Below, in pieces: positions 1 to 64,000 of a stretch of DNA of 64,000 nucleotides. Both the position numbers and the translations under genes were made by a program. The notes beneath the pieces are model-generated. The model searched no databases, had not been told where the DNA came from, and worked only from the letters and a program-made list of their open reading frames with translations. How positions within the stretch are numbered: position 1 is the first letter of the stretch; every line of letters begins with the position of its first letter. The DNA is from Anaerolineales bacterium. GTDB taxonomy: Bacteria > Chloroflexota > Anaerolineae > Anaerolineales > UBA4823. The DNA lies in contig JBJYXV010000063.1 in the NCBI GenBank assembly GCA_046260155.1, forward strand, positions 105,037-169,036. The letters run 5' to 3'.

Positions 1-1
1 G

Positions 2-331
2 GATCCGGTTTTGATGTTGGATGGTCCAATCCACGCAACGAAATTAGTTCTTGAACGCACGGGCCTATCCTTGGAAGATATGGACGTGATCGAAATCAAC
101 GAGGCATTTGCCTCCGTAGTCCTTGCTTGGCAAACTGAATTCCAGGCAGATATGGGGAAAGTAAATCCAAATGGAGGCGCGATTGCATTAGGCCATCCGA
201 CAGGCGCCACAGGAGGAATTTTAATGACAAAATTGTTACACGAATTAGAACGGATGAACGGCCGATATGGTTTGCAAACCATGTGTATAGGCCATGGGAT
301 GGCTACTGCCACCATTATTGAGAGAATATAA
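2..331 (+). CDS. Thiolase (acetyl-CoA C-acyltransferase), 5'-truncated by window edge
   Basis: EINEAFA, [17 protein letters not shown] and MCIGxG thiolase motifs; frame open from position 2. Confidence 0.95.
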
Positions 332-335
332 AATC

Positions 336-839
336 ATGCCTCAAGCATACCTTGCTCTGGGTTCAAATCTCGGTGACAGGGCAGAGAACCTGCAGTCTGC
401 AATCAGTTTCTTGAGATTGAAGGCAAATGTAATCACCTGCTCAGCGGTTTATGAAACGCCACCATGGGGATACGAGGAGCAACCAAAATTTCTCAACCAG
501 GTGATCGAGGTTGAAACAGATTTAACACCCGGTGATCTCCTGGATTATGTCAAAGAAGTAGAGAGGGAAATCGGTCGAAAAGAAACATTCCGTTACGGTC
601 CGCGCTCGATTGATATCGACATCCTTTTCTACGATGATCTGGTTGTCAACACCCCACCATTAAACATCCCCCACGCCCAAATAGCAGAACGTGCTTTCGT
701 GCTCGTTCCATTTGCCGATATCGCTCCTGATTACGTCCATCCTGTTCTAGGCAGGTCGATCGAAAACCTTCTGTCCTCTGTAGACCGGGGAAGCATCAAA
801 TTTTTTTCTCCAGCAGGTTGTGACAGAAGGGCTCACTAA
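336..839 (+). CDS. folK: 6-hydroxymethyl-7,8-dihydropterin pyrophosphokinase
   Basis: AYLALGSNLGDR, YETPPWG, FLNQV, GPRSIDIDIL, IPH...RAFVLVP; start moved to ATG 336. Confidence 0.96.
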   Translation: MPQAYLALGSNLGDRAENLQSAISFLRLKANVITCSAVYETPPWGYEEQPKFLNQVIEVETDLTPGDLLDYVKEVEREIGRKETFRYGPRSIDIDILFYDDLVVNTPPLNIPHAQIAERAFVLVPFADIAPDYVHPVLGRSIENLLSSVDRGSIKFFSPAGCDRRAH

Positions 840-877
840 GTTTGGTAAAATGTATCATAGCGAATAGGAGGCAGCCA

Positions 878-1303
878 ATGACCCAAGAAAAGATCAAACC
901 CCTCAACTGGGAACCTTCACCTGGCATCGGGTATTCGGTTGTACGCCGTCCTGATGGCGGTATGCACTACACATTTACAGACCTGTCTCACCAGACTCTG
1001 GAGCACTGGCATGAATTTGCGGTTGAACATTTGCTCGATTCGGATCGGTTAACCACAAATCTTTACGATTTACGCCAGATTGAAGATATATCACAAGAAG
1101 CAATCGATTATGCCATTGAAGTGAACTCCGACCCTGCTGCGCGTAATATCCGCTTGGCAGTGGTAGTGAAGAGTGATGAAGTACGCCGGGCAATTGAGAA
1201 AATCCCATCTTTAACCACACCGGGTGGTGTAGAGTTTGGTGTTTTCACAAACATTGATGAATCAGAAGCCTGGTTAGATCGACCTTTGACATTGATCGTG
1301 TGA
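878..1303 (+). CDS. Hypothetical protein, SpoIIAA-like (STAS/SEC14) fold
   Basis: GGAGG before ATG 878; LYDLR, RLAVVV and C-terminal F.NIDESEAWL pattern. Confidence 0.6.
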   Translation: MTQEKIKPLNWEPSPGIGYSVVRRPDGGMHYTFTDLSHQTLEHWHEFAVEHLLDSDRLTTNLYDLRQIEDISQEAIDYAIEVNSDPAARNIRLAVVVKSDEVRRAIEKIPSLTTPGGVEFGVFTNIDESEAWLDRPLTLIV

Positions 1304-1358
1304 TCAGGGTATCTCCGAAAAAAATCAAAATCCAATTTTAACCGGGGGGAGCTGACTT

Positions 1359-2258
1359 ATGCTACACAGTGCCAGTTTATCAATTGGGAATCATGTATTC
1401 GAATGGGGAACAAAGACCTATTTGATGGGGATAATAAATTTAACTCCGGATAGTTTTTCGGGTGATGGGTTGTTGATCAATGGTGAATCTGGGCATGATG
1501 TCTCGATGCTGGTTGATTCAGCACTTGGTCAAGCGCGCGAATTTGTAAACGCCGGTGTAGATATTCTGGATGTTGGTGGCGAGAGCACACGCCCTGGTGC
1601 TGACCAGGTGACCGTTGACGCTGAATTGGATCGGGTTTTGCCAGTGATTCAAGCACTGGCTGGTGAATTTGAAACCCCAATTTCGGTGGATACTTATAAA
1701 CACCAAGTCGCCCAGGTGTCTATTGAAGCCGGTGCAAATATGGTTAATGATGTCTGGGGATTAAATGCTGATCCTGAAATGGCTGCAACCATCGCTGCTC
1801 GAAATGTTCCGGTTATTTTGATGCATAACCGCAGCTCCTGGGCACATGCGGATATCAAGGACCGTCTCGGCGGGCGATATGTTGGCGTGCCCTACGAGGA
1901 TTTAATCCAGGATATAAAAAGGGAGTTAATGGACAGTGTAAACTTGGCCAGGTCTGCAGGTGTTGCAGATGAATATATCATCCTTGATCCTGGAATAGGT
2001 TTTGGAAAAACGGTCGAGCAAAATTTGGAACTGATTAACCTGCTGCCCGAGATTCGCGAGTTAGGCTATCCAATTCTCGTTGGTCCCTCAAGGAAATCTT
2101 TTATCGGGTATACACTGGACCTGCCTCCCGATCAGCGTCTGGCAGGGACTGCAGCTGCTGTGTCAGTTGGAATTGTGCGGGGGGCAGATATCATCAGGGT
2201 GCATGATGTAAAATTCATGCAGCAAGTTGCGAAGATGACCGATGCGATTGTGAGATAA
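1359..2258 (+). CDS. folP: Dihydropteroate synthase
   Basis: MGIINLTPDSFS, DVGGESTRPG, DPGIGFGK, SRKSFIG, IRVHDV. Confidence 0.97.
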   Translation: MLHSASLSIGNHVFEWGTKTYLMGIINLTPDSFSGDGLLINGESGHDVSMLVDSALGQAREFVNAGVDILDVGGESTRPGADQVTVDAELDRVLPVIQALAGEFETPISVDTYKHQVAQVSIEAGANMVNDVWGLNADPEMAATIAARNVPVILMHNRSSWAHADIKDRLGGRYVGVPYEDLIQDIKRELMDSVNLARSAGVADEYIILDPGIGFGKTVEQNLELINLLPEIRELGYPILVGPSRKSFIGYTLDLPPDQRLAGTAAAVSVGIVRGADIIRVHDVKFMQQVAKMTDAIVR

Positions 2259-2342
2259 GGCCAAGATATAGCTACATTTTCCAATTTCCACGCGATATTT
2301 TCGGAGCATGAAACATAATTCTTGCTTGCTAAAGGAGTAAAT

Positions 2343-5051
2343 ATGGCAGAAGATTACTTTGCATCAAAGGAGTCCTTAAAAACAAACCAGGGAGAATTCC
2401 TGTATTACAGTGTGGGACGCTTACAAGCGCAAGGATTAACGCAGGTAGATCGATTGCCTTTCTCAATCCGCGTACTGCTTGAATCTGTTCTGAGGCAGTG
2501 TAATAATGTTGAGATCACCACGGAGGATGTGCTAAATATTGCTTCCTGGAAGCCAAAAGATGCTGTGCGGAAAAGTTTCCCTTTTCGACCCGCACGGGTG
2601 ATCATGCAGGATTTTACAGGGGTCCCGGCGATTGTAGATTTAGCGGCCATGAGATCAGCGATGATCCGCCTCGGTGGGGATGCCAAAAAGATCAATCCGG
2701 TCATTCCGGTTGACCTTGTCATTGATCATTCTGTTCAGGTAGATTTCTTTGCTACACCGGATGCATTGCAGAGAAATGCAGAAATTGAATTTCAGAGAAA
2801 TAGAGAAAGATATGAATTTCTTCACTGGGGGCAGCAAGCTTTTGAAAATTTCAGAGTGGTACCCCCCTCCACTGGTATTGTGCACCAGGTAAACCTGGAG
2901 CATCTGGCAACTGTTGTCAGGATCGAGCAGTTTGATAGTGGTCCGCAGGTGGTTTTTCCAGACACCCTGGTTGGTACCGATTCGCACACTACCATGATCA
3001 ACGGGTTAGGTGTGGTTGGTTGGGGTGTGGGGGGGATTGAAGCTGAAGCTGCAATGCTCGGCCAGCCACTGGATATGCTGATTCCTGATGTAGTCGGTTT
3101 CAAATTATACGGGGAGTTGAGGGAAGGTGTGTTGGCGACTGATCTGACCTTAACCGTAGTCCAGATGCTGCGCGAGAAGAACGTTGTTGGTAAATTTGTT
3201 GAATTCTTTGGTTCGGGATTGGATGGATTGTCCCTGCCGGATCGGGCAACAATTGCCAATATGGCACCCGAATATGGGGCGACTGTCGGATTTTTCCCGG
3301 TCGATGCAGAGACATTGCGGTATCTCAATCTAACCGGGCGGCCTGCTGATCTGGTAAAACTTGTGGAATTGTATACAAAAGAACAAGGCCTCTTCCGAAC
3401 ATCGTCCTCCCCAGAACCAGTATATAGTGAATACCTTGAATTGGACTTATCTACGGTTGAAACCAGCCTGGCAGGTCCAAAACGACCTCAGGATAGGATT
3501 CCACTGGGACAGATGAAGAGGAAATTCCATGCAGATTTGGTTGCCCCGCTGAATGAACGCGGATTTAATTTATCCACCAATGAGTTGAACCGGAATGTTG
3601 AGATCGGGACAAATGGAACAACTGCCGAGGTGGGGCATGGGTCAATCGTGATCGCAGCTATTACCTCCTGTACAAATACTTCTAACCCTTCAGTAATGAT
3701 CGCTGCCGGGCTGCTTGCCCGGAATGCAGTCGATAAAGGATTGAGCACACAGCCGTATGTCAAGACGAGCTTGGCACCGGGATCGCTGATCGTTACGGAT
3801 TACCTTGAGAAGGCTGGTTTATTAGATCCGCTTGCCAAGCTTGGTTTTAACCTGGTAGGCTATGGATGCACAACTTGCATTGGGAATTCAGGTCCTCTAT
3901 CCGGAGAAGTTGTCAAAGGAATTACCAGTGGGAATCTGGTGGCAGCAGCGGTCTTATCTGGGAACCGCAATTTTGAGGGCCGCGTCCACCCATATGTTCA
4001 AGCAAATTATCTTGCTTCCCCTCCTCTTGTTGTCGCCTATGCGCTTGCAGGGACGGTTGATATAGACCTGCTGACTGAACCACTGGGAAAAAATCAGGTT
4101 GGAGAACCGATTTACCTCAAGGATATCTGGCCTTCACCCGAAGAAATTCGTTTGGAAATCGCTGAGTTCGTGCAGCCGGAAATGTTTGAAAAAGAATACA
4201 GCAATGTTTTTACTGGCAATAAAATCTGGAACGCGATCGAAGGGAATGAAGGCGAATTATACAGCTGGGATAAAGCCTCAACATATATTCAAGAGCCACC
4301 ATTTTTTATTGGCCTAACTCCTGAACCAGCCCCGATTCGAGAGATCGTCGGAGCACGTACCTTAGCTGTCCTGGGTGATTCAATTACGACGGATCACATT
4401 TCTCCAGCCGGAGCAATACCTGCCGATAGCCCCAGTGGAAAATACCTGCTCGAGAGAAATATTTCAATGCGAGATTTTAACTCCTATGGATCCCGGCGCG
4501 GCAATGATAGGGTAATGACCCGGGGTACATTTGGAAATATTCGTCTAAAGAACAAGTTGGTTCCTGGTGTCGAAGGCGGGTATACAAAACACTTTCCTGA
4601 TGGAAAACAAATGAGTATATATGATGCAGCCCAGCTTTACAAAAAAGAAGGGGTCCCCCTAATCGTATTGGCTGGAAAAGAATATGGTACGGGTTCAAGC
4701 CGGGATTGGGCAGCAAAAGGCACTCAATTGCTGAATGTGAAAGCGGTCATCGCAGAATCTTTCGAGCGCATCCACCGTTCAAATTTAATTGGCATGGGGG
4801 TGTTGCCCCTCCAATTTCTGGAAGGTGATAACGCGGATGTCTTGGGTTTAGCTGGGGATGAGATCTTTTCCATCATTGGCTTAGATGATCAGGTTGAACC
4901 CAGGATTATATTAACTATTAAAGTGGAAAATGGAGATGGCGCAGAAAAACAATTCCAAGTGTTGGCAAGGTTAGATACAGACCTGGAGGTTGAATACTAC
5001 CGGAATGGAGGTATTTTGCATAAAGTACTGCGAAACATGGCAGGTTTTTGA
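2343..5051 (+). CDS. acnA: Aconitate hydratase A
   Basis: [46 protein letters not shown]; AGGAG before ATG 2343. Confidence 0.97.
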
Positions 5052-5176
5052 AGAAGAGATTTGATCATTACCTCAAAAGCCTGCTCGAATGCTGGAGCAG
5101 AAGTTGCAATCCTGCCTAATCCGTGAGTTGAGAATACAAATTGTCTCAATGTTTCTATAAGGTCCAACTACACAAG

Positions 5177-5222
5177 AACAGGAGCCGCCTCAGAAGGTAG
5201 GAGCAGCCCCTGTTGATTTTTT
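5177..5222. terminator. Imperfect hairpin between convergent acnA and membrane-protein gene
   Basis: aacagg...cctgtt outer stem followed by gatttttt. Confidence 0.45.
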
Positions 5223-5241
5223 AAATTTGAAAGCCCGAATA

Positions 5242-6135
5242 TTACTCGGAATTGTCTGGTAGTTCGTCCACATCTGTGTTTTTATCTTCGAGGTGATCAT
5301 CCGGAAGAGGCTCATCTAAGTTCGGAGATGTCTCGTTGCCTCCGTGATCGATTCGTTCAAGTCCCTGGGTAAACAAGCCTACCTGTGCTATTCCGAGCCA
5401 GATGAAAATAATTGTAAATATCCATGCCGTGATGGTGATCCCCAGCTCAAGATTTTCCTGGAAAGAATTTAGTTTTTCCTGCAACTTCGAAATCACTTCT
5501 TGGTATTGATCGAATATATGCTGAATCTCATAAAGACTGTTTTTTAGTTCTGAAATATTTCGAGCAATAATATTTACCTGCGCCGTTAACATCACCAAGT
5601 TTCCCTTTGTGGTGTTCAAGGTGGATTCCATTTCGGAGAAGGATTCGGGAATAGCTTCAAGGGTTTGGGAAACATCAGCAAGCGAATCGGTTAAGGATAC
5701 TTCCGGATTGTATGGTTCTATCGGCAGGAAAGGAATAGAGGTTATCAGCCGCAAACTGCTTTCCAGGGTACCTGCGGCCTGCTGCATCGTACCAAGCCCA
5801 GTTTGGGTCGCATTTATCGCCTGGGGCAGATCTTCAGATAGCAAGGTTGATAATGTCTCGACGAGCGGTACAGAATCATCGATGCCTTTTCCAGCAGTTT
5901 GAACGGTGTTTTCAATTGATCCCAGGTCTGTAACTGCACCGGTGATCGTATCCCCAGCAACGGTCAATCCTGAGCTGGTTGCTTCAAGGGTTGTATCTAT
6001 GAGTTCAAGGGATGTTGCCAAATTTTTGGTTAAAGGAGTTCTTACTGTCCAAACAAGAACAATTCCTGCCAGGCTAAAAATTAGTCCAAGAATGGCAGCA
6101 ACAATGAAGGTGTACCCAATTATTTTTCGAGCCAT
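5242..6135 (-). CDS. Membrane protein, two TM helices flanking a long helical/coiled-coil domain
   Basis: Hydrophobic N- and C-terminal segments, heptad-rich middle, AGGAG SD. Confidence 0.75.
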   Translation of the reverse strand: MARKIIGYTFIVAAILGLIFSLAGIVLVWTVRTPLTKNLATSLELIDTTLEATSSGLTVAGDTITGAVTDLGSIENTVQTAGKGIDDSVPLVETLSTLLSEDLPQAINATQTGLGTMQQAAGTLESSLRLITSIPFLPIEPYNPEVSLTDSLADVSQTLEAIPESFSEMESTLNTTKGNLVMLTAQVNIIARNISELKNSLYEIQHIFDQYQEVISKLQEKLNSFQENLELGITITAWIFTIIFIWLGIAQVGLFTQGLERIDHGGNETSPNLDEPLPDDHLEDKNTDVDELPDNSE

Positions 6136-6242
6136 GGAACTTCTCCTGAAATGTGATTGTTTTTACAGTTTGGAATTCGCCCAGATGGTAATACGATTAT
6201 AATGGGCAACTGGAATTATTAGGAGGTAAAAATTAATAGAAT

Positions 6243-7010
6243 ATGCATATTTTGGTAACCAACGATGATGGAGTAGCAGCAGCTGGTTTATTGACCCTTG
6301 CTCAGGAGCTGCTCAAGACTCACCAGGTGACGATCCTGGCACCAGATCGGAATTGGTCCGCATCTGGGCATGTGAAAACAATGCACCGGCCTCTGCGAGT
6401 TAATGAAATCTTGCTGGATGGTGGAATGCATGCATTAACAACCGATGGTGCTCCCTCGGATTGTGTCGCCCTTGCGATGCTGGGATTAATAGAAGAGAAA
6501 ATTGATATTGTCGTATCAGGTATTAATCCAAACGCGAATATTGGGCATGATGTGACTTATTCAGGGACAGTCACGGCTGCCATGGAAGCCGCGATTTGGG
6601 GAATCCCGGGGATAGCTGTATCTTTGGATTCGCCAGAGCATCATTCTGGGGAGTTGAATTATGGACCTGCTGCAAGAATAGCAAACCAGGTTGTTGAAAT
6701 GGTGATCAATCGACACCTGGAGAGCAAGACAATTCTCAACGTTAACGTCCCTTACGGTGATGATGAGAGCATAAAAGGATTCCAAATCACCCGCCAGGGT
6801 TTGCGTGTTTATCATGATCGTTTAGACCGCCGGGTTGATCCCCGCGGTAGAGAATACTACTGGATAGGAGGGGATTTACCTACAGGAGTCGCGGAGGAAG
6901 GGACAGATTATGGCTCATTATCCAAGGGATACGTTTCAATCACACCTCTACAACTAGATTTGACAGCTACTAAGATGCTGGAAACCCTCCGTGATTGGGA
7001 GTGGAGTTGA
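6243..7010 (+). CDS. surE: 5'/3'-nucleotidase SurE
   Basis: ILVTNDDG, VSGINxxxNIG.DVTYSGTV.AA. Confidence 0.96.
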   Translation: MHILVTNDDGVAAAGLLTLAQELLKTHQVTILAPDRNWSASGHVKTMHRPLRVNEILLDGGMHALTTDGAPSDCVALAMLGLIEEKIDIVVSGINPNANIGHDVTYSGTVTAAMEAAIWGIPGIAVSLDSPEHHSGELNYGPAARIANQVVEMVINRHLESKTILNVNVPYGDDESIKGFQITRQGLRVYHDRLDRRVDPRGREYYWIGGDLPTGVAEEGTDYGSLSKGYVSITPLQLDLTATKMLETLRDWEWS

Positions 7011-7082
7011 ACCATATCCAAGTTCCGGAACGCATTCTTTAAGTCTACTTTTCGTGTACGGCAGTCTCGATGATTTACCACT

Positions 7083-8312
7083 CTATGGGATCAAGAAATC
7101 AAATCGCCACGTCTCGTCGTCCGGTGAGGTGATTGAAGTCGATTGACCGACTACCTGGTACCATGTGTTTCCCGGTTTATAGGGAAAAGGTGTACCATCC
7201 TCATAAGTCAGGTACAAAACACTATCTTGAGAAGGGATATTCCAACGCACTTCATAAACTTTGCCATCCCGGAAGGCATATGCGGGACCGCTCCCGCTGA
7301 CTAAAATTTCGATAATTTCTGAGGGTGGTTTGCGGTAGTAGGTATGTTCCATGAATAACACTACGACATTTTCCGCCGTGATCTGTTGATCGTTATTGCG
7401 ATCGAGCAAGGGAGCGAAGGTTTCCCCTTCACCTTGATCAAAAGAGTCATCCTGGAAACGCAGGTAGTTTCCATTTGACTGATCGTACTCCCAGAGAAGA
7501 TAGTCATCGTTGGAATAATGGATATATAAATTATCAGCAGCTTGACCGGAGGAAGGAGGTGTCAAATTAAAATACATGCCGTCCAGGTCTTGGCGGCGGT
7601 CAACGACACCTTGATTTTGGGCATATGCATGTATGTTCTGGGTTGAACCAAGCAGGTGCGCATAGCCTTGTGGATCATAACGGCATAGAGGAGCACTGTT
7701 TGTGGGTGGACACAGTCCACTGCCACCACCTTCCAAAACAAGCCGATCACTGTACTCAGCATTAAAAAGTCTTTCATTAATGAGCGGGTCTGCGCTTCCA
7801 TAGGCAAAAATACTTTTGTACATGCGGATTAAGAAATTATCTGGAAAGCGTGCCGAACGGATTGGGCCTGCCAAGTCGGTATCCTGTCCATAGAATATCG
7901 AATGAAACCTGGTATAACCGTTATTCTGGTAGTAATCATAAGCAATATCTGCGTTAGTTAATCCCCACGGCGGGCGAGTCGATGTGCGAGGCACAATGTT
8001 AATCTTGATCGCCACCGGGCGTTTATCCAGGAATTGATCATTATCCACATATAAACCAGTGAGGGGGTTTACATTGCTGGGAAAATTGTCTGGACCGTAC
8101 CCCTCTTTGGGGTATGGAGGAGTTGGGGTTGGTGTAGCAACAGTGGTTGGTGTGGCTGATGGTGGCAGTTGAGTCGCAGTTGCAGTTGGCTTAGTTGCTG
8201 TCGCAGGCGTTATGGAAGCAGCCAGCCGAACTGCCTCGGTTTGAGTTGGACCTCCGTTCGAGCAAGCAGAAATTAAGATCATGACTGCGAGCAATACGAT
8301 TATTCTTTTCAT
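7083..8312 (-). CDS. Lipoprotein, DUF3048 (YerB-like)
   Basis: ISAC lipobox, Thr/Pro linker, NPLTGL, RPVAIKIN, GPIRSAR, PGNTW. Confidence 0.85.
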   Translation of the reverse strand: MKRIIVLLAVMILISACSNGGPTQTEAVRLAASITPATATKPTATATQLPPSATPTTVATPTPTPPYPKEGYGPDNFPSNVNPLTGLYVDNDQFLDKRPVAIKINIVPRTSTRPPWGLTNADIAYDYYQNNGYTRFHSIFYGQDTDLAGPIRSARFPDNFLIRMYKSIFAYGSADPLINERLFNAEYSDRLVLEGGGSGLCPPTNSAPLCRYDPQGYAHLLGSTQNIHAYAQNQGVVDRRQDLDGMYFNLTPPSSGQAADNLYIHYSNDDYLLWEYDQSNGNYLRFQDDSFDQGEGETFAPLLDRNNDQQITAENVVVLFMEHTYYRKPPSEIIEILVSGSGPAYAFRDGKVYEVRWNIPSQDSVLYLTYEDGTPFPYKPGNTWYQVVGQSTSITSPDDETWRFDFLIP

Positions 8313-8384
8313 CCGTTATCAGCCTCCACGTTTTGAAACTCAAAATGGAATCATACTCCAATTGAGAGAGTTTGCCAACACGGC

Positions 8385-8413
8385 TTGTCATTTGAGTTAG
8401 AAACCTCTATAAT
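8385..8413 (+). promoter_or_regulatory. Sigma70-type promoter
   Basis: TTGTCA-17 nt-TATAAT upstream of the DUF2085 gene. Confidence 0.65.
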
Positions 8414-8422
8414 CTCATCACG

Positions 8423-9238
8423 ATGAATGGTTATTTGGCAAGAGTAAGTATCCACAAGCAATATTGGAAGGCATTGGTCATCTTTACTTTTTTGCTGACT
8501 TTATTTGCATGGTTGTTAAATACTCCTGCGGGGATTTTAGGTAAAGCAGATGCGATCGGGTATGCGGTTTGCCACCGCATTGATCTGCGTTCATTTCACA
8601 TTGGCGAGACTCAACTACCTTTGTGCGCCAGGTGCAGCGGTATGTATTTAGGTGCGATGGTGGGTTTAAGCTACCAGTTGGCGATTGGGAAAAGGCGAAC
8701 GGGTATGCCATCCTGGAAGATCATCTTACCGGTCTCTATATTTGTGATGCTTTTTGCCGTTGATGGATTGAATTCATTTATCAGCTTGTTCTCGAGCGGG
8801 GCGGGTTTGTATCAGCCAAGCAACAGTATCCGGCTTCTGACGGGAACTGGTATGGGATTAGCCATTGCAGTCGCCCTGATTCCGGCATTTAATGCGACGG
8901 TTTGGAAATATATCGATCCTAGGCCTGCATTCTTGAGTTTCAGCTCTTTCGGGGTAATGGTCCTGATTGCGATAAGCCTCGATGGTTTGATATTGTTAGA
9001 GACCCCGGTCATTCTCTATCCTCTGGCACTGATCAGTGCAGCCGGAGTGATCATCATATTGGGCATAGTTTATTCTATGGTATTAATTATGTTGTTTAAA
9101 TTTGAGAATCGCATTAATAAAATCAGCCAGTTATCCTATGCCATGATTGGTGGATTTACAATTGCTTTGCTTCAAATTGGTTTATTAGATATAATCCGTT
9201 TTTTCATTACGGGCACATGGGATGGCTTTCATTTATAG
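8423..9238 (+). CDS. DUF2085 membrane protein
   Basis: VCHR...RSF....QLPLCARCSG.Y.G signature; multiple TM segments. Confidence 0.85.
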   Translation: MNGYLARVSIHKQYWKALVIFTFLLTLFAWLLNTPAGILGKADAIGYAVCHRIDLRSFHIGETQLPLCARCSGMYLGAMVGLSYQLAIGKRRTGMPSWKIILPVSIFVMLFAVDGLNSFISLFSSGAGLYQPSNSIRLLTGTGMGLAIAVALIPAFNATVWKYIDPRPAFLSFSSFGVMVLIAISLDGLILLETPVILYPLALISAAGVIIILGIVYSMVLIMLFKFENRINKISQLSYAMIGGFTIALLQIGLLDIIRFFITGTWDGFHL

Positions 9239-9279
9239 GATGGTTCACTAAGTAATCACATGATTGAAGGAGGTTTGGC

Positions 9280-9858
9280 ATGGACCTGTTGACAGGTGTT
9301 ATGGCTGCTTTTGGTCTCTCTGCCAGTGCGGGGTTAAACGCTTATATACCGCTCCTGGTTATTTCACTCACCGCCCGTTTCACAGATTTGATCCAATTGA
9401 GCGAACCCTGGGATGTAATGACGAGCTGGTGGATTATTGGATTGTTGGCTGTGCTTTCAATTATTGAGTTTTTTGCAGATAAAGTCCCAGCCATTAATCA
9501 CGCCAATGACGTGATTCAAACCTTTGTGCGGCCCATCGCAGGAGCCATTGTCTTTGCTGCTTCAGCGAATGTGATCACGGAGCTCCATCCAGTAGTTGCG
9601 CTTGGAGCAGGAGTCCTGGTTTCTGGGACAGTGCATGCCGTGAAATCGGCAGCAGTACGTCCCGCGGTCACCGTTTCGACAGGTGGAGCTGGAAATGTAC
9701 CGGTCAGCATGGCAGAAGATTTTTTTGCTACGAGCCTCTCAGTGATCGCGATTGTCATCCCGATCCTGATTGCCTTTTTATTTTTATTATTCCTGGCTCT
9801 TGTCATTTGGTTGATCTGGCGGCGAAATAAACGCAAAGCATTGGAGCAAGCCATCTGA
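9280..9858 (+). CDS. DUF4126 membrane protein
   Basis: GLSASAGLNAYIPL, EFFADKVP, VS..ED motifs. Confidence 0.88.
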   Translation: MDLLTGVMAAFGLSASAGLNAYIPLLVISLTARFTDLIQLSEPWDVMTSWWIIGLLAVLSIIEFFADKVPAINHANDVIQTFVRPIAGAIVFAASANVITELHPVVALGAGVLVSGTVHAVKSAAVRPAVTVSTGGAGNVPVSMAEDFFATSLSVIAIVIPILIAFLFLLFLALVIWLIWRRNKRKALEQAI

Positions 9859-9902
9859 GAAGGATTAGTCTTGAAAGAATATAATATTTTGAGGAGATGT
9901 GA

Positions 9903-10106
9903 ATGACTGACCAGGAAGATTATGCGGTTATCGCCCCGGGTGAAGAGAAAAAAAGATCAAATGTTTGGTGGATCGTACTCATCGTGGTATTAGTGATTTT
10001 TGCCTGTTGTTGTGGGGTGTTCTTGCTCTTTTATTTTGTAATCGGGGACATCATTTTGCAAATATTTAACGATATTTCATACCAGCTCGGGATGAATTAT
10101 TATTAA
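9903..10106 (+). CDS. Small single-pass membrane protein with CCC motif
   Basis: GAGGAG SD; KKRS-TM-CCC arrangement. Confidence 0.7.
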   Translation: MTDQEDYAVIAPGEEKKRSNVWWIVLIVVLVIFACCCGVFLLFYFVIGDIILQIFNDISYQLGMNYY

Positions 10107-10153
10107 GTCAGAGTTATAACCCAAATAAGTGCAGCTTTTCTAATGGGAGAAAT

Positions 10154-10624
10154 TTATAAATCTGGTTTATAAGAAAAGTTGCTGGCAGAAAATATCTCTT
10201 TAAGCTGATCTAATCCCTCGAGAGCTTTCAAGCGCACTTCACCTGCGATGGGTAATGCTTCGAATTCTTGCTTGTCAAGAATTACCTGGGCGCCATCCGG
10301 GTATACCAGTAAATCCAGTTCGAGATCCCGATAAAATACTGAATCCTGTTCAATCTGCGCGGGATAGCACAGGTTGCAATACCATCCTTTTACCTGGCCG
10401 TTTCGTCGATCGTGAATTTGATAAATATTGAACCATTCATTTGAGTAGTAAGATTCAATAAACTTATCACCCCTGCGTAAAATCAACTGATCAACTTGTG
10501 TGTCTTCTCGATCGAAATATGCTTCAATCACGATCTTGCTCTTATCCCTCTCGATCAGCTTACCTGAGTACTTCCAGACATCTCTACCCAAATAATCTTG
10601 CTTAAAGATGTTGATAGATTTCAT
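10154..10624 (-). CDS. DUF402 family protein (nucleoside di/triphosphatase-like)
   Basis: WFNI, GWYCN, DLELD, LD..EF motifs; TAATG overlap with the ABC ATPase. Confidence 0.85.
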   Translation of the reverse strand: MKSINIFKQDYLGRDVWKYSGKLIERDKSKIVIEAYFDREDTQVDQLILRRGDKFIESYYSNEWFNIYQIHDRRNGQVKGWYCNLCYPAQIEQDSVFYRDLELDLLVYPDGAQVILDKQEFEALPIAGEVRLKALEGLDQLKEIFSASNFSYKPDL

Positions 10625-11682
10625 TAGATTTGGGATTGGATCTCTGTAATGGGAATAATTCCAGAAGGGTTGATGGTGAATTGTATGTAATCCCCTTTCT
10701 CCGGAATCGTCTCAGTGGTGGGGAAATAGAATTTTAATTCACTATCCAGGGTGGAGATGATCACCTGATAGAGATTACCTTGAAATGTCTTCTCAATCAC
10801 TTTTCCATCTAAAATGAATCCATCCCCACCGTTGAGACTTGCAGCATCAGGACGGATTAGAAGGGATACCTGACCATTAAGTTCACCATCGAATGGTGTT
10901 CGACCAAGAGCGGACTCGATGTACGCCCGGCCAGTTCCTTCTTTAACAATCCCAGGTAATAAATTCGATAATCCAAGGAAGCGTGCTACGAAATTAGTTG
11001 CAGGATGGTGATAAATTTCCTCCGGGGTTCCTATTTGTTCGATTTTTCCAGCCTTCATCAATATCACCCGGTCAGCAATTGAAAATGCTTCTTCTTGATC
11101 GTGGGTGACATAAATCGCGGTTTGCTTCATTTCTCTAAGGATGCGTTTTATCTCAACAATGAGATACTCACTTAGGGCGCGATCGAGTGAACTCAGGGGT
11201 TCGTCTAACATTAATAATCCCGGCTGGGGAGCAATTGATCTTGCGAGAGCAACCCGCTGTTGCTCTCCCCCTGAGAGAGAGTTTACATCGCGTTCTTTCA
11301 TTCCCTCGAGCCCGACCAGGTTTAGAGTTTCTGAGACTTTATCCTGGATGTAGCCACGGTCTTTTTTTTGCATTTTTAAACCAAAGGCTACGTTTTCAAA
11401 AACATTCATATGAGGGAAAAGTACATCTTCCTGGAACATCAATCCAAATCCACGCCGGTGAGGGGGAATATCATTAATTCGAGCGCCCCGCCAGAAAATA
11501 TCACCATGATCCGTAGATTCTATCCCCGCGATGATCGACAGCAAGGTTGACTTTCCACATCCGCTTGGTCCCAGGAGCGCGATAATCTCCTCAGGCTTAA
11601 GATCAAAAGTGATATCCGAAAGGACCTTTTTTTCCTGGAATGATTTTTCTAAGTCCTTAATCTTGAGAACCGGTGGAAACAT
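10624..11682 (-). CDS. Thiamine ABC transporter ATPase (ThiQ role; FbpC/PotA-like with TOBE)
   Basis: GPSGCGKS, LSGGEQQR, LDEP; riboswitch operon context. Confidence 0.9.
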   Translation of the reverse strand: MFPPVLKIKDLEKSFQEKKVLSDITFDLKPEEIIALLGPSGCGKSTLLSIIAGIESTDHGDIFWRGARINDIPPHRRGFGLMFQEDVLFPHMNVFENVAFGLKMQKKDRGYIQDKVSETLNLVGLEGMKERDVNSLSGGEQQRVALARSIAPQPGLLMLDEPLSSLDRALSEYLIVEIKRILREMKQTAIYVTHDQEEAFSIADRVILMKAGKIEQIGTPEEIYHHPATNFVARFLGLSNLLPGIVKEGTGRAYIESALGRTPFDGELNGQVSLLIRPDAASLNGGDGFILDGKVIEKTFQGNLYQVIISTLDSELKFYFPTTETIPEKGDYIQFTINPSGIIPITEIQSQI

Positions 11683-11729
11683 AGGGTTATGGACCTGTAT
11701 CCTCGGGTGGAAATAGATTAATTTATCGT

Positions 11730-13457
11730 TTAAAACTCACCGATTTGAGCTATTCGCAACCGTTCAATGATGATTATCCCTGCTGCAGCTACTGCCATTA
11801 GAATTGTACTCAGTGCCATTGCCTGGCCATAATTCGTCGCGCCTGGCTGTGAAATAAACCGGTAAATCATCAACGGTATGGTGGGATATTCTGGGCGAGC
11901 AATTAAAGCGGTGGCACCGAATTCTCCCAATGAGATGGTGAAGGCGAATGTTCCGGCGATGATAATTGCTCTCCCCACCAGCGGTAAATCCACAGCATGA
12001 AAAACCTGGAATGGAGATGCACCCAGAATCCCTGCAGCCTGCCGGAGGCGTGGGTTAATACTGCGCAGAGAGGGGGTGAGACTTCTCACCACGAATGGAA
12101 AGGCGACCAGGGTATGCGCTAAAGGGATCAAAATAGGCGAAGCCCGGAGGTTCAATGGTGGCAGGTTTAAAGCCACGATGAAGCCAAGACCCATTGTTAC
12201 TGCAGACGTACCCAGTGGTAGCATCAGAACAGGATCGAGCAGGCGGTTGAAGAATGAGTCGGAATAGCGAGTCAGTGCCCAGGATGCTGGCATGCCAATT
12301 GCCAAGGTGAGGATCACTGCTATTGACGCATAGACTAAGGAATTGCGAACAGCGATTAAGGGAGGGACAAAGAAAAACGATTCACGACGGTTAATCGAAA
12401 GCTGGCGGTAATTATCAAGCGTGAATCCAACAGAACGAGAAGTCCGTTCACCGCGTCCTAGGCCCGGGTTGGTGAAAGATTTTATGGAGAGCGCCAATAA
12501 TGGTGAAATTAGCAGGGAGAATAGAAAAAGAATAAGGATGCCCGCAAAAAGCCGTTGTCTCCAGGTTGTGATCCGTTTCTGAGTAAAACTACGTGCTCGC
12601 AGCTGGATCGGTTGGGACATGCTGCGGTTTAAATGAGTATAAATGACCGTCATTACCAGGGTAGAAGTCAACTGCAGGATCGAAAGCACCGCAGCCAAGG
12701 GCAAATTAAAGAAGCTGATCGTTTGGTTGTAAATTTCCACCTCTAAGTTGGCAAATTTTGGTCCACCGAGAATTAAAATCACGCCAAAAGATGTGAAATT
12801 GAAAATAAATACCAGCAAGGCTGCTGCAGTAATTGCCTGACCTAAGATTGGTAATGTGACTTTGAAGAAGGCGGTTATGGGGGTGGCACCTAAAGTTCTG
12901 GCAGCTTGGTCCAGCCGGGGGTCAATATGTGACCAGAAATCACCGACCATGCGAAGGATTATGGTCGTATTATAAAAAATGTGGGCGAGCAGTATGGCAT
13001 AGATGGTATTTGTGAATTGAATTGGGGGTGCTTCCAGGCTAAATATCTGTACTAGGGCGTTATTGACGAATCCGGTTGGACCCAACAATGCATAAAAGGC
13101 AGCTGCTACGACAACGGTTGGCAGTACAAAGGGAATGACAGTCAGCGCCTGGAGAATTGATTTGCCTCGAAAATTAAAGCGAGCAAAGAGATACGCTCCA
13201 GGTAATCCAATGGCTAAGCATAATAATGTAGAAAGAGCTGCTTGCCAGATCGTGAACCAAAATACTTGGCGAATGGATGGTGAATTAAGAGCTTCGAGAA
13301 AGGGTGTGAGAATGCCTGAACTTTGCCGTTCAAAACTAAGTTTTAGGATACTCGAAAGTGGGTAAAAGTAGAAAATGAACAGGAATGTGAGCGGCAATAA
13401 CCATAATAAACCAAGCGGAACAATCCGTCTTAAGTAACTATTCCAAATCTGAAGCAT
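11730..13457 (-). CDS. thiP: Thiamine ABC transporter permease
   Basis: Duplicated permease with two AA..LGA (EAA-like) loops; FTIWQA, SLGEFGAT; context. Confidence 0.88.
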   Translation of the reverse strand: MLQIWNSYLRRIVPLGLLWLLPLTFLFIFYFYPLSSILKLSFERQSSGILTPFLEALNSPSIRQVFWFTIWQAALSTLLCLAIGLPGAYLFARFNFRGKSILQALTVIPFVLPTVVVAAAFYALLGPTGFVNNALVQIFSLEAPPIQFTNTIYAILLAHIFYNTTIILRMVGDFWSHIDPRLDQAARTLGATPITAFFKVTLPILGQAITAAALLVFIFNFTSFGVILILGGPKFANLEVEIYNQTISFFNLPLAAVLSILQLTSTLVMTVIYTHLNRSMSQPIQLRARSFTQKRITTWRQRLFAGILILFLFSLLISPLLALSIKSFTNPGLGRGERTSRSVGFTLDNYRQLSINRRESFFFVPPLIAVRNSLVYASIAVILTLAIGMPASWALTRYSDSFFNRLLDPVLMLPLGTSAVTMGLGFIVALNLPPLNLRASPILIPLAHTLVAFPFVVRSLTPSLRSINPRLRQAAGILGASPFQVFHAVDLPLVGRAIIIAGTFAFTISLGEFGATALIARPEYPTIPLMIYRFISQPGATNYGQAMALSTILMAVAAAGIIIIERLRIAQIGEF

Positions 13458-13467
13458 GCTGATTAGG

Positions 13468-14538
13468 CTACCTTAATACCAGCTGGGTCCATTGATTGAT
13501 CCACTCTTCACGGAATTCTGCGATATCCTCGGAACTGACGATTGCCGGATGCTCTGGAATAGCCAGATGCTCAGTAAATACTTGATCAAGCACAGCCTGC
13601 TCATTAACCGGAAAAACAAACATCTGCAGTGGTATATCTTCCTGAAATTCAGGTGAAAGCATGAAATCAATCCATTGTTCCGCTAGAGCTCGATTCTGGG
13701 TACCTTTCAGGATGCCAACAAATTCAATTTGCCTGAAACAGTCACCATCACCAACGATTGCTGCGGTTGGGGGTTCTGAATCAGGCGTAGCGGAATAAAT
13801 AACCTCAAATGCAGGGCTGGAACTATAGGATACAGCCAGGGGGCGCTGCCCTCCAGAGATACTAAATTCCTGGTTATAAGCAACTTCCCAATCATTTACT
13901 ACGAGGACATGATTGTTGACGAGTCCCTGCCAGTAATTTAAATACCCTGGGTCTCCATACCGACCTATCGTGGTCAGCAGGAAAGCCAGACCTGGTGAAG
14001 AGGTAGCTGGGTTTTCCACCACCAGCATATCGCTGAACCCGGGATCAAGCAGATCATCAAGGGATTGCGGCACGGGGAGATTGTGTTTCTGGAAATAACC
14101 CCGGTCATAATTAATGCAAACATCTCCATAATCTACTGGCAGAACACGATATTTTGAATCCAGCTCAAAATTATCGTCAATTGCGGATAGCCATGGGGAG
14201 GGGTAGGATTCAAAAATATCTTTCTGCAGCGCTCTGCTGAGGAAAGTATTATCGACTCCGTACAGCACATCTGCCAAAGGATTATCTTTAGTGAGAATTG
14301 CCTTGTTAATCGTGGTCCCGGCATCCCCAGATTTGAGAAATCGAACTTCGACGCCGTGATCGGTCTGGAACTTCTCGAGCAGCTGTTCTGAAATCGAAAA
14401 TGAATCATGGGTCATTACCGTTAGGGTGCGGGCCTCGTCTCCCTGGTTAGTGTAGATGTTAGATTCTGACTCGCAGGCTGAGAGTGTCAAAGCGCTCAAG
14501 ACAATTACTATTAATTGGATTGAACTTGTTATTTTCAT
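13468..14538 (-). CDS. thiB: Thiamine ABC transporter substrate-binding lipoprotein (ThiB/TbpA)
   Basis: LSAC lipobox, THDSF, GVDNT, NPATSSPGLAF, SYSSSP, FRQIEF; start may be 14562. Confidence 0.92.
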   Translation of the reverse strand: MKITSSIQLIVIVLSALTLSACESESNIYTNQGDEARTLTVMTHDSFSISEQLLEKFQTDHGVEVRFLKSGDAGTTINKAILTKDNPLADVLYGVDNTFLSRALQKDIFESYPSPWLSAIDDNFELDSKYRVLPVDYGDVCINYDRGYFQKHNLPVPQSLDDLLDPGFSDMLVVENPATSSPGLAFLLTTIGRYGDPGYLNYWQGLVNNHVLVVNDWEVAYNQEFSISGGQRPLAVSYSSSPAFEVIYSATPDSEPPTAAIVGDGDCFRQIEFVGILKGTQNRALAEQWIDFMLSPEFQEDIPLQMFVFPVNEQAVLDQVFTEHLAIPEHPAIVSSEDIAEFREEWINQWTQLVLR

Positions 14539-14542
14539 TACC

Positions 14543-15205
14543 TTATTCCTGGCGAGTGACATTCACCATCTCCCGATGGACCAAAAGCAAGGTTCCAACT
14601 CCAATTTTTACCTGTCCAGAGTGCTCAAGCAACTCATTAGAAACACTGAGCGTACTGCCTATGCTGAGAACTGCTCCATCTAGTTTCCAGCGCAATCCCT
14701 CTGTTGAAACACCTCGTACTTTTTCGGAAAGGGGAATCAGGGAGATAATATCTCCAGGATTTCCTGTAAAAGAAATTGTGTTCCCATTTCTAAGCACATA
14801 GGCGATATCAGGTTCATCAACAACCACCAGGGATAATGGTTCCCAATCATCCCTGGCCAATAACAGTAGGTTGGACAGGCTGAGATCGAGTCGACCTCCA
14901 AGAACACCGTAGAAATGAACCTCATTTACTCTTTGCTGGTAAGCGAAGCTGAGCGCTAATTCTAAGTCGGTTTGATCTTTATCCTTTGGATAGATGATAA
15001 ATTTTACTTCCCGATCCTTCAATAAGTTGTGTAATTCATCTGAGATTGAATCCAAATCACCGATGACAACTGCTGGAGTGATATTTAACTCGTGGCAGTG
15101 ATTCGCACCCCCATCCGCTGCAATTATTAAATCACCATCCCGCAGATTGGATTGAATCCTTGAAGGATTTTTTATTATTCCATTTGCAAAAATTAATGCC
15201 CGCAA
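14543..15205 (-). CDS. thiN: Thiamine diphosphokinase
   Basis: IAADGGA, GDLDS, KDQTDLELAL, GGRLD, GL.W.L, SN; TTG start. Confidence 0.93.
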   Translation of the reverse strand: MRALIFANGIIKNPSRIQSNLRDGDLIIAADGGANHCHELNITPAVVIGDLDSISDELHNLLKDREVKFIIYPKDKDQTDLELALSFAYQQRVNEVHFYGVLGGRLDLSLSNLLLLARDDWEPLSLVVVDEPDIAYVLRNGNTISFTGNPGDIISLIPLSEKVRGVSTEGLRWKLDGAVLSIGSTLSVSNELLEHSGQVKIGVGTLLLVHREMVNVTRQE

Positions 15206-15238
15206 AAAAACCTCCTTCTGGGCGGAGGAGGTTTCTTT
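15203..15238 (-). terminator. Riboswitch expression platform: terminator hairpin that also contains the thiN SD
   Basis: Minus strand AAACCTCCT-ccgcccaga-AGGAGGTTT followed by a U-run. Confidence 0.8.
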
Positions 15239-15252
15239 ATTGATTTCTTAAT

Positions 15253-15342
15253 GCATTCCCTCCGCCGGTATGATCCGGATCAGGTTCGTGGGTCGAGAGC
15301 TTCTCGCTCTCCTCTCAGTCTGGAATTTCAGACTCCCCAAGC
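15253..15342 (-). promoter_or_regulatory. TPP riboswitch (THI box)
   Basis: Minus strand GGGGAGTC...GACTGAGA...GACCC.CGAACCTGATCCGGATCATACCGGCGGAGGGA consensus upstream of thiamine genes. Confidence 0.96.
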
Positions 15343-15362
15343 AAAGCGTATTCGTTTATTAG

Positions 15363-15391
15363 AGTATAAGCTGGCTCAATCGCGTTGTCAA
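15363..15391 (-). promoter_or_regulatory. Sigma70 promoter of the thi operon
   Basis: TTGACA-17 nt-TATACT on the minus strand. Confidence 0.85.
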
Positions 15392-15398
15392 GAAATAC

Positions 15399-16187
15399 TC
15401 AACGCACTTTTCTTCTCCAAATTTCTTTCACCGCCATTTGACTGGGATCATCCCCGGGAGGTAGGTTAATAAAATCAGTAAGCAAACGATTAAATTTTCC
15501 TGGCTCATCAAGCATTGGATAATGACCAGATCCTTCGAATAATTGGAAATTTGAAAGTCCGGGTAATAAATTGAATTGCTCAACTCCAGGACTACCGATT
15601 GCCCGATCATTTTTTCCGTATACCCATAAGGAAGGTACCGATAATCGATTGATCAATTGGCGCCAATCAACCTCCCTGAATTCATCAAGAGATTTCGAGA
15701 TCGCACTCTGATCGGCTTTTTCCGCATCCTCCTGAGAATTTCTGAACATTGGATCATTACCAAACAACCAACTTGCAGAGTCAACCGGAGACTGGGATGC
15801 TAACCGTGAATCCGTAGTTTGTATTCCCATGGGAAAACTTACGACCATCATTCTCTCAACAATATTTGTGAAATCAGCTGCGAAATATATGCCGATGATA
15901 CTGCCCAAACCATGGCCCACAAGGGTTATCCTGTTTATACCCATTTGCCTGATAAAACCGGCGAGGAGGTCAACCTGGCGTTCTAGGGAATATCTAATAG
16001 CATTTTTATTACTTGCGCCAAAACCCCAAAAATCGATCGCATAGGCGCGAAATCTGGAGGAGGTAAATTGCATACTTGGAACCCAGTACCGCCAGGAACC
16101 AATCCAGCTATGTAAAAAAATTACTGGTTTTCCATGACCTAACACTTCATAATGGACGAGCCCATCATCATGAATTATCGCACTCAT
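15399..16187 (-). CDS. Alpha/beta hydrolase fold protein lacking the nucleophile Ser
   Basis: DFWGFG, elbow GHGLG, GxxD, GHYPM. Confidence 0.88.
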   Translation of the reverse strand: MSAIIHDDGLVHYEVLGHGKPVIFLHSWIGSWRYWVPSMQFTSSRFRAYAIDFWGFGASNKNAIRYSLERQVDLLAGFIRQMGINRITLVGHGLGSIIGIYFAADFTNIVERMMVVSFPMGIQTTDSRLASQSPVDSASWLFGNDPMFRNSQEDAEKADQSAISKSLDEFREVDWRQLINRLSVPSLWVYGKNDRAIGSPGVEQFNLLPGLSNFQLFEGSGHYPMLDEPGKFNRLLTDFINLPPGDDPSQMAVKEIWRRKVR

Positions 16188-16224
16188 AGCGTCTATTTAA
16201 TACCCGCCACCAAAATCAGCACAA

Positions 16225-16620
16225 TCATAGAGAGATTAAATTCTCTCCATCAGATTGGTTGTTGAGTATCTCAAGTAAACGGTTAAGCAGTTGATCTGGT
16301 GCAAATGGTTTCAGGATGTAGTCAACAGCTCCAGAATCGTAGCCATTCTTTATCTCAGACTCCTGTCCTTTTGCCGAGAGAAATACCACCGGGATATGTT
16401 TTGTTTCCTGGTTCGATTTTATCTTTATACAAACCTCGTATCCTGACATGCCTGGCATACGAACATCCAGCAATGCAAGATTCGGCTGTTCTCTCTTGGT
16501 CATTTCCCACGCCTCGGATCCATTCGAAGCTGAGATCACCTCGTATCCACCGTATTGAAGTGTAAATTGGATCAACTCTAAGATATCGCGTTCATCCTCA
16601 GCGATTAATATCTTGAACAT
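16225..16620 (-). CDS. Single-domain response regulator
   Basis: ILIAEDE, LLDVRMP, LSAK, KPF; GAGG before ATG 16620. Confidence 0.93.
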   Translation of the reverse strand: MFKILIAEDERDILELIQFTLQYGGYEVISASNGSEAWEMTKREQPNLALLDVRMPGMSGYEVCIKIKSNQETKHIPVVFLSAKGQESEIKNGYDSGAVDYILKPFAPDQLLNRLLEILNNQSDGENLISL

Positions 16621-18895
16621 ATTCCTCGCGCATATTGATGGCATGTTTAGAATGATCATAGATTGGTAGGGTGAATGAAAATGTACTGCCTTCACCTTCA
16701 ATACCGCTGGATTGAACCCAAACGCGACCATGGTGCATATTGATCAGCTTGGCAACGATGCTCAAGCCTAATCCAGTTCCTGCAGTAGCGATAACCATGT
16801 GGTTATCACCTCGGTAGAAGCGGTCGAATATCCTTTCCTGTTCTTTCGGGGGGATTCCGACGCCATTATCGTTAATATCAATTTGAATTTCTTCTCCAAC
16901 CCGAAAGGCAATCAGGTTCACCTCTCCATTTTCCAGAGTATAGTGGAATGCGTTACCCAGTAAATTGATCAAGATTTGGCGAATTCGCTCAGGATCACCA
17001 TTGATGGGTGGTAAATCATTAGGTATCTGGATATTGAATTGCATGGATTTATTCTCGGCAACGGTCAATCGATTAATTTCCAGCATTACATCATCAACAA
17101 TCTCCTTAACATCCAGGGAGCGTTTGACCAAGCTGACCTGGCCCGCCTCAATGCGGGATAGGTCCAGAAGATCATTCACCAGGATGGTTAACCGTTCTGT
17201 ATTTTGTTGGACGACTTCAAGGAATTTCTTTTGCTGTTCTGATAACACTCCCGCCACCCCCATCAGCAAAATATCTACATAGCCTTTAATGGAAGTCATC
17301 GGAGTACGCAATTCGTGGCTTACTGTAGCCACAAATTCGGATTTCAAACGATCGATCTCGATTAGATGGGTGATATCTCTAAAAACTGAGACAGTACCAA
17401 AGAATTCACCATTGTTGATAACAGGAGCCAGGTTGACGGATAGCACATTGCCATTCTCCAATCCAACCTGTTCGGTAAATGTTTTAAGCGGATTGATCGC
17501 ATCAGGATTCTGGGTCCAGTCATTAATCATATCCATCCAAGTTAATGCGACATCTTCGAACAACTCACTGAAGTGCTGAATAGGTCTTCCGACAAGTTCA
17601 GCTCTTTTCATTCCAAGCATGTTCTCTGCTGAATGGTTGAAGAGAGTGATCTCTCCATCTTGATCCGTGACCAGCACACCATCAGCAATCGCTTCGAGGA
17701 TAGACCGCGATCGACTCGTTTCTACCCTTTGATCCCTGAGTAATGCACCTAATTCCTCCTTTTGGTTGAGGGTAAGATGAAAAAGCTCTGCGTTCTTGAT
17801 TGCCACTGCCATCTGATTTGCCGCAGCTTGAATTAAATCGAGTTGCGCTTCGGAAAATTTCCCGGTCTCTGGATAATAGAGCAGCAAAACCCCGAGCAAT
17901 TGGTCACCCATGATGATGGGAGCACCTACAGCACTGCGGTGGTGATACCAATTGTTCGGGAGTTGGATCCAGCGATCATCCTCCAGGACATCCTTGATCA
18001 ATACTGACTTTCTATTTGCGATAATCCATCCGACCAGTCCCTGGTTAATATTTAACGCAGACTGCATACCACCGGGAGGCAGTGGATTCGAGTACCCGAC
18101 AGTTGCTAAATGGCGTAATTTTCTATTGTCCGATTGAAGCACCATGCAGGTAGCGTGACTCGCACCAATAACTTCATTAAGGACTTCTAAAGTCCGTTGA
18201 AGGATTTTTTCAAAATCCAGGCTTGAAGATAATTCTGTCATGATGCGCAATAATGTCTCAGTGCGCTGGTGTTCCTGACTCAGCTGTTTTGTCTTGAGCT
18301 GGTATTTTTTATCAAGTTCATTCGTCAAGCTTGAAGTCGGAATTCTCCTCGAATCCAAATTAATATCAAGTTGATCCTCTACTCCAGTAATGGTTGGAGA
18401 ATAGACGGTACCACGAATGAGGCTGGCTGCTGGTTCTTTGGAATAGAATTTGTTATTGGTTTGAGAGTTATTCCCCTTATCTTGGAATGTCACTAACATG
18501 TGGGGGTATGAATTATGAGGAACTTTATATGATTTTCCTTCGATTAATCTATCCCCAACATTCAACCGTGCTTTTCCTTCCTGCGAACATAAGGCAAAAA
18601 ATGACTCTTTTGGAGTCAGCAGGGATGCGAACAATTCTAAGCTGGTTTTATCACCATTCAAATTGAAGAATTCCTTGATGCTAGGACTTGAATACGCAAT
18701 CTTCCCACCCTGCGTTACCAGGAAATATGCTTCATAATGGTTTGGTAAGTGGAGGGGAAGCTGAATACTTCGCAAGTGGATTGAATTTTGGCTGGTTTTC
18801 CGGAAATAATCAATAAATTGGGAAACCAGGAAATACCCAAGCATCCCCGAAAAGAGCAGTATTGCACTTAAACTCAAGCCATTTAACTCGATCAT
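16598..18895 (-). CDS. Sensor histidine kinase (TM-GAF-PAS-HisKA-HATPase)
   Basis: SHELRTP, NLLGNA, DNGVG, GTGLGL; GAF and PAS segments. Confidence 0.94.
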   Translation of the reverse strand: MIELNGLSLSAILLFSGMLGYFLVSQFIDYFRKTSQNSIHLRSIQLPLHLPNHYEAYFLVTQGGKIAYSSPSIKEFFNLNGDKTSLELFASLLTPKESFFALCSQEGKARLNVGDRLIEGKSYKVPHNSYPHMLVTFQDKGNNSQTNNKFYSKEPAASLIRGTVYSPTITGVEDQLDINLDSRRIPTSSLTNELDKKYQLKTKQLSQEHQRTETLLRIMTELSSSLDFEKILQRTLEVLNEVIGASHATCMVLQSDNRKLRHLATVGYSNPLPPGGMQSALNINQGLVGWIIANRKSVLIKDVLEDDRWIQLPNNWYHHRSAVGAPIIMGDQLLGVLLLYYPETGKFSEAQLDLIQAAANQMAVAIKNAELFHLTLNQKEELGALLRDQRVETSRSRSILEAIADGVLVTDQDGEITLFNHSAENMLGMKRAELVGRPIQHFSELFEDVALTWMDMINDWTQNPDAINPLKTFTEQVGLENGNVLSVNLAPVINNGEFFGTVSVFRDITHLIEIDRLKSEFVATVSHELRTPMTSIKGYVDILLMGVAGVLSEQQKKFLEVVQQNTERLTILVNDLLDLSRIEAGQVSLVKRSLDVKEIVDDVMLEINRLTVAENKSMQFNIQIPNDLPPINGDPERIRQILINLLGNAFHYTLENGEVNLIAFRVGEEIQIDINDNGVGIPPKEQERIFDRFYRGDNHMVIATAGTGLGLSIVAKLINMHHGRVWVQSSGIEGEGSTFSFTLPIYDHSKHAINMREEYVQDINR

Positions 18896-18898
18896 TTG

Positions 18899-19789
18899 CT
18901 AGGTAGTATCACGCCTGCGCGCATCGGCTGCCATCTCGGTAATCTCCCGGATATCGGTAAATTCATTGTTCGAAGAAGTGACAACACCAATTTTCATGGA
19001 GATGATGGGGCTTTGACTCGAAGCACCTCCATTACCTGAATATTCGATGTAACCCTTCTGTCGATCCAGGTAGTTATAATGAGTCAATATTTCTTCGGAA
19101 AAACGAGCAAGTAAACTCTTTTTAATCAAAGGTGCACATTCTTCGGTCGTGAAGATCACAAAATGATCATTCCCGGTATGTCCCACAAAATCATTGATTG
19201 TGCCATATTCATCGACAATCTCCCCGATCAACATTGCAGTAAAGCGCAATATATTATCACTGGCGACAAATCCATAGGCTTCCTTGAAGGCGTCAAAATG
19301 ATCAAGGCGGATATCAAAGAACGACCAGCCATCCGTATGAATGGTTTGCCGCAGGTGATCTTCGATTAATCGACCGGAAGGCAGGTTTGTGTGCGGTTCT
19401 GTAAGACTTTCGCGCTCCGAGCGGGCAATGGCGTTATAGACTTTGAGCCTCAGCTCTTCAATATCAAAAGGTTTTGTGATGTAATCATCCGCTCCCAGTT
19501 CTAGCCCCTGCAATTTATCGCTGCGTTCATCTTTTTGGGTTAGGAAGATCACCGGTATATGGCTGGTGCGGGTATGGGTGCGCAATGTCCTGCAAACTTC
19601 ATAGCCGTCAATATCCGGGAGCATGATATCCAAAATAATGATGTGCGGTAATCTTTGGCGGGTTTTTTCCAATGCCTCCGAGCCGCGCACGGCAATATCA
19701 ACTTCATAATGGAGGCCGCCGAAGTAAATCTCCAGCATGTTGGCAATATCGATATCATCTTCTACAATCAGTAGTCGTGATTTAGCCAT
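18899..19789 (-). CDS. Response regulator with degenerate GGDEF-like output domain
   Basis: REC (VEDD, LDIMLP, KPF) plus TNLPS...YGF...GHTGNDHF. Confidence 0.88.
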   Translation of the reverse strand: MAKSRLLIVEDDIDIANMLEIYFGGLHYEVDIAVRGSEALEKTRQRLPHIIILDIMLPDIDGYEVCRTLRTHTRTSHIPVIFLTQKDERSDKLQGLELGADDYITKPFDIEELRLKVYNAIARSERESLTEPHTNLPSGRLIEDHLRQTIHTDGWSFFDIRLDHFDAFKEAYGFVASDNILRFTAMLIGEIVDEYGTINDFVGHTGNDHFVIFTTEECAPLIKKSLLARFSEEILTHYNYLDRQKGYIEYSGNGGASSQSPIISMKIGVVTSSNNEFTDIREITEMAADARRRDTT

Positions 19790-19837
19790 CTCCAACTCCC
19801 TTGCGAACTAGTTAATCATCAGCTGTTAAACGGGGTG

Positions 19838-21157
19838 CTAATCCCCCGGGTTTTGAAGGACCTCTTGGGATAAATATTTCCACGAGTGTCTTTCTGTCAT
19901 TGCATGGCGGGGATACAAACGAGGATGAAGGTTGCCAAACGTGAGTTGATGGTGATCGCTTTCTTCATATGTAATGTCCTTCTCAATCACCCGCCTATCC
20001 TTGGAAGCAAATAAAATCACATCAGACTCTATTGTCCTACCGGGAAAAACAATCAGTCCCGAGCCAAGTCTGCAATTGTGACCTACGCAACTGCCAAGGA
20101 TTGGGCGATTTGCATCTTCGAGTTCATTATTACCATTACGGGCACGAATCGGAATCGGTACCAAATTAAAATCTGTGAATGTTGAACCTGCACCAATGAA
20201 GGATTTGCGACCGACAACAACCATCTGGAGACAGGTATTTTGAGCAACCATGCTGTTTTCCATGAAAGTGCTCATAAAAAGGGAGGCGCGAAAAGGTAAG
20301 AATGATCCATCTCCCACAACTGATAACATCAATTGACAGTCTTGCGAGATGTTTACGTTGTCACCAATGATACAGTTCTCGATCACTGCGCCAGCATTAA
20401 TAGTTACATTGTCGCCGATAGTTGTTGGTCCGTGGATAACAGCCTGTGGGTCGATCGTGCAATTCCTTCCAATCTTCACCAGCTCTGAACATTGAAGAAC
20501 TTGTTTTCCCTCAATTAGTGCTTTTGACAAGATACGAAGCTTATAAAAAGGATCCCTTTTTAACTGTTCTTCAAATCTCAACCCACGCTTGAACAAACCA
20601 AAGACGATATCGGCAATAAAAACATGAACCCAAGAATCGATCGCCAGCATGCTGCGAATTGGAATTTGAAATACTAAATCGGACTGGTTGAAAGCGATAT
20701 AGGGTGGGACATGGTAATTGCCCACCTCATGAGCCAGCATATCGATAATTACAGGTTCCACATCTTCGGCATACCCGTCGGGAAAATACCATAGGTCTGC
20801 CAGGAATGAATCTTCATGAGGAGTATATGAAGTTGATAGGGGTAAGGCGTGTTCTCTGAAAGCAGGATCTTTTATGGAAAAACCGGCTCTACACGGTGCT
20901 TGAGCTTTCTGAGCCTGTGCAAGGAAAGTACTGATAAAGGCAGAATCAAAATAAAGGTTATCCTGGTAGACAATAGCTGGACCTGTAAAATCTGGAATGG
21001 GATACCCCGCAGGAAGTTCAATTTCATGATCGGTGTAGGGAGACAAGATGTCCCGTTGAATTAACCAGAGCGGTTGATTTTGAATACGCAGGTCTCGCGC
21101 ACGTTCATTGAATGGGGTTATATATCGTAAATCTTTTATAATTATTTTTAACATCAC
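19838..21157 (-). CDS. Left-handed beta-helix (hexapeptide repeat) protein with degenerate nucleotidyltransferase-like N-terminus
   Basis: IGRNCTID..AVIHGPTTIGDNVTI...IENCIIGDNV repeats. Confidence 0.8.
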   Translation of the reverse strand: MMLKIIIKDLRYITPFNERARDLRIQNQPLWLIQRDILSPYTDHEIELPAGYPIPDFTGPAIVYQDNLYFDSAFISTFLAQAQKAQAPCRAGFSIKDPAFREHALPLSTSYTPHEDSFLADLWYFPDGYAEDVEPVIIDMLAHEVGNYHVPPYIAFNQSDLVFQIPIRSMLAIDSWVHVFIADIVFGLFKRGLRFEEQLKRDPFYKLRILSKALIEGKQVLQCSELVKIGRNCTIDPQAVIHGPTTIGDNVTINAGAVIENCIIGDNVNISQDCQLMLSVVGDGSFLPFRASLFMSTFMENSMVAQNTCLQMVVVGRKSFIGAGSTFTDFNLVPIPIRARNGNNELEDANRPILGSCVGHNCRLGSGLIVFPGRTIESDVILFASKDRRVIEKDITYEESDHHQLTFGNLHPRLYPRHAMTERHSWKYLSQEVLQNPGD

Positions 21158-21198
21158 AGTCTACCAGTAATTTTGATTTGGTCCTCCAGGTCGCAGAT

Positions 21199-21984
21199 TC
21201 AAACCTGATCCAGGTAAGATTTCAGGGTATTTTTAAATTGGATTGGTTCATCCAGCATTATGAAATGACCAGCACGATGAAACCTTTCAATCTGTACTCG
21301 CTGCAAATAATTATCCAAAACACTCCATTGGTTTGGATTCACGATCACATCCCGGTCTCCATACATTCCCAATACAGGCTGGTAGATGGGCGGAAGTAGA
21401 GGAGTCAGGTCAGTTTGGCGCAGTGATGATATGCTCATCAGGAACGATTCCAAGGTAATCTGATTCAGGTCTTGGTGGATCATTTCAGGCCATCTGCTTT
21501 CGCGTGTGATTACTGGAGCAGCTAAACGAATGCCAAGTTTCAGTGCGTCCATCATTTTGTAAACGAGTCTGGCGATGGAACGAATGCTGGCTAACTTTAA
21601 TAAAATGGATAAAGATGATCCCTCTACTGGTGAACCTATCACGACAACTTTACTTACTTTCTCTGGATGGTTAATAGCAACAGAAAGACTCACAGTGCCA
21701 CCCATTGAGTGACCGACCAGAGGAGCATTTCTGATCCCCAATTTCTCCATGAAATCATTTACCAACATAACGAAATCCGATACCGAGAATGATTCCCGAC
21801 GTTTGTCAGATTCACCAAATCCCCAGAAATCGATCGCATATGTACGGTATGAGCTACCAAGAAAATCCATGGTCTCTTGCCAGAGACCCCATGACTCCAA
21901 CCACCCGTGTAGTAAGATTACCGGACGCCCATGTCCATAAACTTCATAATGAACGCTACCCTGGTCAGTGATCAGCGATGACAT
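21199..21984 (-). CDS. Alpha/beta hydrolase with intact triad
   Basis: LHGW, GHSMGG, GDRD, AGHF. Confidence 0.92.
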   Translation of the reverse strand: MSSLITDQGSVHYEVYGHGRPVILLHGWLESWGLWQETMDFLGSSYRTYAIDFWGFGESDKRRESFSVSDFVMLVNDFMEKLGIRNAPLVGHSMGGTVSLSVAINHPEKVSKVVVIGSPVEGSSLSILLKLASIRSIARLVYKMMDALKLGIRLAAPVITRESRWPEMIHQDLNQITLESFLMSISSLRQTDLTPLLPPIYQPVLGMYGDRDVIVNPNQWSVLDNYLQRVQIERFHRAGHFIMLDEPIQFKNTLKSYLDQV

Positions 21985-21998
21985 GAAAACACATCTTC

Positions 21999-22550
21999 CT
22001 AATTAACAGTCTGATAATCTAGTTCCTCTAATTCGGCCAATATGCTGTAAAGGAGCTCAAGGAGAATGTGTTTGACGGACTCTTTATCCGTGGCGACACA
22101 CTCCAGGAGCTTAATATTTGATCCCAATCGCAAAGCGATGCGCATATCGTCAATTTCCCACGCATCCTCACAATCTTGCTTGTTTGCAGCGACCACGTAT
22201 GGGGTTGGTGAATAAGCGCGGAAAGTTTCCAGAATCTTTCTCGCCTCACGAAACGTCTCTGGTCGATTGCTGTCAATGATCACGACAAACCCCAGCATGC
22301 CTTCTGATAAGATCTCCCACATAAAATCAAATCTTTTTTGGCCAGGCGTTCCAAATAGATAAAGGACCATTTCATCGTCCACTGTGATGCGTCCAAAATC
22401 CATGGCAACCGTGGTGGTTTCTTTTATCCGCTCGATTTCTGAAGAAATCTTGCGTTCAGTAGATACAATATCTATCTCGCTGACAGATTTAATGAATTCA
22501 GTTTTGCCAGCATTGAACGGACCTGTAACGACCATTTTTAATGTTTGCAT
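21999..22550 (-). CDS. MglA-family (CvnD-like) small GTPase
   Basis: GPFNAGKT, TTVAMDFG, LYLFGTPGQKRF.FMW, NKQD. Confidence 0.92.
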   Translation of the reverse strand: MQTLKMVVTGPFNAGKTEFIKSVSEIDIVSTERKISSEIERIKETTTVAMDFGRITVDDEMVLYLFGTPGQKRFDFMWEILSEGMLGFVVIIDSNRPETFREARKILETFRAYSPTPYVVAANKQDCEDAWEIDDMRIALRLGSNIKLLECVATDKESVKHILLELLYSILAELEELDYQTVN

Positions 22551-22567
22551 GTCCAACAATTATCCAT

Positions 22568-23395
22568 CTACAAGGAACGAATGCGATCAATGATGCGGAA
22601 GAGTAGAGATTTTCCTTCTTCCTTATCACCATTAACAAGTTGATCTGCGAGCTGTACTGGTTTTGGAGAACCTTCTGGGGTTTCCAGACGTACCATTTCG
22701 ATGATTCCTGCCTGTACAAGGCTGTAAATCACCTGTCGAATTTGGGCATCGCTCATACCGGTCACTCTGGCAATTTGACCAATTGTATTCTTGGGATCGA
22801 CATAGGGAATTACCTGCCATTCCTCAGAGCTCAATTTCAGATTTGAAACATCGGCACTTGGACGATCGACAAACTTTACCCCGATTTCGAGGCTAGGTAT
22901 TTCGTCTTCAAGCAGTTCCAGTTCTCTAATCTGCCTTGAACCTTCAAGGATTAAATTTTCCAAACCCACCCGGACTGTGATCTTATCATCTGGAGGGAAA
23001 ATGTCTGTTTCGAAATGGAAAAAACCTTCCATCCAGGTAAATAATCGATTAACCACCTCTGAAAAATGAGCTTGTAAGCTCAGGAGAATATCTTGTTGGC
23101 TGAAGTAATTAGCATTTATTAATAGCAACCCTAATTCTTTATCGCTCATTCCATTCACATTCGTTTTGATATTGCGATATTGAGAGGGGGTTAAGAGGTG
23201 AGATTTGTGAAGGATGCCTGCAAGGCTGTTATCTTCTTGACCAGAATTGGCATAAGCCAATTTCCCATTAGTGAAAAACACCTCGACTGCCTCATTCGAC
23301 CTCTCTACAATCAGGGTTCCTGATTTTTGAGCGATGGTTATTAAATTTAGCAATTGGGCGAGTGTAAAATCGTGAAGATTTCCTTTGATTGCCAT
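22568..23395 (-). CDS. DUF4388 (PATAN-like) protein with C-terminal winged-helix-like segment
   Basis: MAIKGNL.DF.L..LL.LI...KSGTL, F..GKL.YA, LFTW.EG.F.F, LILEG.R. Confidence 0.85.
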   Translation of the reverse strand: MAIKGNLHDFTLAQLLNLITIAQKSGTLIVERSNEAVEVFFTNGKLAYANSGQEDNSLAGILHKSHLLTPSQYRNIKTNVNGMSDKELGLLLINANYFSQQDILLSLQAHFSEVVNRLFTWMEGFFHFETDIFPPDDKITVRVGLENLILEGSRQIRELELLEDEIPSLEIGVKFVDRPSADVSNLKLSSEEWQVIPYVDPKNTIGQIARVTGMSDAQIRQVIYSLVQAGIIEMVRLETPEGSPKPVQLADQLVNGDKEEGKSLLFRIIDRIRSL

Positions 23396-23488
23396 AGTAA
23401 CCTCTTGAGATTGCTAAGCGATTAGCTGAATTAATGTTGGGAAGTAAAGAACCAAAGAAGTTGTTTCCCACGTCAGTATTTGATTATC

Positions 23489-23517
23489 TTGACATGCTTT
23501 CGCCTTGTGTATATAAT
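23489..23517 (+). promoter_or_regulatory. Perfect consensus sigma70 promoter of tRNA-Asn
   Basis: TTGACA-17 nt-TATAAT. Confidence 0.92.
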
Positions 23518-23530
23518 CCATACGCTATTT

Positions 23531-23604
23531 TCCTCGGTAGCTCAATTCGGCAGAGCGGGCGGCTGTTAACCGCTAGGTTCCAGGTTCGAGTCCTGGCCGA
23601 GGAG
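23531..23604 (+). tRNA. tRNA-Asn (GTT)
   Basis: TCCTCGG/CCGAGGA acceptor stem, anticodon loop CTGTTAA, T-loop TTCGAGT; CCA not encoded. Confidence 0.97.
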
Positions 23605-23690
23605 CTGACATCTCTTTCTACCTGATAACTCCCTGCGAAAAACCATTGCGATTTTTCCAAGAAAATAAATTTTTATTGCTTGATTGTATC

Positions 23691-23723
23691 AAAAAAAGGC
23701 GTCTCAACTATTGGAGACGCCTT
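23691..23723 (-). terminator. Intrinsic terminator after the FmdB-like gene
   Basis: AAGGCGTCTC-loop-GAGACGCCTT plus T-run on the minus strand. Confidence 0.8.
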
Positions 23724-23762
23724 ACGATTGGTATACAATTCTGATAGGGTGATCAGTGATGA

Positions 23763-24071
23763 TTACTCAGTTTTCTTCTCAGAAATTGGTTTTGATTCTT
23801 TCTTTTCAGTCGCCTCACTACCCGAATCTGCTTTCGATTCACCAGACCCCTCTTCCTTGGTGCTCCCATTTTTTCGAGATACTCCAGAAGGTGAACGGTG
23901 ATCTGTTGCATAAAATCCAGAACCCTTAAAAACAATACCAACAGGTGTGTAAATTTTCCTCAGAGCTTTCTTTGAACATTCTGGACACACTGTAAGTGGT
24001 TTCTCTGAGAATTTCTGGCGACGGTCAAACCTGACACCGCAATTATCACACTGGTAAGTATAGATTGGCAT
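23763..24071 (-). CDS. FmdB-family zinc-ribbon protein
   Basis: MPIY.Y.CxxC...CPEC...FKGSGFY.TD; S/K/E-rich tail. Confidence 0.92.
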   Translation of the reverse strand: MPIYTYQCDNCGVRFDRRQKFSEKPLTVCPECSKKALRKIYTPVGIVFKGSGFYATDHRSPSGVSRKNGSTKEEGSGESKADSGSEATEKKESKPISEKKTE

Positions 24072-24115
24072 CTCATTAAATGGTAGAAAATTTAATCGGG
24101 TACGAATTGTCTGAG

Positions 24116-24144
24116 ATTATAGCGCGCATTAATCCCAAGTGCAA
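24116..24144 (-). promoter_or_regulatory. Sigma70 promoter of the FmdB-like gene
   Basis: TTGCAC-17 nt-TATAAT on the minus strand. Confidence 0.7.
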
Positions 24145-24286
24145 GGCAAGCCGCGATAGAAATTTGTTAATAATTTGTCAAATAGTTAGTCCAGAATAAG
24201 ATGAAAGAAAAGGTACCAATGCCCATTCAATTGTTGGATCGATCATGAAATAGAATGGAATCTTCAGGTAAATTTTCCAAACCTTC

Positions 24287-26626
24287 TCATTTTTGATCAA
24301 CAGAAATGGGTAAGGAAATGGCAAAGTTACTGCCTCCCGCGGGTCTTTGTTCCACCCAAATTTTTCCTTTGTGGGCTTCCACTGCTAATCGACAATAAGT
24401 TAAACCTAATCCTGAGCCACGTTTCCGACTTGGGCGGTCGGGAATTTGGAAAAAGCGGTCGAAAATTGAATGAATATACTTATCTGGAATCCCCGGTCCG
24501 CGATCGAGTACATGAATCTCAACAAATTCTTGATTTTGGAGTTCAATCGTTACCTTGATTTCTCCATCTTGGGGGCTGAACTTCAAAGCGTTATCGATGA
24601 GATTATTTAGAACGCGCTGGATCTTGTTTTTATCCAGCCTGACTGGCGGAATTTTAATATTGGAATCAAAAATTATTCTTATTCCATAGTCGATTGCCAG
24701 CGGTTTCAATTCTGCGATGGATTCGGACAATAATTCCACCAGATCTATGCTCGATAAATTCAAATCGATCCTGCCGGATTCCATGCGGTTAATTTCGAGA
24801 ATCGATTCAACCATGGCTAGCATCCGTTTCGAACTGCGTTGGGCGATCTGGATCGATGGTTCCAGGATGCCAGCTGGATCTCCACTCGCGTGAGCGTCAT
24901 AAATCACATCTAATGCACTGATCGTTGAACTCAGGGGTGAACGCAGATCGTGAACGAGCGTCTCGCTGATCAGATTTTGAGTTTGCTTCAGCTGGTATTC
25001 ATCGGTGATATCCTTCAGGTTGATGATCAAACCACTCAGGGTATTTGAACCGTCTTCGACCTGGATAATGGAACGTTCTATGAAAAGTTCGGGTGAGCGG
25101 TTAACCATCTGATACGTAATTTTCTCAGTTGTCAGGTTATGTTTTGTCATCAAGGCATCCAGAATTTTTCCGGTGCGCGCATTGGAAAAACCAATTAAGT
25201 CAGCAACCTGGGCCGGTAAATCTGTGAGTTTGTGCCCGATGAACTCGCTTTGTGGCAGACCAGTCAGAACAGAGACAGCTTCATTGATCAGGGTAATTTT
25301 TCCTTCTGCATCAATCAGCATCAGTCCATCATGGACCGAATTCAAGATTGTGGTCAATCGATCTCGCCCGATGGTGATATCCGATGAAAGTAGCGCGTTA
25401 TGCAATGCGATTTCTATCGCAACACTGGTTTGTCCCGAAAGGATACTGAGCAGGTTCATGTCATCCTGGGTGAACTCAGTATTTCTACTCATTGAGAATA
25501 ATGCAAGGCAACCAATCGTATGTTTGGAGGTAATTAAGGGTACGCCAATCCAGGCATATGGGTCATCTTCACCTGTGGGTAATCCTATCTGGGAAAGGTG
25601 CTGGCTCGCGTTATTCGCAAGTAAAATGGGTTTCGCTTCCAGGATGACCCTGTCGGTCAAGCGGTCAGTGAGCGGTCGCCTCTGCCATGTTTGCCTGATG
25701 CCGTGCTTTACCGCTAACGGGTACCAAATCTGCTGATCTACCGGATCAAGCAATGCGACGTAGAAATTGTCAACATCCAGCAAACCAGTCAATTGGACCT
25801 GGATTGAGCTCAGCAATCTTTCTAAATCAATATCGGAGCTGAGCACCTTGCTGATCGCTTCCAATGCGGATAATTCATCCAACCTGCGTTCGAGATTTTT
25901 CCTGGGTGCATCAAGATAGAATATCAATAATCCCAGCGCAAAGTTTGCCACACCGAGAATAATGATTGTCCCATCAGCGACAATTGGGTAGAGCAGCAAA
26001 GATATAAATCCAAAAAACATGGGCAGAATTTCAATCGAAATGAGCGCTAATATGTCCCAATTTTCTCTGGTAAACGGATTTGATCCAAATTTTTCCATGC
26101 TGGTGAAATACAGCAAACCATGCACAGTTCCATAAACGAGTCCAGCACCGAGAATTTCCAACCACCACAAACTTTTATTGAAGTCGAGTGCTGAGATGCC
26201 CTGATTTATGCCGAACAACAGGAAGGTGATTACGATTGTGAACGAGGTGATTCCAAAATTGAAGATTGTTCCCCACAATCTTGAAGCATTCTTCGCGGGG
26301 ATCGCCAGGAAACGGGATGGCATGAACAGGGAAAAGGTTGTTGCTGCAAAAACACCGACAAGATTTGCAGTTACCGCAAGACCAGTTCCATAAAGAAGAC
26401 CTGCCGAGAATAAGGCAATATGGATTAGAGAAAAATAATTATTAAATAGTCTCAGCGGAAGTATTTCAATCACGCCCACGATGAGGATCATAAGAACCAA
26501 TGGCATAATCTGATCCTGGTTTAATGGGGAGATTACCAATCCCAGGATCAAAGCTGCAATACTAATTATGAGAACAATGATTCGAAAAGTTCTCTGTTTG
26601 GGATCCTCTATTTTGGGCATCTGCAC
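24287..26626 (-). CDS. Multi-TM GAF-PAS sensor histidine kinase
   Basis: About 7 TM helices; VHDLRSP, NLIDNALKF, DRGPG, GSGLGL. Confidence 0.93.
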   Translation of the reverse strand: MQMPKIEDPKQRTFRIIVLIISIAALILGLVISPLNQDQIMPLVLMILIVGVIEILPLRLFNNYFSLIHIALFSAGLLYGTGLAVTANLVGVFAATTFSLFMPSRFLAIPAKNASRLWGTIFNFGITSFTIVITFLLFGINQGISALDFNKSLWWLEILGAGLVYGTVHGLLYFTSMEKFGSNPFTRENWDILALISIEILPMFFGFISLLLYPIVADGTIIILGVANFALGLLIFYLDAPRKNLERRLDELSALEAISKVLSSDIDLERLLSSIQVQLTGLLDVDNFYVALLDPVDQQIWYPLAVKHGIRQTWQRRPLTDRLTDRVILEAKPILLANNASQHLSQIGLPTGEDDPYAWIGVPLITSKHTIGCLALFSMSRNTEFTQDDMNLLSILSGQTSVAIEIALHNALLSSDITIGRDRLTTILNSVHDGLMLIDAEGKITLINEAVSVLTGLPQSEFIGHKLTDLPAQVADLIGFSNARTGKILDALMTKHNLTTEKITYQMVNRSPELFIERSIIQVEDGSNTLSGLIINLKDITDEYQLKQTQNLISETLVHDLRSPLSSTISALDVIYDAHASGDPAGILEPSIQIAQRSSKRMLAMVESILEINRMESGRIDLNLSSIDLVELLSESIAELKPLAIDYGIRIIFDSNIKIPPVRLDKNKIQRVLNNLIDNALKFSPQDGEIKVTIELQNQEFVEIHVLDRGPGIPDKYIHSIFDRFFQIPDRPSRKRGSGLGLTYCRLAVEAHKGKIWVEQRPAGGSNFAISLPISVDQK

Positions 26627-26640
26627 TATGCCGAGAATTG

Positions 26641-28539
26641 TTATTGTCTAGGCTGGTAGGTTTGTGATGGTCGAATAGTGGGACTCGGGCTTGGAGTACT
26701 TGAGACCAATGCAGGAGTCCTGGTATTTGTGGCGGTCGAAATGACCCTTGTCGGTTGAGGTGTTGAAGATGGGGTGATGGAAGGTGTCACCATGGGTGTA
26801 TCAGTAGGTGGGATGGGCGAGCTGGTCATTGTTGGTGTGGGTGTTAGTTGTATCAAGTAGGTTTCAGCTTCTTCTAGCCAGTCTGGAGGTATATCTTCTG
26901 ATTGCAGGTCAAGGAGAGCGGTGAAATCAAGAGCTGCTGAATTGAACTCTTCAATCTGATCAAAAGTCCTTGCGCGCCAATAGTATACCTCAGCTTGTTG
27001 GTACTCGGTACTGGTAAGCAGTTCACTCCCCTTGAATTGGCTTATGGCATCATCATAACGTTCGGCAAGGGATAAAGCTCGTGCGAGGCCCAGACTCGCC
27101 TGGAATGACTCCCGGTCAAAATTCCGAGCAATAAATAAATCGTTAACCGCCAGTTGTCCTTCCCCCAGCTCCAAATATGCATAACCTCGGTTGAGTAGAG
27201 CAATAAAGGAGTTTTCGTCTAATTCAAGGGCTAGGTTAAACGCCTGCATTGCCTGTTCTAATTGACCGCCGCTTTCAAACAGGGCCTGACCGTAGATCGC
27301 CCAGGTGTATGGATCATCTTTGACATAGCGCAAATATATTTCCAGGAAGTTCCTGGCCTGCCGGGTATTCCCAGATAAGAGATTTAATTCTCCCAGTGTA
27401 CGGTAAACATTTAATATTGTTTGATCAAGCTCATATGCGGTTTGGGCAGCTTCTAATGCCTGTTCATAATCCCCGGTTTGCATCAAGGCTTCGGAAAGAT
27501 ATGCATAAATCAATGGTGATTCGGGGATTATATTCTTGGCTGATTCGAGAAGAACCAAAGCCTGATCGTAATTCCCAAGGGACAAATAATATGCAATCAA
27601 GTCCAGGTGGGCAGCTGCCAGATAAGGATCGATAGCAATTGCTTGTGTTAAATCACTCTCAATATCGAAATCCGGATCAATCATGGATAACGCTCTTGCT
27701 CTTCCCAGGTAGGCAGGCGCGAAGCTCTGATTAACTTCAATAGCTTTTTCATATGCGTAAAGAGCTTTTTCCGGCTCCCCAGATAATAGATATGCTTCAC
27801 CCAGGTGGTATTGGATATCCGCCGAGTCCGGTTCTGACCTGACCGCTTGCTCCATGAAAAAAGCCATTTCTGGGTAATCCCTATTAAGAAAGGATCGAAT
27901 CCCAGCCCGGTATGCTTCTGTCACAGGATGTGGGGTATTAACATAAAGTGGTGTTGGGGTATATGTGGATTCCAGGAACATCCAAAGCGGTGTTGGCCCA
28001 ATAAAGGTTGGAGTTGGGGTGACCACACGGGGTGTGTTTGTTGGTAAAAGTGTCGCTGTAGCCTCGAGAGTGTTAAATATCGGTGTAACCGTAAAATGTT
28101 CACCTGCAATATTTCCGGCGCGACTTATCCAGGGCCCGAGGATTCCAAGGGTGATAAATCCGATGACCAATAGACTTGCCCCAATGTATATCGCAAAACG
28201 AAAGATCGTTTTTGGGCGGCTCTTTAAGCCAGTGGTTTTGTATGCGTCTTTCCAGTTGCGGGGTAATACTGGAATTGGTTGGAAATCTTTATCGGGACCT
28301 CTGACACCTTCTAGTAAAAGACCCAATAATGCAGCCCGGTTTCCAGGTTCCAGCTGGATGGTTTTTTGTAAACAATAAATTCGCTCTTTGGCTGATTCAA
28401 CGACCGAACTCATCCAAAGCCAATATTTTGGGTTTGATTGATTCGCCCGCAGGAGACGGGTCAATAGGTCCCGGGCGCGTTCCCGGTGACCATTTGCGAC
28501 AGCTTCTATCGCTTCTTGAAGCATTTTGTCGTCAGCCAT
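26641..28539 (-). CDS. Membrane-anchored TPR protein with Thr/Pro-rich linkers
   Basis: N-terminal TPR, one TM, about 9 TPR-like repeats, TP-rich tail. Confidence 0.88.
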   Translation of the reverse strand: MADDKMLQEAIEAVANGHRERARDLLTRLLRANQSNPKYWLWMSSVVESAKERIYCLQKTIQLEPGNRAALLGLLLEGVRGPDKDFQPIPVLPRNWKDAYKTTGLKSRPKTIFRFAIYIGASLLVIGFITLGILGPWISRAGNIAGEHFTVTPIFNTLEATATLLPTNTPRVVTPTPTFIGPTPLWMFLESTYTPTPLYVNTPHPVTEAYRAGIRSFLNRDYPEMAFFMEQAVRSEPDSADIQYHLGEAYLLSGEPEKALYAYEKAIEVNQSFAPAYLGRARALSMIDPDFDIESDLTQAIAIDPYLAAAHLDLIAYYLSLGNYDQALVLLESAKNIIPESPLIYAYLSEALMQTGDYEQALEAAQTAYELDQTILNVYRTLGELNLLSGNTRQARNFLEIYLRYVKDDPYTWAIYGQALFESGGQLEQAMQAFNLALELDENSFIALLNRGYAYLELGEGQLAVNDLFIARNFDRESFQASLGLARALSLAERYDDAISQFKGSELLTSTEYQQAEVYYWRARTFDQIEEFNSAALDFTALLDLQSEDIPPDWLEEAETYLIQLTPTPTMTSSPIPPTDTPMVTPSITPSSTPQPTRVISTATNTRTPALVSSTPSPSPTIRPSQTYQPRQ

Positions 28540-28633
28540 TGCGAACCTCGCAGGTCAATATAGCACAGTAAAAGTCGAGAATAATAAGCCTCATATAACT
28601 GTAAGGTTGGTTGACTGGGTTATAATCGCGGCT

Positions 28634-29611
28634 ATGTTCCTTGGGAATTACCTGAAACGACTCATGAGGTTTCTCTTGATCATGCTGTTTTTGGGGTTGG
28701 CGAGCTGCTCAACGAAAGGGACAGCTTCCCCACTTTTTGATTCAGATCCAGCCGAATTAACTCCATATTTGACCCCAACATCCACCGAAACTCAAATAGT
28801 GAAAAAATCTCAATTGGTCACCCCTACTCTGCTGCCTACTGTGACACCAACGCCCAGGGTGTATACGATTGTTGAAGGTGACACTATGCTCGCTGTGGCA
28901 ATTCGTTATGGAATTAGCCTTGAGGATCTTCAGGCTGCAAACCCGGATGTGAATGCCAGGCTGCTGGTGGTTGGAACTGATTTGGTCATTCCATTTGGCG
29001 AGAATGCACCACCTGACCCCGTGACAGCAACACCAATTCCAATTGATATTGAGATGACAAATTGTTATTCGGGGCTGGACGGTATCTGGTGTTTTGTATC
29101 GATCAAGAACGATCGAGCCAGGCCATTGGAAAATATCTCTGCTCAGATCGTCGTTTATGATGATTCTGGAGCGTTATTAACCCAGGGAACGGCAATCGGT
29201 GGTGTAAACCTGCTGCCTCCCAATGAGGAATTTCCCTTGATTGTTTTTTTCCCAGGAAGATTTCCTCCGAAAATTAAAACGACAGCGAAAGTTCTGACGG
29301 TTCAGCTATCACCCAAAGAGGATGATCGCTATATCAATGCCTGGCTCGAAGTAGATGAAATTACAACCTCGGGTGGAGGCGATCAGGCTGAGATCAGCGG
29401 AAGGTATGGAATACCGCTTAAGAGCCAACCGGGAAATCTTGCATGGCTCCTTGTGGTTGCTTATGATAGCGATGGTAATGTGGTCGGGGTCAGAAAGGAA
29501 GAGCGATTTGGTCGCTTGGAGCCCGGTTCAAGCCAAAAATTTAATATTGGGGTGTTCAGCCTCTCATCCGAAATTTCCGATGTAAAGGCGTTTGTTGAAG
29601 TGCGACCTTGA
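28634..29611 (+). CDS. LysM lipoprotein with two C-terminal Ig-like (FxLYD-like) domains
   Basis: LASC lipobox, YTIVEGDT..A.RYGIS...L.AANP; VVYDDSG and VAYDSDG; start may be 28664. Confidence 0.82.
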   Translation: MFLGNYLKRLMRFLLIMLFLGLASCSTKGTASPLFDSDPAELTPYLTPTSTETQIVKKSQLVTPTLLPTVTPTPRVYTIVEGDTMLAVAIRYGISLEDLQAANPDVNARLLVVGTDLVIPFGENAPPDPVTATPIPIDIEMTNCYSGLDGIWCFVSIKNDRARPLENISAQIVVYDDSGALLTQGTAIGGVNLLPPNEEFPLIVFFPGRFPPKIKTTAKVLTVQLSPKEDDRYINAWLEVDEITTSGGGDQAEISGRYGIPLKSQPGNLAWLLVVAYDSDGNVVGVRKEERFGRLEPGSSQKFNIGVFSLSSEISDVKAFVEVRP

Positions 29612-29657
29612 TTGTTCAATCTTCCTGAAAATGATTTTTCAGTATAAGTAATTTACT

Positions 29658-30884
29658 TTAAGAAAAAATACTTAACGGAATTGGGGTAAAGACAAGCACG
29701 AAAACTACCAGGCCGAGGACAGCCAATGCCTTCCGTCTGGGATCAAGAGGGGTAATCTGGTCCAGTGGTTCAGCATGCGATCGACCCAGAAGAAAGATCA
29801 AAAATGCCCAAAGCCACCAGCCTGACCATACCGTTCCCAAAATAATTAATGCTACCAATATAAATGGCAATAAGATTCGAGAGCGCTTCCCGAACAAGGC
29901 ATACAGAATGTGTCCGCCATCCAGCTGGCCTGCTGGAATTAGATTAAGGGCTGTGATCAGCAAACCGGCCCAACCTGCCCAGGCAACAGGATGCAGCATA
30001 ACATCAACTGCTCCATATGGGATTGGTTGACCCGTGAAAAAGTATCGCAGCCAGTAAATCAATGGATTTACATTGCCGAAAGTTGCTGGAGCAGGCAACC
30101 AATTCCCAAAAGCAATGTATTTCATGAGCAAGTAAAGTATGGAATTACCTTCCAGGCTAATCGCTTGACCTTGAGCGAGAAATAAAGGTAACCGGTCAAT
30201 TTGAGACAGGTATAAACCCAGGAGGAGGAGAGGTATCGCGACCACTAATCCAGCGAGGGGACCGGCAATACCGATATCCAAGAGAATCCTCTTATTCTTG
30301 GGTGGTTCTTTTAATTGGATGAAAGCCCCCATCGTTCCAAATGGGCTAAATGGGAAAGGAATGAAGTACGGCAATGTGACCGCGGAGCGGTGGTACCGGG
30401 CAGCCAGGTAATGCCCGAATTCGTGCGCAAGCAGTATGGCGAGCAGGCTGGCTGCAAATGCTAATCCCCGCAACAAAGTTGGTACAAGATGAGGCAGGAG
30501 TTGGTTTAAATCGGAAGTTAATGGTCCTCTATATTCGAAAAAAGTCCCTGCAAAAACTACACTCAATCCGGTCAGAAGAAACAAGATCAAATTGATCCAA
30601 GGATTGGAGGGTTTTGGTCTAACGATACCTCTCAACAGTACAATGATCTGGTCGCCATCTTCAATGCGGAAGAGAGGGGTTATTTCGAGATTTTGCAAGC
30701 TCTTTGAGAGTTGTTGGTAAGCAGCCTCGGATTCCAGGAGCAACCTTCCTCGATAACGTACCAAGAAATTTTGTTTTTCATCCCCCCAGGTGACCTCTTC
30801 AATCTGGAAAACCTTTTTTACGAGTTGAAGATAAGGATCTGGTGGAGGGGCTGGTTCAATTGATTGCGTATATGTAATTGTCAT
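29658..30884 (-). CDS. Site-2 protease (M50) family metalloprotease
   Basis: HEFGH, GIAGPLAG, NLIPAGQLDGGH. Confidence 0.94.
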   Translation of the reverse strand: MTITYTQSIEPAPPPDPYLQLVKKVFQIEEVTWGDEKQNFLVRYRGRLLLESEAAYQQLSKSLQNLEITPLFRIEDGDQIIVLLRGIVRPKPSNPWINLILFLLTGLSVVFAGTFFEYRGPLTSDLNQLLPHLVPTLLRGLAFAASLLAILLAHEFGHYLAARYHRSAVTLPYFIPFPFSPFGTMGAFIQLKEPPKNKRILLDIGIAGPLAGLVVAIPLLLLGLYLSQIDRLPLFLAQGQAISLEGNSILYLLMKYIAFGNWLPAPATFGNVNPLIYWLRYFFTGQPIPYGAVDVMLHPVAWAGWAGLLITALNLIPAGQLDGGHILYALFGKRSRILLPFILVALIILGTVWSGWWLWAFLIFLLGRSHAEPLDQITPLDPRRKALAVLGLVVFVLVFTPIPLSIFS

Positions 30885-30941
30885 GAATGAGAAACCGGTC
30901 TATAAAGTGAAGGATATTGAAAGGATTATGCGATGAAAAGG

Positions 30942-31035
30942 CGGGAGTGGATGGGAGTCGAACCCACCGCGGCCCGCAACGCGACCCGCCGCCGGTTTTG
31001 AAGACCGGGGAGCCCACCGGGACCCAACCACCCCC
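30942..31035 (-). tRNA. selC: tRNA-Sec (TCA)
   Basis: 8-bp acceptor stem GGGGGTGG/CCACTCCC, 6-bp D stem with 4-nt loop, CCGGT-CTTCAAA-ACCGG anticodon arm, long variable arm, GTGGG-TTCGACT-CCCAT. Confidence 0.95.
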
Positions 31036-31265
31036 GTAATAGATTCTTGGAAATCTATTCTAGATTCCGGCGAAATTATACCATTTAGTGCCTCTGGCAT
31101 TCCACACCTTAAGGGATTATCATTGTTGGGGTTTTTTCACCAAGGAATTTCTTTTCTGATATATTCAAGGTGGCAATCTGAAACCTCGGAATTCATCCTT
31201 GAATTTTAAGATGTTTTTGTAATCTTAACCATTAGCCTATTATTAACAGTTTATGGAGCATTGGT

Positions 31266-32135
31266 ATGGAAAACGTCATATTGTGGGATTTGATGCGTAA
31301 TGCCTGGTCAAGGATTGAAGCAAGGTACAAGCCAGCGCTCAACCAAATGGTTTCCAGGAGTAAATTAACTATTCGAGAATGGATGCTTTTAATAGCAACT
31401 TTGACTTTCGAACCCGAGGACACAACACCGTCTCATCTCATGGTGCGTGGGCCGTACACCTCCAGTGACAAGTACCTGGCTGGTTTAGAGAAAGCCGCCG
31501 GGGCTGGTTATTTGGTTAGAGTGGGCGATGGGCGATACCGGCTCTCCGAGGAAGGAAAGAAGGCTGTACAGGAGTTGATCAGAGTAGCGAGAGAAGCAAT
31601 GACTCCCCCAGGAAATCTCACTCATCAAGAATTATCAGAATTGGCCGAACAGTTAAATAAGTTGGTAAACAATTGTCTTGAAGCACCGCCCCCACCGGAT
31701 TCCTGGTCGATCACCTTGAGTCATAAGTTGATGCCACCCATGGATCCTCCTCTGCCGTTTATCGAGCAATCCATATCCTGTCTCAAAGCGTATCGTGATG
31801 ATGCCCATCTGGCATCATGGTGTTCATCGGGGTTGTCTGCAAGTGCAATGGAGAGTTTAACACTGATCTGGCGGGGACAGGTTTATACTTTTCAAGAACT
31901 GCTTGCCAAGTTATACTTCCGGGGTCATCCAGATGTAGTATATCTTGATGCCATCGCTGAACTGCGAGCAAATGGTTATTTAACCGGTTCACGTAACAAC
32001 ATCAAGATCACATCTGAAGGCATAAAATTTCGAGATCAAGTAGAACAAAAGACCGAGGAGTATTTCTTTCGTCCTTGGGATCGCCTCTCAGAGAGTGAGA
32101 GACGCCAAATTGCAGGTATTCTAGAACAGATTTGA
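31266..32135 (+). CDS. Hypothetical protein with two MarR-like winged-helix segments
   Basis: GYL.......YRLSEEG and GYL.......IKITSEG repeats. Confidence 0.65.
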   Translation: MENVILWDLMRNAWSRIEARYKPALNQMVSRSKLTIREWMLLIATLTFEPEDTTPSHLMVRGPYTSSDKYLAGLEKAAGAGYLVRVGDGRYRLSEEGKKAVQELIRVAREAMTPPGNLTHQELSELAEQLNKLVNNCLEAPPPPDSWSITLSHKLMPPMDPPLPFIEQSISCLKAYRDDAHLASWCSSGLSASAMESLTLIWRGQVYTFQELLAKLYFRGHPDVVYLDAIAELRANGYLTGSRNNIKITSEGIKFRDQVEQKTEEYFFRPWDRLSESERRQIAGILEQI

Positions 32136-32200
32136 TTTACTTTACTTCCAATGATTATTCTTTCCAGAATATACTAATAATTTAATGGAGGTTTCTGAAC

Positions 32201-33538
32201 ATGGATGTCAAGGAACTAGCAGCTAGGATAAAAGAAGACCAGGTACGATTTTTGTCCCTTCAATTTACTGATGTCACAGGGGCAGTCAAAAGCCTGGATA
32301 TTCCAGTTGCACGGGTAGAAGAGGTAGTAAATGATGGTGCCTGGTTCGATGGCTCCTCTGTCGAGGGATTTGCCAGAATTCAGGAAAGTGATATGCGCCT
32401 GGTGCCTGATATAGAAACATACGCAGTCTTACCCTGGAGTCCAGAAGAATCTCGCAGGGCAAGAATCTTTTGTGACATTTTCTTGCCGGATGGATCGCCG
32501 TTCACGGGAGACCCACGTGGGGTGCTCAAGCGAATTCTCCGGGGGATTGAATCGAGAGGATGGAAATTCAATGTAGGTCCAGAACCAGAATTTTTCCTCT
32601 TCAAGCGCAATGGGCCTGCAAGTATTCACCCGGTACCCCATGATGTTGGTGGGTATTTTGATTTTTCAGCAACTGATGAGGCAGTTCGCGTCCGTACACA
32701 GTTGATGGCCGCGCTGGGGACCATGGGTTTAGTGGTGGAGATGGGTCACCATGAAGTTGCTCTGGGACAGCACGAAATTGATTTCGAATATGCCGATGCT
32801 TTGAAGGCAGCCGATAATATCTTGACATTGAAATATACAGTGAAAGCAATTGCTGCACAATACGACCTGGTTGCTTCGTTCATGCCCAAACCGATATTCG
32901 GGATCAATGGGTCAGGTATGCATTGCCACCAATCGATCTTTGATGAGAAAGGGAAAAACCTCTTTTTTGATGCAGAGGACAAACATAACCTTTCGAAATT
33001 GGCCTATGGTTTTATCGGGGGCCAACTGCACCATGCCCGGGCATTATCTGCGGTCGTCGCCCCGACTGTTAACTCCTACAAGAGGTTAGTACCGGGTTAT
33101 GAAGCCCCGGTTTATGTTGGGTGGGCGCAAATAAATCGATCTGCATTGATTCGAACACCAATCTATACACCTGGTCGAGAAAATTCGATTCGCGCCGAAC
33201 TACGTTGTCCAGATCCGAGCGCAAATCCTTATCTGGCCCTGGCAGCGATGCTGGCGGCAGCTCTGGATGGAATCGATCAGGAAATAGAGGCTCCCGAGCC
33301 TCTGAACGAAATCAATGTATATGATCTCACCAGAAAGGAACGCGAGGAACATGATATTGCCGAACTTCCTGGGTCGCTTGCAGAAGCTTTACAACTGCTA
33401 GATGGGGATCAAGCGCTTAAGGAAGCTCTAGGTCCAGTCATTTACGAAAGCTTCAAACGGGCAAAATGGGCTGAGGTTGAGGAATACCGTACCAGGGTGA
33501 CAGATTGGGAGGTTTCCAGGTATCTGCAAACAACTTAG
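32201..33538 (+). CDS. glnA: Glutamine synthetase type I (alpha-type length)
   Basis: FDGSS, GPEPEFF, HHEVA.GQHEI, FMPKP..GINGSGMH, RLVPGYEAP, ELRCPD. Confidence 0.97.
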   Translation: MDVKELAARIKEDQVRFLSLQFTDVTGAVKSLDIPVARVEEVVNDGAWFDGSSVEGFARIQESDMRLVPDIETYAVLPWSPEESRRARIFCDIFLPDGSPFTGDPRGVLKRILRGIESRGWKFNVGPEPEFFLFKRNGPASIHPVPHDVGGYFDFSATDEAVRVRTQLMAALGTMGLVVEMGHHEVALGQHEIDFEYADALKAADNILTLKYTVKAIAAQYDLVASFMPKPIFGINGSGMHCHQSIFDEKGKNLFFDAEDKHNLSKLAYGFIGGQLHHARALSAVVAPTVNSYKRLVPGYEAPVYVGWAQINRSALIRTPIYTPGRENSIRAELRCPDPSANPYLALAAMLAAALDGIDQEIEAPEPLNEINVYDLTRKEREEHDIAELPGSLAEALQLLDGDQALKEALGPVIYESFKRAKWAEVEEYRTRVTDWEVSRYLQTT

Positions 33539-33602
33539 TCATTCACCTGTCTGGTAAGAGCGGGGAAAATCGGCAGAAGTGCTATAGAATTTCTTGCAAG
33601 CT

Positions 33603-33641
33603 AAGAGGATCTTCATAATTTTTGAGGATCCTCTTTTTTTT
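33603..33641 (+). terminator. Intrinsic terminator after glnA
   Basis: AAGAGGATCTTCA/TGAGGATCCTCTT stem plus T-run. Confidence 0.85.
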
Positions 33642-33716
33642 GGACCGGATACATTTTTATTAAATTCGTGCCTGGTATTAATCTAATTATTTTGGAGCAC
33701 GATCAAAAATTGGTTT

Positions 33717-34532
33717 CTATCTCCTGGTACCAGTGCTAATAAAATCCATGATGATCTGGTTCACCTGTTCAACATCAGATAGGTGGGGTTGATGACCAGC
33801 GCCTTGGATGGGTTTGCCGGTTGCATGTGGCAGCGCTTCTACCAACGATGGAAAAGAATCCGGGTTTAGAGTTAAATCCTTTGTCCCCCATACGATGCAA
33901 GCTGGTGATTGAATTTGAGAAAGGTGATTTTCTATATTTGGAATTGAATCAATGATAAAAACAATCTCGGGGTCAGCGCGGCTAATGTCTTCTGCTTTTT
34001 GTTTTCGGGTGTGATCTTCATAGAGAAATTGACCTCTGATATCAAGTGATATACCTAGGTGAATCAACCAGGGAGGTGCAATCTCAAGTGCTTTCTTGTA
34101 TGGGGCAGGATTGCTGCTAATATACTTGAGGAAAGGATTGAGCTGGGATTTATCATAGTATGGATTGATGAGAACAAGTTTATTTACCTCGGCAGGGTTC
34201 TTGAGTGCAAAATATAAGCAAATCAATCCACCCAGCGAGTGACCAATCAAATTGATCTTCCTGTCAAATTGAAGAGAATTGATCGAATGTGCAAACTGCT
34301 CATAAAGCATTTTGAAAGTATATCCGGAGCTCGGGGCTTTGCTATTGCTGCTCCCATGACCAACTAAATCCGGTGCAAAGACCTGGTATCCTCTTTTTTC
34401 CAACTCTGGTGATAGGTAAACCCAATCAAAGTGAGATGCACCAAATCCATGCACCAAGATTGCAGGTGTTTCTTTTCCACCCGAGAAATGAGGTATCTCT
34501 CCTTCCGCCGGACTTGGATAATTCTCAACCAT
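33717..34532 (-). CDS. Alpha/beta hydrolase
   Basis: HGFG, DLVGHG, GHSLGG, WGTKD, AGH. Confidence 0.9.
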   Translation of the reverse strand: MVENYPSPAEGEIPHFSGGKETPAILVHGFGASHFDWVYLSPELEKRGYQVFAPDLVGHGSSNSKAPSSGYTFKMLYEQFAHSINSLQFDRKINLIGHSLGGLICLYFALKNPAEVNKLVLINPYYDKSQLNPFLKYISSNPAPYKKALEIAPPWLIHLGISLDIRGQFLYEDHTRKQKAEDISRADPEIVFIIDSIPNIENHLSQIQSPACIVWGTKDLTLNPDSFPSLVEALPHATGKPIQGAGHQPHLSDVEQVNQIIMDFISTGTRR

Positions 34533-34688
34533 GAAAAATCAAAATAAGATTGTATTTAATCGATTAAATTTCGAGATAAGAAAATATTGTTGGGGACCTG
34601 AGTATAATTCTTCTTGCCACATCTTGATAAACCTTTACTTTATTTAAGAAAATATTTTGTATCAATCATTTTCGGAGGTGCATACAAA

Positions 34689-35108
34689 ATGAGTGTCCAA
34701 TCACATACGATTAATCTAAATACACAAGGCAATGCAGATATCCAGGACATTACCAACCAGGTCTCACAAATCGTTGCTAATAGTGGACTTCTAAACGGTG
34801 TCGTCACATTATTTACACCATCAGCAACGAGTGGATTGACGACGATTGAGTATGAATCTGGATGTCTCAACGATCTTAGACGTCTGTTTGATGAAATCAT
34901 CGATCCAAATAGGAGTTATGCGCATAATGCTCGTTGGGGTGATGGTAATGGGCACAGTCATATCAGGGCTGCACTATTGGGTCCTTCGTTGAGCATACCT
35001 TTTGAGGACCGAAGGTTGACTCTCGGCACCTGGCAGCAAATCATATTTATTGATTTTGACAATCGCCAGAGACGCAGGAAATTGGTTGTGCAGCTATACG
35101 GTGAATGA
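34689..35108 (+). CDS. yjbQ: YjbQ / UPF0047 family protein
   Basis: GNGHSHIRA, LGTWQQI.F.DFD; GGAGG before ATG 34689. Confidence 0.9.
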   Translation: MSVQSHTINLNTQGNADIQDITNQVSQIVANSGLLNGVVTLFTPSATSGLTTIEYESGCLNDLRRLFDEIIDPNRSYAHNARWGDGNGHSHIRAALLGPSLSIPFEDRRLTLGTWQQIIFIDFDNRQRRRKLVVQLYGE

Positions 35109-35116
35109 GATTTTTC

Positions 35117-36034
35117 CTACAGGTAAATCTCTTCTTCACCTGCCCGCATCGCCTTAAAAGCAGCGATAGAAACTTCCAGCATATCAAGATCAGGTTCGCG
35201 GGTAGTTAAATGTTGGAGAGCCAGGTTAGGTTTAACAATCGTTTTAACAAATCCTGAATCCAGGTGGTTGGCTGTCCAGCGAATATATTCGTATGCAACG
35301 CCAGCTAAAACCGGTATCATCAAGATTCGACTGGCGAGCCGCATTCCTAAAGGCAGTGGACCAAGAAGCGAGAAAACCAAGATCGAAAGAACGATTAAAG
35401 TCAGCAGGAAAGCTGTTCCGCAGCGAGGATGTTCGAGCGAATAGCCCTTTACAGTTTCGGGGACTAGCTCAGCGCCTGCCTCGAACGCGTTTATCGTCTT
35501 ATGTTCAGCCCCGTGATATGCAAAGACCCTTTTGATATCGGGAATCCGCCCGATAAACCAGATATAAGCGATCAAGATCGCTAATCGAAGTAATCCTTCC
35601 AGCAAATTACCGATCCATGCTGCTGTATATGCTTGTGAGGCATCTAATGTAAAAGTTGAAGTTACAAATCTCTCAAAAAAGTATCCGACCCCAGCGGGCA
35701 GGAGGAAAAATAGACCTACGGCAAATGCAAGTGAAATTCCCAGGGTAACGAACAATGCAGCTCCCTCGATCTTTTCATCCTCGCCGCTTTGTGTGTTTGC
35801 TGAGATGGTTAATGCCTTCATTCCCAGGCCCAATGCATCCCAAAGTAAGATCATGCCGCGCAGAAAAGGGATTTGAACAATCTTGCTGCGGTATACACTC
35901 CCCAAGCCATCCTCATGGATGACGATCGAATCATCTGGGGCGCGCATAGCAATCGCCACGGATTGTTTTCCCCGCATCATAACCCCTTCAATTACCGCCT
36001 GCCCACCGTAGGTTGGTAGTTTTAATTTGTCCAT
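35117..36034 (-). CDS. DUF1385 (YqhQ-like) membrane protein
   Basis: YGGQAVIEGVMM, YHGAEHK, HPRCGT.F, TTREP. Confidence 0.92.
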   Translation of the reverse strand: MDKLKLPTYGGQAVIEGVMMRGKQSVAIAMRAPDDSIVIHEDGLGSVYRSKIVQIPFLRGMILLWDALGLGMKALTISANTQSGEDEKIEGAALFVTLGISLAFAVGLFFLLPAGVGYFFERFVTSTFTLDASQAYTAAWIGNLLEGLLRLAILIAYIWFIGRIPDIKRVFAYHGAEHKTINAFEAGAELVPETVKGYSLEHPRCGTAFLLTLIVLSILVFSLLGPLPLGMRLASRILMIPVLAGVAYEYIRWTANHLDSGFVKTIVKPNLALQHLTTREPDLDMLEVSIAAFKAMRAGEEEIYL

Positions 36035-36052
36035 TTTGGAAGTAATTGTATC

Positions 36053-37429
36053 CTATTCCGCTAAATTATAAATAAAATTGATCATTGTTTCGATACCGTT
36101 ATTCCAGGTCGGTAAGTGCAATTTCTCATTAGGACTGTGAGCATTATCATCTGGAAGAGAGAAGCCACAATTCACTGAATCCACCTTTAACAAATCCATG
36201 AATAAAACAACAACCGGAACACTGCCACCCTCTCGACGGAACAAGGGTTTTTTATTCCAGACCTGCTCCATTGCCTTCTGCATCGCTTTAACGCCTGTCG
36301 ATTCCTGGGCGGAAATTGAAGCTGGACTGCCTACCAAACTTGTGACTTTGAATGTGATCGTATTCGGTGCATTGTTTTCAAGATATTGAACTAGCTGCTG
36401 GTGTACTTCATCCGGATCCTGATCAGGGACAAGGCGGGTGGAGATTTTTGCCATAGCCCAGGCAGGCAGGACTGTTTTCGAACCATCTCCGATAAAACCC
36501 GAATAGATTCCATTTACCTCGAGCGTTGGCCTCGCACCGACCCTTTCGACGGGTGAATAATCCATCTCGCCCCAAAGTGCAGGTGCTCCTGTTTTCTGCA
36601 AATAAAATTCCTCACCCATTGGCAAGCGGGATAATTGCTCCCGTTCCAGATGGTCAATTTCACGGACTCTATCATAAAAACCGGGTAAGGTTATCTTCCC
36701 ATCTTTATCGTGCATGCCTGCAATTAACTCGCACAGTGCTTGAGCAGGATTATGAACCACACCGCCGTAAATTCCGGAGTGCAGATCATGATCAGGTCCA
36801 TCGATCCTTACTTCAAAATACGCTAAACCTCGTAAGGCGTATGTGATCGTGGGCAGATCGGGAGCAATCATTCCAGTGTCCGGATTGAGCGCAAAGTCGC
36901 ATTTCAACAGATCAAGATGATCAGAAATGAATTCACCTAAATTTGGTGATCCAATCTCTTCCTCACCTTCAATGAGGAATTTGACATTGATGGGCAGTTC
37001 ACCAGCATTGAGGACTGATTCTAGGCCCTTTATGGTTGCAACGACCTGGCCCTTCATGTCAGAAGCCCCTCGAGCAAACAAGTTATCCCCCCGCTGCACT
37101 GGATCAAAAGCATCGCTTGTCCAAAGTTCTAACGGCTCTGCAGGTTGGACGTCATAGTGACCATAAATTAAAACTGTTGGAGCATCCTGACCTGCAGGAG
37201 TTAATTCTCCATAAACTACCGGGTGGCCGCTGGTTTGGAAAATTTCAACCTTTTTCAAACCAAGGTTGCGAAATTGGTTTCCCACCCAATTCGCTGCCTC
37301 AACCATATCTGCTTCATGGGAAGGATCCGTTGATATAGAAGGAATCCTTAGGAATTCTTTGAGTTCTGCTAGAAAACGTGAGTTGTTTGCTTTGGCATAA
37401 TCCAGGGCATTGCTTCTTGGGCTGGTCAT
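36053..37429 (-). CDS. M20 family dipeptidase
   Basis: YGHYDVQP, RGASDMKG, EGEEE.GS, DLHSG, HSPNE. Confidence 0.92.
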   Translation of the reverse strand: MTSPRSNALDYAKANNSRFLAELKEFLRIPSISTDPSHEADMVEAANWVGNQFRNLGLKKVEIFQTSGHPVVYGELTPAGQDAPTVLIYGHYDVQPAEPLELWTSDAFDPVQRGDNLFARGASDMKGQVVATIKGLESVLNAGELPINVKFLIEGEEEIGSPNLGEFISDHLDLLKCDFALNPDTGMIAPDLPTITYALRGLAYFEVRIDGPDHDLHSGIYGGVVHNPAQALCELIAGMHDKDGKITLPGFYDRVREIDHLEREQLSRLPMGEEFYLQKTGAPALWGEMDYSPVERVGARPTLEVNGIYSGFIGDGSKTVLPAWAMAKISTRLVPDQDPDEVHQQLVQYLENNAPNTITFKVTSLVGSPASISAQESTGVKAMQKAMEQVWNKKPLFRREGGSVPVVVLFMDLLKVDSVNCGFSLPDDNAHSPNEKLHLPTWNNGIETMINFIYNLAE

Positions 37430-37473
37430 TCAGTTCTCCTTATTAGTATTTACCTGATGAATTTTACTCCAAA

Positions 37474-38172
37474 TTATGATCCTAATTGGGAGTCTCTGCG
37501 AAGAGATATGAACACCATGTAGCAGATGATCAAGAAAGCGGTGATGATGCTGGTAAACCCATAGAAATTTAGATTACTTAATGGATTGACCGCGCGCACA
37601 GCAACATCGAGGAGAATTTCCTTTGGAGAAAAGAATATATCCCAACTGTTCCAGCCTGAGAAGCGACCAAGATAAATCCCGATGCTGGCTAAGATGAGGG
37701 CACTTCCAACGAAAAGCCAGCTTGGCAGCCAACCAAATTGGTTTTTTACCAGCAGCTGCATTGTCCTCAAAGAAGCGATTGCTAAGAAAAATCCTGTCCA
37801 GGCAAAAGCAGCCAGCATGATGATGTCATACCAGATTGGAATTCCCGGACGCTCCTTCAGGTGGAGGAAATCGGTGATGATATAAGGTGCGTTGGGAAAG
37901 AATAGCAGCCAGAAAAATCCAGGAATCAATACTACCCACTTGCTGTCTGGTCTGGCAATATAAAGCCCAGCAGCCCAAAGGCTGAATAAGAATGGCAACC
38001 AGGCCAAAAATAGGTTCCAAATTAAATTGGTGTATGCAAAACTATAACTTTGAATCACACGTGCTGTGAACAAAGCCAGGGCAAAGATTGTGGATAAGAT
38101 AATCGGATAAAGAGTTTGATTTGCCAGGAATTGGTGTAATTTTTCAAATTTAGCGATCAAGTTCTGCATCAT
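37474..38172 (-). CDS. DUF1361 membrane protein
   Basis: WNLFLAW.P, WLLFFPNAPYI.TD, GIYLGRF..WNSWD. Confidence 0.9.
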   Translation of the reverse strand: MMQNLIAKFEKLHQFLANQTLYPIILSTIFALALFTARVIQSYSFAYTNLIWNLFLAWLPFLFSLWAAGLYIARPDSKWVVLIPGFFWLLFFPNAPYIITDFLHLKERPGIPIWYDIIMLAAFAWTGFFLAIASLRTMQLLVKNQFGWLPSWLFVGSALILASIGIYLGRFSGWNSWDIFFSPKEILLDVAVRAVNPLSNLNFYGFTSIITAFLIICYMVFISLRRDSQLGS

Positions 38173-38659
38173 CTGCCTCCTAGGTAGGGCTAATTGCAGA
38201 ATTTCTATTGAAAATCGTTTTTAGAATATTTTCAAATGGCGGTAAGTTCCAATCGGAGGTTCTTATTATATGCGAAAAAGATCACGGTCCTGCTCCAAAA
38301 TGTATTTCTAAAAATACTTTAATAGAGGGGTTGTGCTAAAATTCAATTGCGGTTGTTCCAGCTAAGATATTGGTCGACCGTTCTGCTGAGCAAAATGACT
38401 TTTACAAGGAAATTTCGAGTGTTTATCGACTCGAGGAATGAATTAGCAGTACACGCCGAAGGTAAAATCTAATTATTAAGCTAGTCGATAAAATCGTCCA
38501 AATAGAGATAAAATCGCACAATTTCTTTGGCATTATTAGTTTTTTTGTTACGACCTGCGTGATGTGGATTTGATTTTCCCGAATCCCATCCGGGTAGTGA
38601 ATTTTTTGAGCAGAAAATAATGGTGAGACGCGAAGGGAAGGTCCAAGTTACCACGCAGC

Positions 38660-39304
38660 ATGAAAAGAAAACCTGAACATGATCAAAAATTTACACCGTT
38701 GTGGTTAGAGTGGGCACGGGAGATCCAGGCGATCTCGCAAACCGGTCTGCACTACGCTGAAAATGATTATCAAATCCAGAGGTATTCACGTTTATTAGAA
38801 ATATCCGCGCAGATCATCAGCAGTTTTTCTGACCTGGAATATCGGGATTTAGTCAGAATTTTCAACCACCAAATCGGGTATGCAACTCCGAGAATTGATG
38901 TGCGCGGGGCAGCATTCCAGGCAGGTAATTTGCTGATGGTGAAAGAAAGTCTAGATGGCGGCTGGACGATGCCAGGTGGTTGGGTCGATGTGGGTGACAC
39001 ACCTTCCGGTGCCGTTGAGCGTGAAATGTATGAAGAATCGGGTTTTGTGGTTAAGGCTCGGAAAATTATCGGTGTTTATGACGCAAACCGCAGCGGTCCA
39101 CTGGAAGTATTCCACGCATTTAAGATCGTTTTCCTGTGTGACATTCTTTCAGGCGAAGCACGGACCAGTGAGGAAACCTCCGACGTAAAATTTTTTTCCA
39201 GAAACGAACTACCCGAAACATTGTCAGGGGAAAGAACAAAACCACGCCATCTTGAAGATGCATTTAACGCATTACTGGATGAGCGACCGACATATTTTGA
39301 TTGA
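38660..39304 (+). CDS. Nudix hydrolase with N-terminal helical domain (YjhB-like)
   Basis: WAREIQAISQTGL.Y, GYATP.IDVR, PGGW.D.GD......REMYEESG. Confidence 0.92.
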   Translation: MKRKPEHDQKFTPLWLEWAREIQAISQTGLHYAENDYQIQRYSRLLEISAQIISSFSDLEYRDLVRIFNHQIGYATPRIDVRGAAFQAGNLLMVKESLDGGWTMPGGWVDVGDTPSGAVEREMYEESGFVVKARKIIGVYDANRSGPLEVFHAFKIVFLCDILSGEARTSEETSDVKFFSRNELPETLSGERTKPRHLEDAFNALLDERPTYFD

Positions 39305-39306
39305 CT

Positions 39307-39780
39307 ATGGAAATGACTCTGGTTCCTTTCAAAGTCCCTGGAAAGATATTCCGCAGTGCGATGCCTTACAGCCGTTATGATCCGCAGGGGATGCTGATTC
39401 CGGCTTATACGGAGAACAAGATTTCGATGGTCGTGATGTTGTCGAGTGATGAAGAGGCAGTAAGGATCACTGGACGTGATTTGACGAAAATCTACGAATC
39501 TGAAGGATTCGAAGTGGTCCACCTGCCGATTCAGGATTTTGGAATACCAGAAATATCAAGAATCCGGGAGGTCATCTCGATCGTCGCTTCCCACTCAGAA
39601 TCGGGCGGTAATGTGGCAATCCATTGCCATGCGGGAGTGGGGCGCACTGGTATGTTCCTGGCTTGCTTGGCAAAAATTACGAAGGGGTATTCACCAGAGG
39701 ACGCGATCAATTGGGTTCGTGAGTTTGTCCCGGGTGCAGTTGAAATCCCGGATCAAGAACGATTAGTGAGCATGGTGTGA
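39307..39780 (+). CDS. Cys-dependent (PTP/dual-specificity type) phosphatase
   Basis: PIQDF acid loop and HCHAGVGRTG P-loop. Confidence 0.92.
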   Translation: MEMTLVPFKVPGKIFRSAMPYSRYDPQGMLIPAYTENKISMVVMLSSDEEAVRITGRDLTKIYESEGFEVVHLPIQDFGIPEISRIREVISIVASHSESGGNVAIHCHAGVGRTGMFLACLAKITKGYSPEDAINWVREFVPGAVEIPDQERLVSMV

Positions 39781-39798
39781 ATTGGACGAGGTAATTTC

Positions 39799-41151
39799 AT
39801 GATCATTAAAAATGGAAAAATAATTACATGGGATGATCCATCTCAAATTTTGGAAAAACAAGCAATTCGAATTGCAGATGGTCTTATTGCAGAGATTGGT
39901 CCCCAGGATCAAGTAATCGCCGAGAACCCTGATCTGGTTCAGCTGGATGCGTCAGGTCAATACGTGATGCCCGGGAATATTTGCGCCCATACTCATTTTT
40001 ATGGTGCTTATGCCCGTGGATTGGCGATACCTGGACCTGCACCAAAAGATTTTCCGGAAATTCTGCAGAAGTTATGGTGGCCGCTGGATAAATCCCTGAA
40101 TATGGGTGATGTACGTGCATCTGCTGAAGTGATGTTGGTGGATGCGATTAAGAACGGTACTACAACGCTGTTCGATCACCACGCTTCGCCCAATGCAATC
40201 GATGGTTCGCTGGATGAAATTGCAGATGCGGTCGAAACAGCAGGGGTAAGGGCAGTTCTTTGTTATGAAGTCACAGATAGGGATGGGAAAGAAAAAGCAC
40301 AGGCTGGTATTCGGGAAAATTTACGCTTTCAGAATCGATTAAATTCCGGTGATTTTTCAAGATCGAGAATAGCTGCCACATTTGGTTTGCATGCCAGCTT
40401 GACGTTATCCGAGGAGACCCTGGATGCTTGTCGAGCAGCTCAATCTGCAGGTGAGGGTTTTCACATCCACGTGGCTGAGCATGAATCTGATGAGTATGAT
40501 AGCTTGGGGAAATCGGGATTACGAGTGGTCGATCGTCTCGCAAAACACGAAATATTGGGATCGAAAACAATTGTTGCCCATGCCGTTCACATTGATATCA
40601 AGGAAGCTCGAAACCTGGCAGATACAGGCACTTGGGTGACCCATCAACCGCGTTCAAACATGAACAATGGCGTTGGGGTTGCACCTATTGAGGGATTGCT
40701 GCGCGCGGGGATAAAGGTCGGGATTGGAACAGATGGTTTCAGTCATACCATGTGGGATGAATGGAAGACAGCCTATCTGCTGCATAAAGTCTGGAATCGT
40801 GATCCACGACGTTTTACAGGGATGGATGCAATCCAGCTTGGAGTTTATAATAATGCAGCATTAGCAAATAAATTCTTTTCACAAGCAGCTCATGGTCGGA
40901 TAACACCAGGGGCGGTCGCCGATATTATCTTTGTAGATTATCATCCCCATACTCCTTTGACCCCGGGAAATCTTCCCTGGCAAATCATATTTGGATTTAA
41001 TGAAAGCATGGTTACCACGACAATCGTAGCAGGAGAGATCTTGATGAAGGATCGAAAACTGCTAACCCTTGATGAAGAAAAGATCACCTTCAATGCACGC
41101 CAAAGAGCTCCTGAAGTATGGGCTCGCTACAACACTTTTGTACCAATTTAA
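39799..41151 (+). CDS. ssnA: SsnA-family metal-dependent amidohydrolase
   Basis: CAHTHFY, LWW.LD, DHHASP, GLHAS.TL, HIHVAE, SNMNNGVG, GTDG. Confidence 0.88.
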   Translation: MIIKNGKIITWDDPSQILEKQAIRIADGLIAEIGPQDQVIAENPDLVQLDASGQYVMPGNICAHTHFYGAYARGLAIPGPAPKDFPEILQKLWWPLDKSLNMGDVRASAEVMLVDAIKNGTTTLFDHHASPNAIDGSLDEIADAVETAGVRAVLCYEVTDRDGKEKAQAGIRENLRFQNRLNSGDFSRSRIAATFGLHASLTLSEETLDACRAAQSAGEGFHIHVAEHESDEYDSLGKSGLRVVDRLAKHEILGSKTIVAHAVHIDIKEARNLADTGTWVTHQPRSNMNNGVGVAPIEGLLRAGIKVGIGTDGFSHTMWDEWKTAYLLHKVWNRDPRRFTGMDAIQLGVYNNAALANKFFSQAAHGRITPGAVADIIFVDYHPHTPLTPGNLPWQIIFGFNESMVTTTIVAGEILMKDRKLLTLDEEKITFNARQRAPEVWARYNTFVPI

Positions 41152-41159
41152 TCGGAGAT

Positions 41160-41831
41160 ATGATGACCGCAGACAAACCTTTACCTACTATTGCGATATT
41201 AGGCGGAACTGGCAACGAGGGTCCTGGATTAGCCTTGCGTTGGGCTAATCTCGGCTATCCAGTAGTGATTGGCTCTCGCCAGAAGGAGAAAGCTCAATCC
41301 ACAGCGGCGAAGTTAAACGAGCAGCTAGAGAGCAAAATAATAGAGGGTTTTGAGAACGGTGAAGCTGCTCGGAAAGCAGATATATGTATACTGACTGTGG
41401 TCCATACGGCACACCAACAAGCGATCGAGGGGTTGAAAGCAGATTTACAGGGAAAGATACTTGTGGATGCCACCGCACGGGTAGATTTTCGGAACCCGAA
41501 ACCCCCATCTCCTCCTTCCGCAGCGAGGATGGCGCAAGAGACATTAGGTCCGGAGGTGCGGGTGGTCGCAGCATTTCAAAATGTGCCCGCCGCAGCCCTT
41601 CACAAGAATCTTGATCGGCTGATTGAGGATGATGTACTGATCTGTGCGGATGATCCCAAAGATATCGAATTGGTCAGCGAATTAGTCCAAGCCCTGGGTA
41701 TGGGTGCCTACTATGCCGGGAACCTGGACAACGCGATCGTTGTCGAAGGATTGACATCGATATTGATCAGCATGAATAAGCATTATGGGAGTCGAACGGG
41801 TTCTATCCGGGTAAGTGGAATAAACAAATGA
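41160..41831 (+). CDS. npdG: NADPH-dependent F420 reductase
   Basis: IAILGGTG.EG.GLA.RWA, IGSR, AAFQNV.A, VEGLT..LI..N. Confidence 0.9.
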   Translation: MMTADKPLPTIAILGGTGNEGPGLALRWANLGYPVVIGSRQKEKAQSTAAKLNEQLESKIIEGFENGEAARKADICILTVVHTAHQQAIEGLKADLQGKILVDATARVDFRNPKPPSPPSAARMAQETLGPEVRVVAAFQNVPAAALHKNLDRLIEDDVLICADDPKDIELVSELVQALGMGAYYAGNLDNAIVVEGLTSILISMNKHYGSRTGSIRVSGINK

Positions 41832-41869
41832 TCACATTTAGGTTCCTATTCTCTTGAAAAATAGTCTGG

Positions 41870-42643
41870 TTGATTAACTTGCAGCTCAAACTAACACCTT
41901 TGGCTGGAATTCCGATCGTAAAACCAGGCGATGATTTGGCTGACCTGATCATTTCCACGTTGCAGCAAACCGGGATGCACCTTGAAGGGGGTGATATTTT
42001 GGTGATTGCGCAAAAAATCGTTTCCAAGTCAGAGGATCGTTTCGTCGATCTTGCCACTGTCTCTCCATCCGGGGCAGCATTGGAACTTGCTAAAGAAATC
42101 AACAAGGATGCGCGATTGTTAGAGTTGATCCTTCGAGAGAGTAAAGCGGTATTGCGCTTCCGTCCAGGCACGATCATCGTAGAACATAAATTGGGTTTCA
42201 TTTGTGCAAATGCGGGCATCGATCACTCGAATGTCAGTAAAGAGTTCAATTCAGATCAGTGGGTATTGCTGCTACCAGAAAATCCAGATCGTTCAGCGGC
42301 TTTGATCAGGGACAAACTTCAGGCATGGTGTTCCCAACAAATAGGGGTGATGATTATTGATTCTCACGGTCGTGCCTGGAGATTGGGCACGGTTGGGATA
42401 GCAATCGGATTTTCTGGTCTGCCCGGTCTGGTTGATTTGCGAGGTGATCCGGATTTATTTGGTCGTACCTTACAGGTCACCCAGGTCGGTGCCGCGGATG
42501 AATTAGCCGCGGCTGCATCACTTATAATGGGTCAAGCAGCCGAAGGTACTCCAATTGTCCATGTGCGTGGATTTCCTTATGCGCTGCGTGAAGGGTCCTT
42601 AGAAGAATTAATCCGACCCGAAGAAGATGATATGTTCCGGTAA
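41870..42643 (+). CDS. cofE: Coenzyme F420-0:L-glutamate ligase
   Basis: P.V.PGDDL, AQKIVSK.E.R, CANAGID.SN, LP.NPD, DSHGRAWR.G, ADELAAAA. Confidence 0.94.
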   Translation: MINLQLKLTPLAGIPIVKPGDDLADLIISTLQQTGMHLEGGDILVIAQKIVSKSEDRFVDLATVSPSGAALELAKEINKDARLLELILRESKAVLRFRPGTIIVEHKLGFICANAGIDHSNVSKEFNSDQWVLLLPENPDRSAALIRDKLQAWCSQQIGVMIIDSHGRAWRLGTVGIAIGFSGLPGLVDLRGDPDLFGRTLQVTQVGAADELAAAASLIMGQAAEGTPIVHVRGFPYALREGSLEELIRPEEDDMFR

Positions 42644-42722
42644 AAAACCAGGCTTGTACTAATGTGGTTAATACCGGATTGTTTATACCCAAATATCAAC
42701 CGGAAATAATTCGGGAATTCAA

Positions 42723-43070
42723 ATGGAAGCAGAATTCTGGGAAGCCTTGGAGAAATTCGTAGCATCCAAATCAATCGTCATTGATCGACCGAAAGGATCT
42801 ACACACCCGCGATTTCCGGGGGTGATATATCCATTGGATTACGGCTATTTAAAGGATACAAAATCCACAGACGGGGCTGAAATTGATCTTTGGTTAGGCT
42901 CAAGGAGGTTAAAAAATATTGACGGAATCTTGGTGACAATAGACCTCCAGAAAACTGATCTGGAAATCAAGCTGCTGATCGGTTGTTCGGAGGATGAAAT
43001 GTATGAAATTCTAAATTTGCAAAATTCCGGTCAAATGCGTTCAATCATTGTTAAAAGAGGAGATATATGA
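42723..43070 (+). CDS. Short family-I-like inorganic pyrophosphatase
   Basis: IDRPKGS.HP, YPLDYGY, DG..ID. Confidence 0.75.
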   Translation: MEAEFWEALEKFVASKSIVIDRPKGSTHPRFPGVIYPLDYGYLKDTKSTDGAEIDLWLGSRRLKNIDGILVTIDLQKTDLEIKLLIGCSEDEMYEILNLQNSGQMRSIIVKRGDI

Positions 43071-43471
43071 GTATAAAGGATATTCCGGAATCACATATTG
43101 ACTTGGTGAGAGACGATGTTTTGTCTTATGCTTATCTGGCAACGATTATGCCTGATGGGACGCCCCAGTTGAGTCCAGTTTGGTTCAATACAGATGGAGA
43201 ACACTTATTGATCAATTCTGCAAAAGGCAGGGTTAAAGATCGGAATATGCGCACTAGGCCTAATGTTGCTGTGGTAGTTCATCTGCAGGAACAACCTTAC
43301 CGGTATATTCAATTTCGCGGCAAAATCGTTGGGATAACAGAAGAGGGCGCCAGACAGCACATCAATAATTTATCAGGGAAATACACCGGCAATTACGAAT
43401 ATCAGCTCAACGATCCTGATGAAGTCCGGGTGATGTACAAGCTGCTTCCGGAACATATCCAGGTGATGTGA
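43067..43471 (+). CDS. PPOX-class (split beta-barrel) putative F420-dependent oxidoreductase
   Basis: LAT..PDG.PQ.SPVW, R.K.RN....P.V, L..KY; ATGA overlap with the upstream gene. Confidence 0.88.
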   Translation: MSIKDIPESHIDLVRDDVLSYAYLATIMPDGTPQLSPVWFNTDGEHLLINSAKGRVKDRNMRTRPNVAVVVHLQEQPYRYIQFRGKIVGITEEGARQHINNLSGKYTGNYEYQLNDPDEVRVMYKLLPEHIQVM

Positions 43472-43553
43472 CGAAATCGTTGTTGGAAGTTTATGGGAAT
43501 TAGCCATCAATGAAGACAATTGATCATCATAATTTCTTGGGAGGCAAGTGGTT

Positions 43554-44516
43554 ATGAAAGTGGTCGCATTGGCAGGTGGTGTGGGAGGAGCGAAACTCGT
43601 TGATGGCCTGGCGCAGGTCCTGCCAGAGGATTCTCTCACGGTGATCGTCAACACAGGAGATGATTTCGAACATTTGGGTTTGCGAATTTGTCCTGACCTT
43701 GACACCGTTTGCTACACGCTTGCTGGGATCGCAAATCCTGTAACAGGCTGGGGGCGTGCAGGAGAAACATGGCATGCATTGGAAGCAATCGATCAGCTGG
43801 GTGGACCAGCGTGGTTTCGGTTGGGAGATTATGACCTTGGGGTTCACCTGGAGCGTACCAGATTGTTATCCATTGGAAAAACTCTGAGTCAAATCTGCCA
43901 ACATTTTTGTTCAATCTGGGAAATTAAACCCCATGTCTTGCCGATGAGCGATTACCAGGTTGCAACCATTGTTCATTCGGATGAAGGGGATTTACCCTTC
44001 CAGGATTACTTTGTAAAGCGTAGATGCGAACCCCAGGTGTCCGGATTCAGTTTTGAGGGGGCAGGACAAGCAAATCCTGCTCCTGGTGTCCTGGAAGGAA
44101 TAAACAATGCTGATTTGATCGTGATCTGCCCTTCAAATCCTTGGGTAAGTATTGATCCGATCCTTGCGGTTCAAGGAATAAAAAGCGCCATTGTTAATCG
44201 TGATAATGGAACCCCGGTGATCGCTGTATCACCAATCATCCAGGGGAAAACCATCAAAGGCCCTGCAGCAAAAATGTTCTCAGAACTGGGAATAAATCCT
44301 TCGGCAAGTAACGTTGCAAAACATTATGGATCGCTACAGGAGAGAGGTTTCCTGTCTGGTTTTGTGATTGATGATTTAGATGTTAATGAGCGCGCATCCA
44401 TCGACAAATTGGGGTTGAGTTCAATTGTAACGAACACCATAATGAAAACTGAGGAGGATAGGAAAGAACTTGCAAATGTTATTCTCCGTTATGCTGGTTT
44501 GCATTTTGAGTTGTAA
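43554..44516 (+). CDS. cofD: 2-phospho-L-lactate/PEP transferase (FbiA)
   Basis: LAGGVGGAK, NTGDD, PDLDT..Y.L, WF.LGD.D, PSNP.VSI.PIL, KGPAAK. Confidence 0.95.
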   Translation: MKVVALAGGVGGAKLVDGLAQVLPEDSLTVIVNTGDDFEHLGLRICPDLDTVCYTLAGIANPVTGWGRAGETWHALEAIDQLGGPAWFRLGDYDLGVHLERTRLLSIGKTLSQICQHFCSIWEIKPHVLPMSDYQVATIVHSDEGDLPFQDYFVKRRCEPQVSGFSFEGAGQANPAPGVLEGINNADLIVICPSNPWVSIDPILAVQGIKSAIVNRDNGTPVIAVSPIIQGKTIKGPAAKMFSELGINPSASNVAKHYGSLQERGFLSGFVIDDLDVNERASIDKLGLSSIVTNTIMKTEEDRKELANVILRYAGLHFEL

Positions 44517-44647
44517 CTATCAGTAATTAAATTTTAATATCCCATGAAAATAACAAAAATAATTAGTTAAAAATTCTATATGGCTGTTATACTGCTTTTG
44601 GTATGTCCATCAATTCCAAGAAAACATTCAAAAGAAAGGAATAACAA

Positions 44648-45262
44648 ATGACCTTCTGGGCGATCGTTCCGGTTAAGCCCTTGCGCAGGGGAAAATCACG
44701 TCTTGCGCAGGTTTTATCTGAGGAAGAGCGTTTAGGTCTGAACAGCCAATTATTGATCCATACCGTGGATACCTTAAGAGAAATACCGGCGATCGAGCAG
44801 GTGCTGGTTGTGAGCCGGGATCAATCTGCTCTGGCACTCGCCCGTGCTCACGGAGCAAGAACCGTTCAAGAGAATGGGGCCCCTGAACTGAACGTTGCAT
44901 TGACCCGGGCAACGATAGTAGCTAAGCAGTATGCAACCAGGGGAGTACTGATAATTCCATCAGATTTACCGATGATCTCCAAAGAAGATATCAGTGCGAT
45001 GATTGGAATGGTCAAGGAACCTCCTGTCGTTGTGGTTGCACCGGATCGAAAGAGAGAAGGAACGAATGCCTTGCTGGTCTGTCCAGTGGGTCTGATAGAG
45101 TATGATTATGGTCCACATTCATTTGAACGGCATTGCTTGAGAGCCCAAGAAGTTGGAGCGCGATTAGAGATATGTGACCTCCCTTCCCTGGCGCTGGATA
45201 TGGATGTTCCGGAGGATCTGGAATTGGTTAGCGATGAATTGGGAAGCTGGTCTACCAGTTAA
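44648..45262 (+). CDS. cofC: 2-phospho-L-lactate/PEP guanylyltransferase (FbiD)
   Basis: AIVPVK....KSRL, LN.AL, DLP, PD....GTN.L, SF..H, D.D.PEDL. Confidence 0.94.
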
Positions 45263-45300
45263 AATATTGGAAATATATCTACGATAGTGCGGAGGTAAAG

Positions 45301-46296
45301 ATGGCGAATCGGGTGGCTTTATATTTACAAGATGCTCATGAGCTACGAGATGGATTGGAGTATGCCCGTTATGCTGAGGAGCAAGGATTCGAGGCAGTCT
45401 GGCAGGCTGAATCGCGGCTGGTGAGGGATGCAATTGTCCCGATGGCAGCTTATGCCGCAGTGACAGATCGAATCAAAGTTGGGTCTGGGGTGATTAACAA
45501 CTGGACGCGCAACATTGGATTGTTGGCTGCGACATATTTGACACTTGATGACTTGGCACCGAATCGCGTTATTTGCGGGATTGGAGCCTGGTGGGACCCG
45601 CTGGCAAGAAATGTGGGTATCGATCGCAAGAAACCACTCACCGCGATGCGAGAAACAGTTGAAATTTTGCGTCGCCTGTTGAAATTGGAACGCGTCACCT
45701 ATCATGGTGAATTCGTCCACGTCGATGGAATCGAGCTAGATGTGGTCCACGGCCGCAGAGAACCCAGGAATGTCCCGATCATGATCGGCGCAACTGGGGA
45801 TAAGATGATGGAGCTTACCGGTGAGATTGCAGATGGTGTGGTTCTTAATTATTGTGTGCCTCCCGCTTACAACGACCGTGCCCTGGAGCTGTTGGAAAAA
45901 GGTGCCAAAAGAGCAGGCCGGTCACTGGATGATTTGGATCGTCCCCAGTTAGTGGTTTGTTCGGTTGATCTCGATCGTGATAAAGCCATCGACAATACCC
46001 GAAAATTACTGACACAATATCTTGCACAACAACCGCACATCGCCAAGGCATCCGGGGTGTCATCGGATATCGTAAGTGAAATCCAGACCATTCTTGGTTG
46101 GCCGGCAACCAAGGAGCAGATAGATAAGGCGAAGCACCTGGTCCCAGATGAATTAATCGATCACATTACAGCCTCAGGGACTCCAGAAGAAGCTCGTTTA
46201 AAGGTCGATGAATATCGCAAACATGGTTGCACTTCACCAATCCTTTATTCGGTTGGAGGAGATGTCAAGCTGCTGATTGATACTTTTGCGGAATAA
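45301..46296 (+). CDS. LLM-class (Mer-like) putative F420-dependent oxidoreductase
   Basis: AE..GF..VW, T.RI.VGSGV.N, GIGAW, PI.IGATG..M.....ADG; directly follows cofC. Confidence 0.88.
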
Positions 46297-46334
46297 GGTT
46301 AAGCACATTCCGTTGCTCAATTTTTAAACATGTG

Positions 46335-46417
46335 ATCGTGATCTCGTTAGGTGTATCAGCCATCCAGGGGTTGCCTTAGAAAAGAGGGTCAACCCCTGAT
46401 TAGTTCTTGATCACGAT
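46335..46417. repeat. Long nested inverted repeat downstream of the LLM gene
   Basis: ATCGTGATC/GATCACGAT outer stem and CAGGGGTTG/CAACCCCTG inner stem. Confidence 0.6.
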
Positions 46418-46584
46418 TTATGATTACCGGGAAGGGATCTGTAAATCACATCTGGGCTCACATATGTTTCTAGATCCCGCAAATGCTTTCAAGAAATCCT
46501 GTAACTGTTCAATTCAAAATATCGCTCAACTTGGTGTGGTTCTAATCCAATCTTTCATCTGCTGAGCATAGTATAATTTTGTTG

Positions 46585-47082
46585 ATGAGCACCGAAGAAA
46601 GACAATCGCAGCTGCAGCCCAACTCCAGGCATTGCTTTGTGTGTGGGTTAGAAAATCATTATGGTCTGAAGCTGCGTTTCATTGAGACTGGACCGGGCGA
46701 AGTAACAGCCTATTATACAGTTCCAGAACATTTCCAGGGCTATCCGGGTGTTGTTCATGGGGGTATCGTCACTGCAATGTTGGATGAAGTCACCGGACGG
46801 GCCCATATGAGCAGTGAACATACACGCTTCATGTTTACTGCAAAAATTGAGATTCGATTTCGAAAGAACGTCCCGATCGGTCAGCCGCTCAAAATTGTTG
46901 GTTGGGTCGAGAAATCGAAGAGCAGGATAGCGTCAAGTATCGGGAAAATATTCGGACCAGAGGGCGACGTACTGGCAGAGGCAAAAACTTTACTCGTCGA
47001 CCTCCCCGAGGATGAACTCCGCGATGTGGATTTAGAGGCACTTGGTTGGAAAGTCTATGAGAATGAAGATAGTAGCAATTAA
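46585..47082 (+). CDS. PaaI-type hotdog thioesterase
   Basis: CFVCG..N..GL, QGYPGVVHGG....LDE. Confidence 0.9.
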   Translation: MSTEERQSQLQPNSRHCFVCGLENHYGLKLRFIETGPGEVTAYYTVPEHFQGYPGVVHGGIVTAMLDEVTGRAHMSSEHTRFMFTAKIEIRFRKNVPIGQPLKIVGWVEKSKSRIASSIGKIFGPEGDVLAEAKTLLVDLPEDELRDVDLEALGWKVYENEDSSN

Positions 47083-47095
47083 TTAGGATTGATGA

Positions 47096-47857
47096 ATGAT
47101 CATTGAATATTATCGTCCCAAGGATGTTGACGAGACATTGGAACTCTTAGAAAATCAAGATATCGCGCCTATCTTGATGGGGGGAGGGACAGCTATCGAT
47201 CGATTCAAGACCGAACCCATGTCTGTTATCGATTTGCAGGATGTGGGTTTAGGTAAAATCCGTGGAAAGGGAAATTTTCTTGAGATCGGGGCCATGGTAT
47301 CCCTTCAATCCTTGTATGAAGAAACCAGGGTATTGGTTGAATTAAGGGAAGTGATCCTGAGGGAAGCGACGCACAACTTGAGGCAGGTAGCCACCGTTGC
47401 CGGCACCATGATTGTATCGAATGGGCGGTCACCTTTCATCTCCGCGCTGCTTGCTCTGGATGCATCGGTCACTTTGCTGCCTGATGAGCATACGGTACCT
47501 CTCAGCGACCTGCTCCTGATGCGTGGAAAAATAATGGGATCAAAACTGATCACAAAGATCACCATCCCCTTGAACGTCCAATTGGCTTATAAAGAGGTGA
47601 CCCGGTCACCAGCAGATTTACCAATTATCTGTGCGGCTATTGCTGTTTGGCCAGCTGGTCGCACCCGAGTAGTATTGGGTGGTTACGGAGAGTCTCCAGC
47701 GCTGGTATTTGATGGACCTGAAAGGGGAGGCGAGCAGGAAGCTGCAACGGATGCGTATAGCCACGCAGGTGATGAGTGGGCTTCTGCTGAATACAGGCGC
47801 GAGGTTGCACCAATATTGATCAGGCGCTGTTTCTCCCATTTGGAAGAGGAAAATTAA
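47096..47857 (+). CDS. FAD-binding subunit of a Mo hydroxylase (YgfM-like)
   Basis: MIIEYYRP, GGGT, IGA, R..AT.AG, AS.EYR; precedes xdhD-like gene. Confidence 0.82.
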   Translation: MIIEYYRPKDVDETLELLENQDIAPILMGGGTAIDRFKTEPMSVIDLQDVGLGKIRGKGNFLEIGAMVSLQSLYEETRVLVELREVILREATHNLRQVATVAGTMIVSNGRSPFISALLALDASVTLLPDEHTVPLSDLLLMRGKIMGSKLITKITIPLNVQLAYKEVTRSPADLPIICAAIAVWPAGRTRVVLGGYGESPALVFDGPERGGEQEAATDAYSHAGDEWASAEYRREVAPILIRRCFSHLEEEN

Positions 47858-47889
47858 TAACGAGATCAGGATTTCACCGGTGATTTGCG

Positions 47890-50800
47890 ATGAAAATATA
47901 TCTGACGATTAATGGAAAAACACAGCAGGTTGAAATTTTACCTGGCGCCAGTTTGTTAAATACTCTGCGCTCAATGGGTTTTGTCGGTGCAAAGCATGGC
48001 TGTGAAACCGGAGAATGCGGGGCATGTACCGTGTTGCTGGATTCCCGCCCGATTAATGCCTGTGTATTTCTAACCGCCCAGGCAGAAGGTCATGTTATTG
48101 AAACGATTGAATCAATGGGAGAACATCCAGAGCAGGGATGGAAAACCACTACTGGTCTGCATGCTCTTCAGGAAGCTTTTGTCGAGAGCGGTGCAATTCA
48201 ATGTGGCTATTGCACCCCCGCCATGCTGTTGGCTGCAAAAGAACTCCTTGACCGGAATGAGAATCCGAGTGAAGATGATGTACGAGAGGTTTTCTCCGGG
48301 ATTTTATGTCGTTGTACAGGCTATCTAAAACCGGTTCAAGCAGTTCTGAGAGCAGCTGCTGCCGCCCGGGGGGAAGCAATCGAACCGATAGATGGTAAAT
48401 TAGAATCTCCACCGGATTGGTTTGGTCATGATGCAAACCTTTCTCCTGGTACTGGTAACATCCCAGATGAGGTAAAAGGAGACGAGATTTATGGTGGGGA
48501 GGTGATTGCACCGGCAAAGGTTATGCCGCGAATAGAGCTAACCCCTGAAACCGAAGGCTGGCACCGGGTGGGTAAACCAGAGGTAAAAGTCGATGCTGTT
48601 AAGCTGGTTCAAGGTAAACCCGCTTTTACAGCTGATTACGATCGCCGGGGTATGTTGGTTGCGAAAGTACTGCACAGTCCAATTGCACATGCTCGAATAA
48701 AGAACATTGATAAATCCAAAGCGGAACAACTGCCAGGAGTTGCGGCTGTCCTCACTTGGCGAGATATCCCGCGGGTGGCGTACTCAACCGCAGGGCAGTC
48801 AGATCCCATACCCGGGCCATTAGATTCATTTTCCCTGGATAATAAAGTCAGGTTTGTTGGAGATCGAGTAGCCTTTGTTGCCGCTGAAACTGAGCAGATA
48901 GCGCTCAGTGCTCTTGAGCTGATCGAGGTTGAATATGAACCTCTCGAAGCGATCCTCGATCCGCAAAAAGCCCTTCAACCAGGTGCACCAATCATCCATG
49001 ACGAACCAGAGTATGTGGATTTTGCAGAATCAGATGCGACCAGAAATTTAGCCGCCGAAATCCGCATCGATATTGGGAATGTCGAGCAGGGTTTCGTGGA
49101 AGCAGATTTTATCTACGAAGGGGAGTATGAGGTCCCAAAAGTTCAGCAAGCGCATATTGAACCTCATGTATCGGTTTCTTATTGGGATGAGGATGATCGG
49201 TTGGTTATCGTCTCGAGCACCCAGGTACCTTTTCACGCCCGGCGCCAGCTGGCACCCGTATTGGGTTTACCGATCAAGCGGATACGGGTGATCAAACCTC
49301 GCATTGGTGGTGGATTTGGAGGGAAACAGGAGATATTGAGCGAGGATGTAGCTGCTCACCTCACTATTGCAACGGGAAAACCGGTGATCTATGAATACAC
49401 GCGAGAAGAAGAATTCATCGCGGCCAGATCACGCCATCCAATGCGAATAAAAATGAAGACCGGGGTTAAAGCAGATGGCACGATTACGGCGAATGCGATG
49501 TATGCCCTATCGGATACCGGTGCTTATGGTGGTCATGCGCTCACAGTGACTGGCAATACAGGGCACAAAGCGATGGCTCTATATGTGGGTGATGGCAAAT
49601 ATCGCGAGTCCCCGAATATCCAATTTTATGCAGATATTGTGTATACAAACCATCCACCGGCTGGGGCCTACCGTGGTTATGGGGTCCCCCAGGGATTTTG
49701 GGCAGTTGAAAGGCACATGGAGAAAATTGCCCGAGATCTGAAATTGGATCCAATCGATTTCCGCTTGAAAAATACGTTACGGCAGGGAGAACTGCAGCCG
49801 TTCAGCACTGCCTGGAGTGAAGGAAGGGAACCGCAACCGGAAGTGATTGCTACCTGTGCATTAGATCAGTGTGTTCAACAAGGGAAAGCAGCACTGGGTT
49901 GGGATCAAAAATTTAACAATACGCAGTGGAAAGCAGTACCTGGAAAGCCATATCTTAAACGCGGAGTAGGTGTTGCTCTCGTCATGCAGGGAACCGCAAT
50001 ACCATACCTGGATATGGGAGGGGCAAGCATAAAAATGAATGATGATGCTTCGTTTAATCTCCTGGTAGGCGCAACAGATTTGGGCACCGGGTCTGATACA
50101 GTTCTTGCTCAAATGGCAGCTGAGGTTTTAGGAGTGGGTGTGGATGACATCCTCGTCTATTCCTCGGATACAGATTTCACTCCTTTTGATAAAGGTGCCT
50201 ACGCATCGTCGACGACTTACATTTCCGGCGCAGCAGTTGTTCGCGCTGCTGAAGCAGCTGCAGAGAGGATTAAATCACGCGCAGCAAGCATGTTTAATGA
50301 GGATAGCGAGGAAGGACCGCTGGATGCCGGAGATATCCAATTGGTTAATCGCCAAGCAGTCTCTCCTGATGGACGCACAATTTCACTGAAAGATATCGCT
50401 CTTGAAACCCTTCATCACAAAGATCAGGAACAAATCATGGGGATTGGCTCATTTATGTCTCCCGTAGCTCCTCCTCCATTTGCCGCCCAATTTGCTGAGG
50501 TAACGGTGGATGTCGAGACAGGGCAGGTCGTGGTTGATAAACTGGTGATGGCGGTTGACTCAGGTGTGATCATAAATCCATTGACAGCTTCTGGTCAGAT
50601 CGAAGGTGGCATGACCCAGTCGCTTGGGTATGCAGTCAGCGAAGAGATGGTTTACGATGATAAAGGATACCCAAGGGAAACAGATCTTCGAGATTACCAT
50701 ATTTTTCACGCCCACGAAATGCCGGAATTAAGCACAATCTTCGTTGAGACCTTTGAACCCTCTCACCCATTTGGGGTGAAGGCGGTTGCTGAGATTCCCA

Positions 50801-50913
50801 TGGATGGCGTAGCACCAGCAGTCGGTAACGCAGTATTCGATGCGGCAGGGGTGAATATTGATCAGAACCCGATCACACCAGAAAAAATCTGGCTTGCGCT
50901 TCAGAAAAAATGA
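47890..50913 (+). CDS. xdhD: Fused 2x[2Fe-2S]-molybdopterin hydroxylase (XdhD/YgfN-like)
   Basis: GCETGECGAC, QCGYC, CRCTGY; GGGFGGKQ, AYRGYG, AYASS, K.VAE. Confidence 0.85.
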   Translation: MKIYLTINGKTQQVEILPGASLLNTLRSMGFVGAKHGCETGECGACTVLLDSRPINACVFLTAQAEGHVIETIESMGEHPEQGWKTTTGLHALQEAFVESGAIQCGYCTPAMLLAAKELLDRNENPSEDDVREVFSGILCRCTGYLKPVQAVLRAAAAARGEAIEPIDGKLESPPDWFGHDANLSPGTGNIPDEVKGDEIYGGEVIAPAKVMPRIELTPETEGWHRVGKPEVKVDAVKLVQGKPAFTADYDRRGMLVAKVLHSPIAHARIKNIDKSKAEQLPGVAAVLTWRDIPRVAYSTAGQSDPIPGPLDSFSLDNKVRFVGDRVAFVAAETEQIALSALELIEVEYEPLEAILDPQKALQPGAPIIHDEPEYVDFAESDATRNLAAEIRIDIGNVEQGFVEADFIYEGEYEVPKVQQAHIEPHVSVSYWDEDDRLVIVSSTQVPFHARRQLAPVLGLPIKRIRVIKPRIGGGFGGKQEILSEDVAAHLTIATGKPVIYEYTREEEFIAARSRHPMRIKMKTGVKADGTITANAMYALSDTGAYGGHALTVTGNTGHKAMALYVGDGKYRESPNIQFYADIVYTNHPPAGAYRGYGVPQGFWAVERHMEKIARDLKLDPIDFRLKNTLRQGELQPFSTAWSEGREPQPEVIATCALDQCVQQGKAALGWDQKFNNTQWKAVPGKPYLKRGVGVALVMQGTAIPYLDMGGASIKMNDDASFNLLVGATDLGTGSDTVLAQMAAEVLGVGVDDILVYSSDTDFTPFDKGAYASSTTYISGAAVVRAAEAAAERIKSRAASMFNEDSEEGPLDAGDIQLVNRQAVSPDGRTISLKDIALETLHHKDQEQIMGIGSFMSPVAPPPFAAQFAEVTVDVETGQVVVDKLVMAVDSGVIINPLTASGQIEGGMTQSLGYAVSEEMVYDDKGYPRETDLRDYHIFHAHEMPELSTIFVETFEPSHPFGVKAVAEIPMDGVAPAVGNAVFDAAGVNIDQNPITPEKIWLALQKK

Positions 50914-50963
50914 AGCATGAATTGATGCTATCGGAAAGAGAGACTAGTCAAGAAAAGAGGCGA

Positions 50964-52307
50964 ATGTCCAAGATTTACGTTATCGGTCATGTTAACCCTG
51001 ATACTGACTCAATCGCTTCAGCTATGGGATATGCCTGGTTCTTGCACGAGCTGAATGGTGAGGATATAGAGGCAGCCAGGGCAGGCCCAGTAAATCCTCA
51101 AACCAGTTGGGTGCTGAAGAGATTGGCCATGGACGCTCCAATCTTAATCAATGATGCATCCCCAAAATTTGAGTCTGTATCTGTCCGCTTGGATTCCACT
51201 GCTCCGGACGAACCATTAAGAACAGCCTGGGCTATTGCCAGTCGAACCTGGGGAGTAGCCCCGATCGTAAAGGAAGATGGTACACCCTATGGTTTGGTCA
51301 ACGGGCCCAGTTTGTTTGCCTTGCTGAGCACTCTTGTTGGACCTCATCCTCGTAGCCAGGAAATGCAGCTATCAGATATTCTGGATTTACCTTGCCGAGA
51401 TGCAGCGAGTACCAACATACCCAGTTTTCAGGGATCAAGCCGGATCAGAGATTCATTATTGAGAATTTTACGGGCTGAGGGAGATGATTTCTGGGTTGTA
51501 GATGGCCAGGGCAAGTACATCGGTGTCTGCAGACAGCGGGAGGTACTCAATCCACCACGCTTAAGATTGATCCTGGTTGATCACAATGAGCCGAACCAGG
51601 CGATTGGGGCATTAGAAGAAGCTGAGCTGGTTGAGATTCTTGACCACCACCGGCTGGGAAATAATTCAACCCATGTTCCCATTCGGTTTACGATCGATGT
51701 GGTTGGCAGCACCAGTACCCTGGTTACAGAGCGAATTCATGAATCTGGTCTGAGTGCACCACCCGATTTAGCTGGATTATTGCTGGCAGGGTTATTATCA
51801 GACACATTATTGTTTCACTCTCCAACAACCACTGATCGGGATAAAATTGCTGCAGAACGCCTGGCTCGCTGGGCATTTATCACTGGATCTCCATTAGAGG
51901 GAGAATCAGTAGACTCTTATGGCCAGCAGGTAATCAAGGCAGGGTCTGGTATTACAAGTCGTGAACCCGACCAGGTAGTGAGTAATGATATCAAGGTGTA
52001 CCAAGCCGGTGGGCTGGATTTTGCAATTGCCCAGGCCGAGGTGACTGATCTGCTTCTGCTCAAGGAGCAGTTACCCTCGTTGAAACAAGCGCTCTTTGAT
52101 CTCAAGGATAAACGTGGATTGGATTTCGCCATGTTGATGGTGACGGATGTTGTGGGAGGATCGAGCCGGTTGCTCCTCACTGATGAGCTACCGCTCCTGG
52201 GGGATTTGCCTTACCCGAAATTACCTGATGGCACCCTGATGGCTGAAGATGTCGTATCCCGGAAAAAGCAACTTTTACCGGTGGTCCTCGGGCTGCTCGA
52301 AAGCTAA
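50964..52307 (+). CDS. ppaC: Family II Mn-dependent pyrophosphatase with CBS-like insert
   Basis: GH.NPDTDSI, LVDHNE, DHH, SDTL.F.SPT.T, SRKKQ. Confidence 0.88.
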   Translation: MSKIYVIGHVNPDTDSIASAMGYAWFLHELNGEDIEAARAGPVNPQTSWVLKRLAMDAPILINDASPKFESVSVRLDSTAPDEPLRTAWAIASRTWGVAPIVKEDGTPYGLVNGPSLFALLSTLVGPHPRSQEMQLSDILDLPCRDAASTNIPSFQGSSRIRDSLLRILRAEGDDFWVVDGQGKYIGVCRQREVLNPPRLRLILVDHNEPNQAIGALEEAELVEILDHHRLGNNSTHVPIRFTIDVVGSTSTLVTERIHESGLSAPPDLAGLLLAGLLSDTLLFHSPTTTDRDKIAAERLARWAFITGSPLEGESVDSYGQQVIKAGSGITSREPDQVVSNDIKVYQAGGLDFAIAQAEVTDLLLLKEQLPSLKQALFDLKDKRGLDFAMLMVTDVVGGSSRLLLTDELPLLGDLPYPKLPDGTLMAEDVVSRKKQLLPVVLGLLES

Positions 52308-52331
52308 CTCACTATATAGGATCGGGTATTT

Positions 52332-53108
52332 ATGTCTATCTGGCAGGCGATAGCAGATCTTGAAGAGAAACATGAAGCAGGAGTGCTGTGCACGATCATT
52401 CGCAGTCAGGGATCTACTCCACGTCATGCAGGCAGCAAGATGCTGGTCTATGCTGATGGGAATATAATTGGAAGTGTAGGAGGAGGGGAATTAGAAAGGA
52501 GGACGATCTCTGCAGCACTCGACCTCATGCTGATCGGTAGACCGGGTTGGTTGGATTACAACTTGAGCGAACCTGAACTGGGAGACCCTGGTGTGTGTGG
52601 GGGTCAAGTGGAGATTTACATGGAACCAATTATTCCTAAGCCAACGCTAGTGGTTGTCGGTGCAGGTCATGTAGGACAAGCAGTCGCCCATCTGGCGCAT
52701 TGGTTGGATTTTCGGCTGGTGATCAGCGACGATAGACCAGAATTTTGCACGCCAGAGAATATCCCCAACGCTGATCAATATTTTCCCATCCCATTACCAG
52801 AATTCACAGAAAAATTTAAGATTACACCCTGGACATATCTCGTACTGACCACGCGCAGTGTGGATGTTGATGTCCCGGGATTACCCGGGATACTCAGTTC
52901 TCCCGCAGCTTACATTGGAGTGATTGGCTCGCGGCGTCGATGGGAAACAACGCGCAAGCAGCTGGAAGAAGCGGGGATTAAACCAGAAAAAATAAATCGA
53001 GTCCGATCTCCAGTTGGTATTGAAATCCATGCAGAAACTCCTCAAGAAATCGCAGTCAGTATTATGGCAGAGATTATTCAAATCAGGCATGCAAGTGAGG
53101 CCACATGA
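52332..53108 (+). CDS. XdhC/CoxI-family Moco insertion chaperone
   Basis: GSTPR..GSKM, GSVGGG..E, CGG, GAGHV, YIG.IGS, ETP.EIA.SI.AE. Confidence 0.92.
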   Translation: MSIWQAIADLEEKHEAGVLCTIIRSQGSTPRHAGSKMLVYADGNIIGSVGGGELERRTISAALDLMLIGRPGWLDYNLSEPELGDPGVCGGQVEIYMEPIIPKPTLVVVGAGHVGQAVAHLAHWLDFRLVISDDRPEFCTPENIPNADQYFPIPLPEFTEKFKITPWTYLVLTTRSVDVDVPGLPGILSSPAAYIGVIGSRRRWETTRKQLEEAGIKPEKINRVRSPVGIEIHAETPQEIAVSIMAEIIQIRHASEAT

Positions 53109-53189
53109 TTAAATTTGGGTTGCTGCGAATTGCAGTCTTGAACTTCCTGTGGACCAGCTTCAGTCGATCAAGTATTTATGGAGATGCTC

Positions 53190-54635
53190 ATGTGGAATGA
53201 ATACCACAATGTAACTAGTGTTGAAGAAGCATTGGAAATCTTGGCTAGAAATCGGGAGAAAGCTCGAATTATCGCTGGAGCAACAGACTTGATCTTAGAA
53301 ATGGAAAGAGGAATTCGAGTCGGTATTGACACTGTCGTTGATGTGACAAGGATTCCCGGCTTGGATGAGATCATCTTGGATGAGCATGGTGTTATTCATC
53401 TTGGCCCACTGGTCACACATAATGACTGTGCCGCATCTAAAATTATTCGTGAAAAAGCTTTACCCCTGGCACAAGCAGCATGGGAGGTAGGATCTCCTCA
53501 AATCCGAAATCGAGGTACCATTGCCGGGAATTTAATCACAGCTTCTCCGGCAAATGATACGATCACTCCTCTCATGGCCCTCGGTGCCCTGGTTACCTTA
53601 CGTTCGCAAACAAAAGAGCGCGTGGTTCCATTGAGCAGGTTCTACCAGGGGGTAAGAAAGACAATCATGCAGCCTGATGAAATGTTAGTAGATATATCAT
53701 TTCCGTCACTGGATTCAAAGTCTTCGGGGGTGTTCATTAAACTGGCTCTGAGGCAAGCACAAGCAATATCCCTGGTCAATGTGGCAGTCGTGCTGGAATT
53801 CTCTGAAACGAAGGCTGCTTCAAATGAAGAACGAACAGTTAAAAATGCCGCTATTACACTGGGTGCTGTCGCTCCGGTAATCATCCACGCAAAAGATGCC
53901 GAAGAATTTATCACCGGACATCAACTGGAAGAGCAGATATTAGAAAAGACAGCCAAACTGGCGGAAGGATCAGCGACTCCTATCGATGATGTGCGCAGCT
54001 CAGCTGATTACCGTCGTGAAATGGTGAGGGTATGTACTTTGAGGGCCTTGCGAGAAATCGCAAAAGGTGAAGTATCCCTTAGAATTCCCGAAAATCCTGT
54101 CCTCTTACGAGGTAGAAATGAACATGGAAACGGAAAGGTACTCAAAACTTATTCTCAGCATTTAAATGAGTCCTCCCGGATCAGCACTAAGATCAATGGC
54201 CAGGAATATGTATTCAGAAATCAGCATCAAAAGAGTTTGCTCCATCTCCTTCGGGATGATGCTGGGTTGATCGGGACTAAAGAGGGATGTGCTGAGGGTG
54301 AATGTGGAGCCTGTACTGTATTCCTGGATGGCACGGCAGTGATGAGCTGTTTGGTACCAGCAGCCCGGGCAGATGGCGCAGAAATTGTAACTATCGAGGG
54401 TGTGTCTATGGATGGGGAACTGCATCCGATTCAGAAAGGTTTTATTGAAGAAGGTGCGGTTCAATGTGGTTATTGCACGCCTGGTTTCATCATGTCTGGT
54501 GTCAAGCTACTCGAAGAACGACCACATCCAACAGAGGAAGAGATTCGCCAGTCAATAACCGGTAATCTTTGCCGCTGTACTGGTTATTACAAAATCATCT
54601 CTGCGATTGAAAATGCAAGCCGGTCGGAGGGTTAA
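53190..54635 (+). CDS. Fused FAD-binding plus 2x[2Fe-2S] subunit of a xanthine dehydrogenase-family enzyme
   Basis: IAGATDL, QIRNRGTIAGN...SPA.D, DD.RS..YR, then GC.EGECGAC, QCGYC, CRCTGY. Confidence 0.92.
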   Translation: MWNEYHNVTSVEEALEILARNREKARIIAGATDLILEMERGIRVGIDTVVDVTRIPGLDEIILDEHGVIHLGPLVTHNDCAASKIIREKALPLAQAAWEVGSPQIRNRGTIAGNLITASPANDTITPLMALGALVTLRSQTKERVVPLSRFYQGVRKTIMQPDEMLVDISFPSLDSKSSGVFIKLALRQAQAISLVNVAVVLEFSETKAASNEERTVKNAAITLGAVAPVIIHAKDAEEFITGHQLEEQILEKTAKLAEGSATPIDDVRSSADYRREMVRVCTLRALREIAKGEVSLRIPENPVLLRGRNEHGNGKVLKTYSQHLNESSRISTKINGQEYVFRNQHQKSLLHLLRDDAGLIGTKEGCAEGECGACTVFLDGTAVMSCLVPAARADGAEIVTIEGVSMDGELHPIQKGFIEEGAVQCGYCTPGFIMSGVKLLEERPHPTEEEIRQSITGNLCRCTGYYKIISAIENASRSEG

Positions 54636-54636
54636 G

Positions 54637-54990
54637 ATGACAAAATACGATCCAACCTACCAACCTAAAAGCCGCAGGTCAATCATACCTCCGGTACATC
54701 CAGTTTGGCGCGGTATCGGATGTTTGTTATTGGTTTTGTTACCGATCATCTCGTTTGCTGGTGCAAAATTATTGGTCCAGGCAAATTCACGCCAGCGATG
54801 GGTTCAAATGCCAAGTGAACTAACGAACTCATTTATTGTTCCAGTGATCGGTCGCGTCTTTTTTGCTGATCTTGCATTAGCAGTGATCCTGATTGTGATT
54901 GGGTTTGCCATCATCACTGTCGCGTATGCGATCATCTACCGGATCATTGGCATCCCAAGATTTGGTCCGCTGGATTCCCCTCCCGGTTAA
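54637..54990 (+). CDS. Small two-TM hypothetical protein
   Basis: GGAGG SD; HPVWRGIGC then two hydrophobic helices. Confidence 0.75.
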   Translation: MTKYDPTYQPKSRRSIIPPVHPVWRGIGCLLLVLLPIISFAGAKLLVQANSRQRWVQMPSELTNSFIVPVIGRVFFADLALAVILIVIGFAIITVAYAIIYRIIGIPRFGPLDSPPG

Positions 54991-55016
54991 CGAATTCATA
55001 AAGGTTATCCCTCTGT

Positions 55017-56714
55017 ATGGAAAGAACTGTACCAAGCACTGCATCTGATGAGATAGATCTTTATCAGAGAACATATTATTCGTTACTGCGTTCTACCGCT
55101 GAAGTCCAGATAAGGACCCTTGAAGAAGCGCATGTGCACATGAAATCCTTGCTTCACCCAAACGCTCAGGGTTCTGCTCCAGACCTCTCTGCTTTAGTTT
55201 ATTCAATTCTGAGATTACCCCCTATCATGCACCATATCCAGCTTGTTGTACTGGGGCAGAGCCGCGAGATTTTCGAGAAGCGTGGTTTTGGGGATGTGGA
55301 AACCTGGCAGCAAGTATTTGCCCCCGCAAGGCGCAGGCGATGTTTCTATGATGGAGGGGATACACTTGCCTGTTATATCGCCAGCCGATCCGATATTGAT
55401 GATATTGTCCCATTATTGACAGCCTATCAGGTTGAGTGGAATAAATTTAACAACCTGTTGCAGACTCTGCCGAAATCAATTGACCTTTCCAGGATCGAGC
55501 ATGATCCAGAGACATTCAATACTGTAGCGAAGATCTTAGAGATCAGTGAAAATGATCTTACCCAATTACGGTCATTAATGGGAGATGCGTTTTCTCATAT
55601 CTTACTAGAGATGTCTGCACGACCCAGCCGGTTACGATTGCTCTTGCTATCGGGATCATTGAGTGATTACTGGCGCGCTACGCGCATCTGGTGGGAAAAC
55701 ATCGAAATGCAGTGCCCTAATTTGCGCGATCGCCCGGTTTATTTCATCTCCAGCAATACGCATAGTGTGGTCAACCTTCTTTCAGGATCGGCCCTGCAGC
55801 ATAGAAGCGAGCTCTTATCTTTTATTGATAAAAGCGAAAAAAGTGGTTTGGCAAAAGAATGGTCAAAGATAAAGGAAGATCGTGTTCCATCCAACCAGGA
55901 AAATTTCTTTTACTATGTGTTTAAAGAATTTTCGGAAACAGCTGAAGGCAGGCAAATTCAGGAATTAATCGAAGAAAATGAATTAGAGTTAGGAATTCAG
56001 CGCGTGCCGAGCTTGCATAGTTTTGACGTGGAGGCCCAGGTGATCGATCTTTCCAGGCTCGATACCGCTGTCATGGACCCACGCTTGGGTGAGCAGCTTG
56101 AATTCTTATCAAAGAGTGATGCACTGATCCTGAATATTGATTACCCACTCGGTATGGCAGCCTATAATATCCTGACCAAGATTTCTGCTGAAGTTGGGGA
56201 TATTCTGGGTGTTTATGTTACAGGAAAAGCAGCCACATTGAATGGTGTCAACGGCGATGTGATGATACCTACGGTGGTGCAGGATGAACAATCCCACAAC
56301 ACCTATTTATTTCCGAATTCATTTACTGCTGCTGATGTAACACCCTATGTGATTTACGGTGCTATTCTTGACAATCAAAAAGCGGTCACTGTTCGTGGTA
56401 CTTTTCTGCAGAACGATGAGTACATGGATGTTTTTTATCGGGAAGGCTACACGGATATTGAAATGGAGGCAGGTCCTTACCTCTCGGCTGTTTATGAAAT
56501 GTACCGACCTCAACGCCATCCTGTTAACGAAGTCCTGAATCTGTACGGGATCCCATTTGATTTAGGAATCCTGCACTATGCCTCAGATACTCCCTTGAGT
56601 AAAGGCAGGAATCTTGGCGCGGGCAGCATGTCCTATTATGGGATGGACTCCACCTATGGAGTCACCATTGCGATATTGAGAAGAATTTTCGATTCTGAGA
56701 GAAAAAGAATTTGA
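55017..56714 (+). CDS. Uncharacterised protein (possibly DUF6909) with C-terminal nucleoside phosphorylase/AMP nucleosidase-like motifs
   Basis: TGKAATLNG..GDV.IP, DIEMEAG, HYASDTPL. Confidence 0.65.
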   Translation: MERTVPSTASDEIDLYQRTYYSLLRSTAEVQIRTLEEAHVHMKSLLHPNAQGSAPDLSALVYSILRLPPIMHHIQLVVLGQSREIFEKRGFGDVETWQQVFAPARRRRCFYDGGDTLACYIASRSDIDDIVPLLTAYQVEWNKFNNLLQTLPKSIDLSRIEHDPETFNTVAKILEISENDLTQLRSLMGDAFSHILLEMSARPSRLRLLLLSGSLSDYWRATRIWWENIEMQCPNLRDRPVYFISSNTHSVVNLLSGSALQHRSELLSFIDKSEKSGLAKEWSKIKEDRVPSNQENFFYYVFKEFSETAEGRQIQELIEENELELGIQRVPSLHSFDVEAQVIDLSRLDTAVMDPRLGEQLEFLSKSDALILNIDYPLGMAAYNILTKISAEVGDILGVYVTGKAATLNGVNGDVMIPTVVQDEQSHNTYLFPNSFTAADVTPYVIYGAILDNQKAVTVRGTFLQNDEYMDVFYREGYTDIEMEAGPYLSAVYEMYRPQRHPVNEVLNLYGIPFDLGILHYASDTPLSKGRNLGAGSMSYYGMDSTYGVTIAILRRIFDSERKRI

Positions 56715-56821
56715 ATTGTTGGGGATGTCATTAATACAAAAGCAGGGGAAAGCCAGCAATCCAATTTGGGCAGAAGGGATTGCAGGTACTCTCGAAATCC
56801 ACGAGATACGGAATACCACAG

Positions 56822-56863
56822 AAAAAGTGGCTATCCTGATCTTCCAGGACAGCCACTTTTTTT
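56822..56863. terminator. Bidirectional intrinsic terminator
   Basis: AAAAAGTGGCT.TCCTG/CAGGACAGCCACTTTTTTT between convergent genes. Confidence 0.85.
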
Positions 56864-56880
56864 ATGAAAGGGAAGGTTGA

Positions 56881-58230
56881 TTAATATTTAACGACTTCGT
56901 CTGTGATTTCCAAGGCGCTATCAATTACTTTAATGCCTTCCTCTATTTGCTCTTCGTTGATGATCAGGGGGGGGTTGACCATGATCACATTCCAATGGAT
57001 GAAAGTAAATACACCGTGATCAAGCAAGTATTGTTTTACCTTGTTCATCTCCGGTGATGAATCATTATAAACTGCCATCGGTTCGCGGGTATCCCTATTT
57101 CTCACAATTTCAATTGCACTGAAGAGCCCGAGGGAGCGCACCTCTCCTACAGATTGATGCTTTTCGCCTAGATTATTGAGATGGTGTCTGAGTACAACTC
57201 CCATTCTTTGAGCATTATCAACGAGACGATCTTCTTTCATCACATTAATATTTGCTATGGCAGCCGCGAGGGAAATTGGATGGGAGTTGTAAGTTAATCC
57301 ACCAAAATAAACGCGATCATTGAAAAATTCTGCAATTTCATCACGCATCGCGACTGCACCTAAAGGCGCATATGCCGATGTCAGGCCTTTTGCCATGGTC
57401 ATTAAATCTGGAACGACATTCCAATGATCGACAGCAAACCATTTTCCAGTTCGTCCAAAGCCGCTCATCACTTCATCACAAATCAAAAGAATTTCATTTT
57501 TATTGCAGATTTCCCGCATTCCTTGCAGGTACCCTTCCGGCGGGATGATAATTCCATTGGTCCCAGTAACAGTCTCGACAACGACCGCTGCGATAGTTTC
57601 TGGTCCTTCGTATTGGATAATCTCTTCGAGATGATTTAAGTAATCCTGGCTGAATTCTGATTCACTGATCTCTGGATTTGTACGGTGGAATGTGGACCGG
57701 TAGCGGTATGGATCGAGAAAATGAACAACACCAGGCATGAGATTTGGTTCCCAAGCTAACCTGCGAGGGTCGCCAGTTAATGCCATGGCACCGGCTGTTG
57801 CACCGTGATATGACCGATATCGGGCCAGGATCTTATGTTTGCCAGTATAGGCACGAGCTATTTTTATCGCATTTTCATTCGCTTCCGCCCCACCGAGGGT
57901 GAAGAAAAAATAGTTGAGATCACCAGGTGTGATCCCGGCTAATATCCTTCCCAGCACTGCTCGGGGTTTGCTTGTCAGCGAAGGGGCGATGTATGGCAGC
58001 TCGCGCGCTTGGTTGGCGATAGCTTCGATTACGCGTTCGTCGCCATGGCCAATATTCACACACATCAACTGGGAGTTGAAATCCAGGTAGCGTTTACCAT
58101 CAGTGTCCCAGAAATATACTCCTTTTGCCCGGGAAACCGGGATGGGGTTTACGCTTCCTTGGGCAGACCAGGTCCAGAAGCTGTGTTTGAGCGATTCTTT
58201 GAGAATTTCGGAATCTGGAATATCTTGCAT
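56881..58230 (-). CDS. Class III PLP aminotransferase (omega-amino acid:pyruvate type)
   Basis: DFNSQL..VNIGH, GAEANENA, SYHG.T, DEVMSGFGRTG, MAKG. Confidence 0.92.
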   Translation of the reverse strand: MQDIPDSEILKESLKHSFWTWSAQGSVNPIPVSRAKGVYFWDTDGKRYLDFNSQLMCVNIGHGDERVIEAIANQARELPYIAPSLTSKPRAVLGRILAGITPGDLNYFFFTLGGAEANENAIKIARAYTGKHKILARYRSYHGATAGAMALTGDPRRLAWEPNLMPGVVHFLDPYRYRSTFHRTNPEISESEFSQDYLNHLEEIIQYEGPETIAAVVVETVTGTNGIIIPPEGYLQGMREICNKNEILLICDEVMSGFGRTGKWFAVDHWNVVPDLMTMAKGLTSAYAPLGAVAMRDEIAEFFNDRVYFGGLTYNSHPISLAAAIANINVMKEDRLVDNAQRMGVVLRHHLNNLGEKHQSVGEVRSLGLFSAIEIVRNRDTREPMAVYNDSSPEMNKVKQYLLDHGVFTFIHWNVIMVNPPLIINEEQIEEGIKVIDSALEITDEVVKY

Positions 58231-58393
58231 AATATCCTCTTGGAAGGTGTATTTTTTGTGCTGCTGATCGTATCATAATATGAGTAAAAATTGACAGATC
58301 CAAGTCGTCTGGTTACAATTTGCTTGCTATTACCGGTTGGCAATTCGAACTTCTTATTTGCAATCACTCAACAATCTTTATAAGGAGCCTCAT

Positions 58394-58846
58394 ATGTATG
58401 GTTTTTTTCTAGCTGTTCATAATATTTTACGCTGGATTGTACTGATTCTGGTAATTGTTGCTCTGATCAGGGCTTATTGGGGTTGGTTTGGTAGGAGGGA
58501 TTGGACTCCAACAGACAGGAAAATTGGTATGTTCTACTCCATTTCCCTTGATATTCAATTACTGTTAGGATTAATTCTATATTTCTTTCTCAGCCCCATA
58601 ACGAAGATTGTATTCAGTGATTTAAGTTCTGCACTTGCAAATTCCGGTTCCCGGTTCTTCGCCCTTGAACACGTCCTGATCATGGTTTTAGCAGTGATTT
58701 TAGCTCATGTTGGGGTTGCAATGGCAAGGAGAACAGAGGATGCGGTCCTAAAACACCGCCAGGCAGCAATCTGGTTCAGTCTATCATTAATTGCCCTTCT
58801 GCTTGGAATGCCCTGGTTCAGACCTCTTCTTCCAGGATTTAGCTAG
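58394..58846 (+). CDS. Four-TM membrane protein with conserved-looking His residues
   Basis: AAGGAG SD; HN..RW, QL.LG..LY, EH...M, H, PW. Confidence 0.75.
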   Translation: MYGFFLAVHNILRWIVLILVIVALIRAYWGWFGRRDWTPTDRKIGMFYSISLDIQLLLGLILYFFLSPITKIVFSDLSSALANSGSRFFALEHVLIMVLAVILAHVGVAMARRTEDAVLKHRQAAIWFSLSLIALLLGMPWFRPLLPGFS

Positions 58847-59014
58847 GCTCGAATAACCAATTGAATTTGGATCATTTTTGTTCTTTCAGGTTCTGGCTAT
58901 GATCCATTCTAGATAAGCGAATGAAAATCGGGGACTGAAATCCTCAGGGGTATAATCGCGCTAGAATCTATAATATTTTAATGACCTTGAGAAAATGAAA
59001 TGGGAGACCATCAT

Positions 59015-61228
59015 ATGGCCACAATCGGTCAATCAGTTCTTAGGAGAGACGCCCTGGGTAAAGTGAAGGGAGAGACTCTTTATCCAGGTGACATCAATTT
59101 ACCCAACCAGCTGTACATGAAAATACTCTTCGCTGGAAGACCGCATGCACTCATCCACAAAGTTGACACACAGAAGGCTGAAGCGGTCGAAGGGGTATTA
59201 GCTGTATTAACCGCGCGAGATGTTCCTGTAAACGAGTATGGATTAATCAAGCCCGATCAACCGGTTCTGTGTGGACCGGGTTCGGATAAACCATTCGCAG
59301 ATAGAGTGAGATTTGTTGGCGATCAAGTCGCGCTGGTGATTGCTGAGAGCGAGGCGATTGCTGAGCAGGCACGGGCCTTGATCGAGGTTGAATATGAGGA
59401 TTTACCCGTATTAACCAACCCGATCAGGTCCATGGACGAACACGACCGGCTGATCCATCCAGATACAGAGTCAAATGTTTTCTGTCATTACCGCATCAGG
59501 AAGGGAGATGTGGATTCTGCATTTTCCCAGGCAGATGTGATCCTGGAGCAGGAGTATCATACCCCAGCTCAAGAGCATGCATATCTGCAACCGGAAGCCG
59601 GGTTAGGCTATATAGATGATCAAGGCCGGGTTACTGTGGTTGTTGCAGGCCAGTGGACGCACGAGGACCAAGAACAAATTGCCCATGCGCTTGACCTGCC
59701 TTTGGAGCAAGTTAGAGTGATCTATCCAGCCATTGGTGGTGCATTCGGTGGTAGAGAGGATATGTCTGTTCAAATTGTCCTGGCTTTAGCTGCCTGGCGG
59801 CTGCAACAGCAGGGAATCAATCGACCTGTAAAGATTATCTGGGATCGAGAAGAGTCGATCATTGGCCATCATAAGCGCCATCCCTATGTGATCAAAGCTA
59901 AATGGGGAGCAACGAAGGAAGGGAAAATCACCACCGCAGAAATGACGGTGATCGCAGATGGTGGAGCATATGCTTATACCTCGACGAAGGTTTTAGGTAA
60001 TGCACATCTCATGTGCACCGGACCGTATGAGATCGATAACGTCAAAGTGGACAGTTATGCAGTGTATACCAATAACCTTCCTGGAGGTGCCTTTCGAGGT
60101 TTTGGTGGACCTCAGGGTGCGTTTGCTGCAGAATCGCAAATGAACAAGCTGGCAGAAAAGCTGAAAATTGATCCGGTTGAACTACGGATGCGAAATATCT
60201 TACAGGAGGGAAGTTTATTATCAGTGGGTACACCTCTTCCAGCAGGTGTGTCATTACCCGAAGTCGTAACGGAATGTGCGCGAGCAGCAGGCTGGCAGTC
60301 GGGTGAAACTGGCTGGAGCAAGGAAGTAAAACCATCCCAACCTGCAGCAAAATATTTAAAACGGGGTAGTGGTTTTTCCTGTGCGTATAAAAACGTCGGA
60401 TTCTCATTTGGGTTTGTCGATCAGTGCTGGGCAACAGTGGAACTGCATGGTAAAGCTCAGATCGAAAAAGTCATCGTGCATCATGCCGGTGCAGATGTTG
60501 GGCAGGGGACGCATACAGTGATGGCCCAGATAGCAGCGGATATGGTTGGCGTGCCGTTGGAGCGTGTTGAAATGATCGTTTCCGACACGGCAACAACTGA
60601 TAATTCGGGCAGCACGTCTGCATCCAGAATGACCTTCGTGGCTGGAAATTCGATCCGGGGAGCCGCAGAATTAGCGCTGCAGAAGTGGCAGGAGGAGGAT
60701 CGCCCCGCGATTGGGAGATACCAATATATTCCTCCCCAAACAACCGCCCAGGATCCAGAAACAGGATATTGTGAACCTAACTATTCTTATGGTTATGTCG
60801 CCCAGGCTGTTGAGATCCAGGTTGACACAGAAACTGGGCATATCCAAGTATTAAATGTGACTTCTGCCAACGATGTGGGGAAGGCAATTAACCCTCAACA
60901 AATCGTCGGGCAGATAGAAGGAGCAGTCGTTCAGGCTGCAGGTTATGCAATCCTGGAAAATTTAGTTCAAGAAAACGGGTATGTGCAAACTCCCCATCTA
61001 TCGACCTATCTGATTCCAACGGTGCTTGATATTCCTGAAAAGATTGAATCGCTCGTCCTTGAATACCCTGATCCCAGGGGACCTTTTGGAGCAAGGGGAA
61101 TGGCAGAGATGCCCTTTTTACCTTTCGTACCAGCGTTGGTTGCAGCTGTGTACGAGGCGACAGGCGTTTGGTTTAATGAATTCCCTCTCACCCCAGAACG
61201 AGTGCTGCGCGGATTAGGGAAAATCTAG
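59015..61228 (+). CDS. xdhA: Xanthine dehydrogenase-family molybdopterin-binding subunit
   Basis: QEHAYL.PE, GGAFGG, AFRGFG.PQ, GQG, SASR, GQIEG, GMAE. Confidence 0.88.
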   Translation: MATIGQSVLRRDALGKVKGETLYPGDINLPNQLYMKILFAGRPHALIHKVDTQKAEAVEGVLAVLTARDVPVNEYGLIKPDQPVLCGPGSDKPFADRVRFVGDQVALVIAESEAIAEQARALIEVEYEDLPVLTNPIRSMDEHDRLIHPDTESNVFCHYRIRKGDVDSAFSQADVILEQEYHTPAQEHAYLQPEAGLGYIDDQGRVTVVVAGQWTHEDQEQIAHALDLPLEQVRVIYPAIGGAFGGREDMSVQIVLALAAWRLQQQGINRPVKIIWDREESIIGHHKRHPYVIKAKWGATKEGKITTAEMTVIADGGAYAYTSTKVLGNAHLMCTGPYEIDNVKVDSYAVYTNNLPGGAFRGFGGPQGAFAAESQMNKLAEKLKIDPVELRMRNILQEGSLLSVGTPLPAGVSLPEVVTECARAAGWQSGETGWSKEVKPSQPAAKYLKRGSGFSCAYKNVGFSFGFVDQCWATVELHGKAQIEKVIVHHAGADVGQGTHTVMAQIAADMVGVPLERVEMIVSDTATTDNSGSTSASRMTFVAGNSIRGAAELALQKWQEEDRPAIGRYQYIPPQTTAQDPETGYCEPNYSYGYVAQAVEIQVDTETGHIQVLNVTSANDVGKAINPQQIVGQIEGAVVQAAGYAILENLVQENGYVQTPHLSTYLIPTVLDIPEKIESLVLEYPDPRGPFGARGMAEMPFLPFVPALVAAVYEATGVWFNEFPLTPERVLRGLGKI

Positions 61229-61266
61229 GGATTTCTATGATCCATCGTTTCCAGGGCTAAATTTTT

Positions 61267-62085
61267 ATGTTTGACAACCACCAAATTGTCTTAATTCGCG
61301 GCGGCGGTGATTTGGCAAGCGGGGTAGCATTGCGATTGTTCCGGGTGGGGTTCAGGGTAGTAATAACGGAAATCGATCAGCCGCTTGTCATTCGCCGGAG
61401 TGTCTCTTTTGCTGAAGCCGTGTTCAAGAAAATCACGAAGGTCGAAAATGTGACCGCGCGTATCGTCACCTCTATCATTGAAATTGAATCAGCTTGGGAT
61501 GGGCGTGAGATACCGGTGATCGTTGACTCGCAGTGCGAGATTATCTCCACGCTTGAGAATACAGGGTTGTTCCTTTCAGCTCTGGTAGATGGGCGCATGA
61601 CCAAAAAGCCACCTTATCTTAAGCGGGGGATAGTTCCGTTTATGATCGGATTAGGCCCAGGCTTTGTTGTGGGTGAGAATTGTGACGCCATTGTTGAGAC
61701 AAATCGAGGACATTATTTGGGCCGAGTTATTTGGGAGGGGAGCGCGCTGCCGGATACTGGAGTGCCTGAAGGGTTTGGAGATCGATATCATGATCGCGTC
61801 CTGCGCGCTCCTGATGAGGGGTTATTTAACTCTGAAAGAGAGATCGGCGATCAATTAAATCCCGGTGACCTGATCGGAGAAGTCAACGGGCAAGAAATAC
61901 GCGCAAATTTCAAGGGGGTGCTTCGTGGATTGCTGCATTCTGGGATCTATGTTCCACAGGGCATGAAGATTGGTGATCTCGATCCCAGGAATGATCCGCA
62001 GTATTGCAGGTTTGTTTCCGATAAAGCAATGGCGGTGGCAGGTGGGGTATTGGAAGCGATCATGTCAAGATCAAACTCGAGCTGA
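61267..62085 (+). CDS. yqeB: Selenium-dependent Mo hydroxylase system protein (EF2563/YqeB C-terminal domain)
   Basis: IRGGGDLASG, RR.VSF.EA, GLGPGF, ETNRGH.LG, KIGDLDPR, SDKA.AV.GGVLEA. Confidence 0.93.
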   Translation: MFDNHQIVLIRGGGDLASGVALRLFRVGFRVVITEIDQPLVIRRSVSFAEAVFKKITKVENVTARIVTSIIEIESAWDGREIPVIVDSQCEIISTLENTGLFLSALVDGRMTKKPPYLKRGIVPFMIGLGPGFVVGENCDAIVETNRGHYLGRVIWEGSALPDTGVPEGFGDRYHDRVLRAPDEGLFNSEREIGDQLNPGDLIGEVNGQEIRANFKGVLRGLLHSGIYVPQGMKIGDLDPRNDPQYCRFVSDKAMAVAGGVLEAIMSRSNSS

Positions 62086-62099
62086 GATCCTTCCTGTTC

Positions 62100-63464
62100 A
62101 TGATGGATATCCAGCAAGCTCTTCGACTTCAACCTGGAGATAGTATTTCATTCAGTGGAGCGGGGGGGAAAACAACAGCTTTGTTCACCCTTGCTCGAAA
62201 GATAACTGCGCCAGTTATTGCCACAACAACGACCCATTTCAGCAAAGACCAGCTTGGTTTCGCAGACCGGCTTATCGAAGTGAGCAATTCCACTAAATTC
62301 CAGGATATCGAAAATTTACTTGAACCCGGAATCAACCTGCTGGTTGGTAAAGAAGTCGAGCACGGCCGGTTCCGAGGAGCTTCGGACGAATTACTTGCCA
62401 CGATTTATAAATTTACAAAACAGCACGGGATGAACCTGCTCATCGAAGCGGATGGTTCAAGAAAACACCCACTGAAAGCCCCGGCAGGACATGAACCGGT
62501 GATCCCACCATTTATTGATATTGCTGCTGTCGTCGCAGGATTATCCGCCCTGGGGAAACCATTAGCAGCTCATAATGTGCACCGGGTTGAGAAATTTGCA
62601 GAACTTGCAGGGATAAAAGTGGGGGATGAGATTTCTTCCGACGCACTTGCAAGAGTATTGAATCATGAAGGTGGAGGCCTCAAAGGAATTCCGGATTCTG
62701 CCCGGAGGATTTGTATATTGAATCAAGCTGACAGTCCACAGCTTCTCTCACAAGGAAAACATCTTGCAAGATTATTGCTTTCAAAATACCAGGCAGTGCT
62801 TATCACTTCGTTCCTTGACCTGATCAACAACGGTGATCAGGAAGGAGGGTCTTTAGATCACACGGAGGGAATTTATGCGGTTCACGAACCAGTGTCTGCA
62901 ATTGTTTTGGCGGCAGGTGGATCTTTGCGGTTGGGCAGGCCAAAACAGTTGCTACCGTGGAAAGGGAAATCACTTATCCGCCATGTCGTGGAAAGGGTGA
63001 TGATGGCAGACTTGGCCCAGATTACTATTGTGCTCGGGTCTTTCCACGAAGAAATTAGATCTGAATTATCAGGCTTACCAATAAATATTGTCATGAATCC
63101 CCAATGGGAATCAGGACAGAGCACTTCGATCCAAGCTGGTTTATCTTCAATTCCGGAGACCATTGGCGCGGTTATTTTCGTCTTAGTGGATCAACCCCAT
63201 GTACAAACAACCCTGATCCGATCCCTGGTTGAGAGGCATGCAACGACGCTTGCGCCAATTATTGCTCCTCTGGTGGATGGAAACCGTGGTAATCCAGTTC
63301 TCTTCGATCGAACGACCTTCAAAGACTTCTTTTCAATCCGTGGAGATAAGGGTGGACGAGAATTATTCTCCCGTTATCCAGTGACTTGGCTTGAGTGGCA
63401 TGATCCATCTGTTCTTGACGATATCGATACGGAATCCGATTATCAACGAATGTTGTCCGAGTAA
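62100..63464 (+). CDS. yqeC: YqeC-MocA (Moco cytidylyltransferase) fusion
   Basis: GAGGKT, TTTTH, EADGS...PLKAP..HEP; then LAAG.S.R.G.PKQL, DQP, GNPV.F, GD.GGR, DIDT. Confidence 0.92.
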   Translation: MMDIQQALRLQPGDSISFSGAGGKTTALFTLARKITAPVIATTTTHFSKDQLGFADRLIEVSNSTKFQDIENLLEPGINLLVGKEVEHGRFRGASDELLATIYKFTKQHGMNLLIEADGSRKHPLKAPAGHEPVIPPFIDIAAVVAGLSALGKPLAAHNVHRVEKFAELAGIKVGDEISSDALARVLNHEGGGLKGIPDSARRICILNQADSPQLLSQGKHLARLLLSKYQAVLITSFLDLINNGDQEGGSLDHTEGIYAVHEPVSAIVLAAGGSLRLGRPKQLLPWKGKSLIRHVVERVMMADLAQITIVLGSFHEEIRSELSGLPINIVMNPQWESGQSTSIQAGLSSIPETIGAVIFVLVDQPHVQTTLIRSLVERHATTLAPIIAPLVDGNRGNPVLFDRTTFKDFFSIRGDKGGRELFSRYPVTWLEWHDPSVLDDIDTESDYQRMLSE

Positions 63465-63575
63465 GCCAAAATTGCCACGGAATTTCGTCAACTCTTGAAT
63501 TAATGTTAAACTTATGCTATGTTGGTCGTCAAAAATTCTGACCAGGAAATTGTATAAGATTATTTTGCTATTATT

Positions 63576-63977
63576 ATGATTACAAATTCCTTGAATGTGG
63601 TAATTATTGAGGATGAGCCTGATACTGCTGAAATGTATGCAGAGATGCTGCGTCTCAGTGGTTACAATGTGGTTAAATATTTTGGTGGACTTGCTGCAGT
63701 AGCCCAGATTCTTGACCAAAAACCCGCCGCAGTGGTACTTGACCTGATGATGCCGGATTTATCCGGCCTGGAAGTTTTAAACTATATTAAATCACAGCAA
63801 GATCTAACCAAAATTCCGGTGATAATTGTTTCAGCTAAGACCTTACCTGAGGACATTGAAGCAGGCTTGAAAGCTGGAGCGACAGCATACCTGACCAAGC
63901 CGGTATCTTACTCGAAATTAAAAACTGCAATTGATGATGCGATTTCTGGTTCAATAAATGATGATGGTGAGAATTAA
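63576..63977 (+). CDS. Single-domain response regulator
   Basis: IIEDE, LDLMMP, VSAK, KP. Confidence 0.92.
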   Translation: MITNSLNVVIIEDEPDTAEMYAEMLRLSGYNVVKYFGGLAAVAQILDQKPAAVVLDLMMPDLSGLEVLNYIKSQQDLTKIPVIIVSAKTLPEDIEAGLKAGATAYLTKPVSYSKLKTAIDDAISGSINDDGEN

Positions 63978-64000
63978 TGGATGTGATACGGGCTTTTATT
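63977..64000 (+). CDS. Start of next gene, MDVIRAFI..., resembling a 2H phosphoesterase (ThpR) N-terminus; truncated by window edge
   Basis: TAATG overlap with the regulator; only 8 codons visible. Confidence 0.4.

Follow-up and report, generated by a model that had tools for sequence, protein, structure and literature searches.

Eight co-directional genes on the minus strand at 15399..23395 of the window, by which we mean the whole 64,000-nucleotide stretch of Anaerolineales DNA analysed, form, as sequence comparison indicates, a real operon whose order is kept across the Anaerolineae: in gene order, they encode a PATAN protein, an MglA-family small GTPase, an alpha/beta hydrolase (H1), a left-handed beta-helix (LbH) protein, a receiver protein with a degenerate GGDEF domain (REC-GGDEF*), a histidine kinase, a single-domain receiver (REC) and a second hydrolase (H2). 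We consider it reasonably probable that this local copy is the streamlined form of a system for small-GTPase signalling that occurs in parts of the Chloroflexota, with its Roadblock protein supplied in trans and its kinase and enzyme partners co-inherited. What is new here is a conserved C-terminal helix of the PATAN protein that is predicted to dock on the α5/β2-β3 pocket of the GTPase. The Anaerolineae, filamentous bacteria that abound in sediments, soils and digesters, are almost unexplored in their cell biology. To our knowledge, bacterial Ras-like GTPases are understood in just two settings, Myxococcus-type polarity and the actinobacterial conservons, and we know of no study of Group 5 of the MglA family beyond its cataloguing.

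Gene order and transcription signals

An ORF check placed all eight genes where the initial annotation had put them, with Pfam matches that agree with the domains it had assigned, and confirmed their tight spacing (gaps of 3-42 nt, or overlap). From the ORF coordinates, the spacers from the PATAN to the kinase gene are, in gene order, 8, 14, 41, 42 and 3 nt; the kinase and REC genes overlap by 134 nt if the longest REC ORF is taken, or by 23 nt if REC begins at an internal ATG at 16620, and 37 nt separate REC from H2.

A synteny survey found this order conserved across Anaerolineae loci. With the LbH gene as anchor, the assessable loci carry the expected neighbour in 60/64 cases for PATAN, 64/68 for the GTPase, 68/72 for H1, 65/68 for REC-GGDEF* and 47/51 for the kinase; with the kinase as anchor, REC follows it in 49/49 loci and H2 follows REC in 22/22 assessable ones. 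The layout is not due to chance, because dozens of species share it although their proteins are just 47-90% identical to those of the operon here, and it is retained across species whose PATAN proteins share only 47-79% identity. Presence of the genes is coupled as well: in a sample of 401 Chloroflexota genomes the GTPase occurs in 73, and an LbH orthologue in 66, all of them GTPase-positive (66/66, as against 0/328 GTPase-negative genomes), these counts being taken over related genomes, which are hence not independent samples. The co-occurrence holds even where the two genes lie megabases apart, and presence matches inside families, with both genes in one of nine genomes of family f3 and in one of two of f8; an LbH orthologue is lacking in seven of the GTPase-positive genomes. 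Synteny and phyletic coupling thus support the proposal, made from the window alone, that the G-protein and two-component genes make up a single conserved unit.

Upstream of the PATAN gene, before a divergent tRNA-Asn gene, lies a weak promoter-like site (23483..23511, minus strand) that agrees with 9 of 12 consensus positions, a consensus match only; such sites show no excess in the region (24 observed, 21.4 in shuffles). A hairpin at 15228-15211 was considered as the operon terminator and rejected, since it is part of the next operon's TPP riboswitch unit. Contigs from RNA libraries of two studies map to the operon, and three of them, spanning the PATAN/GTPase, GTPase/H1 and kinase/REC junctions, are weakly consistent with co-transcription, although DNA may contaminate RNA libraries and such contigs are no proof of a single transcript. 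Many operon bins have no RNA-library contig and are uninformative on expression.

The GTPase and its PATAN partner

The GTPase (186 aa; 21999..22559, minus strand) matches ATP_bind_1 (9.4e-19) and Ras (4.4e-11) in Pfam, and among solved structures it is closest to Thermus MglA (3t12, E 5.2e-07); its earlier description as MglA/CvnD-like is upheld. The gene is single-copy in the genome, and the protein is 77-90% identical across the Anaerolineae. Its translation reads GPFNAGKT, TT in G2, GTPGQ in G3 and NKQD in G4; GTPGQ is retained in 84/85 orthologues and the canonical NKQD in 83/85, T49-T50 is invariant in alignment A3, and the conserved TTVAMDF has a Thr replacing the intrinsic Arg finger beside the G2 Thr. 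In the available sections of PMC4316618, Group 5 is recognised by a GTPGQ G3 (Groups 2-5), a Thr for the Arg finger and an [NT]KxD G4 (Groups 1, 4 and 5, not 2 and 3). By its motifs and taxon, rather than by placement in a tree, the protein is assigned to Group 5 of the MglA family; with GTPGQ and Thr, not TVPGQ and an Arg finger, it falls outside Group 1 (MglA proper).

The PATAN protein (275 aa; 22568..23395, minus strand) is encoded by the only DUF4388 gene of the genome and matches PF14332 at 3.5e-25, scoring 88.8 bits where the cut-off is 25. Its AlphaFold model (pLDDT 82.2) comprises a PATAN domain (residues ~1-165), a winged helix (~185-235), a disordered linker and a basic C-terminal helix (261-274); the C-terminal tail is conserved in 31/31 rows of alignment A2. 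The complex with the GTPase, one of the co-predictions by which the initial annotation could be checked, was predicted with an ipSAE of 0.80 (runs 0.80, 0.81 and 0.79), the best of three controls reaching 0.17; 86% or more of the contacts are common to the runs, and the partners have a pLDDT of 81 or higher. The ipSAE mark applied is reached by 116/157 solved complexes and 2/215 mismatched pairs, a calibration that is only approximate here, since we used our own alignments and included GTP/Mg in the prediction. In the predicted interface, residues 245-275 of PATAN face residues 58-66 and 159-181 of the GTPase, a site that corresponds to the pocket of α5, β2 and the β2-β3 loop that receives the MglB Ct-helix on MglA, as described in the available part of PMC6785124. 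The prediction may owe something to MglA-MglB structures that the model had memorised, and the tail might instead serve as an amphipathic helix that targets the membrane. For the PATAN domain family, the predicted fit of this tail into the MglB-helix pocket supplies a concrete hypothesis at the molecular level.

The winged helix raises another reading, in which the operon would be a conservon-like regulator whose output is transcription through this domain. We judge it unlikely. It draws on the winged helix modelled at residues 165-238 (VIA Z 9.1-6, from an alignment that covered essentially this domain and not the fold of residues 1-165), on the sub-threshold winged-helix families, MarR-type included, that alone appear when six PATAN C-terminal parts are scanned against Pfam at E<=10, on the kinase gene, present as in conservons, and on the conservon model, in which CvnB is the GAP and CvnC the likely GEF (PMC13343842, sections available). 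Against it, (i) DUF742, the CvnC domain, is detected neither in the PATAN protein nor at its locus; (ii) the G4 motif is canonical, unlike that of Group 2; (iii) partners and gene order differ; (iv) the winged helix finds its best matches in GATOR1/SEA subunits, in domains that mediate protein interactions; and (v) the accessible part of 10.1101/2021.06.11.447907 reports binding of PATAN domains to pilus motor proteins and to the membrane, and argues against DNA binding. GATOR1/SEA subunits also head the Foldseek matches of the PATAN model (E 8.2e-04), but at a TM of 0.22. A likeness of the PATAN tail to CvnC was rejected, DUF742 being absent from the same Pfam scans of the six C-terminal parts, and a genome search with PF05331 (DUF742) gave five sub-threshold matches, none at the operon locus.

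Enzymes, phosphorelay and Roadblock genes

H1 (21199..21984, minus strand; Abhydrolase_1 1.9e-30) has an intact Ser-Asp-His triad, with the nucleophile motif GHSMGG in 77/78 orthologues and the Asp and His motifs retained; in the PDB it finds only generic esterase or MCP-hydrolase relatives. H2 (15399..16187, minus strand; Abhydrolase_1 3.7e-19) is its Ser-less paralogue, 32% identical to it, whose motif reads GHGLGS; this Gly at the nucleophile position, within GHG[LYF]G, recurs in 32/34 orthologues, the His being retained. Because its nucleophile Ser is replaced by Gly, H2 appears to be a pseudo-enzyme. Receptor hydrolases of the RsbQ/D14/KAI2 type were considered as closest kin of both and rejected: the best 60 PDB sequence matches comprise generic esterases, MCP hydrolases and epoxide hydrolases and include none of that type.

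The LbH protein (439 aa; 19838..21157, minus strand), 62-93% identical among orthologues, combines a nucleotidyltransferase-like N-domain with a left-handed beta-helix, the Hexapep match (1.6e-13) covering residues 224-315 only. Its model has a pLDDT of 64.7 overall and ~90 in the N-domain, and is poor past residue 330; its NCBIfam matches are all well under their cut-offs. Foldseek returns ST0452 (5z0a, E 4.2e-05), GMPPA/GMPPB (7d74), RmlA and GlmU. The two-domain architecture appears to be common to the LbH protein and to ST0452, GMPPA/GMPPB and GlmU; however, it shares only 8-12% identity with them at a TM of ~0.3, and no glycine-rich NTP loop is apparent in the N-domain, which looks degenerate too. 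GMPPA itself is a regulatory paralogue that lacks catalytic activity.

The sensor histidine kinase (765 aa; 16598..18895, minus strand) has, in Pfam terms, GAF, PAS, HisKA and HATPase domains behind an N-terminal hydrophobic segment, and its H-box reads HELRTP. It is a short form; in most relatives the kinase is a multi-GAF protein of 2300-2500 aa, as in locus L060 (12384-19322), where it has 2312 aa and nine GAF stretches. REC-GGDEF* (18899..19795, minus strand) matches Response_reg (7.3e-28) and, over profile positions 5-91 of 161, GGDEF (9.1e-07). Its receiver Asp motif is retained in 76/76 orthologues, while in place of the GG[DE]EF of active diguanylate cyclases it has GNDHF; orthologues read GGDNF (50/76) or GNDHF (7/76) and are non-canonical in 76/76 rows. 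That enzyme-fold partners are degenerate, as had been proposed, is thus borne out for this domain and for the H2 nucleophile. The REC gene (Response_reg 6e-30) occupies 16225..16620 on the minus strand (longest ORF to 16731), 16620 being the likely start because relatives are 124-128 aa.

Roadblock-GTPase operons were reportedly discussed by Koonin and Aravind in 2000. The operon had been presented as lacking an MglB partner, and locally this holds: no Roadblock gene was found in the 8-kb operon region or the remaining window. It does not hold genome-wide, where a search found exactly one Roadblock gene (PF03259, 70.5 bits), on the same contig, 46 kb upstream of the GTPase gene. This gene adjoins a V4R gene (PF02830, 44.8 bits; cut-off 31) in a small operon that also holds a polyprenyl-phosphate-type glycosyltransferase gene, and a Roadblock-V4R-(REC-GGDEF*)-GT2 operon recurs in 8 sampled Anaerolineae genomes, the Roadblock proteins being 83-92% identical. 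As a headline, moreover, the missing partner fails for the system at large, since 6/80 related loci have the Roadblock-V4R pair joined to the operon, immediately upstream of PATAN, and Roadblock is present in 73/73 GTPase-positive genomes of the 401 sampled. In the window's class it occurs in 30/30 GTPase-positive genomes and is absent from 16/16 GTPase-negative ones. It is not exclusive to this GTPase, because 69 Roadblock-positive genomes are without it (E<=1e-10). The in-operon V4R paralogue of relatives scores 30.5 bits, slightly below the PF02830 cut-off; the V4R proteins here have a Cys4 site and look more like ligand sensors. In L089, PATAN, GTPase, two Roadblock, V4R, LbH, hydrolase and a further Roadblock gene follow one another on one strand; L131 likewise has LbH and hydrolase between its Roadblock and V4R genes, and in L090, as in L089, Roadblock directly follows the GTPase. 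The words GTPase, MglB, Roadblock and operon are all absent from Podar 2008 (PMC2253512), and no bacterial V4R-Roadblock-GTPase link is given in PMC3149612 or PMC3791482.

The system is separable into blocks. Elsewhere in the phylum, among further loci of other families, 16/18 have the PATAN and GTPase genes side by side; in several families they stand alone (L084-L088, L094, L095), and in others [V4R]-LbH-REC-GGDEF*-kinase blocks lie apart from them (e.g. L122-L128). The kinase is missing after REC-GGDEF* in L004 and L025, the two-component part in L077 and L081, and PATAN-GTPase-H1 upstream of LbH in L049, L053, L055 and L069. Such loci favour a loose juxtaposition of functionally separate parts, namely a switch made up of PATAN and the GTPase, a metabolic pair of hydrolase and LbH, and an ordinary two-component system accompanied by a pseudo-hydrolase, which we nevertheless regard as very unlikely: LbH is confined to GTPase-positive genomes, with matching presence within f3 and f8, the order survives at 47-79% PATAN identity, and L089 and L131 interleave LbH and hydrolase with Roadblock and V4R genes.

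Hardly any credence can be given to the initial annotation's own reading, in which the GTPase is Roadblock-independent and PATAN, LbH or the hydrolases stand in for MglB as GAP/GEF, for although the GTPase, its Roadblock gene being 46 kb off, is an 'orphan' by the definition in the available text of PMC4316618 ('coupled' meaning an MglB gene within four genes), orphan MglA proteins such as SofG and that of Bdellovibrio are functional according to the same text, and the Roadblock genes of family f2 lie megabases from the GTPase gene, the reading has against it the co-occurrence and absence counts above, the coupled loci (6/80 relatives, L089 and L090) and the Asp-Gly pair in the sequence of the genome's own Roadblock protein, a pair reported there for MglB proteins coupled to Groups 2-5.

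Proposed mechanism and known systems

The function of the whole system can only be inferred. In the reading we favour, a GTPase system with its Roadblock in trans, the core would be the Group-5 GTPase paired, on sequence and prediction, with the PATAN/winged-helix protein, whose basic C-terminal helix would occupy the α5/β2-β3 pocket. In that pocket the MglB C-terminal helix acts allosterically on Myxococcus MglA (PMC6785124, as available), and because the PATAN helix is predicted at this site, PATAN probably acts as a tether for the GTPase, as a tuner of its nucleotide exchange, or as both. The GAP-type partner would be the single Roadblock (MglB-type) protein, most likely acting in trans from 46 kb away, where its gene adjoins that of the Bet3-fold, putatively ligand-binding V4R protein, and the remaining six genes would be co-inherited parts of the GTPase system. 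The GAF/PAS kinase would phosphorylate the two receiver proteins, the one with the dead GGDEF being a likely adaptor between phosphorelay and GTPase cycle; the active hydrolase and the LbH protein may make or modify a small ligand, probably hydrophobic or acyl-linked, for which the Ser-less hydrolase and the V4R protein are candidate sensors. As a guess, the system probably acts on an envelope or surface machine, setting where it is placed or how active it is, rather than on transcription. Since it is single-copy, strongly conserved and co-inherited with LbH and the phosphorelay, the system offers a compact, testable model of how two-component, small-molecule and G-protein signalling are wired together.

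Among known systems, Group 5 of Wuichet and Sogaard-Andersen 2014 is the one to which the GTPase can be assigned by its GTPGQ, its Thr for the Arg finger, its NKxD, its occurrence in Chloroflexi and its adjoining PATAN gene. The available sections of that paper (PMC4316618) already note Group 5 GTPases near PATAN genes, but term the link 'occasional' and the neighbourhoods variable, whereas here the pair is constant (60/64 and 16/18 loci) and joined to hydrolases, LbH, V4R proteins and a phosphorelay. With the MglA/MglB/RomR-RomX module of Myxococcus xanthus and Thermus thermophilus the system shares the combination of a Ras-like GTPase and a Roadblock protein, a receiver-domain protein (there RomR) taking part in regulation, and a regulatory helix in the α5/β2-β3 pocket (PMC6785124, same sections), predicted only in our case. 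Beyond the Group 1 motifs, the differences are that the Myxococcus pocket helix is MglB's own, acidic and facing a Lys-rich α5, whereas here it is PATAN's, Arg-rich and facing an acidic loop and helix, and that Roadblock is here encoded away from the GTPase. Only two secretion ATPases of Tad-type size were found in the genome.

The actinobacterial conservon (CvnA-D, Mfp; PMC13343842, sections available) likewise has a histidine kinase, a Roadblock protein, a GTPGQ small GTPase and accessory GAF/enzyme proteins, but, apart from its DUF742 protein, its cvnA-B-C-D order and the G4 difference, it belongs to another phylum, and the kinase here has ordinary receivers. In the cyanobacterial PatA-type PATAN-REC proteins (10.1101/2021.06.11.447907, accessible part), PATAN is also a phosphorelay-linked output or interaction domain; the PATAN protein here has no REC fusion, carrying instead a winged helix and a predicted GTPase-docking tail, with its receivers in separate genes.

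The last comparison is with TRAPP, whose core is a longin dimer flanked by Bet3-family subunits and acts as GEF for Rab1 (PMC10933270). Here too Roadblock/longin-fold and V4R/Bet3-fold genes adjoin and are linked to that of a Ras-like GTPase, whereas the V4R proteins, with their Cys4 site, are more sensor-like, and functional homology is speculative. We hold it decidedly unlikely that Roadblock and V4R form a TRAPP-like complex, a longin/Roadblock dimer flanked by Bet3-type subunits, with PATAN giving the pocket helix in trans and the switch gated by a lipid-like ligand from the operon's enzymes. The pairing of Roadblock with V4R bears in any case on the origin of eukaryotic GTPase regulators with longin/Roadblock and Bet3 folds, and the TRAPP-like reading, if true, would make this system a bacterial counterpart, possibly a forerunner, of TRAPP-Rab logic in eukaryotes, coupled to a histidine-kinase phosphorelay.

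The eight genes and their neighbourhood

Between 23395 and 15399 of the window, eight open reading frames follow one another in a single direction on the minus strand, and every domain that the initial annotation had named there was recovered with Pfam: (i) a DUF4388 protein, here called PATAN (E = 3.5e-25); (ii) a small GTPase (ATP_bind_1, 9.4e-19; Ras, 4.4e-11); (iii) a first alpha/beta hydrolase, H1 (1.9e-30); (iv) a hexapeptide protein, LbH, with a nucleotidyltransferase-like N-domain and a left-handed beta-helix (1.6e-13); (v) a receiver with a partial, degenerate GGDEF domain, REC-GGDEF (7.3e-28 and 9.1e-07); (vi) a GAF-PAS-HisKA-HATPase kinase; (vii) a single receiver, REC (6e-30); and (viii) a second alpha/beta hydrolase, H2 (3.7e-19). 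The tight packing on one strand also holds, with spacers of 8, 14, 41, 42, 3 and 37 nt and an overlap between the single-REC frame and the kinase gene of 134 nt, or of 23 nt if the start is the internal ATG at 16620. In translation, the H-box of the kinase is intact, and both receivers have their Asp and Lys as well as the acidic pocket.

Upstream, and divergent from the PATAN gene, is a tRNA-Asn(GTT) gene (23531-23605, plus strand) with a perfect sigma-70 consensus promoter ahead of it (TTGACA-17-TATAAT, 23489-23517), followed by genes for a Zn-ribbon protein (23763-24071, minus) and a second GAF-PAS histidine kinase (24287-26626, minus), the latter 25% identical to the operon kinase over 454 residues. 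A strong hairpin terminator at 23723-23696 closes the Zn-ribbon gene and divides this pair from the operon. Just downstream of H2, a TPP riboswitch (15239-15349, minus; Rfam RF00059, 65.1 bits versus a gathering score of 54.3) with a near-consensus promoter (15391-15363) and a terminator hairpin (15228-15211) heads an operon for thiamine pyrophosphokinase (14543-15205) and an ABC transporter (solute-binding protein, 13468-14562; permease, 11730-13457). The operon is thus bounded on either side by unrelated units. Eight relatives (L005, L007, L011, L020, L032, L033, L042 and L072) also have the Zn-ribbon and second kinase genes ahead of the operon, and the tRNA-Asn spot shows a depth spike with many loose ends in one DNA run, as a conserved tRNA would lead one to expect.

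Two RNA libraries, from two studies, contain contigs that fall on the operon; three of these contigs cross the PATAN/GTPase, GTPase/H1 and kinase/REC junctions, with 31 letters or more to either side. This evidence is weak; contigs cannot prove a single transcript. Near-identical DNA to 15300-23800 of the window (41-99% of sampled words) is present among the contigs of 18 DNA runs, which belong to 13 coded studies and are labelled as rhizosphere, marine sediment and marsh metagenomes; one of these runs may have supplied the assembly.

Conservation and phyletic coupling

Among 8000 candidates scored, LbH has 4775 relatives at E<=1e-5, the best 120 being 67-93% identical. Eighty loci from species-representative genomes, anchored on LbH and labelled Anaerolineae, Anaerolineales or Chloroflexota (Bellilinea, Ornatilinea, Levilinea, Leptolinea and Thermanaerothrix included), were compared. 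Two carriers of the operon, Bellilinea caldifistulae (L060) and Ornatilinea apprima (L022), are in culture. The grouping proposed in the initial annotation was borne out by this survey: the order PATAN-GTPase-H1-LbH-REC-GGDEF-kinase-REC-H2 recurs, and is kept in most of the loci that could be assessed at each position, with PATAN in 60/64, the GTPase in 64/68, H1 in 68/72, REC-GGDEF in 65/68, the kinase in 47/51, the REC after the kinase in 49/49 and H2 after that REC in 22/22. Within these LbH-anchored loci, PATAN-GTPase-H1 is absent upstream in L049, L053, L055 and L069, REC-GGDEF in L044, L077 and L081, and the kinase in L004, L025, L077 and L081.

Most relatives carry a larger form of the operon. 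Their kinase has 2300-2500 aa and nine GAF stretches (for example L060, 12384-19322, and L041, 13227-20759); a gene for V4R, a Bet3-fold domain, lies between H1 and LbH in 47 of the 80 loci, and one for an acyl-thioester-reductase-like protein between LbH and REC-GGDEF in 36 (for example L041, 11297-12385). The latter matches the PigE N-domain (2.6e-64) and long-chain acyl-ACP reductase (1.9e-37), both below the cut-offs. The lineage of the window, with L005, L006, L011 and L012, has a kinase of 765 aa with one GAF and has lost the in-operon V4R and reductase-like genes; tblastn did not find the reductase-like gene in the window's genome.

Co-occurrence was tallied for the GTPase, Roadblock (the MglB-type partner family of MglA-like GTPases) and LbH in a single sample of 401 Chloroflexota genomes, the unpublished G038 included; as these genomes are related, the counts are not independent. 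Of the 401, 73 carry the GTPase and 142 carry Roadblock, these 142 comprising all 73 with the GTPase and 69 without it; in the window's own class, Roadblock is present in 30/30 GTPase-positive and 0/16 GTPase-negative genomes. LbH orthologues (E<=1e-30) occur in 66 genomes, 66/66 of them GTPase-positive, and in 0/328 GTPase-negative ones, leaving 7 GTPase-positive genomes without LbH. The coupling of LbH to the GTPase is also kept within families, both genes being found in one of the nine genomes of f3 and one of the two of f8. LbH and the GTPase co-occur even when megabases apart (G231, G223 and G263, for example); in such genomes LbH sits in a [V4R]-LbH-REC-GGDEF-kinase(-hydrolase) block away from PATAN-GTPase.

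The GTPase, its probable Roadblock partner and the PATAN tail

The translated GTPase carries GPFNAGKT, TT in G2, GTPGQ and NKQD; its orthologues keep GTPGQ in 84/85 and NKQD in 83/85, and among solved structures Thermus MglA is the closest (E 5.2e-07). According to Wuichet and Sogaard-Andersen (PMC4316618), MglA Groups 2-5 have GTPGQ and a Thr replacing the Arg finger, a canonical G4 is confined to Groups 1, 4 and 5, and Group 5 is found in Chloroflexi, 'occasionally' beside PATAN genes. Because GTPGQ, the Thr and a canonical G4 are all present, we assign the GTPase by its motifs to Group 5 of the MglA family.

The initial annotation had this GTPase without an MglB partner, which is wrong at the genome level. 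A search of the window's genome (93% complete) returned exactly one Roadblock, one such GTPase and one DUF4388 gene. The sole Roadblock gene falls outside the window, about 46 kb along the contig from the GTPase gene, and a V4R gene and then a GT2 glycosyltransferase gene of polyprenyl-phosphate type come closely after it. Six loci of the 80 (L015, L018, L045, L051, L061 and L067) have the orthologous genes directly upstream of PATAN and on the same strand, as Roadblock (85-89% identical), V4R (73-76%), a second REC-GGDEF and GT2. By hand count, about 59 of the 80 extend upstream sufficiently for such a junction to be seen. A Roadblock-V4R-(REC-GGDEF)-GT2 operon stands elsewhere in eight sampled Anaerolineae genomes (Roadblock 83-92% identical). 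In L089, from another family of the phylum, PATAN, GTPase, two Roadblocks, V4R, LbH, a hydrolase and a further Roadblock follow one another on one strand, and L090 has the order PATAN-GTPase-Roadblock. In L089 (genome G015), a guanylate kinase gene (4612-5253, minus) comes after the last Roadblock gene, and genes for a REC-GAF-HisKA_3 kinase and a NarL-type regulator precede PATAN, so that the two-component system in this neighbourhood is a different one. In family f2, five loci (L103, L105, L108, L112 and L121) carry a second Roadblock paralogue that stands alone and is 71-74% identical to the first.

The model of the PATAN protein (pLDDT 82.2) comprises a PATAN domain with a helical insertion (residues 1-165), a winged helix (165-238), a disordered linker and a C-terminal helix. 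The Arg/Leu/Ile pattern of this helix is kept in 31/31 aligned orthologues, even where overall identity falls to 29-35%. With the whole protein, Foldseek places subunits of GATOR1 and SEA, complexes that regulate Rag GTPases, on top (E 8.2e-04, TM 0.22); VIA-align backs this likeness for the winged helix only (Z 9.1 over 71 residues), with GATOR1 and SEA winged helices best at Z 9.1 and 8.8 and many MarR-type ones next at Z 6-7. DUF742, the CvnC family, was not detected in PATAN C-terminal parts or at the locus.

When PATAN and the GTPase were co-folded with paired alignments, GTP and Mg, ipSAE reached 0.80 (0.80, 0.81 and 0.79 in separate runs) versus 0.17 for the best control, with at least 86% of contacts common to the runs and partner pLDDT of at least 81; the mark used is reached by 116/157 solved complexes and 2/215 mismatched pairs, a calibration only rough here. 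The contacts predicted with confidence lie between the PATAN tail (residues 245-275) and two stretches of the GTPase, 58-66 (beta2-beta3) and 159-181 (alpha5), and the model thus predicts that the tail docks in this pocket. The site is that of the MglB C-terminal helix on Myxococcus MglA, where an acidic helix binds a Lys-rich alpha5 and promotes exchange (PMC6785124). The charges are swapped with respect to Myxococcus, the PATAN helix being basic and the GTPase loop (D61 D62 E63) and alpha5 acidic. The co-fold may reflect MglA-MglB structures already known to the model. The conserved C-terminal helix could instead be a membrane anchor.

Enzyme-like partners and a proposed mechanism

H1 and H2 are paralogues (32% identical) that by their motifs form a conserved enzyme/pseudo-enzyme pair. 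H1 has GHSMGG with Asp and His, a triad kept in 77/78 orthologues; H2 has GHGLGS, so its nucleophile position is Gly, as in 32/34 orthologues, with the His kept. Family models and PDB sequence matches gave no characterised hydrolase close to either. The GGDEF motif reads GNDHF here and is non-canonical in 76/76 REC-GGDEF orthologues (GGDNF in 50, GNDHF in 7), and the receiver Asp is kept in 76/76; the degeneracy noted earlier for this domain and for H2 is hence a conserved feature. The LbH N-domain (pLDDT ~90) and beta-helix resemble ST0452, GMPPA/GMPPB, RmlA and GlmU (Foldseek E 4.2e-05, 8-12% identity, TM ~0.3). The usual glycine-rich NTP loop appears to be absent from the N-domain.

The operon is real and is one conserved gene set, with phyletic coupling and conserved degenerate sites, and represents an undescribed variant of bacterial G-protein signalling whose function we infer. 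Roadblock would act as a GAP in trans, and the kinase would phosphorylate both receivers, of which REC-GGDEF may join the phosphorelay to the GTPase cycle, by analogy with the receiver protein RomR in Myxococcus. A hydrophobic or acyl ligand might be handled by H1 and LbH, joined in relatives by the reductase-like enzyme, and might be sensed by H2 and V4R; V4R/Bet3 folds bind palmitate or phenols (PMC10933270). The window's genome encodes two secretion ATPases of Tad-like size, and cyanobacterial PATAN domains are described in a preprint (10.1101/2021.06.11.447907) as binding pilus motors.

In the literature covered, which includes few subscription journals, neither the extended operon nor the bacterial V4R-Roadblock pair nor the LbH coupling was found to be described. 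The pairing of PATAN with Group 5 MglA and the PATAN/MglB neighbourhood are already in print (PMC4316618, which cites Makarova 2006); our analysis adds the negative DUF742 test, the co-occurrence in 73/73 and 66/66 genomes and the predicted fit of tail to pocket.

Follow-up and report, generated by a model that had tools for sequence, protein, structure and literature searches.

A luciferase-like protein as candidate F420H2-dependent purine reductase in a probable Anaerolineales gene cluster for anaerobic purine catabolism

A gene array in the genome of an Anaerolineales bacterium probably encodes an anaerobic reductive route of purine and urate catabolism (the 2,8-dioxopurine or 'yanthine' pathway) in which a luciferase-like enzyme (LLM) would act as an F420H2-dependent reductase, a reading to which we give a probability of about 0.6. 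The candidate role of the LLM as a 2,8-dioxopurine reductase replacing YgfK is well supported by comparison among genomes. In the published pathway, as set out in two 2025 papers (PMC12507026; bioRxiv 10.1101/2025.04.24.650524), a Mo enzyme reduces urate to 2,8-dioxopurine, whose ring is then reduced by YgfK and opened by SsnA; this matches the route given in an initial annotation of this DNA. The replacement of YgfK by an LLM is not a new idea; Li et al. (2025; PMC12507026) already predict it for Chloroflexota, having arrived at it independently by way of a similarity network of SsnA and of neighbourhoods of 15 genes. The present analysis adds phylogenetic-profile evidence, a case of co-loss, the exclusion of a PPOX-class protein as the coupled partner and the finding that Fo synthase is widely lacking.

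The genes were located in a window of 64,000 nt, the whole stretch of DNA analysed (Table 1). Profile matches placed the genes named in the initial annotation at the positions and on the strand it had given; its gene order also stood, except that the hotdog thioesterase gene between LLM and the FAD subunit had been left out. The co-directional array overruns both ends of the interval first proposed (ssnA to the fused Mo subunit), extending from the Nudix gene at 38660 to at least 54635. The Nudix and PTP-like phosphatase genes overlap by 4 nt; among related loci, a co-directional Nudix gene lies immediately 5' of ssnA in 32/74 (upstream flank of at least 1.5 kb), and a PTP-like phosphatase gene is present upstream in 17/77. 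The ssnA-npdG junction comprises a TAA stop (41149-41151), 8 nt containing GGAG, and the ATG at 41160.

Table 1. Features of the array and its downstream region, in order along the + strand.
Feature	Coordinates	Strand	Evidence
Nudix hydrolase (Nudix_N + NUDIX)	38660..39304	+	Pfam PF12535 and PF00293; first gene of co-directional array
Dual-specificity/PTP-like phosphatase	39301..39780	+	Pfam DSP-PTPase families, best PF22785 57.4 bits
SsnA amidohydrolase, predicted ring-opening hydrolase for reduced 2,8-dioxopurine	39799..41151	+	NF005540 498.8 bits (cut-off 444); TIGR03314 461.6 bits (cut-off 455.5)
NpdG/Fno, NADPH-dependent F420 reductase	41160..41831	+	TIGR01915 180.8 bits (cut-off 149.8)
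CofE, F420-0:gamma-glutamyl ligase	41870..42643	+	TIGR01916 266.9 bits (cut-off 180.65)
115-aa ORF, weakly pyrophosphatase-like	42723..43070	+	No family above threshold
PPOX-class (FDOR-B, Rv1155-like) F420-dependent oxidoreductase	43067..43471	+	TIGR03618 98.1 bits (cut-off 79.05)
CofD, 2-phospho-L-lactate transferase	43548..44516	+	TIGR01819 306.9 bits (cut-off 257.45)
CofC, 2-phospho-L-lactate guanylyltransferase	44648..45262	+	TIGR03552 158.3 bits (cut-off 105)
LLM/LLHT F420-type oxidoreductase, candidate F420H2:2,8-dioxopurine reductase	45301..46296	+	PF00296 223.9 bits
Hotdog-fold thioesterase-like protein	46579..47082	+	PF03061 36.7 bits
FAD-binding subunit of Mo hydroxylase (YgfM-like)	47096..47857	+	PF00941 82.5 bits; YgfM model TIGR03312 83.4 bits (below cut-off 241.5)
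Fused 2Fe-2S + molybdopterin subunit (XdhD-like), candidate urate/2,8-dioxopurine dehydrogenase	47890..50913	+	Pfam Fer2, Fer2_2, Ald_Xan_dh_C, MoCoBD_1/2; XdhA_XDHase 704.1 (below cut-off 780); XdhD model TIGR03313 685.6 (below cut-off 1101.9)
DHH-DHHA2 protein (family II pyrophosphatase-like)	50910..52307	+	PF01368 and PF02833; NCBIfam Mn-dependent diphosphatase models all below cut-off
XdhC-family Mo-cofactor insertion factor	52332..53108	+	PF13478, PF02625; TIGR02964 125.7 bits (below cut-off 161.6)
FAD + 2Fe-2S fused subunit, second xanthine-dehydrogenase-type enzyme	53178..54635	+	Pfam FAD_binding_5, CO_deh_flav_C, Fer2, Fer2_2
Mo subunit of second XDH-type enzyme (PucD-like)	59000..61228	+	TIGR03196 569.7 bits (below cut-off 783.65)
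YqeB, selenium-dependent Mo cofactor maturation protein	61267..62085	+	TIGR03309 305.5 bits (cut-off 220)
YqeC-MocA fusion (selenium cofactor biosynthesis + Mo cofactor cytidylyltransferase)	62100..63464	+	TIGR03172 168.2 bits (cut-off 73.05); TIGR03310 159.4 bits (below cut-off 186.45)

The linkage of ssnA, the F420 genes and LLM is conserved in relatives. Among 80 loci from Anaerolineales/Chloroflexota MAGs, npdG lies directly 3' of ssnA in 74/76, and cofE, cofD and cofC are present in 67/70, 50/56 and 51/56, respectively. LLM follows co-directionally, no more than 10 kb downstream of ssnA, in 40 of the 47 loci with full flanks (45/53 where the flank is at least 8 kb). The arrangement recurs in dozens of species-level genomes and is not due to chance. 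LLM is 77-88% identical in 47 related loci, and no other gene of the set is as highly conserved: its mean column identity is 87%, whereas SsnA from the same species reaches 78%.

Phylogenetic profiles were compiled from one set of 301 Chloroflexota genomes. The LLM clade was called at a sharp identity split (at least 63% versus at most 52%; 46 genomes and one contig-end fragment), and SsnA at a split in score (at least 400 bits versus at most 300; 56 genomes and two fragments). LLM and SsnA are strictly associated: all 47 LLM genomes also carry SsnA and CofD (46/46 without the unpublished genome G145), and none of the 140 CofD-positive, SsnA-negative genomes has an LLM of this clade. LLM and YgfK are complementary, as the clade is found in 0/7 genomes whose YgfK exceeds the cut-off. 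As related genomes do not count as independent cases, the support is weaker than the perfect co-occurrence of LLM and SsnA makes it look. An SsnA gene stands immediately 5' of LLM in G218 and G112, and the two are not adjacent in G225, G129 and G040; in the last, LLM is 178 kb away from ssnA and adjoins an NpdG-like gene. One genome of the same order (G130, 100% complete) has neither SsnA nor LLM and retains M20(-)-npdG-cofE-cofD-cofC-DHH, with the DHH gene directly after cofC and gaps of 348 nt and 110 nt at the expected ssnA and LLM sites. No LLM orthologue was found in three SsnA- and CofD-positive genomes, G044 (96% complete), G084 (86%) and G147 (87%); for G084 and G147 an FMN_dh gene (PF01070) stands near ssnA instead, as seen in G084.

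The LLM (331 aa) is predicted by similarity to use F420 rather than FMN. Its top NCBIfam matches are all F420-class LLMs, although every curated cut-off is missed; the best are to Mer (177.7 and 175.3 bits, under cut-offs of 276 and 348.7), a C1-pterin enzyme and its closest characterised relative. In a fold search with its AlphaFold model (pLDDT 89.6), F420-dependent LLMs (Mer, Fgd, Adf) occupied ranks 1-23 among the matches listed and FMN-dependent enzymes ranked lower; the model aligned to Mer with a TM of 0.86 at 25-29% identity. The initial annotation had named as a precedent actinobacterial F420-type LLMs clustering with pyrimidine-catabolic hydrolases, for which a literature search yielded only a putative F420/FMN oxidoreductase; genetic evidence shows that this protein reduces the C5-C6 bond in the uracil moiety of mureidomycin (PMC10714638).

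The window contains no ygfK, as first noted, and none was found at cut-off across the 93%-complete genome, where the best match (255 bits versus a cut-off of 835.3) covers the GltD-like part only. No alternative reductase was evident among the families sought (YgfK, DHO_dh); DHO_dh, the family of UacX and PydA, gave two weak matches, of 50.5 and 30.8 bits, neither of them on this contig. The SsnA of the cluster passes both curated cut-offs, shows a full-length identity of 33% to its E. coli counterpart, and has metal-ligand columns (HxH, His, Asp) that are invariant across 44 orthologues. The FAD subunit, whose best NCBIfam match is the YgfM model, is 25% identical to E. coli YgfM, and the fused subunit is 39% identical to E. 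coli XdhD, with orthologues (53-61% identical) in or at SsnA clusters of other Chloroflexota families. The hotdog gene accompanies the FAD subunit gene, each being present in 14/47 related loci. The 115-aa ORF, first called a PPase, does not sustain that name: it has a sub-threshold PF18823 InPase match (18.5 bits, cut-off 26.8) and local matches to family I pyrophosphatases (E~0.4), and occurs in 18/56 related loci.

In the proposed scheme, the Se-dependent Mo hydroxylase formed by the FAD and fused subunits, and matured by XdhC, YqeB and YqeC-MocA, would turn urate into 2,8-dioxopurine. The LLM would reduce the purine with a hydride taken from F420H2, and we infer C6 of the C6=N1 bond as the target because the published product is ureidomethyl-hydantoin. 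SsnA would then open the reduced ring hydrolytically and NpdG would presumably remake F420H2 from NADPH, with F420 built from Fo by the CofC, CofD and CofE encoded between ssnA and LLM. Later steps would be encoded on another contig, C77, which carries genes for PLP enzymes, a hydantoinase, and carbamate kinase together with carbamoyltransferases. For the rest of a purine route, the genome holds an 8-oxoguanine deaminase, an adenine deaminase, two carbamoyltransferases, a carbamate kinase and PALP enzymes. A search for further genes of the route found a HyuA-type hydantoinase (495.6 bits, cut-off 393.25) but no YgeX or YgeY homologues in the genome, which leaves the final part of the route unexplained by orthology.

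The LLM might instead serve purine breakdown at a different step, acting on another oxopurine or the ring-opened product, or oxidatively to feed F420H2, with an unrecognised enzyme as the true 2,8-dioxopurine reductase. Its substrate is a predicted one, GltD/YgfT-like genes lie on contigs C74 and C77, and the reductase step is evolutionarily plastic, as other redox genes stand beside ssnA elsewhere in Chloroflexota, namely the FMN_dh gene of G084 and, in G289, a protein like the N-terminal part of YgfK plus 4Fe-4S. However, the YgfK step agrees best with the strict complementarity of LLM and YgfK and with the loss of LLM together with SsnA in G130, and NpdG already provides F420H2, so that an F420-reducing role is unneeded; we regard a different step as unlikely. 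It is less probable again that this is a plain F420 biosynthesis operon with a housekeeping enzyme, such as a Mer-like C1-pterin reductase, in which case ssnA and the Mo hydroxylase would adjoin it through descent and not through function. The cofC, cofD and cofE genes are indeed single-copy and all within the cluster, Mer is the best characterised match, and further probable F420 users are encoded in the genome (six more PF00296 genes and three FDOR-A genes), so the cof operon serves more than the cluster. Yet a housekeeping enzyme would fit poorly with the absence of the LLM clade from CofD-positive genomes without SsnA, with G130, which kept npdG and the cof genes and lost both ssnA and LLM, with co-occurrence even where the two are unlinked, and with a shortfall of about 100-170 bits from the Mer cut-offs.

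Reduction of activated double bonds in heterocycles is typical of FDORs, and the PPOX-class FDOR-B shares the operon and passes the F420-PPOX cut-off, which would make it a conceivable purine reductase in place of the LLM. It is, however, present in only 28/56 related loci, in 20/47 LLM/SsnA genomes (E at most 1e-25) and in none of eight sampled genomes of family f3, seven of which have both SsnA and LLM; moreover, SsnA is missing from 24 of its 44 carriers (a count that takes in the unpublished G145 and G227), in which identity is similar and no gap marks off orthologues. Its distribution does not follow SsnA, which excludes it as the coupled partner, and we consider it a very improbable reductase. 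The slightest probability goes to a role of SsnA and LLM in salvage or remodelling of deazaflavins (Fo/F420), although ssnA heads an operon for F420 tail assembly and neither CofG nor CofH was found in the genome, so that Fo must come from elsewhere. CofG was found in 33/301 genomes versus 190/301 for CofD, and this phylum-wide lack does not single out the SsnA/LLM clade. SsnA exceeds its curated equivalog cut-off, orthologues that other families of Chloroflexota carry, at 48-51% identity, lie in canonical uricolytic clusters (YgeW-YqeA-YgeY-SsnA-Mo-hydroxylase), and an XdhD-type Mo enzyme and Se-cofactor genes share the array.

Comparison with E. coli is consistent with the proposed route. 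The Mo subunit of the cluster carries the insertion specific to E. coli XdhD and has a Glu in the column of E606, whereas XdhA lacks the insertion and the Mo subunit of the second XDH has Ala at that column. Where E. coli has the ring-reducing YgfK, the Anaerolineales cluster holds a putative coenzyme-F420 enzyme together with the genes for supply of its cofactor.

In Escherichia coli, urate is reduced to 2,8-dioxopurine ('yanthine') by XdhD-YgfM in vitro, YgfK and SsnA with NAD(P)H convert 2,8-dioxopurine to ureidomethyl-hydantoin in vitro, and HyuA, YgeW or UacY, YgeY and YgeX complete the route to pyruvate, according to the accessible parts of Li et al. (2025; PMC12507026), in which hydrolysis of reduced 2,8-dioxopurine by SsnA is shown for the E. 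coli enzyme only. The same pathway is described by Liu et al. (bioRxiv 10.1101/2025.04.24.650524), who name YgfK as NADPH:2,8-dioxopurine oxidoreductase; the accessible text of that preprint contains no occurrence of F420 or Chloroflexota. In the Clostridioides difficile variant, UacX (PydA-like, PF01180) and UacY (PF07969) are used, and the YgfK step is thus replaceable by an unrelated reductase (PMC12507026).

The gene array in the window was defined by ORF listing together with Pfam and NCBIfam scans (see the table). These scans confirmed the co-directional plus-strand order proposed in the initial annotation, ssnA-npdG-cof-LLM followed by ygfM- and xdhD-like genes, where LLM denotes a luciferase-like (PF00296) oxidoreductase. 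The genes named in that annotation stand, with its 'PPase' reduced to a sub-threshold InPase-like match in the 115-aa ORF, and the hotdog gene has to be added. Between the ssnA stop codon (TAA, 41149-41151) and the npdG ATG lie 8 nt that include GGAG. The LLM gene is the seventh 3′ of ssnA, and the 15-gene neighbourhood holds PF00296 with no YgfK (IPR017701) and no linked PF01180. Further downstream, the DUF6909 gene sits between the FAD/2Fe-2S and Mo subunits of a second XDH-type enzyme, in a gap that also holds a minus-strand aminotransferase gene and a 169-aa ORF. The source assembly is 4.6 Mb in size and 93% complete, and the window belongs to its contig C63.

Features of the purine-F420 gene array and its surroundings (window coordinates; model scores in bits)
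Feature	Position	Strand	Remarks
TPP riboswitch	15239-15349	-	
tRNA-Sec	30943-31035	-	69.8 bits; 9 kb 5′ of cluster
M20 dipeptidase	36053-37429	-	NF006053 499.4 (cut-off 441)
DUF1361 protein	37474-38172	-	
Nudix	38660-39304	+	
PTP-like phosphatase	39301-39780	+	
SsnA	39799-41151	+	IPR017700; over curated cut-offs: NF005540 498.8 (444), TIGR03314 461.6 (455.5); residues 1-445, full-length match
NpdG	41160-41831	+	over curated cut-off
CofE	41870-42643	+	over curated cut-off
115-aa ORF	42723-43070	+	
PPOX-class F420 oxidoreductase	43067-43471	+	over curated cut-off
CofD	43548-44516	+	over curated cut-off
CofC	44648-45262	+	over curated cut-off
LLM (luciferase-like oxidoreductase)	45301-46296	+	below every equivalog cut-off
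Hotdog protein	46579-47082	+	
FAD subunit	47096-47857	+	below every equivalog cut-off
Fused 2Fe-2S/Mo subunit, 1007 aa	47890-50913	+	below every equivalog cut-off
DHH-DHHA2 protein	50910-52307	+	
XdhC	52332-53108	+	
FAD/2Fe-2S fusion (second XDH-type enzyme)	53178-54635	+	
DUF6909 protein, 565 aa	55017-56714	+	737.3 bits
Aminotransferase	56881-58230	-	
Second Mo subunit	59000-61228	+	below every equivalog cut-off
YqeB	61267-62085	+	TIGR03309 305.5 (cut-off 220)
YqeC-MocA	62100-63464	+	YqeC model TIGR03172 168.2 (cut-off 73.05)

Conservation of the locus was assessed by tblastn of the window proteins against 80 loci, the denominators being the loci with enough flank. The best 80 SsnA relatives (one genome per species) share 65-83% identity, and all stem from MAGs carrying an Anaerolineales, Anaerolineae or Chloroflexota label. 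The npdG gene lies immediately 3′ of ssnA in 74/76 loci, and cofE, cofD and cofC follow in 67/70, 50/56 and 51/56, respectively. The LLM gene lies 3′ of ssnA on the same strand in 40 of the 47 loci with a full 10-kb flank (45/53 with at least 8 kb), so that the synteny proposed initially is conserved in relatives. The remaining genes recur 3′ of ssnA at lower counts, namely PPOX (28/56), the 115-aa ORF (18/56), the hotdog gene and the FAD subunit (14/47 each) and an orthologous Mo subunit of at least 60% identity (9/47), and a different FAD/FeS and Mo pair is found 5′ of ssnA in 19/56. Across related loci the LLM is 77-88% identical vs 65-83% for SsnA, with mean column identities of 87% and 78%. 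On the opposite strand 5′ of ssnA, the M20 dipeptidase recurs in 20/53 related loci and the DUF1361 protein in 14/53.

The association also extends to whole genomes. All searches were run on one set of 301 evenly sampled Chloroflexota genomes, and the LLM clade was delimited as matches 63-100% identical, separated by a gap from a next group at 52% or less. This clade is present in 46 genomes and as a contig-end fragment in another (G100), giving 47/301 with the unpublished genome G145 included. SsnA positives, at 403 bits or more with the next scores at 300 or less, comprise 56 genomes and two genomes with fragments (G091, G190). SsnA and CofD were both found in 47/47 LLM genomes; CofD occurs in 190/301 (the CofD and PPOX tallies take in the unpublished G145, G227, G173 and G038), and the 140 CofD-positive genomes that lack SsnA all lack the LLM clade. 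YgfK passes its cut-off in seven of the 301 genomes and reaches 789 bits in an eighth, and the LLM is absent from all seven and from the eighth, which agrees with the expectation that this clade would co-occur with ssnA and not with ygfK. No statistics are given on this profile because related genomes are not independent.

Gene order in individual relatives indicates that the LLM-SsnA association does not require physical linkage, as it is seen in genomes where the two genes adjoin and in others where they are unlinked. In G218 (locus L111, 9120-10418) the sole ssnA adjoins the LLM gene in the order npdG-cofE-PPOX-cofD-cofC-ssnA-LLM. G112 has two SsnA paralogues (L112, 8392-9690 and 18139-19464), one heading the npdG-cof operon and one, as in G218, immediately 5′ of the LLM gene. 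In G040, 178 kb separate the ssnA cluster from the LLM gene, which adjoins an NpdG-like gene, and in G225 and G129 the LLM gene stands alone, with SsnA in a canonical YgeW-YqeA-YgeY-SsnA-Mo-hydroxylase cluster. In G130, a 100% complete genome of the same order, CofD is present and SsnA and LLM are both absent; its locus (L119, 6385-13024) reads M20 (minus strand), npdG, cofE, cofD, cofC and DHH, with gaps of merely 348 nt and 110 nt where relatives have ssnA and LLM. This is a natural co-loss of ssnA and LLM. With npdG-cof retained, G130 could also serve as a negative-control organism.

Eleven genomes of the sample have SsnA without the LLM. Two of these (G002, G015) have YgfK and lack CofD, and CofD is likewise absent from G012, G061, G025, G049, G037 and G289. 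The other three (G044, G084, G147) have SsnA and CofD with no LLM orthologue found; G084 and G147 are 86-87% complete, and the ORFs near ssnA in G147 have the same sizes and places as those in G084. In G084 (L104, 10145-13853) an FMN_dh protein (PF01070, 429.5 bits) is encoded near ssnA with two PALP enzymes, and in G289 (L107, 10669-12717) a 682-aa protein encoded immediately 3′ of ssnA resembles the N-terminal 400 residues of YgfK and carries 4Fe-4S motifs. Both proteins are candidates for additional alternative reductases of 2,8-dioxopurine.

The LLM scores 223.9 bits against PF00296 (Bac_luciferase), and a phmmer search of solved structures placed Mer nearest (E 6e-41), followed by Fgd. 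It misses the Mer equivalog models TIGR03555 and NF002619 (175.3 vs 348.7 and 177.7 vs 276 bits). An AlphaFold model built from the 47-orthologue alignment (pLDDT 89.6) was compared by Foldseek; among the matches listed, ranks 1 to 23 are taken solely by F420-dependent LLMs (Mer at TM 0.86, Fgd, Adf), and FMN-dependent monooxygenases rank lower. By fold and nearest relatives the LLM would therefore be an F420-dependent member of the LLHT type, with similarity and the npdG/cofCDE context pointing to the use of F420. In the proposed reaction, hydride from F420H2 would be transferred to C6 of the C6=N1 bond of the purine, given that the SsnA product ureidomethyl-hydantoin bears C6 as CH2. F420H2-dependent LLMs such as Mer routinely catalyse C=N reductions of this kind.

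From these sequence comparisons, the LLM is considered the probable F420H2-dependent 2,8-dioxopurine reductase in place of YgfK, at a probability of roughly 0.6. The remainder is divided among a different step for the LLM in the same route, a role as a housekeeping F420 enzyme, reduction by the PPOX protein and deazaflavin salvage. The PPOX protein is itself an F420 oxidoreductase of the array, yet as the partner coupled to SsnA it is ruled out by its distribution among the 301 genomes: at E ≤ 1e-25 it is found in 44, without an orthologue gap, in just 20/47 LLM/SsnA genomes, and in 0/8 genomes of one family (f3), with 24 of the 44 carriers lacking SsnA. Prediction of an SsnA-LLM complex from two alignments scored 0.00 each time with controls absent, and speaks neither for nor against binding.

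The genes cofC, cofD, cofE and npdG are single-copy in the source genome and all lie in the array. The genome gave no match for CofH, and CofG was not found in it or in 38/41 genomes of the order. Across the phylum sample, CofG occurs in 33/301 genomes vs 190/301 for CofD, and among the LLM genomes in 4/47 (G210, G016, G040, G100), with none found in the other 43. The presence of CofC, CofD and CofE without CofG or CofH points to uptake of Fo, the deazaflavin precursor of F420, or to another Fo synthase; the apparent absence may reflect Fo uptake, an unrecognised synthase or a limit of search sensitivity. The words 'scavenge' and 'salvage' are absent from the searched passages of a review of F420 (PMC8498797). 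That F420 is private to this cluster is ruled out by other likely users in the genome, which has seven PF00296 and three FDOR-A genes.

The molybdenum hydroxylase of the array resembles that of E. coli. The best-scoring model for the FAD subunit is YgfM (TIGR03312, 83.4 bits vs a cut-off of 241.5; 25% identity to E. coli YgfM), and the fused FeS/Mo subunit is 39% identical to E. coli XdhD (TIGR03313, 685.6 vs 1101.9 bits). Li et al. (PMC12507026) single out Glu606 of XdhD, missing in XdhA, as a residue that probably helps to determine whether 2,8-dioxopurine is formed. In a mafft alignment, Glu606 falls within an XdhD insertion missing from E. coli XdhA. The window's fused subunit, a paralogue on contig C17 of the source genome and the Mo subunits linked to SsnA in G084, G129 and G289 share this insertion together with an aligned Glu; the second Mo subunit of the window has Ala in this column. 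The C17 paralogue (9768-12647, minus strand) is 48% identical to the window's fused subunit and 34-36% to E. coli XdhD, with no recognisable pathway neighbours by tblastn. YqeB and YqeC, which serve maturation of selenium-dependent Mo hydroxylases, both exceed their cut-offs. Together with the tRNA-Sec gene and SelB (contig C77), they indicate that selenium is used as selenocysteine and probably also as a labile Mo-hydroxylase cofactor.

Elsewhere in the source genome, no YgfK (TIGR03315) was found over cut-off, the best match scoring 255 vs 835.3 bits and covering positions 443-895 only, in the genome search that the initial annotation had called for. There is likewise no convincing DHO_dh/UacX homologue in the genome, which has weak, unlinked matches only (best 50.5 bits). 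A second purine-catabolic cluster lies outside the window (C77:1-31000; L097, L098). It encodes an 8-oxoguanine deaminase (700 bits), an adenine deaminase, a GntR regulator, ATCase-like and OTC/YgeW-like carbamoyltransferases, a carbamate kinase (376.2 bits, cut-off 358.25), a BMP-type ABC transporter, two PALP-fold PLP enzymes, SelB and a HyuA-type hydantoinase (495.6 bits, cut-off 393.25), near which an Amidohydro_3 protein (356.6 bits) could be UacY-like. Of the further pathway genes that were to be sought in the genome, hyuA is therefore present, the YgeW-like gene falls below its cut-off (176.6-178.5 vs 500 bits), and homologues of YgeX (38.5 vs 532.25 bits) and YgeY (no tblastn match at 1e-8 with the E. 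coli protein) were not found. The M20 peptidase of the window, which scores over the cut-off of a dipeptidase model, is not an orthologue of YgeY, since E. coli YgeY matches nothing in the genome at that threshold.

With two carbamoyltransferases in the C77 cluster and homologues of neither YgeY nor YgeX found, phosphorolysis might account for the removal of both ureido groups. PALP enzymes adjoining ssnA in other lineages suggest that the last steps have been taken over by non-orthologous enzymes. A fuller scenario, for Anaerolineales and for most of the sampled LLM-bearing Chloroflexota, is unlikely to hold in all its parts together: scavenged Fo (e.g., from methanogen or actinobacterial neighbours) would be converted to F420 by a tail-assembly pathway co-controlled with purine catabolism, F420 hydride would dearomatise 2,8-dioxopurine via a cofactor-free 36-kDa TIM barrel, and two phosphorolytic ureido cleavages would replace YgeY and raise the ATP yield.

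A promoter and terminator scan of 38000-57000 was uninformative, giving fewer sites than shuffled sequence (23 vs 28.2 and 12 vs 16.0, respectively), and Rfam models, riboswitches included, gave no match in 37300-59200 even at E ≤ 1. Over the window as a whole, Rfam matches at gathering scores are limited to the tRNA-Sec, a tRNA and the TPP riboswitch, all far upstream of the cluster. Short contigs from a rhizosphere metatranscriptome library (X1) match many parts of the cluster (38634-54483) at 99% identity or more, as do a few from a second such library (X2). The X1 and X2 contigs are at most 400 nt long and cover 25/30 bins of 38000-57000, with 32 of the 34 placed X1 contigs reaching 99% identity, and none spans a gene junction by 31 letters. 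These contigs hint that the habitat is soil or rhizosphere and that the cluster may be expressed, but neither transcription nor strand nor operon structure can be read from them.

A variant with SsnA and PF00296 within 15 genes and no YgfK or UacX, in Chloroflexota, was predicted by Li et al. (2025; Life Metab, PMC12507026) and corresponds to the present locus. Their prediction comprises two sentences and a network panel; npdG-cofE-cofD-cofC, genome co-occurrence, co-loss and the missing Fo synthase are not described in its accessible text. In the literature linking F420 with SsnA or yanthine, only this paper and its preprint were found, with no test of the prediction, and the replacement of YgfK by an F420H2-dependent LLM is therefore already in print as a prediction. 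An actinobacterial precedent of F420-type LLMs clustered with pyrimidine catabolism, invoked in the initial annotation, was not found in literature on F420, uracil and dihydrouracil. What is new here is stronger comparative support and a well-defined LLM enzyme clade. If the assignment is true, primary purine catabolism would gain its first F420-dependent step, and dearomatisation would have a third, unrelated solution besides YgfK and UacX. F420 would also have a physiological role in very abundant anaerobic Chloroflexota of soils, sediments and digesters, and engineered uricolytic strains could be equipped with a small reductase free of Fe-S clusters.

Among known systems, Mer (PDB 8QPL, 1Z69) shares the fold of the LLM at 25-29% identity and, as an F420-type LLM, has a bicyclic N-heterocycle as its substrate. 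However, the Mer stretch W-I-T-D-H-Y-N-N-R-N is replaced in the LLM clade by a different aligned stretch, with 9/10 positions invariant in 47 orthologues, and the genomic context of the LLM is purine rather than C1. Invariant residues of the LLM include E37-S38-R39 and R42. Fno/NpdG-coupled bacterial reductases have the common logic NADPH to Fno to F420H2 to substrate reductase; the examples tabulated in the accessible part of the review (PMC8498797) are antibiotic and xenobiotic transformations, whereas here the module appears to be wired to primary purine catabolism. The C. difficile variant differs in its UacX, for which the source genome has no convincing counterpart. Also comparable is the 2,8-dioxopurine pathway of E. 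coli and C. sporogenes (DOPDH, DOPOR=YgfK, SsnA, HyuA, YgeW/YqeA, YgeY, YgeX). The window's SsnA is 33% identical to that of E. coli, and the likeness extends to the XdhD-type fused subunit with its Glu606 insertion, the YgfM-like FAD subunit, the YqeB/YqeC/MocA maturation genes and, elsewhere in the genome, HyuA (37% identity), YqeA (52%) and a YgeW-like gene (34%). In contrast to that pathway, YgfK and homologues of YgeX and YgeY were not found in the source genome, and the step of YgfK, a ~115-kDa Fe-S flavoprotein, is assigned here to a candidate 36-kDa TIM-barrel F420 enzyme. The present cluster further differs from that of E. coli in carrying the F420 supply genes within it.
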